Notes under the pieces: model-generated
The model's input: only the letters and a program-made list of their open reading frames with translations
What the model was told of the DNA's origin: nothing
Database searches by the model: none
Made by a program: the position numbers and the translations under genes
In this document: piece by piece, positions 1 to 41,974 of the stretch
Position numbering within the stretch: position 1 is the first letter of the stretch
Layout of the letters: each line of letters starts with the position of its first letter
Source: a bacterium
Lineage (GTDB): Bacteria; SAR324; XYD2-FULL-50-16
NCBI GenBank assembly: GCA_032250835.1
Contig: JAVVEA010000023.1
Span: 1 to 41,974 of the forward strand
Direction of reading: 5' to 3'
DNA: 41,974 nucleotides

Positions 1-442
1 GCGCGGTCTGCTCGGGGTCTTCGAGGTGCGCTAAGATCAAGGAAATGGTCTGGGGGTGTTCGTTCATGATGAACCCGGCGATCACCTTGGGCTCTAACCA
101 CTTGAGGCTGTCGAGGCCTTCTTCTTCGGTGCTGGACTTTAGGTTGTCCACCAAGTCTTTGGCGCGGTCGTCGCCCAAGGCCCGGCTGATGGCGTTTTTG
201 ACGAAGTCGCCCGAGGCGTTGATCGCTACACCCTGGTCCTGTAGAGCCACCTTGCGGTAAAACTCTTCTAAGACGTTGTCTAATTCTTCGGGGGCCACGT
301 CAGTGAAACGGGCCATGTAATAACCCACCTGTTGGATCTCGCGGTCCTCTAGGTTTTTGATCACCTCCGAGGAACCTTCCTCGCCCAAAGCCAGCAACAA
401 GATAGCCGCCTTTTTGGGGCCCGTCAGCTTGCCAACCGCCAT
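1..442 (-). CDS. fliG: Flagellar motor switch protein FliG (5' part; runs off the left edge)
   Basis: Not in the ORF track. Manual translation from ATG at 442-440 gives MAVGKLTGPKKAAILLLALGEEGSSEVIKNLEDREIQQVGYYMARF...FIMNEHPQTISLILAHL. KAAILLLALG and EHPQT are FliG signatures. Confidence 0.95.
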   Translation of the reverse strand, partial: MAVGKLTGPKKAAILLLALGEEGSSEVIKNLEDREIQQVGYYMARFTDVAPEELDNVLEEFYRKVALQDQGVAINASGDFVKNAISRALGDDRAKDLVDNLKSSTEEEGLDSLKWLEPKVIAGFIMNEHPQTISLILAHLEDPEQTA

Positions 443-535
443 GTATTACCTGAACGTATGGTTATTTTGTCTTTGAGGCCTAGACAAGGCGGAGAGAGAG
501 CCTCTCCTAAGGAATAGAATACAAGAAATATTCCC

Positions 536-940
536 TTAGTTCAGCTGAAGGTCCGGGAAAAGCTTATTGAGTACTTTGGTGAGGTTGGCTTTTAAGACCG
601 GCTTGACTAAATATTCTTGGCAACCGGCGTCAAAGGCCCGTTTGATCTGCTCGCGGTCGTCTAAAGCGGTGATGATCACCACCTTGGCTTTTTGTTCCCC
701 TTCGAGCTTGCCTTGCCCTTCTATCTTGCGGATTTCCTGTAGGCATTCGATCCCGTCCATTTCCGGCATCATCAAGTCCAACAGGATCAAGTCGTAGGGC
801 TCGCCCTTTTCGTGGGCCGTCTTAAACTGGGAAAGGGCGAAGAGCCCGTTTTCCGCTAAGTCGCAGCTTGCTGTTTTCTTTAAAAAGTGAAACAGAGCCA
901 GCCGGTTTTCGATGATGTCGTCTACGATCAGTACCTTCAC
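536..940 (-). CDS. Single-domain response regulator (CheY-like REC)
   Basis: KVLIVDD, LILLDLMMPEMDG (phospho-Asp), IITA and YLVKP motifs; no output domain; GTG start with GAGG upstream. Confidence 0.9.
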   Translation of the reverse strand: MKVLIVDDIIENRLALFHFLKKTASCDLAENGLFALSQFKTAHEKGEPYDLILLDLMMPEMDGIECLQEIRKIEGQGKLEGEQKAKVVIITALDDREQIKRAFDAGCQEYLVKPVLKANLTKVLNKLFPDLQLN

Positions 941-1179
941 CCAAGCCTCTAATGGAGGTGTATTACTCGCTTAAGCTTAAAGGTAAACAATTCGGTCCGC
1001 CTTGACTAGGGATAATTGAAACTAGACGCACCACCGTTCGACTGGTGGGCTTAGGTGGACTTAACTTAACCTGAATTAACGGCCTAAACCTTACGCGGCC
1101 CCGCCTTTGCACTTACTTTAGAACAAAGGGCCGCTCCGGTGGGGGGTGCCTAGAATAATATTTTCAATAAATCAATAAG

Positions 1180-2067
1180 ATGAAGGGAATCTTAAAGGCC
1201 CTCGCTCCTCTTTGGGGGCGGTTGATTTTGCCGGTATGTTTGGCATTGTTGCCGGGTGTCGCCCACGCACAAATGGGATTAGACTTTTTAGTGCAGGAAA
1301 GTCGTTGGACCATTGATGCGCTGTCGGAACAAAAATCGGCCTCCCAAACAGGCGCTTATCTATACTTTCCGCTTGGCCCTTGGGCCTATTTGGAAGCCTC
1401 GCACGACGAAACGACCATTGAGTTCAAAACTGCCGACCCCTTCAAGAGAGGCGACAACGCCGGCGTCTTGAGCCTGCTCTTGGGGCCGATGACGCTATAC
1501 GGTGGGCAGCATCAGGTGGCCACCGAAACCTCGTCAATTCAAGGCGGGAAGTCTTCGGTAGTGGGAGCTGAATTATTTGATATCTTACATCTGACCTTGC
1601 GCTACGAAAGTTACCGGACTAGCTATCCTGATTTTCCATTGAGCGATCAGGCCGGGATAACGGGCCTAGAATTGAGCCAGTCATCACCGATGATTGGGGT
1701 TGCGTTGTTTGAGGGGCTGTTGGATTTGGAGGTCCAGCGCGACGTTAGCCAAACCAACGATAGCCTAGGCCTGGGTCAAACCGAGTTTGTCAGCACCCGC
1801 CAAGCTTTACGCCTGACCTTTTATCCTTGGCGATTTTATGCCTCTAAGTGGAGCGGGGAACGCCTCTTTTTTGCCTCTTCAAAGGGCTTGTATCTGAACA
1901 GTATGGACCTTTTATATAAGGGTGGAAACCAAGGCTCCTTTACCTATTACGGCTTCGACTGGGTACATATTGGCTACACCCGCACGGTCGAGACCTTTTT
2001 GGAAGCTCCCCAGGGTGATCCTTTGACCGCCCATATCGATACCCTCAGTCTGACCCTCCGTTTTTAG
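1180..2067 (+). CDS. Exported protein, probable outer-membrane beta-barrel
   Basis: Signal peptide ending AHA-Q, alternating amphipathic aromatic-rich strands, C-terminal beta-signal LSLTLRF. Confidence 0.65.
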   Translation: MKGILKALAPLWGRLILPVCLALLPGVAHAQMGLDFLVQESRWTIDALSEQKSASQTGAYLYFPLGPWAYLEASHDETTIEFKTADPFKRGDNAGVLSLLLGPMTLYGGQHQVATETSSIQGGKSSVVGAELFDILHLTLRYESYRTSYPDFPLSDQAGITGLELSQSSPMIGVALFEGLLDLEVQRDVSQTNDSLGLGQTEFVSTRQALRLTFYPWRFYASKWSGERLFFASSKGLYLNSMDLLYKGGNQGSFTYYGFDWVHIGYTRTVETFLEAPQGDPLTAHIDTLSLTLRF

Positions 2068-2177
2068 GCCCCGCCGAAAAATGTCCGGTTGCTTAAGGTT
2101 TTAACTATCGGATAATAAACAGCAATAAAAGTTTCCTCCCTCCTGGCGACCGGGCCTTGTCTGAAGGCTTCTGGTGA

Positions 2178-3056
2178 ATGTCCCATTTTTGGGCTGGGGC
2201 CTCTCCTAATGGGGCGATAGTCTGGTTTCGAACCCCTTCGAATCGCCAGATGCCCCCCAAGGACCCACCCAAATCGGACCCGTCGCTCGCTAGCCTGAGT
2301 CTACCCGATTTTGCTTTGATGGCTGAATGGGCGGCAATGTGCAGTTCTAGGGCAGAAATGATGCGGCTCATCTCCCATTTACAACCCCCTTTGGGCTTCG
2401 AAGGCTGGCAAATCTCCTGGGTATTGTCGAACAAACAAGGCGAGGAGGAGCTACTGCAAGTTTCGCAATTACCCCAAGGGTGGAGCGAACGCCAACGAAG
2501 CCTGGACTTTTTTGTTATCGATGACTATTTGACCCAGCAATTAAAACGCCCAAGAGCCTGGGGCGTACAAGTCTGGGAAAACCGGAACTTTGTTAAGGAA
2601 CCTTTGCTGCGCCCGAAGCCTAAGAAAAATGAGGGGCCCGGCGAGGAGGAGTCAGCTTTTAATGCCGAAGAGTTGCAGAGTCTGCGCCGGGGATTTAGCT
2701 GCGGTCTGATGGGCGCTCTGGAGCAATCGATGCTCTTTTGGGCTTACGGAGCCCGTTTGGATTTGGGCGGCGGGGCCCGGCGTATACTGCAACAAGCAAC
2801 CCCGATTTTGTACGTCGCCGCCGAACGGCTTTGGGCGGCGCAGCGGAAAAATTATCTGCCCTATGGGCAGTATAGGGTCTTAGAGTTACAGTCTTTGGGG
2901 TTGAGCAAACAAGAGGTAGCCGAAGATATGGGGATCTCCCCCAGCACGGTCAGCTACCATTTGACCCGCGCCTACGATACTTTAGACGCCCACAACACAA
3001 ACAACGCCATCTATAAAGCCTCCAGATTGGGGTTGTTCAATGACACGGACAGCTAG
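2178..3056 (+). CDS. LuxR-family regulator with autoinducer-binding-like N domain and LuxR HTH (start could be 2250 or 2319)
   Basis: C-terminal VLELQSLGLSKQEVAEDMGISPSTVSYHL is a LuxR HTH. N-terminal LPQGW...VIDD...QVW...RRGFS follows the PxxW/DP/W/G pattern of AHL-binding domains with substitutions. Confidence 0.8.
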   Translation: MSHFWAGASPNGAIVWFRTPSNRQMPPKDPPKSDPSLASLSLPDFALMAEWAAMCSSRAEMMRLISHLQPPLGFEGWQISWVLSNKQGEEELLQVSQLPQGWSERQRSLDFFVIDDYLTQQLKRPRAWGVQVWENRNFVKEPLLRPKPKKNEGPGEEESAFNAEELQSLRRGFSCGLMGALEQSMLFWAYGARLDLGGGARRILQQATPILYVAAERLWAAQRKNYLPYGQYRVLELQSLGLSKQEVAEDMGISPSTVSYHLTRAYDTLDAHNTNNAIYKASRLGLFNDTDS

Positions 3057-3206
3057 GTCCGGCTGAGCATTTTTCCTGGAAAAGGTCGGCTGGGAGCCCC
3101 TGCCTGAGGGTTTCAAATTCGGGCAAATACCATTCCAAATATAGGCCTAATGGGCAGTGTGAAACAATAGGACGGCGTCAAACGAAGCTCTGACTCTGTC
3201 AAGGAC

Positions 3207-3253
3207 CCCTGTATTATTGTGCAGGGGGCACTGTGGTTTTTCATGGCTATGGT
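3207..3253 (+). promoter_or_regulatory. lux-box-like palindrome (3207-3226) plus -10 element TATGGT (3248-3253)
   Basis: CCCTGTATTATTGTGCAGGG matches 14/20 positions of ACCTGTAGGATCGTACAGGT, including the CCTG-N10-CAGG core; 21-nt spacer to TATGGT; lies directly downstream of the luxR gene. Confidence 0.7.
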
Positions 3254-3311
3254 AGGGCCTACTATCTGTCACTCTATTTTTAGGCCACTACCACTCTAAG
3301 GGTTCGTCTCT

Positions 3312-3551
3312 ATGAGTATTTCGCTAATTTTAAAGGAAGTGCGTGAGGTACGCGAAGAGTTGCGACGGTTGTCGCCATCGGCTTCGGATGCCAGTCCTGA
3401 CGATTTGCGGGAGCTGGTGTTGAGGACGCTGGGCCATTTAGAGCAGCTCTTCGCGCGCCAGCACGAACAAGAAGGTGGTAGTACCTTGATCGAAGGGCTC
3501 AGCGAAGTGATCAGCAAAGCCCAGATATCGGTCTCCCGTTTGCGCCCTTAA
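3312..3551 (+). CDS. Small helical/coiled-coil hypothetical protein (79 aa)
   Basis: ATG with AAGGG upstream; amphipathic helices (LKEVREVREELRRL, LRELVLRTLGHLEQLF); sits behind the lux-box promoter. Confidence 0.65.
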   Translation: MSISLILKEVREVREELRRLSPSASDASPDDLRELVLRTLGHLEQLFARQHEQEGGSTLIEGLSEVISKAQISVSRLRP

Positions 3552-3660
3552 AATCCGCTACTGGGGCCTTGAGCTGTAAAGGACTGGGACCTAGCCTAGT
3601 TGGTCCCGATACCCCCCCCTGAAAAGAAAGCGCCCCTCGGCTCCCAACCTTTCCTTAGAA

Positions 3661-6600
3661 TCAATAAGGCGCAGCATGGGGGAGGTTGAAGGCTTTATCA
3701 AAGGTCTCGATCACCGCCTGTTTGTTTTGTATGTTCTTCTGGTCAAACTGGGCCATCTTCTGCATCAAGTCCAACAGCGCCTGCTGCTGGCCTAGGGTCA
3801 GAAGCATTTTGAGTTCTTCCGCTAAGCGCCCAATGTTTTTGTTTAGTTGGGACCCCGCCGAAAGGAAGCGGGTCAGGTCTTTTAAAATCAACGTAAAGGT
3901 CTCATCCTCGCTGCCCCAGCGAGATTGCCAAGCAGCGTCTAGATATTCGGTGCAAACTCGGTATTCCTTACTGCTGACTTCGCCATCTATGGCCGCCACC
4001 AAAGCGCCGCAAAAAATCGTTTTCTTGAGGTTTTCCAGGTTGTCATAGCGGACCGCTTGACCCGGTTCATGAGGCGGCAACAGCCGCTCTAAGAAGGCCA
4101 AACGCAGTTCCCGGTTGAGGTCTTGTTCCTTGCGGGCTTGGTTAGTCAGGGGATGGTGTGTCTCAAAACTGTTGTGGTTGACCCAGACCCAAAGCTTGAC
4201 GTTTTCCGGCTGGATGTCGTGCTCGGAAAAAAAAGTCTCTAGTTCTTGATGCAAGGACTTGTCGGCGTAAAATTCCTTATAGTTTTGGTGGTAATACTTG
4301 GCCTTGGCGTGGAACTTAGGCACCGAACGTTCCTCGACCATCAAACTGCCCAAATTGTTGCGGAATAAAAGACTCAACCCACCAAAGTGCAAAAGGTTGA
4401 CGAACAAAAAGACCTCAGTAATCTGCAATTTCTCTTGCAAACAGGCCCGGTAATCAACCTTTTGTTGCGGGAAGAAGGCTTGGATTTGGCGCATCAATTG
4501 TTCGATCTGGCCGGGCTGAACATAGGCTAGGTCGTTGTCCATCTCATCGCCCAAGTCCATATGGGTGCCCACCAGCTCTAAGGAGGTGAAACTTTCCTTG
4601 AGCGTTCCCTTGTTGACCACGCCGTAATAGCCGTTGGCGATACAATGGGCCAAGCCTTTTAAGAAACTACTATGGTCGATCAGGTCCGTTTCTTCGGGCA
4701 GGTGAGACAGGAGGTCTTTCTCGCCGCCGAAGCCCCTGACGGTATGTTTTTGGAAGGCTTTAAAAAACCAACCCCGGCCCTTTTCAAACCCCGCCAAGAC
4801 CCGGCCTCTAGGTACTTTAAGGTGCTGTAAGATGGTTGGTTGGATGACGTTTTCTTGGGGCTCGAAGTTCTTTTTGTAATAGTGGTACCAGATCAAAAAT
4901 TCCTGGTTCAATTCCCGTTCGTCTTGGATACCCAAGTCGTCTAGACGCTTGGCGATACGGTTGATGCAGCGCTTAAAAATGCGCCGCATGGCCTGCTCAA
5001 ACTGGGTCACTTCGCGGATGTCGCCGATGCTGATGTTATCTAATTCCCTTCGCTGCGAGCTACCTTGAGGGAAAGCGAGGTCTAAGAAACGGTGCAAAAC
5101 TTTTTGCCGGTGGGTCTCGGGCTTGCTTAGGCCGAAGACATCGGAAATCCGCACATGCAGCGCAAAGGCCAGGTCGAGGATATGGCTGATCTCTATCTGC
5201 TCCGCCTCATTTACGTCAGGAATCTGTTTTTCTAGGTAAGCGATTTTGAGGGCTTTGTACCTGACCCACCAGGGGTCATAAGCAAGGTGGGGGAAGTCTT
5301 TTTCTAGCTCTAACATGTTCTTAGGCAAAAAGACTTCTTTAAAGGCCCCGGTATTGATCCGGTCCACCAACTCGTCCATCCGCTCGGGGACTTTGATTAG
5401 CTGGATGATGGTGGCGCGCATGGAGGTGTGCAGCAAGGTCTCGTAGCGCATCAAGTTCATCATCGCCTTGGGCAGATTGCCGCTAGAGGCTTTAAAGGCT
5501 TCCCAATAGATCGCGCCGTTGTGGCTGCCCACGTAGTCTTGGGTCAGGTCCGGCGTGCGGCCTTGGTCACTGACTAGGTTTTTGTATTCGCCGAAGAGCG
5601 GATCTAAGAGCCCAAAACGCATATAGTCCACCAGCTTGTCGTATTGCTGGTCGTTATTGGTCCTGCGGTCGAAGAGGAAGTGGCTGGGCATGACGGGCGT
5701 AAAATAGACGCCGGGCATCAAGGTATCGTAAGTCAAAATCAATTCGTAGGCCGAGCCGGAAGACTCCTTGGATTCCAAGGTGCTGCGGAAATTCCCTTGC
5801 TTCATGTCTTCGTCAGACATGGGGAACAGCCAGATTTCCGCACTGGGGTAGCGGCTGGCGACATAGGCCTGGATGCGATCGATTTTTAGGCGCAGGGCCG
5901 CTTCGGCTTCAGCGTTGGCCTTTTTGTTGTTCAGGCGGTTGGCGGTGTTGTAAAGCTTGATCGTTTCGTTGATCAATTGGGTGCGCAGCTTCGGGACGGG
6001 GCTCTGGCTCAGGCGGGTGATCAGGTCCACCTCTTTACTGATGAACTGGGCATAAAGCAGCGGGTAGGCCTGCTGGAGCCGACGGCGAGCCAATTGCTGG
6101 ATCTTTCCCGCCATGTTGGGGTTTCTGGTCAGCTGTTCATTGCTGATTTTATTTTGTTTTTGGACTTTCCTGGCAATGAATTTAAGGGTTAGGCCCAACA
6201 GCGACTTTAAGTTTTCTTCATTGAGGCTGCTAATCTCTACCAAGAACGGCTCGATCCGGTAGAGGACTTGTAAGTCCAGGTCTGAGGCTAGTGCCTTGTG
6301 CCCGATGGTGCCGATCGAACCAATCGAGAAGATCCCCATGATAGGGTTATGCCCACCGCTGCCCGGCAGGCTGCGGACCTCGAAGGTGGAACCTAAATGC
6401 TCCATCAACTCGGACTTCATGGGCTCGCCCATCGCGTCTAGTCCCGCAACCCCGGCGGGGGCACCCGGGACATAGAGGTCCGCGACCTTTTCGACTTCCT
6501 TTTCTTTGTAATCGATCACTTCTTTGGTGCTATAGCGCACCTCTGAAAGTGAGGGATCGTTGATGTGTAACAGGTAGATGATGTCGAACAACGCCTGCTT

Positions 6601-6843
6601 CATGGGCGCGTCAAAAGACGAAAGGGCTAGCTCTAACCGGTTTTGGTTGTAGGCTGCAAAGCGCTTCGCGCCCTGTTCGGCGCTGCTGAGTAGCTGCTCG
6701 CGGAGTTTTTCGGGAAGGTCGAGAGGAGGCGCAAATAGGCTCGAAAGACTGGCTGCTTTGGGTGCAGCCGCCTTTTTGGTCTTACCCTGGGCCGCCGGGG
6801 TAGGAGCCTTTTTTTTGGAAAAAATACCTTTGAGCGCCATCAA
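3661..6843 (-). CDS. cyaA: Class I adenylate cyclase-like nucleotidyltransferase with C-terminal TerB-like domain
   Basis: GIFSIGSIGTIGHKALASDLD resembles the class I AC pol-beta motif (E. coli GSTSSVGQ..SDLD); ESSGSA, PKAMMNL and DPW blocks follow in the expected order. The C-terminus ALVAAIDGEVSSKE...LLDLMQKMAQFD fits TerB. Confidence 0.75.
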   Translation of the reverse strand: MMALKGIFSKKKAPTPAAQGKTKKAAAPKAASLSSLFAPPLDLPEKLREQLLSSAEQGAKRFAAYNQNRLELALSSFDAPMKQALFDIIYLLHINDPSLSEVRYSTKEVIDYKEKEVEKVADLYVPGAPAGVAGLDAMGEPMKSELMEHLGSTFEVRSLPGSGGHNPIMGIFSIGSIGTIGHKALASDLDLQVLYRIEPFLVEISSLNEENLKSLLGLTLKFIARKVQKQNKISNEQLTRNPNMAGKIQQLARRRLQQAYPLLYAQFISKEVDLITRLSQSPVPKLRTQLINETIKLYNTANRLNNKKANAEAEAALRLKIDRIQAYVASRYPSAEIWLFPMSDEDMKQGNFRSTLESKESSGSAYELILTYDTLMPGVYFTPVMPSHFLFDRRTNNDQQYDKLVDYMRFGLLDPLFGEYKNLVSDQGRTPDLTQDYVGSHNGAIYWEAFKASSGNLPKAMMNLMRYETLLHTSMRATIIQLIKVPERMDELVDRINTGAFKEVFLPKNMLELEKDFPHLAYDPWWVRYKALKIAYLEKQIPDVNEAEQIEISHILDLAFALHVRISDVFGLSKPETHRQKVLHRFLDLAFPQGSSQRRELDNISIGDIREVTQFEQAMRRIFKRCINRIAKRLDDLGIQDERELNQEFLIWYHYYKKNFEPQENVIQPTILQHLKVPRGRVLAGFEKGRGWFFKAFQKHTVRGFGGEKDLLSHLPEETDLIDHSSFLKGLAHCIANGYYGVVNKGTLKESFTSLELVGTHMDLGDEMDNDLAYVQPGQIEQLMRQIQAFFPQQKVDYRACLQEKLQITEVFLFVNLLHFGGLSLLFRNNLGSLMVEERSVPKFHAKAKYYHQNYKEFYADKSLHQELETFFSEHDIQPENVKLWVWVNHNSFETHHPLTNQARKEQDLNRELRLAFLERLLPPHEPGQAVRYDNLENLKKTIFCGALVAAIDGEVSSKEYRVCTEYLDAAWQSRWGSEDETFTLILKDLTRFLSAGSQLNKNIGRLAEELKMLLTLGQQQALLDLMQKMAQFDQKNIQNKQAVIETFDKAFNLPHAAPY

Positions 6844-6915
6844 ACCATCCCGAAGTTAAGTCTTGGGCGAAGATAGCACTACCCGGACCTTAGATCAATC
6901 GCCAACCACCCTGAA

Positions 6916-9900
6916 CTACCGGTCTCGCGGGCCTACCATCACAAATGCGGACCAAAAGTAGGGGTGGGACCATTGTTCTTGAGCCAAAAGTGCTAACTTG
7001 GCGTCGCGTAAGGACTGACGAGCGTTTTCTCCCTTGCGCAGGTTGCCGTAAAAATCGGTCATCAAGTTTTGGGTGCCTTCGTCGGATACGGGCCAGAGCG
7101 AGTTGACCACGGAGCTAACCCCTGACTCTTGGAAACTGCGGCGTAAGCCGTAAACCCCTTCGCCTGCTTGGATTTCCCCTACCCCGGTTTCGCAGGCCGA
7201 GAGCACCACCAGTTCGGTGCCATACAGTTCTAACGAAAGAACCTCTTGGGCGGTCAAGACCCCGTCATTGTCGCCATCGATGAGCCCCAAGAAAGACGCA
7301 TTGGCGTTGACTCCAGCAAAGGCCAGTCCCGCTCGAAAGAGGGGGTTATCGCCCGGAGGTGGGGTGGACAGGTTGCCGCCCCGTTGCATTGAAGTCAGGC
7401 GCTTCTTGAGCCGCTCTTCAGGCTTTAAGAAAAAGCCGTGGGTAGCGATGTGCAGATAGCGGGGGGCGGGCCCCTGTAGCCGGTGTAGCACTTGTTCTTC
7501 GGCTGCTTTTTTGATGAACATCTCCGTCTTGCGGGGGTACATCTTTTCAATCAATTGCCCTTCGGCCTCGGCACCGTCCAAGGGATCAAAACTCAAAGAG
7601 CGCAAGCCCTTGGCTGAAACGGCCAAGGCGCTACGTCTGCCACTGTGGGCTTGGGGAACATCGGTCAGGTTTTCGACAAAATAATCCGGCCCGGCCATGA
7701 TCATCAACTCTTGGCTCGGAGGGGCGGGCGATTCTAAGACCAAGTCCCGCGCCGAACTGAGGATGCGGATTCCCTGGCTCTCAATCAGGAATTTTCCGTC
7801 CTCGTCGATCATCGCATCATAGGGCAGTAGATACAGCGCATCTTCGGGCACCACATACAGAGCAGGTTTGTTGGCTACATATTGCTTCAGCGGGCTGTAA
7901 ATGGCTGCGTAGGCATCGGTCGCCGCCAGCTCCATATCTTCTCTGGCGGCATATTCGTCTTGGATCATCTCACGCAAGAAGTTGACCGCCGCCCGGAGCT
8001 TGTCAACCGGCCCCAGGTCCACCATTCGGGCGGTCGGACGCCAGCAGGTGAAGAAGCCGATGCAGTTACTTTTTTCCTTGGATACCACCAAAGCCATCAT
8101 GCGAGGCTCGTCTTGGTCCTCATAATAGACGTAGTCGATCAGCGCTTCGTCGGCATTCAGGCTGTTGAGCAGTTGGTCGGCGCTGACCTGCACCTGCTTG
8201 CGGGCAAAGGGCGCACTCTTGGCGCCTAGCTCGCGTTCCAGCTCGTTGATGTCGTTAACTAGCTTGCCCATAGAGAGCTTGAAAGCCGCCGGGTCTTGCC
8301 CTTCGGAACCGGCCAGGGTCTTTTTGGCTAAGCGGCGCTTTTTTGCTTGAAGCTTGAGGGCGATTTGGCGCAGTTCTGGCTGGTCGGTCATGCTTTGCAC
8401 TTTGGTGATCGCCGAACTGATCTTTAACAGCAAACCCTTGCGGTCCAAGCTGGCCTGAAGCGCGAGCAAGGCGTGTTCCTGGCTGGGGTGCGCGGCCAAA
8501 AGACGGTAGAGGTTGTAAAGTTCCTGCTTGTGTAGCTCGATGTAGCCGGCACGGGTGTTTTCGCCTGCCGCCCAGAGAACCCGGTTATAAAACTCGTTGC
8601 GGCGCTTAAAGACCTCTTGCAGAGTGGCAATGGCCCCTTGGGGGTCCTTTTGGGCCTCTTGGATTTTAGCCTTAAGGTTCAGCGCTTCAAAGGTGTAAGG
8701 GTGCGCATCGCCCAAGGTCAGGGCGGCTGAATCCAAAGCTTTGTTGACCAATTCCATGGCCCCATCGCGGTCGCCTCGTTGCAGCTTCAAGGAAGCATAG
8801 TCGATACGGCTACGGACCGCATCGGGGTGGTTTAGGCCCAAAACCTTTTCTCGGTCCCGTAAGGCGGCAATAAAGAGAGGTTCGGCAAGGTCTAATTGGT
8901 CTTGGTAAGCGTAGACGCGGGCCAAGTTGTTTTTGGCTTTCAAAGTCCTTTGATGCTCCTCGCCCAGCGTTTCTTTCCAAATCCCATAAACCCGCTCGAA
9001 GCGTTCCTGGGCTTTGGGGTATTCGCCGGTCACCAGGTAGAGGTAACCTAGGTTGTTGCTGATCGCTAAGCTGGTCGGGTGGTCATTGCCCAGATTGCTA
9101 GAAGCCGCGCTGAGTGCCGCCGAATAGGTTTGTAGGGCTTTGGGGAAGACCCCCTGACTTTCGTAAAGCATCCCTAAGTTGTTGCGCAGGCTGTAATAGG
9201 TGGGGTGGTTTTTGCCCAGCACCTTCTTAGCCATGTTGGAGGCTTCGATATAAAGGGGTTCTGCCTCTTCAAAAAGGCCTTGGTTTTCGGTCAGTAGCGC
9301 TAAGTTGTTGATGATCGCTAAGACCTCGGGGTTTTCTCGGCCCCAAAGGCCTTCGGCCAACTTAAGAGCCTCTTGGTAATGTTGGCGTGAGTCGTTCCAA
9401 TCGCCCATCAGGCGCTCGACCCCAGCCAAGTTATTGAGGTCGATCAGGTATTGTGGGCTGGTTTCGCCATATAGCTGGCCGTTGACGGACAAAATCTGCG
9501 TGAACAGTTCTTTTGATTCAGGGTAACGACCTAGGTCCTGTAAGAGCTGGGCGCGGTAGGGAACAAACTGCCAGTAGGTGGGGTCTGCTTCCGAGGTGAG
9601 GGCGCGGATCTGGCCCAGCGCTTGGTCCAATTCGCTTTCGGCGGCGCTTAAATCACCCGCTTTGCGGTGGGCTTCGCCCAACTCAGCCAGGGTGATCCAG
9701 GGCGTGACCACCTGATCCCCCAAAATGCGCTTTTCGTCATCCACCAACGGGAGATAGGTTTTGATGGCTAGCTCATATTTGCCCATCGCGGTGTAGACCT
9801 GACCCAGCCGCTCTCGGGCCAGTAAATACTCGGGGTCTTCTAGTTTGTCTTGGTGGCGTTTGAGGGCCGCTTGCAGCGCCTCTTCGGCTTCTTTGTGTTT

Positions 9901-10389
9901 GCCCTGAGCCAAGAGCATCTGGCTTTGTAGGCTCATAGCCGCTAAAGAAGGTGCCGCCACTTTGGTGGTGTATTCTGAAAGCAGTCGTTCAGCTAACTCA
10001 TAACGCCCGGCAACGCCGTGGATTTGGGCGAGTAAAAAAATAGTCTGGCCATATTCATCGGGCCGTTCGACTGCCTGGGGAGCCAGCTTTTGGTTTAGGT
10101 CCTGCAATAAAGACAAGGCAGGATCAGGGTTGCCTAAATTGACCAGCATTTCGGCAAAAGACAGTTCTGCCTGAAGGGTTAGGTCCGCCTGGGGGCCGAG
10201 CTCCTGCAAGGCTGCGTTGAATCCGCTTTGGGCTTGGCCCAGGGCTTCTTCATATTGGCCCGCTTGGTAGGACTGCTGGGCGGCGAGTAGGGTCTGGATG
10301 ATCTCCTTTTCACTGGCTTGGGTGGGCTGGGAGAGTAAGATGAAGAACCCCAAAAACCCGATTAGCGCCCCAAATACCTTGTTTCCCAT
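6916..10389 (-). CDS. Exported TPR-repeat CHAT (caspase-like) protease
   Basis: Start reassigned to 10389 (GGAGGAG RBS; MGNKVFGALIGFLGFFILLSQPTQA signal peptide). Many 42-aa kinesin-light-chain-type TPRs (NNLA..Y...G.Y..A). CHAT dyad IATHGFF and LSACETG; C-terminal HPYFWSAFVMVG. Confidence 0.9.
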   Translation of the reverse strand: MGNKVFGALIGFLGFFILLSQPTQASEKEIIQTLLAAQQSYQAGQYEEALGQAQSGFNAALQELGPQADLTLQAELSFAEMLVNLGNPDPALSLLQDLNQKLAPQAVERPDEYGQTIFLLAQIHGVAGRYELAERLLSEYTTKVAAPSLAAMSLQSQMLLAQGKHKEAEEALQAALKRHQDKLEDPEYLLARERLGQVYTAMGKYELAIKTYLPLVDDEKRILGDQVVTPWITLAELGEAHRKAGDLSAAESELDQALGQIRALTSEADPTYWQFVPYRAQLLQDLGRYPESKELFTQILSVNGQLYGETSPQYLIDLNNLAGVERLMGDWNDSRQHYQEALKLAEGLWGRENPEVLAIINNLALLTENQGLFEEAEPLYIEASNMAKKVLGKNHPTYYSLRNNLGMLYESQGVFPKALQTYSAALSAASSNLGNDHPTSLAISNNLGYLYLVTGEYPKAQERFERVYGIWKETLGEEHQRTLKAKNNLARVYAYQDQLDLAEPLFIAALRDREKVLGLNHPDAVRSRIDYASLKLQRGDRDGAMELVNKALDSAALTLGDAHPYTFEALNLKAKIQEAQKDPQGAIATLQEVFKRRNEFYNRVLWAAGENTRAGYIELHKQELYNLYRLLAAHPSQEHALLALQASLDRKGLLLKISSAITKVQSMTDQPELRQIALKLQAKKRRLAKKTLAGSEGQDPAAFKLSMGKLVNDINELERELGAKSAPFARKQVQVSADQLLNSLNADEALIDYVYYEDQDEPRMMALVVSKEKSNCIGFFTCWRPTARMVDLGPVDKLRAAVNFLREMIQDEYAAREDMELAATDAYAAIYSPLKQYVANKPALYVVPEDALYLLPYDAMIDEDGKFLIESQGIRILSSARDLVLESPAPPSQELMIMAGPDYFVENLTDVPQAHSGRRSALAVSAKGLRSLSFDPLDGAEAEGQLIEKMYPRKTEMFIKKAAEEQVLHRLQGPAPRYLHIATHGFFLKPEERLKKRLTSMQRGGNLSTPPPGDNPLFRAGLAFAGVNANASFLGLIDGDNDGVLTAQEVLSLELYGTELVVLSACETGVGEIQAGEGVYGLRRSFQESGVSSVVNSLWPVSDEGTQNLMTDFYGNLRKGENARQSLRDAKLALLAQEQWSHPYFWSAFVMVGPRDR

Positions 10390-10523
10390 TCGATCTCCTC
10401 CATTTGGCCTGAGCCTATTGGCAGTTAAAATTTTCTTCCTTCTAATATAAACGATTTGCATTCCCTTGACACCCCAAAAAAGGGTCATACCAGTCTGGTG
10501 GCGTCAGTAGCCTTTTAAATGGG

Positions 10524-11237
10524 TCAGCGGGTAAGGGGGCGCAAGTTTTCGTGGCGGACTTCGGGCAAGTTTTCGTGGCGCACTTCGGCTGGCTGAAGGG
10601 GCGGTAAACCCTCGACCAACTGGCCGGACTCTTTGCTTAATAGGTCCAACTTGGCGGCGGGGTTTAAGCTGCGGGGCGGGTCTGGAGGGCTCATGCGGTT
10701 GACTTGAGTCCAGCGGCCAGCCTTAAGTCGGCGCAGTTCTTCAGGGTAAGCAAGATTGGATACCTCAGCGCGGCCTTGAAACAAACTGACCCGCACCGAG
10801 CCTTCCTCGGATTCTACTACCAGTTCGGCCTTTTGGACGGTAACTAGCGTAGTCAAGCAGGTTAAGGTTAATTGTCCCTGGGTTCGGTCGACCCGGATCC
10901 TGGCTTTTCCTTTGGGTAGGCGGAGGCGGCGTCTTGTGCCTGTGGGGTCGGGGCCTGAAAGGTCGAGGTGGGTTTTAGAAAAGAGCATGATTTCTTCACC
11001 GGCGGCAATGAAGCTGACCCGGGCGCGGCTAGCGGCACCGGTAATGATGCGGTCCCCTTCTTGTAAACGTAGGCTTTGGCCGTTTTTATAGAGCAAGTGG
11101 GGTTGCTCACCGCGCAATAGCTGAACGCTGCCTTCTTCTAGCAGCAACAGGCCCACCGGCTGCGCCGCCCAGAGCATCGGGGAGCCACCGATAAGGACCA
11201 GCAAAAAACCAACCAGCCGAGGGATCATCAGGTTCAC
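10524..11237 (-). CDS. Exported FecR-domain protein
   Basis: Signal peptide; LQEGDRIITGAASRARV and VRVSLFQGRAEVS...LKAG are FecR-type strands; ATGA overlap with the upstream gene. Confidence 0.75.
   Translation of the reverse strand: MNLMIPRLVGFLLVLIGGSPMLWAAQPVGLLLLEEGSVQLLRGEQPHLLYKNGQSLRLQEGDRIITGAASRARVSFIAAGEEIMLFSKTHLDLSGPDPTGTRRRLRLPKGKARIRVDRTQGQLTLTCLTTLVTVQKAELVVESEEGSVRVSLFQGRAEVSNLAYPEELRRLKAGRWTQVNRMSPPDPPRSLNPAAKLDLLSKESGQLVEGLPPLQPAEVRHENLPEVRHENLRPLTR
10541..10588. repeat. 24-bp in-frame tandem duplication (EVRHENLP/EVRHENLR)
   Basis: GCAAGTTTTCGTGGCG(G/C)ACTTCGG at 10541-10564 and 10565-10588, 23/24 identical. Confidence 0.95.
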
Positions 11238-11824
11238 GCGTCCAAGCGGCGGGCGATGACCTTGAGGTCATGATTGAGCAACACACTCAAACTGACCTGG
11301 ACCAGCCGCAAAGTGGCCGTACGGCTTGAATCGCAATTTTTGCAATTGCCCGTAAAGTCCACAAAGAGCTTGTCGCCCTCTAAGGAAACTAGCTGAATCC
11401 CGCCGCCATCGGCGTCCAAATGAGGCCGTAAGCGTTCGTCTAAGACCCGCTCGATCTCTGCCAGCCAATCTTCGCGGGGTAGCCGGGCCAGCAAAATGGA
11501 GTCTTTCGATTGTTCCAGTTGCCGGCTGAGTTCTTGATAGCCGCCAAAATAGGCCCCTAAGTTATTAAACCCCTGGGCGGCCAATAGGTCTATACTTTCA
11601 CTTAATCCCTGGTTCTCGGCATTGGAATAAAAGAGATAACGCCGCCCAGGCGAAAAGAACAGTGCCTCTTCGGGCAGCAGCGTCCAGGGGATCGAGCGGG
11701 CCGCCGCTAGGTGCCCTTGGGCAAAGTCGCGAGGATCGCGGAGGTCGATCACCATCGGCGGGGGGTTGTGTTGCCGCTGTTGCAAAAAGGTTGCGGCATC
11801 CAAAAGGTAAGGTCGTTGGTTCAT
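11234..11824 (-). CDS. Rhodanese-like plus NifU C-terminal (Nfu) domain fusion
   Basis: VIDLRDPRDFAQGHLAAARSIP and GGYQ (rhodanese); ERVLDERLRPHLDADGGGIQLV...GNCKNCDSS (NifU-C with CxxC). Confidence 0.85.
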   Translation of the reverse strand: MNQRPYLLDAATFLQQRQHNPPPMVIDLRDPRDFAQGHLAAARSIPWTLLPEEALFFSPGRRYLFYSNAENQGLSESIDLLAAQGFNNLGAYFGGYQELSRQLEQSKDSILLARLPREDWLAEIERVLDERLRPHLDADGGGIQLVSLEGDKLFVDFTGNCKNCDSSRTATLRLVQVSLSVLLNHDLKVIARRLDA

Positions 11825-11890
11825 GTCACCATCTGGCAGAGCGTTGTCCGCTCAGTATAGCCGCTTGGGCCCAAAAGCCAAAGCCCAAAA

Positions 11891-12307
11891 TCACCCGAAG
11901 CAGCGAGCCGGGCAGTTGCCACATTCTTCGGGGCTGGTAGGGCGTTGGCTGAAGTTCAGTTGGTCTCCTTCCTGGTTCAGTCGTTGGACCAGATAAAAAA
12001 GTTTGCTCGAGTTTGGGGCGGTGCTCCACAGCAAATCCCACTCGCTCAGTAATCCGCTACTGCTGGCGAGGGCTTCACAACCCCCCAGAAGAAGCTCGTG
12101 GCAAGGGCCGTCTAGAGAGGCCAAACAGAGCTGTAGGTGGTTTTGTATATGGGGTCTCTCTAACATCTCGCCAATGCAGCTGAAGAAGTTTTCGATCAGT
12201 TGTTGGCCCGTTTCGCCCGACAGTTTGCCGCTGATGCGAACGAGCCCGCCGCCATAGGCTAGAATGCCTCCGCCTAGTTGCAATTCTCGGACAATGTCTT
12301 CGGACAT
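11891..12307 (-). CDS. Hypothetical protein with C-terminal CxxCxxxC; possibly distant SiaC/STAS-like fold
   Basis: Starts 6 nt after the stop of the giant kinase; ends ECGNCPARCFG; the LVRISGK...ENFF...DLLW pattern loosely recalls DUF1987. Confidence 0.55.
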   Translation of the reverse strand: MSEDIVRELQLGGGILAYGGGLVRISGKLSGETGQQLIENFFSCIGEMLERPHIQNHLQLCLASLDGPCHELLLGGCEALASSSGLLSEWDLLWSTAPNSSKLFYLVQRLNQEGDQLNFSQRPTSPEECGNCPARCFG

Positions 12308-12313
12308 GGGGGC

Positions 12314-15300
12314 CTAATCTTTTCTTAAAAAGGTTTCTAAGTTACGTAGCTTCTGGCTCAATTCTTCAAATAATTCTGGGGCCTCGGGCGGGCAGTGTTG
12401 CAAGACATAAAAGGCGGTCTGCAAGACGTCACGCCAGCGGGGGTTAGCCGGGAATTTGGAAAGTTTTAAATACCGATCCAAAGTGCGGGTGCGGTAGGTT
12501 CCATTTTTATCGACCGTTGAGTTCCAAATCGCTGATTCTTCGGCAAACTCTACTTTGCCTTTACTGGTCGTTTGGCTCCAGTAACGCAGCGATAGGTTCA
12601 TGATCTCCACCATCGCCTCGCGTTTGGACTGAACGCTGGGTAAGTCGGCATCGTCCAAGCGCGGCGGCAGGTTGCGCACCTCACGAAGCATACTGGCCCC
12701 ATCGTGGCCCAGCAAGGTACTTAAACCGCCCAAATGGGCCAATTCGCCGCTGCTTTTGCCGGGCGGGCGCAGGGAAACCAGCCAGCCTTGTTCTTCTGCG
12801 AGGGGTTCAAAAGACAAGGCCCAAGGGGGTTCGCTTGGGTTTAAGGTTAGTTGCTGTGGGGCTTGCGGGTCTTTTAAAGCCCGCTCTAGCTGCTGCATCA
12901 GTTGGGGGGCCGATGGATCTTCCATCAGCGTCTCGGCGCGGCGGTTGGCTAGGGTAAGGCGGAATTTTTGGTCCAGCGCGAATACAGGGCTTTCGGTTTG
13001 GTCAAAGAACCGTAACAACCCACGCTGACGGGCTTGTAGCTGCCGTTCTACTTGCCGGCGGCGCTCTACTTCAGCATGCAGTCGGCGGTTTTGCCGTTTG
13101 CGTTCTAAGGACCGACTGACCTCGATTTGTGCCTCAACGCGGGCTAACATTTCAGCTGCTTGGACTGGTTTGATCAGGTAATCGTTGGCCCCGGCGTTAA
13201 AGCCTTCTAAAATATCGTCCCCCCCTGCCCTGGCGGTCAATAAAATAACCGGTAACTCTTCGCGCCCCTTGAATTGGCGTAACTGGCGGCAGACTTCGAA
13301 CCCACTAACTTCAGGCAGCATCAGGTCCAGCAAGATGAGGTCAATCTTTGGCTCTAATTCAATGATCTCAAGAGCCTCCCTCCCATCGATGGCGCTCAAG
13401 CAATCGTAGCCTGACCGCACTAGGTATTGGCTTAAGGTGCGCTGTAAGATCAAGTCGTCTTCAACCACCAAAACCAACCCACGGGCGTCACTGCGGCGTG
13501 GTGCTTCGGTCGGTTCCGGGGCGATTTGGGCGCTGACGATTCGGGCTAGGGGTTGGGCTTTGCCTTGGTGGACCGGTAAGTTGAAGCGGAACAGGCTCCC
13601 CTCTGCGGGCTTGGACTCCACTTCCAACTGGCCTTTATGGAGCCGGACCAACTGGCTGGTTAGGGCCAAGCCCAACCCGGTACCTTCGCTATCAGGACGA
13701 CCTTGGCCGCGCTCGAACAACTCAAACAGGTTGTGCATCTGGTCTGGTTCGATGCCGATTCCCTGGTCGGCGACTTCCACTATAATTTGGTCGCCTTGCC
13801 GCTCGGCGCGGATCTCTACCTTGCCTTTGGGGGTGAATTTGATGGCGTTACCTACGAGGTTATACAAAATCTGTTGTAGGCGGTTTTCATCGGCGGCGAC
13901 GGCTTCTAGCTGGGCGGGCACCAAGTTGACCAACTCGACCGGTCGTTTGCCCGCTAAAGGCCGGCATAGGGTCAAGATATTTTCGGCTAAGCTGGGCAGA
14001 TGGATCGGGGCGAGCTGCAATTTTAAGCGGCGTTCCTTAAGCAACGAGAAATCAAGGATGTCATTGATCAGCCCCGTGAGCCGCTTACCTGATTGGATGA
14101 TTAATTGGAGGCGTTCTTGGTCGTCGCCCTTGGCTCCGCCTTGGGCCATCATTTCGGCCATGCCGATGATTCCCGCTAGGGGCGTGCGTAACTCATGGGA
14201 CGTATTGGCCAAAAATTCGTCCTTGAGGCGGTCCATGTCTTTGAGTTGTTCTACTAACTCCTGCTGCCTGCGGTATAACCGGGCATTTTCCCAGGAAATC
14301 TTGGCCTGCCCTAAAAGGACCCGCAACTGCTCCATCTGGGTCGCCCCGAAGGCCGCTTCGATCCGGTTGTTTTCCAAATACAATACGCCGGTCACTTCGT
14401 CGCCACTGGTGAACGGGGCAGCCAGCAACGAATGGACCTGATGGTTTTGGACATAGTGGTCGATGATGAAAGGGCCTCGGTTCAGGGCATCGTCTAAAAC
14501 CACATCTTCACCGGTGTGCAAAACATACCGCAAAACCGCCGCAGAATAACTCTGGTCTTCGGAAATCAGTTGACCGCCCACAGAGCAAAGGTCCGCCGCT
14601 AGTCGGGGCTGCCCATTTTCGATAAAAAATAACAGACCCTTTTCGGCCCCCGCTTGTTCCATGATGATCTGCAACATGGCGGGCATCAAACGCTCGGGGT
14701 CGATCTCCTTGGCGATGGTGGTCAACGCGGATAACAGGCCTCCTCGCGGGTTTTCTTCAGGGGCCGATTTTTCCGGTGCGGGAGGTAGCTGGTGGTCCGG
14801 GAAATATTTGGCGAACTGGTGGCGTACTTCTCGGATTTTTACTTCTGCGCCCCAGTTTCGGGCGGCATCTAACAGCGCGAAATAGAGCCCGCGGGCTTTG
14901 CGGGGTTTGTTTTGCTTCCAGGACAGGTGGGCGTAGGCCTCGACCAACAACATTTCATAAAACAACCGCCCCGAACGCGATAAGGACTCTTCTAGGGCTT
15001 CTAAGGGCCCAACTTCCGAGGATGCTTTGAGGCTTTTGGTTAACTCTAATTGGCGCGAGATTTCGCCAAAGTTAAGCGGGAATTGTTGGGCCAGCGCCTG
15101 GAGCTGGCTCTGCCCTTCGCTTTGGCCCAATTGGCCCTGCAAAAAAGCCATAAGGGCGATATAAGGCGGCTCAACCAGTGCCGGTTGGTTTTGCTGGGCG
15201 TGATATAAGGCTTTGACGGCCCGCTCGGGCTGCTCGACTAAAAAGTGAGTCAGTGCTTCAAACAGGGGGCCCCGGAAGGGGTCGTCGCTGCGTTCGTTGG

Positions 15301-18300
15301 CCAAAAACCCGGACTCAAATCCTTTGGGTACCGCCTTAAGTTGCCCCTGGGCCAGACGTTGGGCCTCTTTGAGCGACTCTGCTGCTCTAAGGGGGCCGCG
15401 CGGGCCTTCAAAAACCAAGGCGTAATACCAAAGGAGGCCACGCACCGCCCAGGCCTGATCACCCAAGGCAATGGCCTGCTCGATCCTGGGCCAAAGTTCC
15501 TGGGCACATTGGTTAAAGGGCTTTGTCCAAGGCCGCACCAAGGCCCATTCGATGAGCTCTATCCTAAGCTGCGCCCGTGGTTGGCCCCATTGGTCGGCCA
15601 TTTTTTTGGCCCCCAGGGTGTAGACCTCGGTCTGGGGCTCTTGACCCAGTTGGGCCGCTTGGGCGGCGAGTAACATCTGGGCCAAGGCTTGGCCTTCGCC
15701 GGGAGGTTGGTTTTTACCTAAACGCAAAATCAACTGCGCCGCCCAGAGGGCCGCATCACCAGGCTCTGAGAGTAAAGTCAAAAGGGCTTCGCTTAAAAAC
15801 CGCTTAGCCCAGCGCTGGACTTCATTGTCCTGCGTTAGCTGGGGCGTTGGTTCGGTGGGGTCCATTCCCAGCGCTTTAAAGCCGCGCTGCAAAGCCTGCT
15901 GGACGGCCGTGGTGAGCCCCATTTCCTGGGCCCAAACCAGCGCTAAGAGGGCGATGCGTATCTCCTGTACCTCAGTGCTCCCCGGCCCGAGGAGGTTGAT
16001 TTGCTTTTCTGCTTGCGGCATCCGCCGCAGGCGCAGCAAAACCCAAATCTCTCGCCAAGCCAATTCAAAATTTCCTGCCACCGCCTCGGCTAGCTCGTTG
16101 GTCGTGGGCTCTAATAGGTCCTTAAGAGCCAATTGCCCGGCTTGGTAGGCTTCGACTGCCGCTTCGAGCAAGCCCGCCTGCTCGGCCCATTCCCCGGCGG
16201 CGAGATCTAAGCGAGCCAATTCTAGTCGTTCGCCGGGGAAGACTAACAGGTGGCGCGCATGGTTATAGTGTTCGGTGATTTCAAATAACAAGGGGCTGTG
16301 AAGAAATCTCGGCTGCCGATGCCGCAGGACTACGGCGAGCGCCAAATGGGTTTCCGCCGCTTGTTCTGTGGGCATTTGCTGGATCAGCAATCGCCGGATT
16401 TCCGGGTGCACGAAGCGGAAGCTATTGGAGTAGCTAAGCATCAATCCCATGGCTTCCGCCTGCCCAAGCAAGCGGCGCAGCAGGGGTTTGGGCAACAAAG
16501 AAAGGTCACGGAGTAAGTCTAGATCCACCGGATCGCCCATGATGGCGATCTGTTGGAGTAGTTGGCGTAGCTGGGGATCTAAAGCCTCCAACCGCCGCTC
16601 GATGAGTAGCGGGATGCCCTCGGTTTGCAGTTGCTGGCTAACCAACTCTAAGTCCCAAAGCCAGCCACTGCCGGGTTTATGCTGGAGCAGTCCACTTTCT
16701 TGTAAGCTTTGTAAGATCTGCTGTAACAGCAAAGGGTTGCCTTGGCTGGTTTCCCACAGCAATTTGGCTAGCGGAACGGTCTGGTCCGGGGGGGTGCCTA
16801 AGGTTTGCTCGGTCCATCGTTGGGTCTGGGCCGAGTCCAGGGGTTCTAAACGTTGGTAGTCGGCCTTTACAAAGGTGGAAAGCCGCTGGAACAGTCGGGT
16901 GGCCGCAGGGCCCGAATCATGGGTGGCCAACAGGGCAGCTGAAGTGGGTAGCTGCTCCAACAGGCTTTCTAACAGGGGCAGGTCTGGGTCTTGAAGCCAT
17001 TGCAAATCGCCTAAAGAGAGCACCACCAACCCATATTGCTGGGTCATCAGGCGCAATAATTGGCTCAAAGCGCTGGCCAAACCCGTTGTGGCCCCCGGGG
17101 CCACTGGGGCTAAGTGGCGGATTTCTGGGGCAAAGTCGACCAAAACCTGCGGCACCGGCCCCATTTGCTCTAGGATCAACCGACGCCAAGTTTGTATTTG
17201 CTGGTCCGGTTCCCACAACAACTGGCGCAACCAAGCGCTTAAGCCTCGGCCTAAAATAGCGGCCAAACCGCCGTGGTTTAGTTCGTCATGGATTAATAGC
17301 CAGCCACGCTGCCGGATCACCGGTGCCAAGGACTCCACAAAACGTTCCATGCTCCGCCCGGTGGAACCCTCGATCCAAATCAACTGTCCGGGCTTGCCCA
17401 CCCCCCGTTCTAATCGATGGACCAAGTCACGACGGGATTTTCGTTGGATATGGGCCGGTTCGGGGAAGTGTAGCTGAACTGGGCGGTCCGCTGCGCCGAT
17501 TTGGAAGCTTTCGCCCGCTTCTAGGGCCGACAAATCGGCTAAGAGGCCTTTGCAGCTTTGGTAACGTTCATTGGGGTCGATCTTGATCAGCCGGTCGACC
17601 ACTGCGCTCAGTTGGGGGTCCGTCTGGGGGAATCGCTGAATCGGCGGCGGGGGAGGGTTGCCAGTTTTTGAATACATCACCTCAATCCCTTCGAGCCCCG
17701 CAAAGGGACACTGCCCTAGCAACAATCGATAGAGCAAAACGCCTAAGGCATATAGATCGCTACGCAGGTCCAGGCTGCGGGGGATTAGGCCCAGTAACTC
17801 CGGCGAGTGGTAAATGAGCGCCGGGTCGCCCATCGGCGCCTCAAGGGGGCCTTCAAACTGCTCGGGCTCAGCGGCTTTGCAGAGGCCAATGAGCTTGAGC
17901 TGATCGCTTTGGGGGTGGTAGAGTACGTGCCCCATCTCTAGATTGCGGTAAAGTAACCTAAGCTGGTGTAGGGCCTCTAACGCTTCGGCCGTTTGGCGGG
18001 CAATGGACAAAAACAGGCCCCGCTCTAAGGCCTGCCCTTCGTAAAGCCGGTCTAAGGACTGCCCATTAAAGGCTTGCAGGGTCAGGGTCAACCGGCCTTC
18101 AAGCATTTCTAGTCCTAAGGCGCGGACAAAGCGGGGGCCCCGTAGCTGTTCGCTAAGATAAAACTCTTGGCGCAGTCGAGCTAGGATTTGGGGGTCCGCG
18201 TTGAGGTCTAAGGCCTGCTTTAATACTAGCTGCTCGCCCTCCGGGTTACTCGCAAGCGTCACGCGGTAGCGGAATCCTAGATGGAGTTCTTCAATCAATT

Positions 18301-18331
18301 TGTATTCGGAACCAGAAACCAACTTGGTCAT
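12314..18331 (-). CDS. Hybrid Ser/Thr-kinase-like / AAA-like / GAF / histidine kinase / REC / PAS-like / ChiS-type DNA-binding domain protein
   Basis: Kinase C-lobe YHSPE...RSDLYALG; QGNPL and FRFVH (STYK-AAA family); GAF GVLYLENN; H-box SHELRTPL, NLVGNAIKF, DQGIG, GTGLGL; REC LILLDLMLP; C-terminal YW...KVEFAEES.IW...RTRTLDRYL...P..PRWRDVL. Confidence 0.9.
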   Translation of the reverse strand: MTKLVSGSEYKLIEELHLGFRYRVTLASNPEGEQLVLKQALDLNADPQILARLRQEFYLSEQLRGPRFVRALGLEMLEGRLTLTLQAFNGQSLDRLYEGQALERGLFLSIARQTAEALEALHQLRLLYRNLEMGHVLYHPQSDQLKLIGLCKAAEPEQFEGPLEAPMGDPALIYHSPELLGLIPRSLDLRSDLYALGVLLYRLLLGQCPFAGLEGIEVMYSKTGNPPPPPIQRFPQTDPQLSAVVDRLIKIDPNERYQSCKGLLADLSALEAGESFQIGAADRPVQLHFPEPAHIQRKSRRDLVHRLERGVGKPGQLIWIEGSTGRSMERFVESLAPVIRQRGWLLIHDELNHGGLAAILGRGLSAWLRQLLWEPDQQIQTWRRLILEQMGPVPQVLVDFAPEIRHLAPVAPGATTGLASALSQLLRLMTQQYGLVVLSLGDLQWLQDPDLPLLESLLEQLPTSAALLATHDSGPAATRLFQRLSTFVKADYQRLEPLDSAQTQRWTEQTLGTPPDQTVPLAKLLWETSQGNPLLLQQILQSLQESGLLQHKPGSGWLWDLELVSQQLQTEGIPLLIERRLEALDPQLRQLLQQIAIMGDPVDLDLLRDLSLLPKPLLRRLLGQAEAMGLMLSYSNSFRFVHPEIRRLLIQQMPTEQAAETHLALAVVLRHRQPRFLHSPLLFEITEHYNHARHLLVFPGERLELARLDLAAGEWAEQAGLLEAAVEAYQAGQLALKDLLEPTTNELAEAVAGNFELAWREIWVLLRLRRMPQAEKQINLLGPGSTEVQEIRIALLALVWAQEMGLTTAVQQALQRGFKALGMDPTEPTPQLTQDNEVQRWAKRFLSEALLTLLSEPGDAALWAAQLILRLGKNQPPGEGQALAQMLLAAQAAQLGQEPQTEVYTLGAKKMADQWGQPRAQLRIELIEWALVRPWTKPFNQCAQELWPRIEQAIALGDQAWAVRGLLWYYALVFEGPRGPLRAAESLKEAQRLAQGQLKAVPKGFESGFLANERSDDPFRGPLFEALTHFLVEQPERAVKALYHAQQNQPALVEPPYIALMAFLQGQLGQSEGQSQLQALAQQFPLNFGEISRQLELTKSLKASSEVGPLEALEESLSRSGRLFYEMLLVEAYAHLSWKQNKPRKARGLYFALLDAARNWGAEVKIREVRHQFAKYFPDHQLPPAPEKSAPEENPRGGLLSALTTIAKEIDPERLMPAMLQIIMEQAGAEKGLLFFIENGQPRLAADLCSVGGQLISEDQSYSAAVLRYVLHTGEDVVLDDALNRGPFIIDHYVQNHQVHSLLAAPFTSGDEVTGVLYLENNRIEAAFGATQMEQLRVLLGQAKISWENARLYRRQQELVEQLKDMDRLKDEFLANTSHELRTPLAGIIGMAEMMAQGGAKGDDQERLQLIIQSGKRLTGLINDILDFSLLKERRLKLQLAPIHLPSLAENILTLCRPLAGKRPVELVNLVPAQLEAVAADENRLQQILYNLVGNAIKFTPKGKVEIRAERQGDQIIVEVADQGIGIEPDQMHNLFELFERGQGRPDSEGTGLGLALTSQLVRLHKGQLEVESKPAEGSLFRFNLPVHQGKAQPLARIVSAQIAPEPTEAPRRSDARGLVLVVEDDLILQRTLSQYLVRSGYDCLSAIDGREALEIIELEPKIDLILLDLMLPEVSGFEVCRQLRQFKGREELPVILLTARAGGDDILEGFNAGANDYLIKPVQAAEMLARVEAQIEVSRSLERKRQNRRLHAEVERRRQVERQLQARQRGLLRFFDQTESPVFALDQKFRLTLANRRAETLMEDPSAPQLMQQLERALKDPQAPQQLTLNPSEPPWALSFEPLAEEQGWLVSLRPPGKSSGELAHLGGLSTLLGHDGASMLREVRNLPPRLDDADLPSVQSKREAMVEIMNLSLRYWSQTTSKGKVEFAEESAIWNSTVDKNGTYRTRTLDRYLKLSKFPANPRWRDVLQTAFYVLQHCPPEAPELFEELSQKLRNLETFLRKD

Positions 18332-18375
18332 AAAAACCCAGGACTGCTGTGTGGCCCACCGTTGAGCGGAATTTG

Positions 18376-18416
18376 ATTATGGTTTAAATAGATCAGGAGT
18401 TCAAACCTAATTCCTG
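18376..18416 (-). promoter_or_regulatory. sigma70-like promoter for the kinase gene, overlapped by an inverted repeat
   Basis: Minus strand TTGAAC (18404-18399)-N17-CATAAT (18381-18376); imperfect IR CAGGAGTT-N7-AATTCCTG at 18394-18416 covers the -35. Confidence 0.5.
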
Positions 18417-18559
18417 TAATAATTGGTTAGAAGGTCCTAGTCCTTGCTAGGGCGAAGCCCAAGGGTTCGGATTGGCGGGAATTTTTGGCAAATTAAATAG
18501 GTTGAGTTTAGCCTGATTTTAGCCGATTTTTGCCGAAAGGGCTTTTGCCAAATAGAGCC

Positions 18560-18772
18560 CAGGTTCGCTAGGGTAAACTTGTTTGATTTCCTCCAAAACC
18601 CTTGAGTTCTAGTCTAAGGACGGATTAGTCCTCAGGGGTTTGCCTAAGCACAGTTGAATGGGTTTTGGGTGAACCTAAAGGGGAAGGAAATCCGCGCCGG
18701 AGTTTAACTCCATTGAAAGAAATTAGAGCCCCTGCGAGCCGCATCCCTTACCGGGGGGTGCGGCTTTTTTTT
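18560..18772 (+). ncRNA. Candidate structured sRNA (5' end uncertain)
   Basis: Long hairpin 18596-18641 with AAGGAC loop, further GGA motifs, ending at a strong + strand intrinsic terminator although both flanking genes are on the minus strand and no convincing + ORF precedes it. Confidence 0.4.
18737..18772 (+). terminator. Rho-independent terminator
   Basis: AGCCGCATCCC-TTACCG-GGGGTGCGGCT stem (one G-U pair) followed by a T8 tract. Confidence 0.8.
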
Positions 18773-18798
18773 GTCTGGAGTTTTTTAGGGAGGGGGAA

Positions 18799-18853
18799 GG
18801 TTTAATGCCGGGGAGGTGCTTTGCAACCTTTGACATCGCCCAGGCATTAAACC
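18799..18853. repeat. Inverted repeat / long hairpin
   Basis: GGTTTAATGCC (18799-18809) pairs perfectly with GGCATTAAACC (18843-18853), with partial inner pairing. Confidence 0.7.
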
Positions 18854-19086
18854 CTAGTCCCGCATATAGCAGGGGCGGAGGCAGAAACCCAAGGGAAGGG
18901 TTGGTCAAAAACGGTCAAAATAGCACCCCGTGTTTTGGGCTGTTTCAGGGAATCCTTTCTATATCAGCTAAATACCCAAAGGTTGGCCCGTTAAACGCAG
19001 GAGGTTCAAAAAGGACAGGAAGCCCATTGAAGCCTAATGCAGAGCCCCAAAGTTCCCTTTAGGGGCTAATTGAACCCGAGAGAAGA

Positions 19087-21348
19087 CTAAAAATCCGAGA
19101 AATCTTCACGCATGGGAATCGCCTCGGTGGGTTTGATCCGCTTGCTGGAACCTTGCTGGGGCAGTTCTGGCGTTGCTTTGATCGGCTCGGCGCGGTGGTG
19201 GCGTTGTAAATCACTGGGCTGGATTTCCAGCCGGGTTGAGCGCCTTGGGCTGGGCGGATTGGCGGGGCCCCGGTTTTCTTGTTGGTGGTCTAGCTTAGCC
19301 CCAACCTGTAGGGCCAAATCGGCGACCAACTGGTGCAGCATCTGTGCTTGAGCGCTAAGTTCTTCCGAGGCGCTGGCCGTCTCTTCGGCGTTGGCGGCGT
19401 TGGACTGGGTGACCTTGTCCATCTGCACCACCGCTTCACTGACTTGGCGGATGCCGTTGGCCTGCTCGCCTGAGGCGGTATTGATGGCCATCACTTCTTC
19501 AGCGGCCTTGTCCATTTTGCGGGACTGGAAGCGCGCCGATTCGGCTAACTCTTCCATTAGTTCTTCCACCTGGCTATTGCGTTCTAAAATTTCCTTTAAG
19601 ACTTGCTGCCCCTGCTGGGCTTGTTCGTGTCCGGCGGTGGCTCGCTTGCCGCTTTCTTTGATCAAGCGGCCTATGTCTTTGGCCGCTGACTTGCTGGATT
19701 CGGCCAATTTGCTCACCTCGTCGGCGACTACCGCAAATCCCTTGCCCTGTTCCCCGGCGCGGGCCGCTTCGATGGCGGCGTTGGTGGCCAACATTTTGGT
19801 TTGGTGGGTGATTTCGTTGATCACCTCCACAATATCGGTGATCTCGTGGCTGGAGCTATTGATTTGATCCATCGCCGCCAGAATATCGCTCATCGCACGG
19901 GCTCCCTTTTCCGCCGCTTCCTTTGCTTGAGCCGCAATCCCCGCCGCATTTTCAGTGTTTTCGGCAGATTGGACCACAATGTCGCGGATCTTTTGGATTT
20001 CCTCTGCGGTGCGGGTCGCCGATTGGGCGTTTTGGTCCGTCTGGCTGGACATCTGCTCCATGCTAGACGAGGTTTCTTCTAAGGACGCTGCCTGTTCGGT
20101 GGCTCCTTCGGAGAGTTGCTGGCTCGACTGGGCAATTTCGTCCGAAGCGGCGGCGACTTGGCGGGCCGAGACGTTGAGGTTTTGGGCGAGGTCTAACAGT
20201 AGACGGGTCAAATAGCGCACAAACCAAATGGCAAAGGCCACCGCACCGACCAAGCCTAGGATCGAAACGGACCAAAGTAAAATCTTTGAAAGATTGACTT
20301 GGCTGTCGATAGACTCGGAGATTTCGGCCGTTTCGGCCTTTTCGTCGCTTGAAATGCCTTCGACCATGGCGTCAATGGTCAAAGCCAAGGATTGAACATG
20401 ACCATTTTGTTCCAGCACCTTCAGCTTAAGTTCCGCCAAGGCATCAAAGGACTCATTGTAGTCCGACAGCGCTTGAATCGCCTTGGTCTTGTCTTGCTGG
20501 TTTAGGCCAGAGCGGGTGATCACCTGCTCTAATTTACCTAGGCTCTGGTCATGCTTTTGCAGATACTTCCGGTCAAAGCGGATCAAAAAGTCCTTCTCGT
20601 TGCGGCGCGTCTCTAGATAAAGCGCCCCGGCACCGGGAAGGTGGATTTGGTCAAAGACCCGGCTCAGCTGGGTTAAATTTGCTGCTGTGGGGCGTCGTTC
20701 GGCGGCGTTGAGGGCATTCAGTAGAGGGCCTTGGTCTTTCGAGGCCACATCGGATTTTTTGATGGCCTGTTCTAAGCGATCAAACAACGCCTTGCCGGGG
20801 CGGTTGGATTTGTAGATATCCAGCAAATAACCTGAAGCCTCGGATAGGTTGTGCTCAGCCAAAGTGACTTCGGCTTGGTGGGCGGCTGTGCGCATCTTTG
20901 CGCGCAGCCCGCTGTTCTCGTCGATACCAATCTCTTCGGTTAGTCGCTGGGTCTCGTCGAGTTCGCTTAAGATGTTGCTCGATAGCATGTTAAGCTGTTG
21001 GTAAGTCGCCACGACGTCTTCTTCAGTGGTCTGGGAGATGATCTGATCGGTAAGCTCGATGGCTTGGCGCACATGCTTGCGGCCCTCTTCGATCACTTCC
21101 TTGTCGGCAGAGCTGAAGTATTGGTGCAGGTGCAACTGCGCCTCAATCAAGTCCGCCCGCACCGTAAAAATGCGGAATTCGTGTTTGATCTGGGGGATTA
21201 ATTGTTTGCGCAGTGCGTGGTCGATAGAGCCCACCTCAAAGATGCCAAACCCCGCAACGAGCACCAGCATCAATAGGGTGAATCCAAACCCACCGGCCAG
21301 TTTTTGGCCCAAAGTGTATTGGCGGTTGTTGATTCCTGAAAGGCTCAT
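19087..21348 (-). CDS. Methyl-accepting chemotaxis protein
   Basis: Two TM segments around a large helical periplasmic domain; hairpin tip [24 protein letters not shown]-terminal DFSDF pentapeptide after a flexible linker. Confidence 0.95.
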
Positions 21349-21540
21349 TTTGGTTCTCCACGCTCATTAATCATGTTGATTCAACCCACCGGAATCATGA
21401 CCCAAAGGGTTGGATTTGTAAACTTAAGCCTGGGAGTTTAGACTCCGCGTCCCAGGTTATGCGGGATTTGTTCCAAGCTGGACAGGCTGACTCATTTGCT
21501 TTTAGAATAGGGACAAAATATCTGCTCAGTATGAGGACAA

Positions 21541-22347
21541 ATGCGCCCTATTTGGAATCCTGTCGATGGACTAGAAATCAGCCACCTTTCGGCTGATGAA
21601 AAAGTCTGGATCACCCGTGCGGTTATCGGGGCCGTGGTCGCCGATGGCGTGATCAGCCCCGGCGAGCGGCCTCACCTAGCTTCTTTGTATCGTCTGGTTA
21701 AAGGCGAGCCCCAGTTAGAGAACCTAGTCGCCGATGCGCTGCTCAAGCGCCAACCGATTGAGTTGTCTCCCCTTAAGTTGGAACCTCAATTGGCGGTGAG
21801 GCTCTATCAAGTTACTTTAGACGTCTGTGCCTCGGACCTAGAACTGCACCCCCATGAGATCACCTACCTGCTCAAATTAGCAGACCTGCTTTCGATTGCT
21901 CCCTTTGAGGCCCGCCGGTTGCTTAAATTTACGCTACAGATGATGCGTATCGAGTACCTATTAAAGATGCGCCCTCTTTTGGGCCTTCCCGAGCGGGCTT
22001 GGCTGGCGACGGCCATCGTGCGTTTGGTCTGGGCTGACGGTGTGGTCGAGGCGCGCGAGACCGAATTCCTTTCGCATTTGTTTCATCTGATCGAAGATGC
22101 CCCCGAGCTGCTTGAGCAGATGCGCAACAGCCCCGCTTCCTTGAGTTTTGAGGCACTTGCGGCACCGCATTTTGGCGAGGAATTTTCAGAGCGCCTGTTG
22201 CAATACCTGATCGAAATGACCATCGAAGGAAACCGCTTAGAGCCCTTTGGGTTGGATGTGGTGCGTGAAGCGGGGGTCCAACTGGGGCGCTCAAAGCAGC
22301 ACATTGAAGAACTGATCGACCAAACCCGCGAGTTTTTGGCCCTTTAG
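21541..22347 (+). CDS. Tandem TerB-like domain protein
   Basis: Internal duplication: EKVWITRAVIGAVVADGVISPGE / ERAWLATAIVRLVWADGVVEARE; ASDLELHPHE half-motif; GAGG RBS. Confidence 0.8.
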   Translation: MRPIWNPVDGLEISHLSADEKVWITRAVIGAVVADGVISPGERPHLASLYRLVKGEPQLENLVADALLKRQPIELSPLKLEPQLAVRLYQVTLDVCASDLELHPHEITYLLKLADLLSIAPFEARRLLKFTLQMMRIEYLLKMRPLLGLPERAWLATAIVRLVWADGVVEARETEFLSHLFHLIEDAPELLEQMRNSPASLSFEALAAPHFGEEFSERLLQYLIEMTIEGNRLEPFGLDVVREAGVQLGRSKQHIEELIDQTREFLAL

Positions 22348-22715
22348 TTTAGCGTGGCGCCGATCAGTTGGTCGAAGGGGGCTGGGAAGCTGGCTTGGCC
22401 CAAAAGAGACATGCCTTGGGCGCGGCCTTCGGGGTCTTCGGCTAACTCTAGGCTCCTAGAACCTTTGGCTAGGCCAATTTGCTGGCCGACACCGTCACTG
22501 CGGCGGTTGGTCCAAGCGTGCACAAAGCCCTGGCCGGCTTTCCAATCGATCACCTGTTCGTCGTAAAGCAACTGATAATGGGCCAAATGGCCCTGGGCAT
22601 CGAGCCAACAAAACAAAAAGACGCCGGGAATTTCGCCGCAGGCCAAGACACGCTTAAAGAGGCCCTTTTGGGCGACTTGCGAACCTTTGCTTTGGATCTC
22701 GTAAAAGGAGGCCAT
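22344..22715 (-). CDS. Hypothetical protein
   Basis: ATG at 22715 preceded by GGGAG; fills the gap, converging with a 4-nt overlap on the TerB gene. Confidence 0.55.
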   Translation of the reverse strand: MASFYEIQSKGSQVAQKGLFKRVLACGEIPGVFLFCWLDAQGHLAHYQLLYDEQVIDWKAGQGFVHAWTNRRSDGVGQQIGLAKGSRSLELAEDPEGRAQGMSLLGQASFPAPFDQLIGATLN

Positions 22716-22789
22716 GCGTACTCCCGCGAAGCTTGTCAAAGGATAACGTTTTTTGGTAACCCTAAGCGAACCTACAGTTCGAAGGACCT

Positions 22790-23482
22790 ATGGACCAATT
22801 TAAGCCCCTCAGCCCACAAGAGGTAGGGCAGTTTTATAAACAAATCACCGAGCATGTGATCAAAACCGGCGGCATCGCCGAGTTGACCTATGTGGCGGGG
22901 TCCAATCAACTGCGGGCCAAACTAACACATCCCACCCGAAAGGGAAACAGCGTCGACGACCTAGGGCGCATCATCTGCAAGGCTACCAAGGAAGTCCTCG
23001 AAGCGGCAACGGGCCTAGAAGTCCATTATTCTCAGACGATCCAACAGGTCCCCAGCGTCCACCTCAAGCCCGATGTGGGCAGCTTTGTTGAATTTTCCGG
23101 TGACTATGCCGGTCTGTTGATCACCAACTTAAGCACCCGCGCGGCTATGGAGATATACCGGGGGCAGATGCTGCACATGGGGCTGGGCGAAGAAGACTTG
23201 GCCACCGAGCACACCTCTGACGAAGTGGTGGACAGCATCGGCGAGTTGATCAACCAAGTGATCGGCAAAGCCCGCTTGATGATCGAACAGAAATACGGGC
23301 TTTCGGCCTACAACAGCCAGCCTAAGGCCATCGCGTTGACCGAATCGGTCACCCTGTCCATCGCCACCCACAAAGACACCGAATACCAACTCCGGAGACT
23401 GAGTTTTAAGGTGAATGGTGCCCCTTTTCAGGTGGAATTGCAGATGGAAAACGTCGATTTCAGGATTGATCCTGAGGTCTAA
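22790..23482 (+). CDS. DUF3334 / CheX-like chemotaxis phosphatase-family protein
   Basis: LKPDVGSFVEFSGDYAGLLITN...TSDEVVDSIGELINQVIG contains the CheC/CheX ExxN motif; AAGGA RBS. Confidence 0.8.
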   Translation: MDQFKPLSPQEVGQFYKQITEHVIKTGGIAELTYVAGSNQLRAKLTHPTRKGNSVDDLGRIICKATKEVLEAATGLEVHYSQTIQQVPSVHLKPDVGSFVEFSGDYAGLLITNLSTRAAMEIYRGQMLHMGLGEEDLATEHTSDEVVDSIGELINQVIGKARLMIEQKYGLSAYNSQPKAIALTESVTLSIATHKDTEYQLRRLSFKVNGAPFQVELQMENVDFRIDPEV

Positions 23483-23507
23483 GGACCGGGTCTGATCCTG
23501 CCTACCT

Positions 23508-24464
23508 ATGAACCTTTCTACCGCAGACCTCAAAGCCCAGGTAATCCGCCCCGGCTCGCTCTTTGACTACGCTGGCCCGCTGGATCAGGAGGGCTTGACT
23601 CGTTTGGGCGGCGATTTGCGCGACCGCCTCAAAGAGCTTGAGGTGCCTTCCGAGCAGATTCTTCGCGTCTTTGCGGTCTTTGTGGAATTAGGGCAAAACA
23701 TCATCCGATACGGTTGGGTTCATCCTGATGAATGGAGGCCCCTGGGGGCTTTGGCTGTTTCGGGCAGCGGTGACCGCTACGAAGTGGTTGGGGGTAATTG
23801 GATCTTGGCCACCCATATTCCTGGCCTGCAAGCCAAATTAGAGCGTTTGAGCCGCCTGGATGAACCTCGGCTCAAAGAACTCTACCAGAGTGAACGCCGC
23901 CGCAACCGGGACCCTAAGATATTAAGCACCGGTTTGGGCCTGCTAGACATGTCGCGCCGCGCTGCAGGGCCCTTGGATTTTCGGTTTGAACCCGCCGCCC
24001 AAGGGGTGGGGCTTTTTTGCTTGGGCTTAAAGGTGGGTCCGCGGATGGATCTCGGGGCGTTGGGCTCGGCTGATCAGATGGAACCTTTGCTGATCGAAGC
24101 GGGCAAATACACCCCTGCGGTGCGCTTTGATCCGGCGCGTCGCTTGCTGGAACTGGTTGGTGAATCTTACCCGGAAAATACAGCCCAGTTTTATGCCCCG
24201 CTCTTCGGCTGGATCGACCGGTTTTTCGCCACCTTGCGTCCCGGCGAGCAGGTGGAGGTGGTGTTGGAAATCTGGTACTTTAATTCTTCTAGTTCCAAGG
24301 CCCTGATGGATCTTTTTGATCGCCTGCTCAAGGGACGTAAGCGAGGATTAGAACTGCGGGTCCGCTGGCGTTATGACCCAGAAAACCAATCAGCCAAAGA
24401 AAATGGCGAAGAGTTTGCTGAAGACTTGACCAGTCTGGATTTCCGTCTGGAATCGAAGCCCTAA
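23508..24464 (+). CDS. SiaB-family kinase (DUF6272) fused to SiaC-family phosphoprotein (DUF1987)
   Basis: N half FVELGQNIIRY...GLGLLDMSR (SiaB-type); C half TPAVRFD...GESYPEN...FY.PL..W...YFNSSSSK...VRWRYD...GEEF (SiaC-type); one uninterrupted frame. Confidence 0.85.
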   Translation: MNLSTADLKAQVIRPGSLFDYAGPLDQEGLTRLGGDLRDRLKELEVPSEQILRVFAVFVELGQNIIRYGWVHPDEWRPLGALAVSGSGDRYEVVGGNWILATHIPGLQAKLERLSRLDEPRLKELYQSERRRNRDPKILSTGLGLLDMSRRAAGPLDFRFEPAAQGVGLFCLGLKVGPRMDLGALGSADQMEPLLIEAGKYTPAVRFDPARRLLELVGESYPENTAQFYAPLFGWIDRFFATLRPGEQVEVVLEIWYFNSSSSKALMDLFDRLLKGRKRGLELRVRWRYDPENQSAKENGEEFAEDLTSLDFRLESKP

Positions 24465-24504
24465 CCTCTGGCCCGGTGGTTGAAACGGCTGTGCCCATGG
24501 CTGT

Positions 24505-25152
24505 TTATGGGCAACGCTCGCCGGCTCGCGTCGCTACGCCCGTCGCCCTCGGCCTGCGGCGGTCATGTTTTCTAACGGGATGTTGGCTGCGCCAACGGTT
24601 TTATGTTGGCAACGCTCGCTGGCTCGCGTCGCTACGCCCGTCGCCCTCGGCCTGCGGCCTCGAAGCTCCTTGGCGACCCCCGTTGGTGAGGCGCTTAGAG
24701 CCCCTAGCCGAAACGTAGCGGCCAAAATGCCACCTGTTCGAGCTTCGAGCGCAGCGAGGGCGAGTTTGGCATTTTAGCGGAGTGAGGCGTAGGGGCTCTT
24801 AGCGGCGAGCCTTTGGGGGCTGGTTTCTTTGTTACTTTCTTTGCCAGCCAAAGAAAGTAATCCCAAAGCTTTTAACCAACCAAGGCTTAGTGCTCCCCAG
24901 AACCTAAAGGGCAAAACCAAAGGCCAAACTAGGCCCGTCGCCCTCGCTTCGATTATACGTCCCTAGGGGGAATCGGCTGCGCCGATGTTTTATATGAGCA
25001 ACACTCGCCGGCTCGCGTCGCTACGCCCGTCGCCCTCGCTTCGCTTATACGTCCCTAGGGGGAATCGGCTGCGCCGATGTTTTATGTGGGCAACGCTCGC
25101 CGGCTCGCGTCGCTACGCCCGTCGCCCTCGCTTCGCTCGAAGCTCCTTGGCG
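24505..25152. repeat. Composite REP/BIME/MITE-like structured repeat region
   Basis: 41-bp core GCAACGCTCGCCGGCTCGCGTCGCTACGCCCGTCGCCCTCG at 24511, 24609, 24998 and 25090 (0-1 mismatch), plus a partial copy at 24933; periods of 98 and 92 bp; both clusters end in CTCGAAGCTCCTTGGCG; nested IRs at 24697-24799 and a 12-bp hairpin at 24832-24860 lie between them. Confidence 0.9.
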
Positions 25153-25262
25153 TGGTTGCCAAAGGGGATTTTTATGGTTAGGCTTTTAGACACCAAAGGA
25201 TTATTTTTTTCTCTTTTGAGGCCCCAGGCACCACAAGAGACCCCTCAAAGCAAAAGGCATTT

Positions 25263-25715
25263 ATGGCAAACGCACAGGTAGGCGACCGCGTTAAGGTACA
25301 CTATAAAGGGTTTTTAGAGAACGGCGAGCAGTTTGACTCTTCTGAAGGCCAAGATCCCCTTGAATTCGTCCTGGGCGAACAAATGGTGATCCAAGGCTTT
25401 GATCAAGGTGTTTTGGGTATGGACATCGGCGAGACCCGCAAACTGACCATCCCCCCCGAAGAAGCGTATGGTGCCCGCAACGACCAATTGATTGGCGAAG
25501 TGGAGAAAGACCAACTCCCCCAAGACGAGCCCCCCGAAGTGGGTATGGTCTATAACCTAAACACGCCCCAAGGCCCCTTCCCGGTACGCGTGGTTGATGT
25601 GGCCGAAAAAACGGTTACCCTAGACGGCAACCATCCCTTGGCTGACCAAACCTTGATCTTCGAAATCGAATTAGTCGAAGTTGATGGACCCAAGATCGAC
25701 ATCATGGCTCCTTAG
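25263..25715 (+). CDS. FKBP-type peptidyl-prolyl isomerase (SlyD/SlpA-like with IF domain, no His-rich tail)
   Basis: VKVHYKG...FDSS...PLEF...PEEAYG...LDGNHPLA...LIFEIE. Confidence 0.93.
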   Translation: MANAQVGDRVKVHYKGFLENGEQFDSSEGQDPLEFVLGEQMVIQGFDQGVLGMDIGETRKLTIPPEEAYGARNDQLIGEVEKDQLPQDEPPEVGMVYNLNTPQGPFPVRVVDVAEKTVTLDGNHPLADQTLIFEIELVEVDGPKIDIMAP

Positions 25716-25944
25716 AGCTAGCCTTGTCTGGGCCTTGGAGCCTAGATGATTGATTGAGCCCCGGCGAACCTTTAGGTTGGTCGGGGCTTTTTTTTTGTCG
25801 GTTCTGCGGGGCAGCGTCGGGGGTCGGTGGTAAGGGCCTAGATTGCCAGTCCAGATAGATCATAAAGCCCGCCGCCGTCAGCAGGACCAACAAACAGCCG
25901 GTGGCAATGAAACCTCTTTGCCCCGGCGCGCGCTTAGAAGACAT
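25702..25944 (-). CDS. Small single-TM hypothetical protein
   Basis: Hydrophobic segment GFIATGCLLVLLTAAGFMIYL; starts 17 nt after the TPR gene stop. Confidence 0.5.
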   Translation of the reverse strand: MSSKRAPGQRGFIATGCLLVLLTAAGFMIYLDWQSRPLPPTPDAAPQNRQKKSPDQPKGSPGLNQSSRLQGPDKASSKEP

Positions 25945-25961
25945 AGATAGCGGGCCCCGGC

Positions 25962-28856
25962 TTAGTTAAGCGAGGCGTCGGGGGTGCGGTTTAGGTATTT
26001 ATCAAATTGCAGGTCGTTGAGCATGGCTTTGCGGCTTTCGACGGCCAAGGGCCCCCACAAAGCTTCGGGATAGTCTTTGGCCTCTGCTTCTAGGGCCTCA
26101 AAGATTTTTAGGGCTTTGTCTTTTTGGTTGTAGCGGACAAATATTTGTCCCTTTTGGTACTTCGCCCAAGGGGTCTTGGCGCTCTTGGGGAATAGCTTGA
26201 TCGCTTTTTCGTAGGTTTCCATCGCCTCGGGCATCTGGTTGAGCTCGTAGAAGAGGTTCCCCATCACAAAATAGGTGTCCACGATGTACTCGGACACCTG
26301 CTCGTCTTGGAGCGGGTGCTCGTAGGTCGATAGGGCCGTTTGGTAGCTCATGATGGCGTTGTCGTATTGACCAATTGCTTGATAAACGTTGCCCAGCGCA
26401 AACCAGCAAGCCGGGATGATCTCGCGTTCCAAAGGGTTTTCGGACTCCTGATAGTCGCGGATCGTTTGGTTGTAGATGCGGATCGCCCGGTCCACCCGGT
26501 CAAACTTATGGACCTTATAATAAGCATCGCCCAGCGCCTTTTTGACCACAGGCGTATAGGTATGGTTCGGGTAAGAGACGATAAAATCGCCGTAAACCTG
26601 TTGGGCCTCGTCAGGCATCTCTTTGGCCTCTAAGATTTGTCCTTTGCTATACATCACCAAACTGGCCAAGGGGTCTTTCTTGTCCTTTAAGATCTGGTCC
26701 ATGATCTGTAGGGCCTTATCCTGCAACCCCAGGCGGTAATAGCTGTCGGCCAACAAAAAGAGCGGGGCCCGGTCCAAAATAGGCTCTACGCGGATTTGGA
26801 ATTCGTCTTCTTGACCTTGAACATAACATTTCGACTCTGTGGGGCGCACAAAATAGGTCCGCTCGTATTGTTCGTAGACCCCTAGGGCGTCTAAGTAGCG
26901 GCCTTGGTTGTAATAGTCGGTGATGTACCCGGTGATGGTGTCCAAGATCCGGTCATGGATGATCCGGTTTTTAACGTAGAGATTTTCAGGATACTTGCCG
27001 CAAAAGTTTTCCAAAGCCACCACCGCATCGGGGTAGTGGTGGAAGAGAGCCAAGGTCAAGCCTTTGCGCAACATCGCTTCTTCGACCTGATCCGAAAGGG
27101 GGTGCTTCTCGGTGATGAAGTCGTAGATTTCCAGCGCTTCTTTATAAGGCTTCTTCTCGGGCATCTCCGCCTTAAGGTTGGCGATACGCATCTTGCCGAT
27201 CAAAAGCAATTCTTTGGTATATTTGACTATCGCCCGTTCGTAGGCCTTGATGGCGTCTTGAACCTTATCTTCGGCCCGTAAGAAGTCACCGATGCGGATG
27301 GCCACCAAGTTACTAAACGACTCGTTGGGGTACAGGTCGATTAGCTGTTCGTAGATCGCCCTAGCGGTGTGGAAATCTCGGTTCTCAAAATAGGCCTCAC
27401 CCATGTGGAACATCAGTTCCGGGTCGGTCTTCATATAGGCCCCGTTCATGCTCCAAGCCCGGTCGAAGCTGTCTTTAGCTTCCTTAAAACGTTTGATCTG
27501 GAACTGTGCCTCGCCGGTTTTATACAGCGCGATAGGCACCTGGGGGGCGGTGGCGTTTTCTTTGATGAACCGCTTGAAGGTGTCGATAGACTTTTCGTAG
27601 CGGTACATATTCAGGTGCAATAAACCCTGATTAAAGAGCGCCTCAGAAGAATAGGGCGACTCGGGGTAAAATTGCAGGATGATCTCAAACTGGTTGAAGG
27701 CGTCGGTATAAAACTTTTGGTCCAGGTAGGTTCGGCCCATATTAAAATAGGCCCGAGGTACGTCTTCATATCCCTTGTCGGCTACCAGGGCTGCGTTGAC
27801 TGCCGCGCGGTACTCCTGCACCACAAATTCGTGGTTCGGCTCTTTTTGGGCTAGTTCCCATTGGTAATAAGAGTCTGCCGAGCGGAAGGCGGCGCGCACC
27901 CCGATTTCTGATTCGGGCGCAAAGTTGTAGATGTTTTTAAACATCAAGCCCGACTTCTTAAACCGCCCCATCCGGTATTGCTGTTCCGCCTCTTCCAGCT
28001 TTTTATTGACGAACTCTTGGCGGGCCGCCTCATCTTCGTTCTTCTTTTCGGCCTCCACCTGGGCCTTGGTGGTCAGGATTTCCTGCTTCGAAAGGGGGAT
28101 TTCCTTGTCTTCGGTTAATTCTAGGATCACTCTGGGCGGGCCGGTCAGTGTTTTCTTTTCTACCTTGAGGACATATTCCTTGGGCCTAATCACCATCAAC
28201 AGATACTTGCCCCGGTTTTCTACCTCGACCCCTTTGAGCATATCGGTCGGCGCACCAGGGACGATCAAACCGTCGGTCATGCGCGCACCGATCATGCGGA
28301 CCTTGACCAACCCGCCGGGGGTGGTGTTGTCGCGGATGATGTCGTATTGGACCGGTTTGTCGAAGGTTAAGATCAGTGATTCTTTGGCCGGAGCCAATTC
28401 GCGCAGCATATCCACCAACTCGACCCCGGCATATTGGTCTTTGGCTTGGACGGGCTTATCAAACTGGACCTTGATCAGCTTCGAGCCCTTCGGCTGGGGC
28501 AGGACCTTATAGGTCAGGTTGTCGTGTTTGGCGCGGACTTTGACCCAATATTCCCCCCGGTCCACCTTCTGGATTTGCACCCCAGAGAGTAGCGGGTCGC
28601 GGAAGACGATCAGGTCGCTGATCTCACCGAGCTTGGTGCCCCGGAATTTGACGATAAAGACTTTGGAACTGAGATTTTCGACGATCTCATAGTCCGGCGG
28701 CTCGAAGCTTTCTAAGGTAAGAACGGTACGTAGGTCCCCGTCGGGCTGGTTGGAGATCCGGTCCAGATAGTTTTGCGGCTCTGCATTCTGGGCCCAAATG
28801 GGCATCGAATAACAAAGGAAAACAATAAGAAAGAGTAGTCTGCGCGGTCTGAACAT
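25962..28856 (-). CDS. Exported large TPR protein with N-terminal AMIN-like beta domains
   Basis: Signal peptide (IWA-Q); two ~110-aa beta-rich repeats, a coiled coil, then many YPxS-type TPRs (CpoB/BamD-like). Confidence 0.85.
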   Translation of the reverse strand: MFRPRRLLFLIVFLCYSMPIWAQNAEPQNYLDRISNQPDGDLRTVLTLESFEPPDYEIVENLSSKVFIVKFRGTKLGEISDLIVFRDPLLSGVQIQKVDRGEYWVKVRAKHDNLTYKVLPQPKGSKLIKVQFDKPVQAKDQYAGVELVDMLRELAPAKESLILTFDKPVQYDIIRDNTTPGGLVKVRMIGARMTDGLIVPGAPTDMLKGVEVENRGKYLLMVIRPKEYVLKVEKKTLTGPPRVILELTEDKEIPLSKQEILTTKAQVEAEKKNEDEAARQEFVNKKLEEAEQQYRMGRFKKSGLMFKNIYNFAPESEIGVRAAFRSADSYYQWELAQKEPNHEFVVQEYRAAVNAALVADKGYEDVPRAYFNMGRTYLDQKFYTDAFNQFEIILQFYPESPYSSEALFNQGLLHLNMYRYEKSIDTFKRFIKENATAPQVPIALYKTGEAQFQIKRFKEAKDSFDRAWSMNGAYMKTDPELMFHMGEAYFENRDFHTARAIYEQLIDLYPNESFSNLVAIRIGDFLRAEDKVQDAIKAYERAIVKYTKELLLIGKMRIANLKAEMPEKKPYKEALEIYDFITEKHPLSDQVEEAMLRKGLTLALFHHYPDAVVALENFCGKYPENLYVKNRIIHDRILDTITGYITDYYNQGRYLDALGVYEQYERTYFVRPTESKCYVQGQEDEFQIRVEPILDRAPLFLLADSYYRLGLQDKALQIMDQILKDKKDPLASLVMYSKGQILEAKEMPDEAQQVYGDFIVSYPNHTYTPVVKKALGDAYYKVHKFDRVDRAIRIYNQTIRDYQESENPLEREIIPACWFALGNVYQAIGQYDNAIMSYQTALSTYEHPLQDEQVSEYIVDTYFVMGNLFYELNQMPEAMETYEKAIKLFPKSAKTPWAKYQKGQIFVRYNQKDKALKIFEALEAEAKDYPEALWGPLAVESRKAMLNDLQFDKYLNRTPDASLN

Positions 28857-28913
28857 TCTGGCCCTTAGTGGTTAACTCCCCTTAAGGAAAGCAAAAGCCT
28901 TGCCCAAACGAGG

Positions 28914-29375
28914 TCAGCGGCTTGGGGCCTCTTCGTAAATGGAGTTTTGTTGGTGGATTTCATAGAAACCTTCGAGCTTAAAGGCCTGTTTGTCCTCCTC
29001 GCTCCATCCACGGATCATGATGCATTCGCCCTGAAAGAGCGCGCCGTCTTCGATGGAAAAATCACTGGAGTAGATCAACCCTTCGATCCGTCCTGGGTTA
29101 AGTAACTCCAAGCGCTCTACTGCCTTGATATTGCCGCAGAGACTACCCGATACAATCACTTCGTCGGCGACGATGTTCGCCTCTACCTGGGCGTTTTCGG
29201 TGATGATCACTTTGCTGGGTAGGCCGGGTTTGCAAAGAATCTCCCCATGCAGTACCCCGTCGATGCGTAAGACTCCCTCAAAGCGAATGCGCCCTTCAAA
29301 GCGGCTCCCCGCGCCCAGCAAGCCCGAAAGTAGGGCCTCTGGTTTCTTTTCGACGGTCTTCTTGGACTTGCTCAT
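28914..29375 (-). CDS. Bactofilin (polymer-forming cytoskeletal protein, CcmA family)
   Basis: FEGRIRFEGVLRIDG...VIVSGSLCGNIKA..RLEL...IEDGALFQGECIM beta-helix. Confidence 0.92.
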   Translation of the reverse strand: MSKSKKTVEKKPEALLSGLLGAGSRFEGRIRFEGVLRIDGVLHGEILCKPGLPSKVIITENAQVEANIVADEVIVSGSLCGNIKAVERLELLNPGRIEGLIYSSDFSIEDGALFQGECIMIRGWSEEDKQAFKLEGFYEIHQQNSIYEEAPSR

Positions 29376-29382
29376 GGATGCC

Positions 29383-30156
29383 TTATTCTAAGAAGATGGC
29401 TTTATCCAAGGGGTGGGCCGAGCGGTTTAGCAGGGTTCCCTTGTAAGAATAAATAAATACCATCGCATGGGTATAATACTCGTTGGCTTCCTTGAGGGCA
29501 AGGTTTTGGGTGATGGTCTTTTTATTGCCCTTGGCTTTTAAGAAGTATTGGCGTCCCTGTTTGTAGCTCGAAGGGAACCCTTTTTCCCCTAAGGGACCGC
29601 CGGTAGCCGAAACGTATAGGGTCGGGGCTTGGTCTTCGTTGGCTAAGGTGATGCAGAGGTAGCCGCCCACCGGTTGGTCCGGGTTGGAGCGGTTGGACAT
29701 AGAGACCGAAAGTTCTAGCTGGTCGCCGATCACCTCGGCTTTGAGCTGGGCCACCTCGACAGCGCTCCCTTCTTGGATCTCCTCAAAGCTCAAGCCGGAG
29801 CTACGTTGGTCCCAGATGTCTGCGGTGCTCAACTCTTCTTGCTTGGCCAAGGAATCTTTTAACAACCGCCGCCCAGCCCCTTCTTGTCCGGCGGCGTAGT
29901 ATTTTTGGTCCAGCTCCCGCACTTGCTGGCTCAGCTGGCTCATCTTCTCGTCGCTTTGGATCAACTGATGACGCATCTTGCGGTTTTGGGCCCGGACCAC
30001 CAAATAGTCGATGGAGGCGTAGAGCAGAAGACCGGCGATCACCGCCGCGAGCACCGTCAAGATCCCGACCTTGCGCTTCTCTATAGTGAAGCTTAAGGGG
30101 ATGCCGAAGTTGCGGACAATGGTGACCGTGTAGATTTCCTTTTTGTCTCGATCCAT
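29383..30156 (-). CDS. Membrane-anchored coiled-coil protein with C-terminal beta domain
   Basis: YTVTIV...TM...coiled coil like the N-termini of M23 proteins that precede bactofilins, but no HxxxD/HxH motif is seen. Confidence 0.7.
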   Translation of the reverse strand: MDRDKKEIYTVTIVRNFGIPLSFTIEKRKVGILTVLAAVIAGLLLYASIDYLVVRAQNRKMRHQLIQSDEKMSQLSQQVRELDQKYYAAGQEGAGRRLLKDSLAKQEELSTADIWDQRSSGLSFEEIQEGSAVEVAQLKAEVIGDQLELSVSMSNRSNPDQPVGGYLCITLANEDQAPTLYVSATGGPLGEKGFPSSYKQGRQYFLKAKGNKKTITQNLALKEANEYYTHAMVFIYSYKGTLLNRSAHPLDKAIFLE

Positions 30157-30157
30157 T

Positions 30158-32533
30158 TTACCTTAGCTGAAAACCCCGTTCGGCCAGAGCAGCAATCAAG
30201 CCCTCTTGCAGATTTTTGGTCTCTTCGGCGCTTAGGGTGCGGTCTTGGGCGCGGAACTGTAGACCTACCGAAAGGCTCTTATCTTCGCCCAGTTCCTTGG
30301 CGTAATAGACGTCCAAAAAGCGGACTCCGCACACCAGGGGATTATAGGACTCAATGGCCCGGGCCACTTCTTGATACCTTACCCGTTTGGGCACCAAAAG
30401 GGATAACTCAAAGTTCACCGCCGGGAAGCGCGAGGGCTCCTCAAAGAAATACTCGGCCTTGTTTTGGGCGAAGAGGGCGTCGAAGTCCAATTGGCAAAGC
30501 ACTACCTCACCCTTGAGGTCAAAGCTGCGGTAACCCTTCGGCGAAAGCCCAAAGAGGCTACCTAGGTGGGTTTGCGCGCTGTACACCTCGGCGGCAATGT
30601 AGGGGTGTTGGTAGTCTGGGGGGTTCCTGAGGGGCTCAAAGCGCAACTGGGGGATTTGCAGGCTCCCGAGCAGGTCGATCAGGTCGGCCTTGAGGCTATA
30701 AAAGGCCTTGCCAGGCTCTGCGCCGGGCTCGACGGCGCGCGCTAGGGCCAACCGGTTGGGCTCAAAGGGACCTTCGGGGCCGTAATGGTAGATGCGGCTT
30801 AATTCAAAGAGTTTAAAGTCCCGGCCCAATTTCTGGTTGGCGTGGATGCGCTGGGCCAGGTGGGGCAGCAGGCTGGTGCGCATCCGGTCCTGGGTCTCGA
30901 TGACCGGGTTGAGCAGCACCAATTGGGGGTCTTGGCTCAGGCCAAAGGGCGCTTCGGTGCTTTCTTGGGTCAGCGGATAAGAATAGATTTCATGAAAGCC
31001 CAGCTGAGCCAGCGCCTTTTTGCAGCGCGTCTCCGTTTGGCGCAACCGGTTAAACTGGGGCCGTTCGACCGGAAAGAGTGCCGCCTGGGGCTCGATCTTC
31101 TCCAGCCCAAAAATCCGGCCCACGTCCTCGGCCACATCCTGGGGGATGCTGAGGTCTTTAGCGCGGCGCGCTGGCGGCACCGTTAAGGTGAGGCGGTCAC
31201 CCTGAGCCTGGATGTCATAACCGAGCCGGTCTAAGATCCGGTCGATCTCTTTGGGGTCGATCTGGGTGCCCAAAAGGTGGTTGATGAACCCATAGCTCAA
31301 GTGCACTTGCACCTCGGGGTATTCTAGGCCCCAATGGTCGCTCAGTCCGCCCTTGGGCTTTAAGTCTGGGCAGGTGTGGGTCAGTAGTTCTAGGGCACGC
31401 CAGATAGCCGGTTCGGTCGTCTCGGGGGCTAGGGCCTTCTCGAAGCGTTGGCTGGCGTCGGTGCGCAGACCGATACGAGCCGCGCTTTTGCGCACCGTCA
31501 CCGGTTCCCAGTTGGCGGCTTCTAAGAAACAGCTGGTCGCAGTTGCGGCGACGCCCGAATCCAGCCCGCCGATCACCCCGGCCACCACGCTAGGCCCGGC
31601 GGCATCGGCAATGGTCAGGTCTTCGGTAGTTAAGGTGACTTCCTTTTGGTAAAGGGTCATCAACTTTTCGCCTTGGCCCCGGCGGATCGTCAGTTGGTTC
31701 CCGGCGATTTTAGAGCCGTCAAAGGCGTGCATCGGCTGGCCCAATTCACACATCACATAGTTGGTCACGTCCACCAAGTTGTTGATCGGACGTAGGCCTA
31801 CGCGGTGCAGCCGGTGGCGCATGGCGGGGGTAGAGGGCTTGACGGCCAATCCCTCAACGAACAAGCCCGTATAGCGCGGCACCAGTTCGGGCACCTCGAC
31901 TTTTACCTGAATCGGGCAAGGGCCTCCGTCTAGGCTCGGCGGTGAGGCGGGATAGGGCTTTAAGGGGACGTCAAAGACCGCCGAAAACTCACGGGCAAAG
32001 CCATAGTGGCCCCAGAGGTCGGGACGGTGGGTGACCGACTTGTTGTCGATTTCCAAAACCCAGTCCAGTTGGTCTGGGAAAAGCTCCGAAAGTGCGGTGC
32101 CCGGCTGGGTTTCTGGGGGCAGCAGCATCAAACCGTCGTGGTCCTCGCCAAAGCCTAGTTCGTCTTCGGCGCAGAGCATGCCTAAAGATTCAACGCCCCG
32201 GATTTTGGCCTTTTTGATCTCAAAACCGCCGGGCAGAACACAGCCCAAACCGGCGTAGGCGACCATAGCTCCCACGTCAAAGTTGTGGGCACCGCAGACC
32301 AATTCGATTTGACCCTGGCCGTGGTCCACCGTAACCAAACGCAGCTTCTCGGCGTCTGGGTGGGGGCGTAGGGAAAGTACCTTGGCGGCGAAGACTTGGC
32401 TCAGGTGGGCCCCGGTGATCTCGACGCCTTCCACCTCGCAGATGCGCAGGGTCATCAGGCGGCTAAAAGCGGCGGGCTCAAGGTCCTGAGGCAGGTCGAC
32501 AAATTCTTGGATCCAGTTTTTGCTGATCTTCAT
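30158..32533 (-). CDS. pheT: Phenylalanine-tRNA ligase beta subunit
   Basis: MKISKNWI, HPDAEKL, IRGVESLGMLC, INNLVDVTNYVMCELGQPMHAFD, RMRTSL, DRTLS. Confidence 0.97.
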   Translation of the reverse strand: MKISKNWIQEFVDLPQDLEPAAFSRLMTLRICEVEGVEITGAHLSQVFAAKVLSLRPHPDAEKLRLVTVDHGQGQIELVCGAHNFDVGAMVAYAGLGCVLPGGFEIKKAKIRGVESLGMLCAEDELGFGEDHDGLMLLPPETQPGTALSELFPDQLDWVLEIDNKSVTHRPDLWGHYGFAREFSAVFDVPLKPYPASPPSLDGGPCPIQVKVEVPELVPRYTGLFVEGLAVKPSTPAMRHRLHRVGLRPINNLVDVTNYVMCELGQPMHAFDGSKIAGNQLTIRRGQGEKLMTLYQKEVTLTTEDLTIADAAGPSVVAGVIGGLDSGVAATATSCFLEAANWEPVTVRKSAARIGLRTDASQRFEKALAPETTEPAIWRALELLTHTCPDLKPKGGLSDHWGLEYPEVQVHLSYGFINHLLGTQIDPKEIDRILDRLGYDIQAQGDRLTLTVPPARRAKDLSIPQDVAEDVGRIFGLEKIEPQAALFPVERPQFNRLRQTETRCKKALAQLGFHEIYSYPLTQESTEAPFGLSQDPQLVLLNPVIETQDRMRTSLLPHLAQRIHANQKLGRDFKLFELSRIYHYGPEGPFEPNRLALARAVEPGAEPGKAFYSLKADLIDLLGSLQIPQLRFEPLRNPPDYQHPYIAAEVYSAQTHLGSLFGLSPKGYRSFDLKGEVVLCQLDFDALFAQNKAEYFFEEPSRFPAVNFELSLLVPKRVRYQEVARAIESYNPLVCGVRFLDVYYAKELGEDKSLSVGLQFRAQDRTLSAEETKNLQEGLIAALAERGFQLR

Positions 32534-32536
32534 GGG

Positions 32537-33583
32537 TTAAAATACTCGATAGCCCGAAGCGGTGGAGAAACGACGATTAAAGCTCAGGTCGCCGTTGTGC
32601 AGATGCCGGATGTCGCTGATTCCGTAACGCTGCATGGCCAAGCGGTCGGTGCCCATCCCAAAGGCAAAGCCCGAATAGACCTCCGGGTCGATCCCGCCAG
32701 CCTTTAAGACGTTGGGGTGGACCATGCCGCAGCCTAGTAGCTCGACCCAGCCCAGCTTTTTACAGGCCGGACAGCCGTCGCCGCCGCAGATCAAACAGGC
32801 AATTTCCAGCTCAAAGCCGGGCTCGACGAAGGGGAAGTATCCGGGGCGCAGCCGCACTTCGACTTCGCGCTCAAAAACTTCTGAAAGCATCACTTTCATG
32901 CTGTGGATCAAATGCCCGACGTTGATGCCCTTGTCGATCATCATCCCTTCAATCTGGTGGAAGCAGGCCTCGTGGGTGGCGTCGAGCCGCTCGCAGCGGA
33001 AGACCTTACCGGTCGAGACGATCCGCAAGGGCGGCTTCATCTGCTCCATGCCATGGATTTGCACCGGGCTGGTCTGGGTGCGCAGCAAGTGGCCAGATTT
33101 AAAAAAGAAGGTGTCGTGCATGTCCCGGGCGGGATGGTGCGGGTCGAAGTTGAGGGCTTCGAAGTTGTAATAGTCCGTCTCGACGTGCGGGCCGTCCAAG
33201 ATGCTGTAGCCCATGGCCTCGAAGATTTCCTCTAGCCGCTGGTGCACCAAGGTGATCGGGTGCAGGCTGCCCGCTTCGCGCCCTTCGGGGTTTAGGCTGA
33301 TGTCGATCCATTGGTCTTCGACCAAGCGGGCCGCTTCGGCGTCTTTGATGGCTTCGGTCCGGGCTTCTAGGCCCTGGGCGATTTGTTGCTTGAGTTCGTT
33401 GATGCCCTTGCCGGCGGCGGCCTTCTCTTCGTTGCTTAAGGACTTGAGCCCGGCCATTAGTTCTTGGACCTCGCCCTTTTTGCCTAAAAAACGGACCTTT
33501 AGGGCTTCAATGGCCTTGGAGTCTTGGGCCTGGCTCAAGGCTAACTCAAAAGCGCTCAAGATGGACTGTAGTTGCGTTAACAT
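32537..33583 (-). CDS. pheS: Phenylalanine-tRNA ligase alpha subunit
   Basis: GSLHP, NFEALN, HPARDMHDTF, LLRTQTS, FHQIEG, YFPFVEP, GCGMVHP, GFAFGMG. Confidence 0.98.
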   Translation of the reverse strand: MLTQLQSILSAFELALSQAQDSKAIEALKVRFLGKKGEVQELMAGLKSLSNEEKAAAGKGINELKQQIAQGLEARTEAIKDAEAARLVEDQWIDISLNPEGREAGSLHPITLVHQRLEEIFEAMGYSILDGPHVETDYYNFEALNFDPHHPARDMHDTFFFKSGHLLRTQTSPVQIHGMEQMKPPLRIVSTGKVFRCERLDATHEACFHQIEGMMIDKGINVGHLIHSMKVMLSEVFEREVEVRLRPGYFPFVEPGFELEIACLICGGDGCPACKKLGWVELLGCGMVHPNVLKAGGIDPEVYSGFAFGMGTDRLAMQRYGISDIRHLHNGDLSFNRRFSTASGYRVF

Positions 33584-33590
33584 AGGGTCC

Positions 33591-35048
33591 TTAAATCGCC
33601 AAAGCCGGTTTGCTTAAGCCCAATTCCCGCTCGAAGGCGTGGGCGATGCCGAGCAGTTTGGTTTCTTCAAAATGGTTGCCTAGAAGCTGCAATCCTACCG
33701 GCAGCCCTGAGGCAAACCCACCGGGCAGGCTGATGCCGGGGATACCCGCCAAGTTGGCCGGGATGGTGAAGGCGTCGGCCAGATAGTTCTTTAAGGGATC
33801 GTCCACCTGTTCGCCGATCTTAAAGGCTAAGGTCGGGCTGACCGGGCTGGCGATGGCGTCTACCTGCTCAAAGGCGGCGCGGTATTGGGCACGGATCAGG
33901 TTTTGGACCTTAAGGGCCTTTAGGTAATAGGCGTCATAATAGCCCGCCGAAAGCGCAAAGGTGCCCAGCAAGATGCGTAACTTGACCTCTTGGCCCAGCG
34001 CTTGGTCCCGGCTCATTTCGTAGACCTCGGCCAAATTCTTAGCCTCGGCGGCGCGGTGGCCGTAACGCACGCCGTCATAGCGGCCTAAGTTGCTGCTGGC
34101 CTCACTAGGCGCGATCACATAATAGGTGGCCACGGCGTGGGAGATGTTGGGGATGCTGACCTCTTGGATCTCGGCCCCGGCGGCGATTAAGGTCTTGAGG
34201 TTGTCTTCATAGACGGCGACTACTTCGCGGTCTGCTAAGCCCAGATCAAGTTCTTTGATCACGCCAATCTTTTTGCCCTTCAGGTTGCGGCCCAGTTCGG
34301 CCCCAAAGTCGGGCACCGGTACCTTGGCGCTGGTTAGGTCGTGGTCGTCGGGGCCGCAGATGGCGTTTAAGATCAGGGCCGCATCGGTGACGTCTTGGGT
34401 CATGGGACCGGCTTGGTCCAAAGAACTAGCAAAGGCCACCATGCCCCAGCGAGAAACCCGGCCATAGGTGGGCTTGACCCCCACAATGCCGGTGAAGCTG
34501 GCGGGCTGGCGGATCGAGCCGCCCGTATCGGTGCCGATAGCGGCCAGGGCTTGGCCTGCGGCGACTGCCGAAGCACTACCGCCCGAAGACCCACCGGGGA
34601 CTCGGCTTAAGTCCCAAGGATTGCGCGTCGGGCCGAAGGCGCTGTTCTCAGTGCCCGAACCCATGGCGAACTCGTCCATGTTGGTTTTGCCGATCATGGC
34701 ATACCCGGCGGCCATCAGCTTGGCGGTGACCGTAGATTCGTAGGGTGCCTTGTAGGTCTCTAGGTATTTGCTGCCACAGGTGGTGAGGGTACCTTTGACA
34801 TTAAAGATGTCTTTGACGGCAATGGGCATGCCCTCTAGAGGGCCCAAGCTACCGCCTTGTGACTGCTTTTGGTCTGCTTGGCGCGCCTGTTGGAGAGCGG
34901 CTTCCTGATTGAGCATCAAAAAGCTGTTCAATTGGGGCTCGGTGGCCTCAATGCGCTGGATCACCGCAGCGGTGATTTGCTCGGTGGTGGTCTCACCGGC
35001 CTGACGCATTTGGTGCAGGCGGTGGATCGGCAGGTGGTAGAGCTTCAT
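33591..35048 (-). CDS. gatA: Asp/Glu-tRNA(Asn/Gln) amidotransferase subunit A
   Basis: GKTNMDEFAMGS, PGGSSGGSA, GTDTGGSIRQPA, EASSNLGRYDGVRYG, GYYDAYYLKA. Confidence 0.97.
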   Translation of the reverse strand: MKLYHLPIHRLHQMRQAGETTTEQITAAVIQRIEATEPQLNSFLMLNQEAALQQARQADQKQSQGGSLGPLEGMPIAVKDIFNVKGTLTTCGSKYLETYKAPYESTVTAKLMAAGYAMIGKTNMDEFAMGSGTENSAFGPTRNPWDLSRVPGGSSGGSASAVAAGQALAAIGTDTGGSIRQPASFTGIVGVKPTYGRVSRWGMVAFASSLDQAGPMTQDVTDAALILNAICGPDDHDLTSAKVPVPDFGAELGRNLKGKKIGVIKELDLGLADREVVAVYEDNLKTLIAAGAEIQEVSIPNISHAVATYYVIAPSEASSNLGRYDGVRYGHRAAEAKNLAEVYEMSRDQALGQEVKLRILLGTFALSAGYYDAYYLKALKVQNLIRAQYRAAFEQVDAIASPVSPTLAFKIGEQVDDPLKNYLADAFTIPANLAGIPGISLPGGFASGLPVGLQLLGNHFEETKLLGIAHAFERELGLSKPALAI

Positions 35049-35121
35049 TCTCGGGAGTAGGGCGGAAAAGATTGCCAGATCGGTTTAAGGCCCACTTATA
35101 GCCCCAATTGCCCCCCTGTGG

Positions 35122-35142
35122 CAAGCCCCCTGAGGGGGCTTG
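35122..35142. terminator. GC-rich hairpin just after the rlmKL stop (no U-tract)
   Basis: CAAGCCCCC-TGA-GGGGGCTTG perfect 9-bp stem. Confidence 0.4.
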
Positions 35143-35146
35143 TACC

Positions 35147-37291
35147 TTAGGGGCGGGTGATCAGGTAACAATGGTGGATTTTCGGGCTCCGCTCAAAGTC
35201 TTTAGGCAGTGTGCGGGCGGTGATGTCTTCGATTTCGAAACTACTGAGGGCGTCGTATTCCAGCTTAAAGTCTCTAAAGTTATTGCTGAAGATCAAGGTG
35301 CCGCCCTTGGCCAAGCGCTTCATACAGGTGTGGATCAACCGCACATGGGCGGACTGCACATCAAAGCTGTCGCGCATGGACTTAGAGTTAGAAAAGGTCG
35401 GTGGGTCGCAGAAGATCAGGTCGTATTGATTGCGGTCCTGCTCAATCCACTGCAAAACATCTTCACGCAAGAGCACATGAGACTTGGTGTTCAGCCCGTT
35501 GTGCTCAAGGTTTTCTGCGGCCCAGTCTAGGTAGCCTTGGTTCAGGTCCACACTGACGCTGCCCTTGGCCCCCCCAGCGGCGGCGTATACGGTGACCGCG
35601 CCGGTATAACAAAAGAGGTTTAAGAAGCGCTTCCCGGCGGCCATTTTTTTGATCATCGCGCGGGTGCTGCGGTGGTCTAAGAATAGGCCCGTGTCCAGGT
35701 AACTTTCGAGGTTTACCTTAAAGCGCAGCCCGCCTTCGATGACGCTGCGGATGCAAGGTTCGATCTCGCGCTTTTCGTATTGCTCCTTGCCCTTTTGCCG
35801 CTGGCGGCGCTTTAGGTGTAGCTGTGCGGGCTTATAATCAAAGTCTTTGATCAACCGCAGCAACACGTCTTGCAACCGCTTTTTGGCTACATGAGGGTCC
35901 AACTCTTTAGGCGGGCTCCACTCGCTTAGGTGCAGGTGGCTGCCGTATCGGTCGATGGTTAGGTTGTACTCGGGCAGGTCCCGGTCATAGATGCGGTAGG
36001 CCTCGGTGCCCTCCTTCTTGGCCCAGGGCTCGAATTTCTTTAGGTTCTTTTTGAGCCGGTTGGTGAAGGCTTCGGACTCTTCGGCGGGCTCCCGCTCCGG
36101 TAGCGGCAAGCGACCCGGCGGTTTGCGCTCGAAGACCGGGGCGGTGCCTAGGTCAAAGCGCAGCAAGCGGCATTCGATAGCACCGTTGTAAAATTTATGC
36201 TGCCGCTTGGCTTTGATCCCCATCTCTAGGCCCAATTCGGGGCTTCCGGTCAACATAGCCAACTCAAAGCCCGGCGCATCGGTGGTCAGTCGTTGGCCAA
36301 TTTGTCGGTACAGCGGCTTGAGCACTTCGGTGTCGCCGATCCGCTCGCCGTAGGGCGGGTTGGTGGCGATCAGGCCACCCAAATCGATCAGGTCCTTGGG
36401 CAGGGCAAAGTCCTTAAAGGCCCGTTGCTCAAAGGTGACGCAGTCCGGCAGGCCCGCTGAGAGCAGGTTGGAGCGAGCCGCCGAGATAGCCCCGGTGCTC
36501 TGGTCCCAGCCGTAAATTGGTGGGGGGTAGTCGTGGATTTCTACCGATTCGGCGTGGTCGATCAGCTCGTCCCAAAGGGCTGGGTCGTGTTTTTTCCATT
36601 GGCTAAAGCCCCAGCGCTCCCGCAGCAAGCCCGGTGCCGCGTTGAGCGCGATCATCGCCCCTTCGATCAGCAGCGTGCCGGAACCGCAGAAAGGGTCGAG
36701 CAACGCCTTGCCTTCTTTGGCCATCTCAGGCCAGCGGGCCCGTAGTAAGAGCCCGGCGGCGAGGTTCTCGCGCAGCGGCGCTTCGACGCTCATCTTACGG
36801 TAGCCGCGGTGCGACAGTGGTGCACCGGCGAGGTCCAAGCTCAAGAGCCCGGTCCGGCCATCTAAAAGCAGGTGGAAGCGCAGGTCCGGTGCCTCTAAAT
36901 CCACCGTGGGGCGCTCACCGGTCTGGGCCCGGAAGGCATCGACCAGGGCGTCTTTGGCTTTGAGACGCAGAAAGTGGCTGTTCTTAAAGGGGGAGCCCAA
37001 AAGGTCCACCTCAAAGGAAAAGCTGGACGATAGGTCCATTTGAGAAAACCAATCGTACTTAAGCAGGGCGTCGTAAAGTTGGGCTTCGTTGAAGCAGTCA
37101 AACTGCATCAGCGGCCAATAGATGCGGTTGGCGACCCGAGACCAAAGCAGGGCCTTGTAGGCTCCGGCAAGATCGGTCACCAAGCGGACGCCACTGTGCC
37201 CCGGACGGGCATCGGCAATACCCAGGCCATGTAGCTCTTCCACTAATAACTCTTCGAGCCCCTTAGGTGCGCTGGCAAAGAGGCTGATCAT
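35147..37291 (-). CDS. rlmKL: Bifunctional 23S rRNA m2G2445/m7G2069 methyltransferase
   Basis: THUMP region, HRGYR..APLREN, DPFCGSGT, NPPYGER; second MTase YLDTGLFLDHR, FLNLFCYTG, DPPTFSNSK. Confidence 0.96.
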   Translation of the reverse strand: MISLFASAPKGLEELLVEELHGLGIADARPGHSGVRLVTDLAGAYKALLWSRVANRIYWPLMQFDCFNEAQLYDALLKYDWFSQMDLSSSFSFEVDLLGSPFKNSHFLRLKAKDALVDAFRAQTGERPTVDLEAPDLRFHLLLDGRTGLLSLDLAGAPLSHRGYRKMSVEAPLRENLAAGLLLRARWPEMAKEGKALLDPFCGSGTLLIEGAMIALNAAPGLLRERWGFSQWKKHDPALWDELIDHAESVEIHDYPPPIYGWDQSTGAISAARSNLLSAGLPDCVTFEQRAFKDFALPKDLIDLGGLIATNPPYGERIGDTEVLKPLYRQIGQRLTTDAPGFELAMLTGSPELGLEMGIKAKRQHKFYNGAIECRLLRFDLGTAPVFERKPPGRLPLPEREPAEESEAFTNRLKKNLKKFEPWAKKEGTEAYRIYDRDLPEYNLTIDRYGSHLHLSEWSPPKELDPHVAKKRLQDVLLRLIKDFDYKPAQLHLKRRQRQKGKEQYEKREIEPCIRSVIEGGLRFKVNLESYLDTGLFLDHRSTRAMIKKMAAGKRFLNLFCYTGAVTVYAAAGGAKGSVSVDLNQGYLDWAAENLEHNGLNTKSHVLLREDVLQWIEQDRNQYDLIFCDPPTFSNSKSMRDSFDVQSAHVRLIHTCMKRLAKGGTLIFSNNFRDFKLEYDALSSFEIEDITARTLPKDFERSPKIHHCYLITRP

Positions 37292-37722
37292 CGGTGCTTC
37301 TCCAATAGTTGGGCCAGGGATTCGGCGCGTTTGCGGTTCACTCCTAAGTCAGAATGACCTAAGCGCGAAGCGGAGCGCAGATGTAACAGACCGGCGTCGC
37401 GGTCATATAAAAGTTCCAGGTCGTCTTTGAAGCGGAAGACCCGGCTGGTAAACACCACATGCAAATAGTCCGGCCCTTCTTCGCCCAATTCGTGTTGCCC
37501 CAGTTGCCCCAGCACCGCTTTGACCGGGGCGAAGGGCTCTTCGCTCGGCAGCGCAATGGCAATAGGCTCAACCCGGTGTTCGCCGGGCGGCGCAAAGCTG
37601 CTGACGCAGTTGGGTTTGTCTGGGCAGGGGGCCAGTTTTCCGTCCTGAATCCCCAACCCATCGGGGCGCGGGGTGGCGCAGGCGGCCAGCAGGCCGATCG
37701 AAAGCAACCAAATTCGGTGCAT
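37288..37722 (-). CDS. DUF1499 family lipoprotein
   Basis: Lipobox LLAAC; CPDKPNCVSS, FRFKDDLE, RSASRLGHSDLGVNRKR. Confidence 0.9.
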   Translation of the reverse strand: MHRIWLLSIGLLAACATPRPDGLGIQDGKLAPCPDKPNCVSSFAPPGEHRVEPIAIALPSEEPFAPVKAVLGQLGQHELGEEGPDYLHVVFTSRVFRFKDDLELLYDRDAGLLHLRSASRLGHSDLGVNRKRAESLAQLLEKHR

Positions 37723-37781
37723 GGGTTTCCTTGTTGAAAATCCGTTCAGGCTAGCCTGATCGCTTCATTTGGCAAAGCCCT

Positions 37782-38453
37782 TTAATGGTTCAAACGCAAG
37801 AACTCGTCAGCGCCCTTCTGGAACCGGTAGCGGGACTCCACCAGATCAACCCGGACCCCCCGCTTACGGAAGTGTTCAATCACCGGACGCAGGTGGATCG
37901 ATTCCTGGCAAGCTAGGTTAACTAGGGGATAAATCCGCACCTCCGGGGCGAGCCGCAACATTTCTTCTAAAGACCTCAAGTGAAAATCCAGGTCCAGTAG
38001 CTGGTCATATAAAAATAAGAAATGCGAGCAAAGGGCCAGGGAAAAACGCCCAGGTTTTAAGGGTAAATTGGGCAAGGCCCCGGCCAGATAGCGCCCCTCG
38101 GCCCGGCCCAGGCGGTAATCTGACAAAAAGACGGCCAAGGCCTCAAAGCGCGCTTGGCGCAGGCCCTCCAAATCGCCGTAGCGGCTCCAGTCAAACTGGT
38201 CGGCGGCGCAGTGGGTTTGTTTTAAGATATTGGGTGCCGCCTCCATCACCTTGCTTTCGATGGCCTCACCCTGCAACTGGTAGAGCGGATCGACCGAGAC
38301 TACCTCCCGCCCGCGCGCATGCAGCCCGGCGTTAAAGCCCGAAGGACCCTCGGCAACCGCCAAGACGGGACCGATCGGGGCCCGATCGAGCAAAAACATA
38401 TCTTCATACTCCGCCAGCCCGCGTCCCCAAACAACCACTTGATCATATTTCAT
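37782..38453 (-). CDS. Class I SAM-dependent methyltransferase-like protein
   Basis: GRGLAEYEDMF, EGPSGFN, VDPLY, LPNLP..FSLALCSHFLFLY, EVRIYPL. Confidence 0.82.
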   Translation of the reverse strand: MKYDQVVVWGRGLAEYEDMFLLDRAPIGPVLAVAEGPSGFNAGLHARGREVVSVDPLYQLQGEAIESKVMEAAPNILKQTHCAADQFDWSRYGDLEGLRQARFEALAVFLSDYRLGRAEGRYLAGALPNLPLKPGRFSLALCSHFLFLYDQLLDLDFHLRSLEEMLRLAPEVRIYPLVNLACQESIHLRPVIEHFRKRGVRVDLVESRYRFQKGADEFLRLNH

Positions 38454-38459
38454 CGGTAC

Positions 38460-38927
38460 CTACATAGGGCAAATCATGCTGGCACGGTCGGTTTTGTCGA
38501 TAAAGCCGCGCTTGGTGTAAAAGCCGCTTTGAAAGGAGTCGCGGTGGCGTCCCGTAAACAAACTGACCCGGCTGGCCCCACGCGCCACGGCCCGTTCTTT
38601 GACCCAGTCCAACAACAGCGAGCCCACCCCTTGGCGCTGGTGCTCTGATTCAACAAAAAGCTCCGAAAGGTACCATTCTGCTTCGGGCAAGAAAAAATAG
38701 GGCACTTGGTGGCAATGGGCATACCCGACCACGCGGCCCGCTTCGTTGACCGCCACTTGGCACTCCTGGGTGGGCGAGTCGAGGGTTTCGCGCAGGAAGG
38801 ATTTAACCCGGTCTTCTTGCAGTTTGGGGTCCTGGGCCGAAAATTCCTCAAACCAGCCCAGCTGGTCTAAAATCCGGGCAATCGGCTTGGCATCGGCCAG
38901 CATGGCGGGGCGCAGGGTGGTTTTCAT
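38460..38927 (-). CDS. GNAT family N-acetyltransferase
   Basis: LSELFVESEHQRQGVGSLLL acetyl-CoA motif; FYTKRGF. Confidence 0.9.
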   Translation of the reverse strand: MKTTLRPAMLADAKPIARILDQLGWFEEFSAQDPKLQEDRVKSFLRETLDSPTQECQVAVNEAGRVVGYAHCHQVPYFFLPEAEWYLSELFVESEHQRQGVGSLLLDWVKERAVARGASRVSLFTGRHRDSFQSGFYTKRGFIDKTDRASMICPM

Positions 38928-38930
38928 ACC

Positions 38931-38955
38931 GTTACATTTTGTTGCAAAGCCTTAC
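38931..38955. promoter_or_regulatory. CpxR/OmpR-type tandem direct-repeat box
   Basis: Minus strand GTAAG-N5-GCAAC-N5-GTAAC (10-bp period), similar to GTAAA-N5-GTAAA; lies just upstream of TTGAAG..TATTCT in front of the spy-like gene. Confidence 0.55.
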
Positions 38956-39047
38956 GGCTGGTTGAAGAAGCTTTTTGCAGGAGCGCTATTCTAGGATCAA
39001 CTTCAACGCAGTCAAGCGTTACTGTCAACCCGAACTCAGGAGTTCCC

Positions 39048-39518
39048 ATGAGAACCGGACGTTTCACCAGCTTCTTTATCCTCTTGGCCTCGGCTACCTT
39101 CCTCTTTAGCGGCATCGCCCAGGCCGGATGGTTCAAAAAGACCCCAGAAGAAAGGGCCCAGCGGATGGTCGAGAAGGTAACCGACGAATTGGATTTGTCG
39201 GCAGAACAACAAATCCAACTCAAAGAATATGTAACCGAGGTGATGGCCTTTGCTAAGGAAAACCGCCCCGAGCGCGGTAGCATGATGGATCTGGCGATTG
39301 AGCAGGTCCAGAGTGGAAAGATTGACCAAAGTCGCGTAAAGGAAGAGATAGACACCCACCGTCAGCGCATTGAAGCCATTGCCACCAAGGCTTTGGAGCG
39401 AGCCGACCAATTCTTGCAGACCTTGACCCCTGAGCAACGCGGCAAGCTGGTCGAACATCTTCAAGAGATGAAAGAGCGTTTCGCCGAAGGCGGCCACCAC
39501 CGGGGATTTTGGCATTAA
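39048..39518 (+). CDS. Spy/CpxP-family periplasmic protein
   Basis: Signal peptide; LDLSAEQ and LTPEQR (LTxxQ) motifs; AGGAG RBS. Confidence 0.85.
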   Translation: MRTGRFTSFFILLASATFLFSGIAQAGWFKKTPEERAQRMVEKVTDELDLSAEQQIQLKEYVTEVMAFAKENRPERGSMMDLAIEQVQSGKIDQSRVKEEIDTHRQRIEAIATKALERADQFLQTLTPEQRGKLVEHLQEMKERFAEGGHHRGFWH

Positions 39519-39527
39519 CGAGGACCT

Positions 39528-40226
39528 ATGTCTCAGAAGATATTTATCATCGATGACGACGAAAAGCTGGTCGAGCTTCTAAAGACCTACCTCAGTAGCT
39601 TTGGCTATGTGGTGGAAGCCCGCTTCGATCCCGAGGCGGGCTTAAAGGCCCTAGAAACCGCCCAAGCAGACCTGCTGATTCTAGACGTTATGTTGCCGGG
39701 CTTCGACGGGTTTGAAGCCCTACGCCGTCTGCGCGGGCATTCAAACCTGCCGGTGATCATGTTGACCGCCCGAGGCGATTTGACCGACCGGGTGGTCGGG
39801 TTAGAGATCGGCGCGGACGACTATCTCCCCAAACCCTTTGAGCCCCGCGAACTGGTCGCCCGTATCCAAACGGTACTGCGGCGCTCCAGCGGGCGGGCCA
39901 CTAAGTCTAAACAGGTGTTCGGCTCCTTGGAAATCGACTTTAAGAGCCACCAAGTGAGCTTAGCAGGCAACCCCGTAGACTTGACCAGCACCGAGTACCA
40001 ACTCTTGAGCCTCTTGGCCCAACATGCCGGAGAGGTCTTGAGTCGGGATCAGATCATGGAAGAGGTCGCCGGGATAGAGTGGGAATCCTTTAACCGCAGC
40101 ATTGATGTCTTGGTCAGTCGCCTGCGCCATAAGCTAGGCGACGACCCCAAACACCCTCGTTTTCTTAAAACCGTCTGGGGTTCGGGATATATGTTTTTTG
40201 ACCTGGCCCAAGGGAGCGCCCCATGA
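39528..40226 (+). CDS. OmpR/CpxR-family response regulator
   Basis: LILDVMLP, GADDYLPKPF, winged helix RSIDVLVSRLR...KTVWGSGY. Confidence 0.95.
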   Translation: MSQKIFIIDDDEKLVELLKTYLSSFGYVVEARFDPEAGLKALETAQADLLILDVMLPGFDGFEALRRLRGHSNLPVIMLTARGDLTDRVVGLEIGADDYLPKPFEPRELVARIQTVLRRSSGRATKSKQVFGSLEIDFKSHQVSLAGNPVDLTSTEYQLLSLLAQHAGEVLSRDQIMEEVAGIEWESFNRSIDVLVSRLRHKLGDDPKHPRFLKTVWGSGYMFFDLAQGSAP

Positions 40227-41521
40227 TGGATTGGTTCCGCAACCGTTCGCTGTTCGTTAAGCTGCTGTTGGTGCTGGTGGTTGCCGCGCTGTTGATCAAT
40301 TTGGCGGTGGGCTGGTTTTTTGGTCACTTTTTGGGCAGCCAACGCAAGATCTTTGGTCGTTTTATCCAGGGCTGTACCCATTACGTGATGGAAAGCCTGG
40401 GCGACCCGCCGCAACTAGACAAAGCCCGAGAGGTGGGTGAACGGATGGGCCTGGACTTTCGGCTTGAATCGCCGGACGGCGGTTTCGCTACCGCCGAATG
40501 GGTGCCCTATGCTTCGGAAGTGGCCTTCCGCCACAACCATCCAGGTTCCAAGAATCGACCCCTGCGGCTGGGTCGTGCCGGGGACCGTCCGATCTTGCAG
40601 ATCCAACAGGGGGACCACCGTCTCTTGGCGGTGCCGCGTTTTGAACTCAGTGACCGAGCTCCTTGGCCGGAGCTGTTGGCCCTGTTGAGCGTGCTTTCCC
40701 TTTTGTTTATCGGCTCTTGGTATATGCTGCGCCGCCTCTTTCGGCCCTTGCAGGAGTTGGACGGCGCGGTACGGCAAGTCACCCAAGGCAACCTGTTAGT
40801 CCGCCTGCCCGAGCGCAGTAAAGACGAACTGGGCAATCTGGCCCGGGCCTTCAACCAAATGACCGAACAGGTGCGCCGGGACCTGCACTCGAAAGAACAA
40901 CTGTTATATAATGTAAGCCACGAATTGCGTAGCCCCTTAACCCGGATGCGTTTGTCTCTTGAGTTCTTGCCGGATGGGAAGGAACGCGAGGGATTAGTGG
41001 ACGAGTTGGGGCAGATGGAAGCGATGATCGACGAGCTTTTGGAATCCGCCCGGCTAGACAGCGAACATGGCGTCTTGGACTTGGCCCCGCTGGAACTGGG
41101 CTCCTTGTTGCGCGGCTTGGCCGAACGGCAGGGTCCGGGCGTGGTTTTAGAAGAGCCTGCCGAGCGGTTGCGGGTTTCAGGCGACTTTAGACGCTTAGAG
41201 CGCCTGTTCCGTAACTTGATCGAAAACGGGGTCAAGTACAGCCCCGCCGGGAGTCAGGTCGAAATCTTGCTCAGCCGCCAAGGGGACCAAGCCCTAGTGG
41301 AGGTCTGCGACCAGGGGCCGGGCATCCCCGAGGCGGACCTGCCGCACCTCTTTGAGCCCTTTTACCGGGTAGACAAGAGCCGCAACACTAAGACCGGGGG
41401 CTACGGCTTGGGCTTAGCCTTGGTCCGCCAGATCGCTGAGGCCCACAAGGGCAAGGTTTCAGTCACCTGCAGTCCCAATCAGCGGACCTGTTTTTCGGTC
41501 TTATTACCGTTGATCCAATAG
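40223..41521 (+). CDS. HAMP-domain sensor histidine kinase (CpxA-like)
   Basis: Two TMs, HAMP DELGNLARAFNQM, SHELRSPL, NLIENGVKY, DQGPG, GYGLGL; ATGA overlap with the RR. Confidence 0.95.
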   Translation: MMDWFRNRSLFVKLLLVLVVAALLINLAVGWFFGHFLGSQRKIFGRFIQGCTHYVMESLGDPPQLDKAREVGERMGLDFRLESPDGGFATAEWVPYASEVAFRHNHPGSKNRPLRLGRAGDRPILQIQQGDHRLLAVPRFELSDRAPWPELLALLSVLSLLFIGSWYMLRRLFRPLQELDGAVRQVTQGNLLVRLPERSKDELGNLARAFNQMTEQVRRDLHSKEQLLYNVSHELRSPLTRMRLSLEFLPDGKEREGLVDELGQMEAMIDELLESARLDSEHGVLDLAPLELGSLLRGLAERQGPGVVLEEPAERLRVSGDFRRLERLFRNLIENGVKYSPAGSQVEILLSRQGDQALVEVCDQGPGIPEADLPHLFEPFYRVDKSRNTKTGGYGLGLALVRQIAEAHKGKVSVTCSPNQRTCFSVLLPLIQ

Positions 41522-41535
41522 CCAGCCGTTGAGCT

Positions 41536-41563
41536 AAGGGCTTCAGGCCTCCCTGAAGCCCTT
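41536..41563 (+). terminator. Hairpin downstream of the HK, probable terminator
   Basis: AAGGGCTTCAGG-CCTC-CCTGAAGCCCTT perfect 12-bp stem; weak U-tract. Confidence 0.55.
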
Positions 41564-41722
41564 CCCAGGCCCCTTTCAGGGTGCCATAGTTCCCCCTCAA
41601 AATCCCCCTATATATAAGTGTAAGTTCCACCCGGTGGCTTGCGCTGTTCTGTTTTTAATCCTACCTAAGCCTTTATCTATGGGCATCTAGAAGAAAATAC
41701 TGCTTTTTCTTCAACTTCCCCC

Positions 41723-41825
41723 TCAAGTTTTTTTTAGACGCTCCGATAAGGAATCAAGACGCGAAGGAGCGGGAAATAAAAAAGAGCAACAAAAAGCTCA
41801 AGTTTTCCCAGCAACCTTCCGACAA
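41723..41825 (+). promoter_or_regulatory. Two tandem sigma-28 (FliA)-like promoters
   Basis: TCAAGTTT-N11-TCCGATAA (41723-41749) and TCAAGTTT-N12-TCCGACAA (41798-41825) versus consensus TAAAGTTT-N11-GCCGATAA, upstream of flagellin. Confidence 0.75.
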
Positions 41826-41883
41826 GGAAACAAAGGCAAGAGCCCAAAAGGCAATTAGGCAAAAAAGCTCCCTGAGGGGCAGA

Positions 41884-41900
41884 GATTCTAGGAGAGAATC
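41884..41900 (+). promoter_or_regulatory. Hairpin presenting the SD as an AGGAG loop (CsrA-type site)
   Basis: GATTCT-AGGAG-AGAATC perfect 6-bp stem immediately before the ATG. Confidence 0.6.
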
Positions 41901-41974
41901 ATGAGCTTGAAAATCAACCATAACGTAGCGGCGCTGAACTCATGGCGCAACTTACAGAAGACGGACTCTGAGAT
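41901..41974 (+). CDS. fliC: Flagellin (N-terminus; runs off the right edge)
   Basis: Manual translation MSLKINHNVAALNSWRNLQKTDSE is a typical flagellin N-terminus; RBS and sigma-28 promoters upstream. Confidence 0.88.
   Translation, partial: MSLKINHNVAALNSWRNLQKTDSE

What the first reader, a model, noticed from the sequence alone, without database searches (positions are those of the whole stretch)
3661..6843. Class I adenylate cyclase with a large helical insertion and a TerB-like C-terminal domain
Seen: the GS..SDLD nucleotidyltransferase motif is followed by a ~130-aa basic helical insertion before the EIWLF strand. The last ~120 aa (about 3670-4040) carry AAIDGEVSSKE and a second half-motif (MAQFD..NIQNK). 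Established: class I ACs are best known from Gammaproteobacteria and lack TerB; TerB is a metal-binding helical domain found in stress and defence contexts. Inference: a stress/metal-gated cyclase; the product need not be cAMP given the divergence.
Basis: partly seen in the sequence, partly recalled or inferred. Interest (0 to 1): 0.7.

Follow-up and report, generated by a model that had tools for sequence, protein, structure and literature searches.

The report
SAR324 class-I-like cyclase with TerB tail
This gene encodes a large enzyme whose catalytic core resembles that of the E. coli cAMP-making cyclase, from a family found only in the uncultured SAR324 phylum, and in a small branch it has gained a TerB-type helical tail and always sits behind a TPR-CHAT protease gene.

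Summary
ORF 3661-6843 (minus strand, likely ATG at 6840, 1059 aa) has the G-S...S-D-L-D nucleotidyltransferase motif. A 135-aa basic helical insertion follows, then the E336 strand, and the protein ends in a 131-aa six-helix tail.

The N domain passes Pfam Adenyl_cycl_N (52 bits, cut-off 27). The protein is not a canonical class I cyclase. PF01295 is absent, and profile comparison with enterobacterial CyaA aligns only CyaA 12-138.

It belongs to a family seen only in the SAR324 phylum, mostly annotated 'hypothetical', with 1-4 copies per genome. The basic insertion is a family hallmark, positively charged in 117 of 120 members.

One paralogous clade has a cNMP-binding histidine kinase gene directly upstream in 12 of 13 loci. 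This is the best evidence here that the family makes a cyclic nucleotide.

The tail is a divergent TerB domain, supported by transitive profile homology and by the two top fold matches. It was captured from a lineage-specific stand-alone protein. All 7 fused tails replace the second acidic motif residue with Lys or Arg, so metal gating is doubtful.

All five tail-bearing loci with context lie behind a TPR-CHAT protease gene in a conserved signalling cluster.

I rate it a new variant of a known kind, of moderate interest.

The parts
3661..6843 (-). Whole ORF: SAR324-type class-I-like nucleotide cyclase with TerB tail (1060 codons from TTG; probable start ATG at 6840, 1059 aa)
6748..6843 (-). 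Residues 1-32: Lys-rich (net +8), predicted disordered N-terminus
   Evidence: (pLDDT <50 at residues 1-24)
6256..6747 (-). Residues 33-196: N-terminal helices and first strands of the Pol-beta-type NTase sheet; Pfam Adenyl_cycl_N match 127-196; aligns to E. coli CyaA 12-138
6274..6321 (-). Catalytic motif G175-S176 ... S187-D188-L-D190 (equivalent to CyaA G102-S103, S113, D114, D116)
   Evidence: 118 of 118 ungapped rows
5851..6255 (-). Residues 197-331: basic helical insertion (135 aa, net +12, pI 10.3); about 113 aa more than CyaA has at this point
5704..5850 (-). Residues 332-380: strand with invariant E336 (third carboxylate candidate) and invariant loop K359-E360-S-S-G363-S-A-Y; matches class I model NF006981 positions 141-205
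4924..5544 (-). Residues 434-640: helical domain that resembles HEPN / KNTase-C type bundles which accompany NTases
   Evidence: 7ae2_A Z 6.0, 3o10_A Z 5.7, 8jbc_A Z 6.9, 2pbe_A Z 5.5; all middling
4057..4863 (-). Residues 661-929: conserved alpha/beta C-terminal core region of unknown fold (weak actin-like ATPase-type matches only)
3664..4056 (-). Residues 930-1060: six-helix divergent TerB-type tail; first half-motif D953...E960 kept, second half D1034...K1041 (Lys in place of Glu)
6916..10488 (-). Upstream gene, 72 bp away on the same strand: TPR-CHAT protease (1190 aa), His1017/Cys1099 invariant in 5 orthologues; directly upstream of every tail-bearing cyclase with known context
10524..18331 (-). 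Rest of the conserved same-strand cluster: FecR-domain protein (10524-11237), rhodanese-NifU protein (11234-11824), small unknown (11891-12307), 2005-aa Ser/Thr-kinase/AAA/GAF/HisKA/HATPase/receiver protein (12314-18331)
536..3056 (.). Conserved genes on the other side: LuxR-type HTH protein (2178-3056 +), unknown 295-aa protein (1180-2067 +), CheY-like receiver (536-940 -)

Best explanation
The gene encodes a soluble multidomain signalling enzyme of the Pol-beta nucleotidyltransferase fold. Its catalytic core descends from the same stock as the class I (CyaA-type) adenylate cyclases. Two Asp residues (D188, D190) and E336 would hold the catalytic metals, and S176/S187 would sit at the nucleotide (inferred from conservation and from the CyaA equivalents). 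The most likely reaction is cyclisation of ATP, or another NTP, to a 3',5'-cyclic nucleotide read by CAP-type cNMP-binding domains. The protein belongs to a family found only in the SAR324 phylum, with 1-4 paralogues per genome. All members carry a basic helical subdomain inserted right after the D-x-D strand, an HEPN-like helical domain, and an alpha/beta C-terminal region; these probably regulate the enzyme (inferred). In one small clade a lineage-specific stand-alone TerB-type six-helix protein was fused to the C-terminus. That tail has lost the second acidic motif residue, so it most likely acts as a regulatory or docking module and not as a classical metal sensor. It may tie the cyclase to the co-conserved upstream TPR-CHAT protease and the surrounding kinase/receiver/LuxR cluster. 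Shown here: domain architecture, family distribution, residue conservation, gene neighbourhoods, TerB homology. Inferred: the product, the role of the insertion, the tail's partner.
For: Class-I-type core: PF12633 at 52.4 bits (cut-off 27). NF006981 at E 1.6e-9 on residues 306-373. hhalign against an enterobacterial CyaA profile gives probability 89.9, E 1.7e-6. The CyaA S103/S113/D114/D116 equivalents are invariant. NTase fold: the whole-model VIA search is topped by ANT(3'')(9) 7uy4_B (Z 9.5, 221 aligned, rmsd 4.8) and AAD(9) 6sxj_A (Z 8.6), followed by ANT(4'), DrrA and GlnE. Cyclic-nucleotide product: in a 13-member paralogous clade (SH-aLRT 99), 12 loci have a cNMP_binding-PAS-HisKA-HATPase gene directly upstream on the same strand, and the 13th is cut by the contig end. 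The genome itself holds 13 cNMP-binding matches. Family: 137 hits, all from SAR324/Lambdaproteobacteria-type MAGs; 65 of 88 phylum genomes have a match. TerB tail: the tail profile finds 69 proteins in 1.84 billion. Of the 66 scanned, 50 match Pfam TerB at E<=0.01 and 29 reach its cut-off. The 54-row profile hits 2h5n_A at E 2.7e-5 and 2ou3_A (TerB COG3793) at E 0.06. The tail model (pLDDT 92.9) has the same two entries as its top fold matches (Z 7.8 with 111 aligned; Z 7.5 with 110 aligned), and they are the only rows above 100 aligned residues. Foldseek gives 2h5n probability 0.99. Capture from a stand-alone gene: 33 of 37 phylum matches lie in frames of 126-208 aa and 4 are fused. CHAT link: TPR-CHAT is directly upstream in 5 of 5 distinct tail-bearing loci with context (window, L026, L027, L068, L069) and in 0 of the 29 tail-less loci examined.
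Against: No enzymology exists for any member. PF01295, the large C-terminal part of class I cyclases, is absent, and homology to CyaA is detectable only over about 190 residues. CyaA W118 is Q or E here. The nearest solved folds are adenylyl-transferases, not cyclases; no class I cyclase structure is in the PDB copy to compare with. The cNMP-kinase neighbourhood belongs to a paralogous clade, not to this gene's clade, and is one conserved synteny, not many independent events. For this protein alone TerB is below Pfam's cut-off (18.5 against 24.4 bits), and the fold Z scores are middling for helical bundles (note). The CHAT association rests on five fairly related genomes (cyclase identity 53-58%) and could be inherited gene order without function.
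Confidence: 0.6

Rival explanations
1. It is not a cyclase but an adenylyl (nucleotidyl) transferase that modifies a protein or small molecule, as ANT, GlnE and DrrA do. The TPR-CHAT protease or another cluster protein could be its target.
For: The best structural neighbours are transferases: ANT(3'')(9) Z 9.5, AAD(9) Z 8.6, ANT(4') Z 7.7, DrrA Z 7.3, GlnE Z 7.1. An HEPN-like domain follows the NTase, as in MNT-HEPN pairs where the NTase AMPylates HEPN (7ae2_A, 8xdj_A rows). The class I C-terminal family PF01295 is missing.
Against: Among Pfam families only the class I cyclase N domain matches. The CyaA catalytic residues are invariant. A paralogous clade is paired with cNMP-binding kinases in 12 of 13 loci. 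No class I cyclase structure exists in the PDB copy, so transferases would top a fold search in any case.
Confidence: 0.2
2. One reading: the TerB tail binds a metal ion and gates the cyclase in response to metal or oxidative stress.
For: The tail is a TerB relative. In this protein the first half-motif D953...E960 and D1034 are kept. A rhodanese-NifU gene lies in the same conserved cluster.
Against: The second acidic position is K/R in 7 of 7 fused tails but E/D in 44 of 47 stand-alone relatives. P0008 and P0041 have also lost the first-half D and E. So the putative metal ligands are not conserved in the fused lineage. No ter genes and no PADLOC defence hits lie beside it.
Confidence: 0.15
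3. The pair is a conflict (anti-phage or programmed-death) module: the NTase makes a nucleotide alarm signal and the TPR-CHAT caspase-like protease is the effector. This would be analogous to CBASS or to type III CRISPR protease cascades.
For: The TPR-CHAT gene with an intact His/Cys dyad is adjacent on the same strand in 5 of 5 tail-bearing loci. The NTase carries a basic regulatory insertion.
Against: PADLOC has no match for the cyclase. The TPR-CHAT protein shows no recognised nucleotide-sensor domain in Pfam. The cluster is conserved in gene order across five genomes together with kinases, receiver and LuxR genes, which looks like chromosomal signalling rather than a mobile defence island. 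The family is a multi-copy core feature of the phylum.
Confidence: 0.1

Closest known systems
Class I adenylate cyclase CyaA of Escherichia coli and other Gammaproteobacteria (Pfam PF12633 + PF01295)
   Same: Both have the Adenyl_cycl_N domain over threshold, an N-terminal helical region, and the G-S...S-D-x-D motif (CyaA S103, S113, D114, D116 correspond to S176, S187, D188, D190). A following E-containing strand and an E-x-x-G-S loop align to CyaA 126-183. Both are large soluble proteins with a long non-catalytic C-terminal part.
   Different: PF01295 is absent, while E. coli CyaA matches it at 228-825. About 113 extra basic helical residues sit between the D-x-D strand and the next helix. 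CyaA W118 is Q or E here. NCBIfam equivalog scores are far below their cut-offs. The family occurs in SAR324, not Gammaproteobacteria, with several paralogues per genome. This clade adds a TerB tail. The essentiality of the CyaA residues named is recalled from the literature, not from a call.
ANT(3'')(9)/AAD(9), kanamycin nucleotidyltransferase ANT(4'), GlnE, DrrA (NTase plus helical domain enzymes)
   Same: These are the best fold matches over model residues 71-647 (Z 9.5 to 7.1, 216-257 residues aligned). They share the layout of an NTase sheet followed by a helical bundle.
   Different: Sequence identity is 10-13%, with no sequence-level match in the PDB. They transfer AMP to a substrate rather than cyclise it. 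They lack the insertion, the C-terminal core and the tail.
TerB family (PF05099); solved relatives PG1108 (2h5n) and Npun_F6341 'tellurite resistance protein of COG3793' (2ou3)
   Same: The tail is a six-helix bundle of about 125 aa with a D-x6-E half-motif, and these two entries are its top sequence-profile and fold matches. Most sequence relatives of the tail are Pfam TerB members.
   Different: The tail itself scores below the Pfam cut-off. The second half-motif Glu is Lys or Arg in all fused tails. It is fused to a cyclase instead of standing alone or lying in a ter operon. That 2h5n is classed as TerB is recalled, and one search found no paper to check it; its hit to the TerB-like profile is.
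TPR-CHAT proteases (for example Csx29 of type III-E CRISPR systems; recalled, not tested)
   Same: The neighbour has the same TPR + CHAT architecture with an intact His/Cys dyad.
   Different: No CRISPR genes or known partner genes are nearby. The relation to the cyclase is by gene order only.

Membership tests
Class I adenylate cyclase (CyaA type) | Adenyl_cycl_N domain (PF12633) at or above Pfam's gathering score | tested here: met
   52.4 bits against 27, E 8.8e-14, residues 127-196 on profile 53-119; 6 of 7 tail-clade members match; 113 of 120 listed relatives carry it precomputed
Class I adenylate cyclase (CyaA type) | Catalytic residues equivalent to CyaA S103, S113, D114, D116, W118 (list recalled from the literature) | tested here: inconclusive
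   S176, S187, D188 and D190 are present in 118 of 118 ungapped rows. The W118 equivalent is Q (86), E (31) or N (1). Four of five are kept.
Class I adenylate cyclase (CyaA type) | Adenylate_cycl domain (PF01295) after the N domain | tested here: not met
   No PF01295 at E<=1 in any of 7 clade members, and none precomputed in the 120 relatives. The control, E. coli CyaA, matches at 228-825 with E 2e-257.
Class I adenylate cyclase (CyaA type) | NCBIfam class I adenylate cyclase equivalog score over cut-off | tested here: not met
   36.8, 23.8 and 19.3 bits against cut-offs of 802, 1035 and 1547
Class I adenylate cyclase (CyaA type) | Makes 3',5'-cAMP from ATP | not testable with these tools
   Indirect support only: cNMP-binding histidine kinase genes directly upstream of 12 of 13 members of a paralogous clade
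Pol-beta-like nucleotidyltransferase fold | hG[GS]...D-x-[DE] motif plus a third carboxylate on a later strand, on an NTase alpha/beta fold | tested here: met
   Motif and invariant E336 on predicted strand 337-343. Fold matches ANT(3'')(9) Z 9.5, AAD(9) Z 8.6, and minimal NTases 2rff_A Z 6.9 and 1no5_B Z 6.7.
TerB (PF05099) | Pfam gathering score | tested here: not met
   18.5 bits against 24.4, E 0.0026, residues 943-1057 on profile 5-111; 22.2 bits in the genome scan; 3 of 7 fused tails match at E<=1
TerB (PF05099) | Homology to accepted TerB members through intermediate sequences | tested here: met
   The tail profile finds 69 proteins (26 at E<=1e-10). Of the 66 scanned, 50 match TerB at E<=0.01 and 29 reach the cut-off. 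The 54-row profile hits 2h5n_A at E 2.7e-5 and 2ou3_A at E 0.06.
TerB (PF05099) | TerB-type helical bundle fold | tested here: met
   Tail model pLDDT 92.9 with six helices. Top two of 48,161 chains are 2h5n_A (Z 7.8, 111 aligned, rmsd 4.1) and 2ou3_B (Z 7.5, 110 aligned, rmsd 3.9); every other row has 97 or fewer aligned. Foldseek gives 2h5n probability 0.99, TM 0.52-0.55, E 0.076. The Z values are middling for helical bundles.
TerB (PF05099) | Two acidic half-motifs (D...E twice), the proposed metal ligands (role recalled) | tested here: not met
   The first half is kept in this protein (D953, E960). In the second half D1034 is kept but the Glu position is K1041. That position is K/R in 7 of 7 fused tails against E/D in 44 of 47 stand-alone relatives.
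Known anti-phage signalling systems (CBASS-like, PADLOC models) | Match of the NTase or the neighbour to a defence-system model | tested here: inconclusive
   PADLOC has no family for the cyclase, only a generic TPR model for the CHAT protein and generic kinase models for the 2005-aa protein. The library dates from 2023.

The most novel reading that the evidence does not exclude
The SAR324 family is a separate, unstudied branch of Pol-beta-type nucleotide cyclases. Its basic helical insertion (135 aa here, about 310 aa in distant members) would be an activating ligand platform, in the way nucleic-acid-binding surfaces switch on cGAS/OAS-type NTases. The TerB-tailed version would be wired to the TPR-CHAT caspase-like protease, either as its docking partner or substrate or as the source of the signal that controls it. 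That would be a cyclic-nucleotide/protease circuit of a kind not yet described.
Probability: 0.12. Interest if true: 0.8.

Novelty: new variant of a known kind. Interest (0 to 1): 0.5.

Why it matters
Class I cyclases are textbook enzymes (E. coli CyaA), yet the PDB copy held here has no sequence relative of CyaA or of this protein. They are also thought of as gammaproteobacterial.

This work shows a large, very divergent sister family that is a multi-copy core feature of SAR324, an abundant uncultured phylum. The model is of high confidence (pLDDT 92). It suggests the layout NTase + inserted basic helical subdomain + HEPN-like bundle + alpha/beta region.

The pairing of one clade with cNMP-binding histidine kinases gives a directly testable cyclase-receptor pair. 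The TerB fusion gives a rare case where a TerB domain, whose biochemical role is still unclear, is attached to an enzyme with a measurable output. The invariable TPR-CHAT neighbour offers a lead to what CHAT proteases do outside CRISPR systems.

No paper in the held library links class I cyclases with SAR324, and none mentions PF12633.

Tried and rejected
Sequence searches of the PDB found nothing meaningful. The protein alone gave no hits. The 7-row whole-length profile gave a best E of 0.94. The 7-row tail profile gave a Teb2 hit at E 0.0035 over one helix pair, judged to be chance.

Foldseek on the whole 1060-residue model gave no match at E<=0.001, so the domain-level VIA search was used instead. 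Several weak rows for residues about 726-924 are actin-like ATPase-type proteins: 3hrg, 3htv, 1t6c, 2j4r and 5br9, and 4apw_A (Z 5.6) and 2d0o_A (Z 5.2).

An HMM of the family against E. coli CyaA plus 13,485 frames of the own genome placed CyaA third, but at E 0.81 and over the motif only. hhalign with a single CyaA sequence gave probability 53. The homologue search with CyaA returned only Enterobacterales at 84% identity or more, so the CyaA profile is shallow.

The ESM Atlas search on residues 640-930 gave no usable hit. The Atlas search on the LuxR neighbour did not complete twice.

Complex prediction (TPR region of the CHAT protein with the tail) was never run. The queue was full and the tool was then declared unavailable. 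Binding of the tail to TPR-CHAT is therefore untested.

No RNA holder was listed for the locus.

The search of earlier findings returned nothing. Paper searches for TerB + 2H5N and for PF12633 / Adenyl_cycl_N found nothing. One search found nothing on the CyaA catalytic residues, so those are quoted from recall.

The promoter and terminator scan of 3000-7200 was at shuffle level.

The first greedy ORF pick named the wrong upstream ORF in L044, L048 and L062 (no Pfam family). The tblastn hits pointed to kinase genes there, and the correct frames were scanned.

The careful tree search did not finish in the time allowed, so the quick IQ-TREE tree is reported. L053, L058 and L061 have long branches whose placement is unsure.

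The contexts of the two most divergent tail-bearing members could not be seen. P0008 was not retrieved, and P0041 lies on a 3.1-kb contig.


Full report
WHAT IS THERE

The finding's coordinates match one long ORF, 3661..6843 on the minus strand. It has 1060 codons from a TTG. The next codon is ATG (6840), preceded by a GGATGG stretch. The identical database protein starts at that ATG with 1059 aa (P0002).

- IFSIGSIGTIGHKALASDLDLQVLY (G175, S176, S187, D188, D190)
- AEIWLF at 335-340
- AAIDGEVSSKE at 950-960
- MAQFDQKNIQNK at 1031-1042

Residues 197-331 lie between the D-x-D strand and the EIWLF strand. They are 135 aa long with 23 Lys/Arg against 11 Asp/Glu (net +12, pI 10.3).

AlphaFold2 with a 120-row alignment gives a very confident model (mean pLDDT 92.2, pTM 0.88). 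Its features are:
- a disordered Lys-rich N-terminus (1-24)
- helices 45-101
- strands 102-121, 168-174 and 189-195
- an all-helical stretch 209-331
- strand 337-343
- a helical region to about 660
- an alpha/beta region 681-888
- six final helices 936-1052

IS IT A CLASS I CYCLASE?

Evidence that part of it is:
- Pfam gives Adenyl_cycl_N (PF12633) at E 8.8e-14, 52.4 bits against a cut-off of 27, on residues 127-196 (profile 53-119).
- NCBIfam class I cyclase models match locally on both sides of the insertion. NF006978 and NF006982 cover residues 56-196. NF006981 covers residues 306-373 (model 141-205, E 1.6e-9).
- In relative P0067 the stretch after the insertion matches PF12633 positions 124-181.
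- A family HMM aligns E. coli CyaA 85-121 to the motif. This makes S176, S187, D188 and D190 the equivalents of CyaA S103, S113, D114 and D116; CyaA W118 corresponds to Q192. That those CyaA residues are needed for catalysis is my recollection of the literature; one search found no paper to cite.
- hhalign of the family profile against a 12-row enterobacterial CyaA profile gives probability 89.9, E 1.7e-6, over CyaA 12-138 only.
- A direct local alignment puts P0001 310-370 on CyaA 126-183 (AEIWLF on VEVSFF, KESSGSAYELIL on GEDCGSTQHILL). It scores 33, reached by 26 of 1000 shuffles. This is weak alone but agrees with the HMM matches.

From these alignments the insertion adds about 113 residues where CyaA has about four.

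Evidence against full membership:
- PF01295 covers CyaA 228-825. It is not found at E<=1 in any of the 7 closest relatives.
- The precomputed Pfam lists show PF12633 alone in 113 of the 120 listed relatives and nothing in the other 7. All 120 enterobacterial CyaA proteins list five class I families.
- The NCBIfam scores are 19-37 bits against cut-offs of 802-1547.

I therefore file it as carrying the class I catalytic N domain, but not as a member of the CyaA family proper.

THE FOLD

Foldseek with the whole model found nothing. VIA-align against 48,161 chains puts NTase-plus-helical-domain enzymes on top, all over model residues 71-647:

| Chain | Enzyme | Z | Aligned |
|---|---|---|---|
| 7uy4_B | ANT(3'')(9) | 9.5 | 221 of 257 (rmsd 4.8) |
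| 6sxj_A | AAD(9) | 8.6 | 216 |
| 6nlt_A | ANT(4') | 7.7 | |
| 6yx5_B | DrrA | 7.3 | |
| 3k7d_B | GlnE | 7.1 | 257 |

Minimal NTases also match (2rff_A Z 6.9, 1no5_B Z 6.7).

Residues 434-640 match HEPN-type bundles: 7ae2_A Z 6.0, 3o10_A Z 5.7, and Csm6 8jbc_A Z 6.9. Only the first two rows of the table exceed the Z 8 level that the tool calls more than middling, so the HEPN label is tentative.

Neither this protein nor E. coli CyaA has a sequence relative in the PDB copy. A cyclase of this class was therefore not available for a fold match.

THE FAMILY

The homologue search returned 137 proteins at E<=0.001, of which the best 120 are listed. Most are 925-1000 aa and 34-59% identical. Where named they come from SAR324, Lambdaproteobacteria or 'Deltaproteobacteria' MAGs, and nearly all are called hypothetical.

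BLAST of six segments against the 121 stored proteins shows the following:

| Segment | Proteins matched (of 121) |
|---|---|
| N domain | 119 |
| Insertion | 102 |
| Core | 121 |
| Middle part | 121 |
| Tail | 8 (this protein, its twin and six others) |

Across the 120-row alignment the insertion has a median length of 134 aa (range 75-138) and a positive net charge in 117 rows. So it is a hallmark of the family and not of this gene.

In the 88 genomes held for the phylum, 65 have a match at E<=1e-20, including 17 of 18 in the window's own family-level group, with 1-4 matches per genome. Part of these are ~1300-aa distant homologues. In one of them (L072:1530-5453) the D-x-D strand (about residue 245) and the next conserved strand (about residue 565) are some 310 residues apart. 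The insertion point is thus a site that grows and shrinks.

The window's genome has a second, tail-less paralogue: C22:108444-111236, 940 aa, 39% identical. It lies behind trpB-trpA.

WHAT THE FAMILY PROBABLY MAKES

I looked at the gene directly upstream in 31 loci. In three of them my first ORF pick was wrong, and I corrected it.

In the quick maximum-likelihood tree of 40 proteins, one clade of 13 (SH-aLRT 99) stands out. It contains 12 loci whose upstream gene, on the same strand and ending at or near the cyclase start, encodes cNMP_binding-PAS-HisKA-HATPase. The 13th locus (L038) is cut by the contig end and shows only HisKA-HATPase.

Other clades have unrelated neighbours (ChaC, TrpA, adenylate kinase and others).

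A cyclase-type gene kept next to a kinase with a CAP-type cyclic-nucleotide sensor is the strongest indication available here that the family produces a cyclic nucleotide. It is one conserved synteny in a paralogous clade, not many independent events, and it does not name the base.

The genome also has 8 class III cyclase matches and 13 cNMP-binding matches. Receivers are therefore plentiful and this enzyme is not the only possible source.

THE TAIL

On its own the tail is below Pfam's TerB cut-off (18.5 against 24.4 bits).

Sequence evidence:
- A profile of the seven fused tails, run against 1.84 billion representatives, finds 69 proteins (26 at E<=1e-10). Most are stand-alone proteins of 100-145 aa.
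- Of the 66 I scanned, 50 match Pfam TerB at E<=0.01, 29 of them at or above the cut-off, and 16 do not match.
- A 54-row profile of fused and stand-alone forms hits PG1108 (2h5n_A) at E 2.7e-5 and the 'tellurite resistance protein of COG3793' 2ou3_A at E 0.06.

Structural evidence:
- The tail folded alone gives pLDDT 92.9 and six helices.
- Its two best matches among 48,161 chains are the same two entries: Z 7.8 with 111 aligned, and Z 7.5 with 110 aligned. No other row aligns more than 97 residues.
- Foldseek lists 2h5n first at probability 0.99, with E 0.076.

Sequence and fold agree, so I accept a divergent TerB-type domain.

In the phylum this subtype occurs in 16 of 88 genomes, 14 of them among the other 18 genomes of the window's family-level group. 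Thirty-three of the 37 matches lie in frames of 126-208 aa, and four are fused to the cyclase. The fusion therefore captured a lineage-specific small protein.

The own genome keeps a stand-alone copy at C11:37616-37990, which passes Pfam TerB at 31.1 bits and lies two small ORFs upstream of, and on the same strand as, a PAS-HisKA-HATPase-receiver gene.

The fused tails differ from the stand-alone forms at one telling position. The Glu of the second half-motif (consensus A-D-x6-E) is Lys or Arg in 7 of 7 fused tails, against Glu or Asp in 44 of 47 stand-alone relatives. Lys1036 is also invariant in the fused set. The two most divergent fused tails (P0008, P0041) have lost the first-half Asp and Glu as well.

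If those acidic residues are the metal ligands, as I recall is proposed for TerB, then the fused lineage is not conserving a metal site.

THE NEIGHBOURHOOD

Seventy-two bases upstream on the same strand lies a 1190-aa TPR-CHAT protein (CHAT E 3.4e-70). Its His1017 and Cys1099 are invariant among five orthologues.

The same gene precedes the cyclase in every tail-bearing locus whose context I could see. These are the window, L026, L027, and L068 and L069. L070 repeats L026. None of the 29 tail-less loci examined has it.

The wider cluster is also kept:
- a 2005-aa Ser/Thr kinase-AAA-GAF-HisKA-HATPase-receiver protein
- a small unknown protein
- a rhodanese-NifU protein
- a FecR-type or unassigned 200-250-aa protein
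- TPR-CHAT
- cyclase-TerB
- on the other side, a LuxR-type HTH protein, an unknown 295-aa protein and a CheY-like receiver (82-86% identical)

The tail-bearing proteins form one clade of seven (SH-aLRT 99). Tail and TPR-CHAT neighbour are therefore linked by a single history. The link is suggestive, not proof of a functional tie.

PADLOC gives no defence model for the cyclase, and only generic TPR and kinase hits for the neighbours.

I tried to test tail-TPR binding by complex prediction, but the tool was full and then unavailable.

VERDICT

The corrections are these:
- The protein belongs to a separate SAR324-wide family that lacks the CyaA C-terminal family.
- The insertion is a family trait.
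- The tail's acidic site is decayed.
- The context is a TPR-CHAT-headed signalling cluster rather than a stress or defence island.

The most likely function is a regulated cyclic-nucleotide synthase whose TerB tail serves as a regulatory or docking module. My confidence in the combined statement is about 0.6. I rate an NTase of class I ancestry at about 0.9, a cyclic-nucleotide product at about 0.6-0.65, TerB homology at about 0.85-0.9, and a functional tie to TPR-CHAT at about 0.4.

It is a new variant of a known kind. It is of moderate interest for cyclic-nucleotide signalling, for the unsolved structure of class I cyclases, and for the unexplained roles of TerB and CHAT domains.

Noticed in passing
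window 21541-22347 (+): A 268-aa protein matching DUF533 (E 1.1e-7) and TerB (E 2.2e-7, 31.6 bits). It is a second, unrelated TerB-superfamily gene in the same window, next to an MCP gene (19087-21348).
   Followed up: partly
window 22790-24464 (+): DUF3334/CheX-like protein (22790-23482) followed by a DUF6272 + SiaC-family regulatory phosphoprotein (23508-24464). With the MCP, this region looks like a partner-switch or chemotaxis-type signalling patch.
   Followed up: no
window 12314-18331 (-): A 2005-aa single ORF combining a Ser/Thr protein kinase, an AAA_16 ATPase, GAF, HisKA-HATPase and a receiver domain. It is conserved upstream of the cluster in L026, L068, L069 and L070.
   Followed up: partly
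own genome C22:108444-111236 (-), locus L067 6409-9231: Second, tail-less paralogue of the cyclase (940 aa, 39% identical) directly behind trpB-trpA. Its sister in the tree, L057, has the same TrpA neighbour. PF12633 scores only 25.2 bits here, below the cut-off, so Pfam-based annotation would miss it.
   Followed up: partly
L072 1530-5453 (+) and L073 1696-5598 (-): ~1300-aa distant homologues in another SAR324 family-level group. They are collinear with this protein but have about 310 residues at the insertion point. PF12633 is barely at or below the cut-off (27.7 and 21.5 bits).
   Followed up: partly
proteins P0122, P0123, P0184: The same TerB subtype is fused to other modules elsewhere. 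P0123 has TerB + transglutaminase core + KY-type Ig-like domain. P0122 has repeated TerB units. P0184 has DUF4236 + TerB.
   Followed up: no
own genome C11:34486-37990 (-), locus L071: The stand-alone relative of the tail (124 aa, TerB 31.1 bits) sits in a same-strand row with two small unknown ORFs and a PAS-HisKA-HATPase-receiver hybrid kinase.
   Followed up: partly
family C-termini (P0007, P0009-P0012, P0063, P0067): Other family members carry different C-terminal extensions of 85, 157 or 223 aa with no Pfam match. The C-terminus of this cyclase family seems to be a general attachment point for add-on modules.
   Followed up: partly
several MAGs (e.g. L036/L041/L062; L045/L049/L052; L040/L047/L063): Single genomes hold three paralogues that fall into different clades of the tree. 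This points to an old expansion of the family within the phylum.
   Followed up: partly
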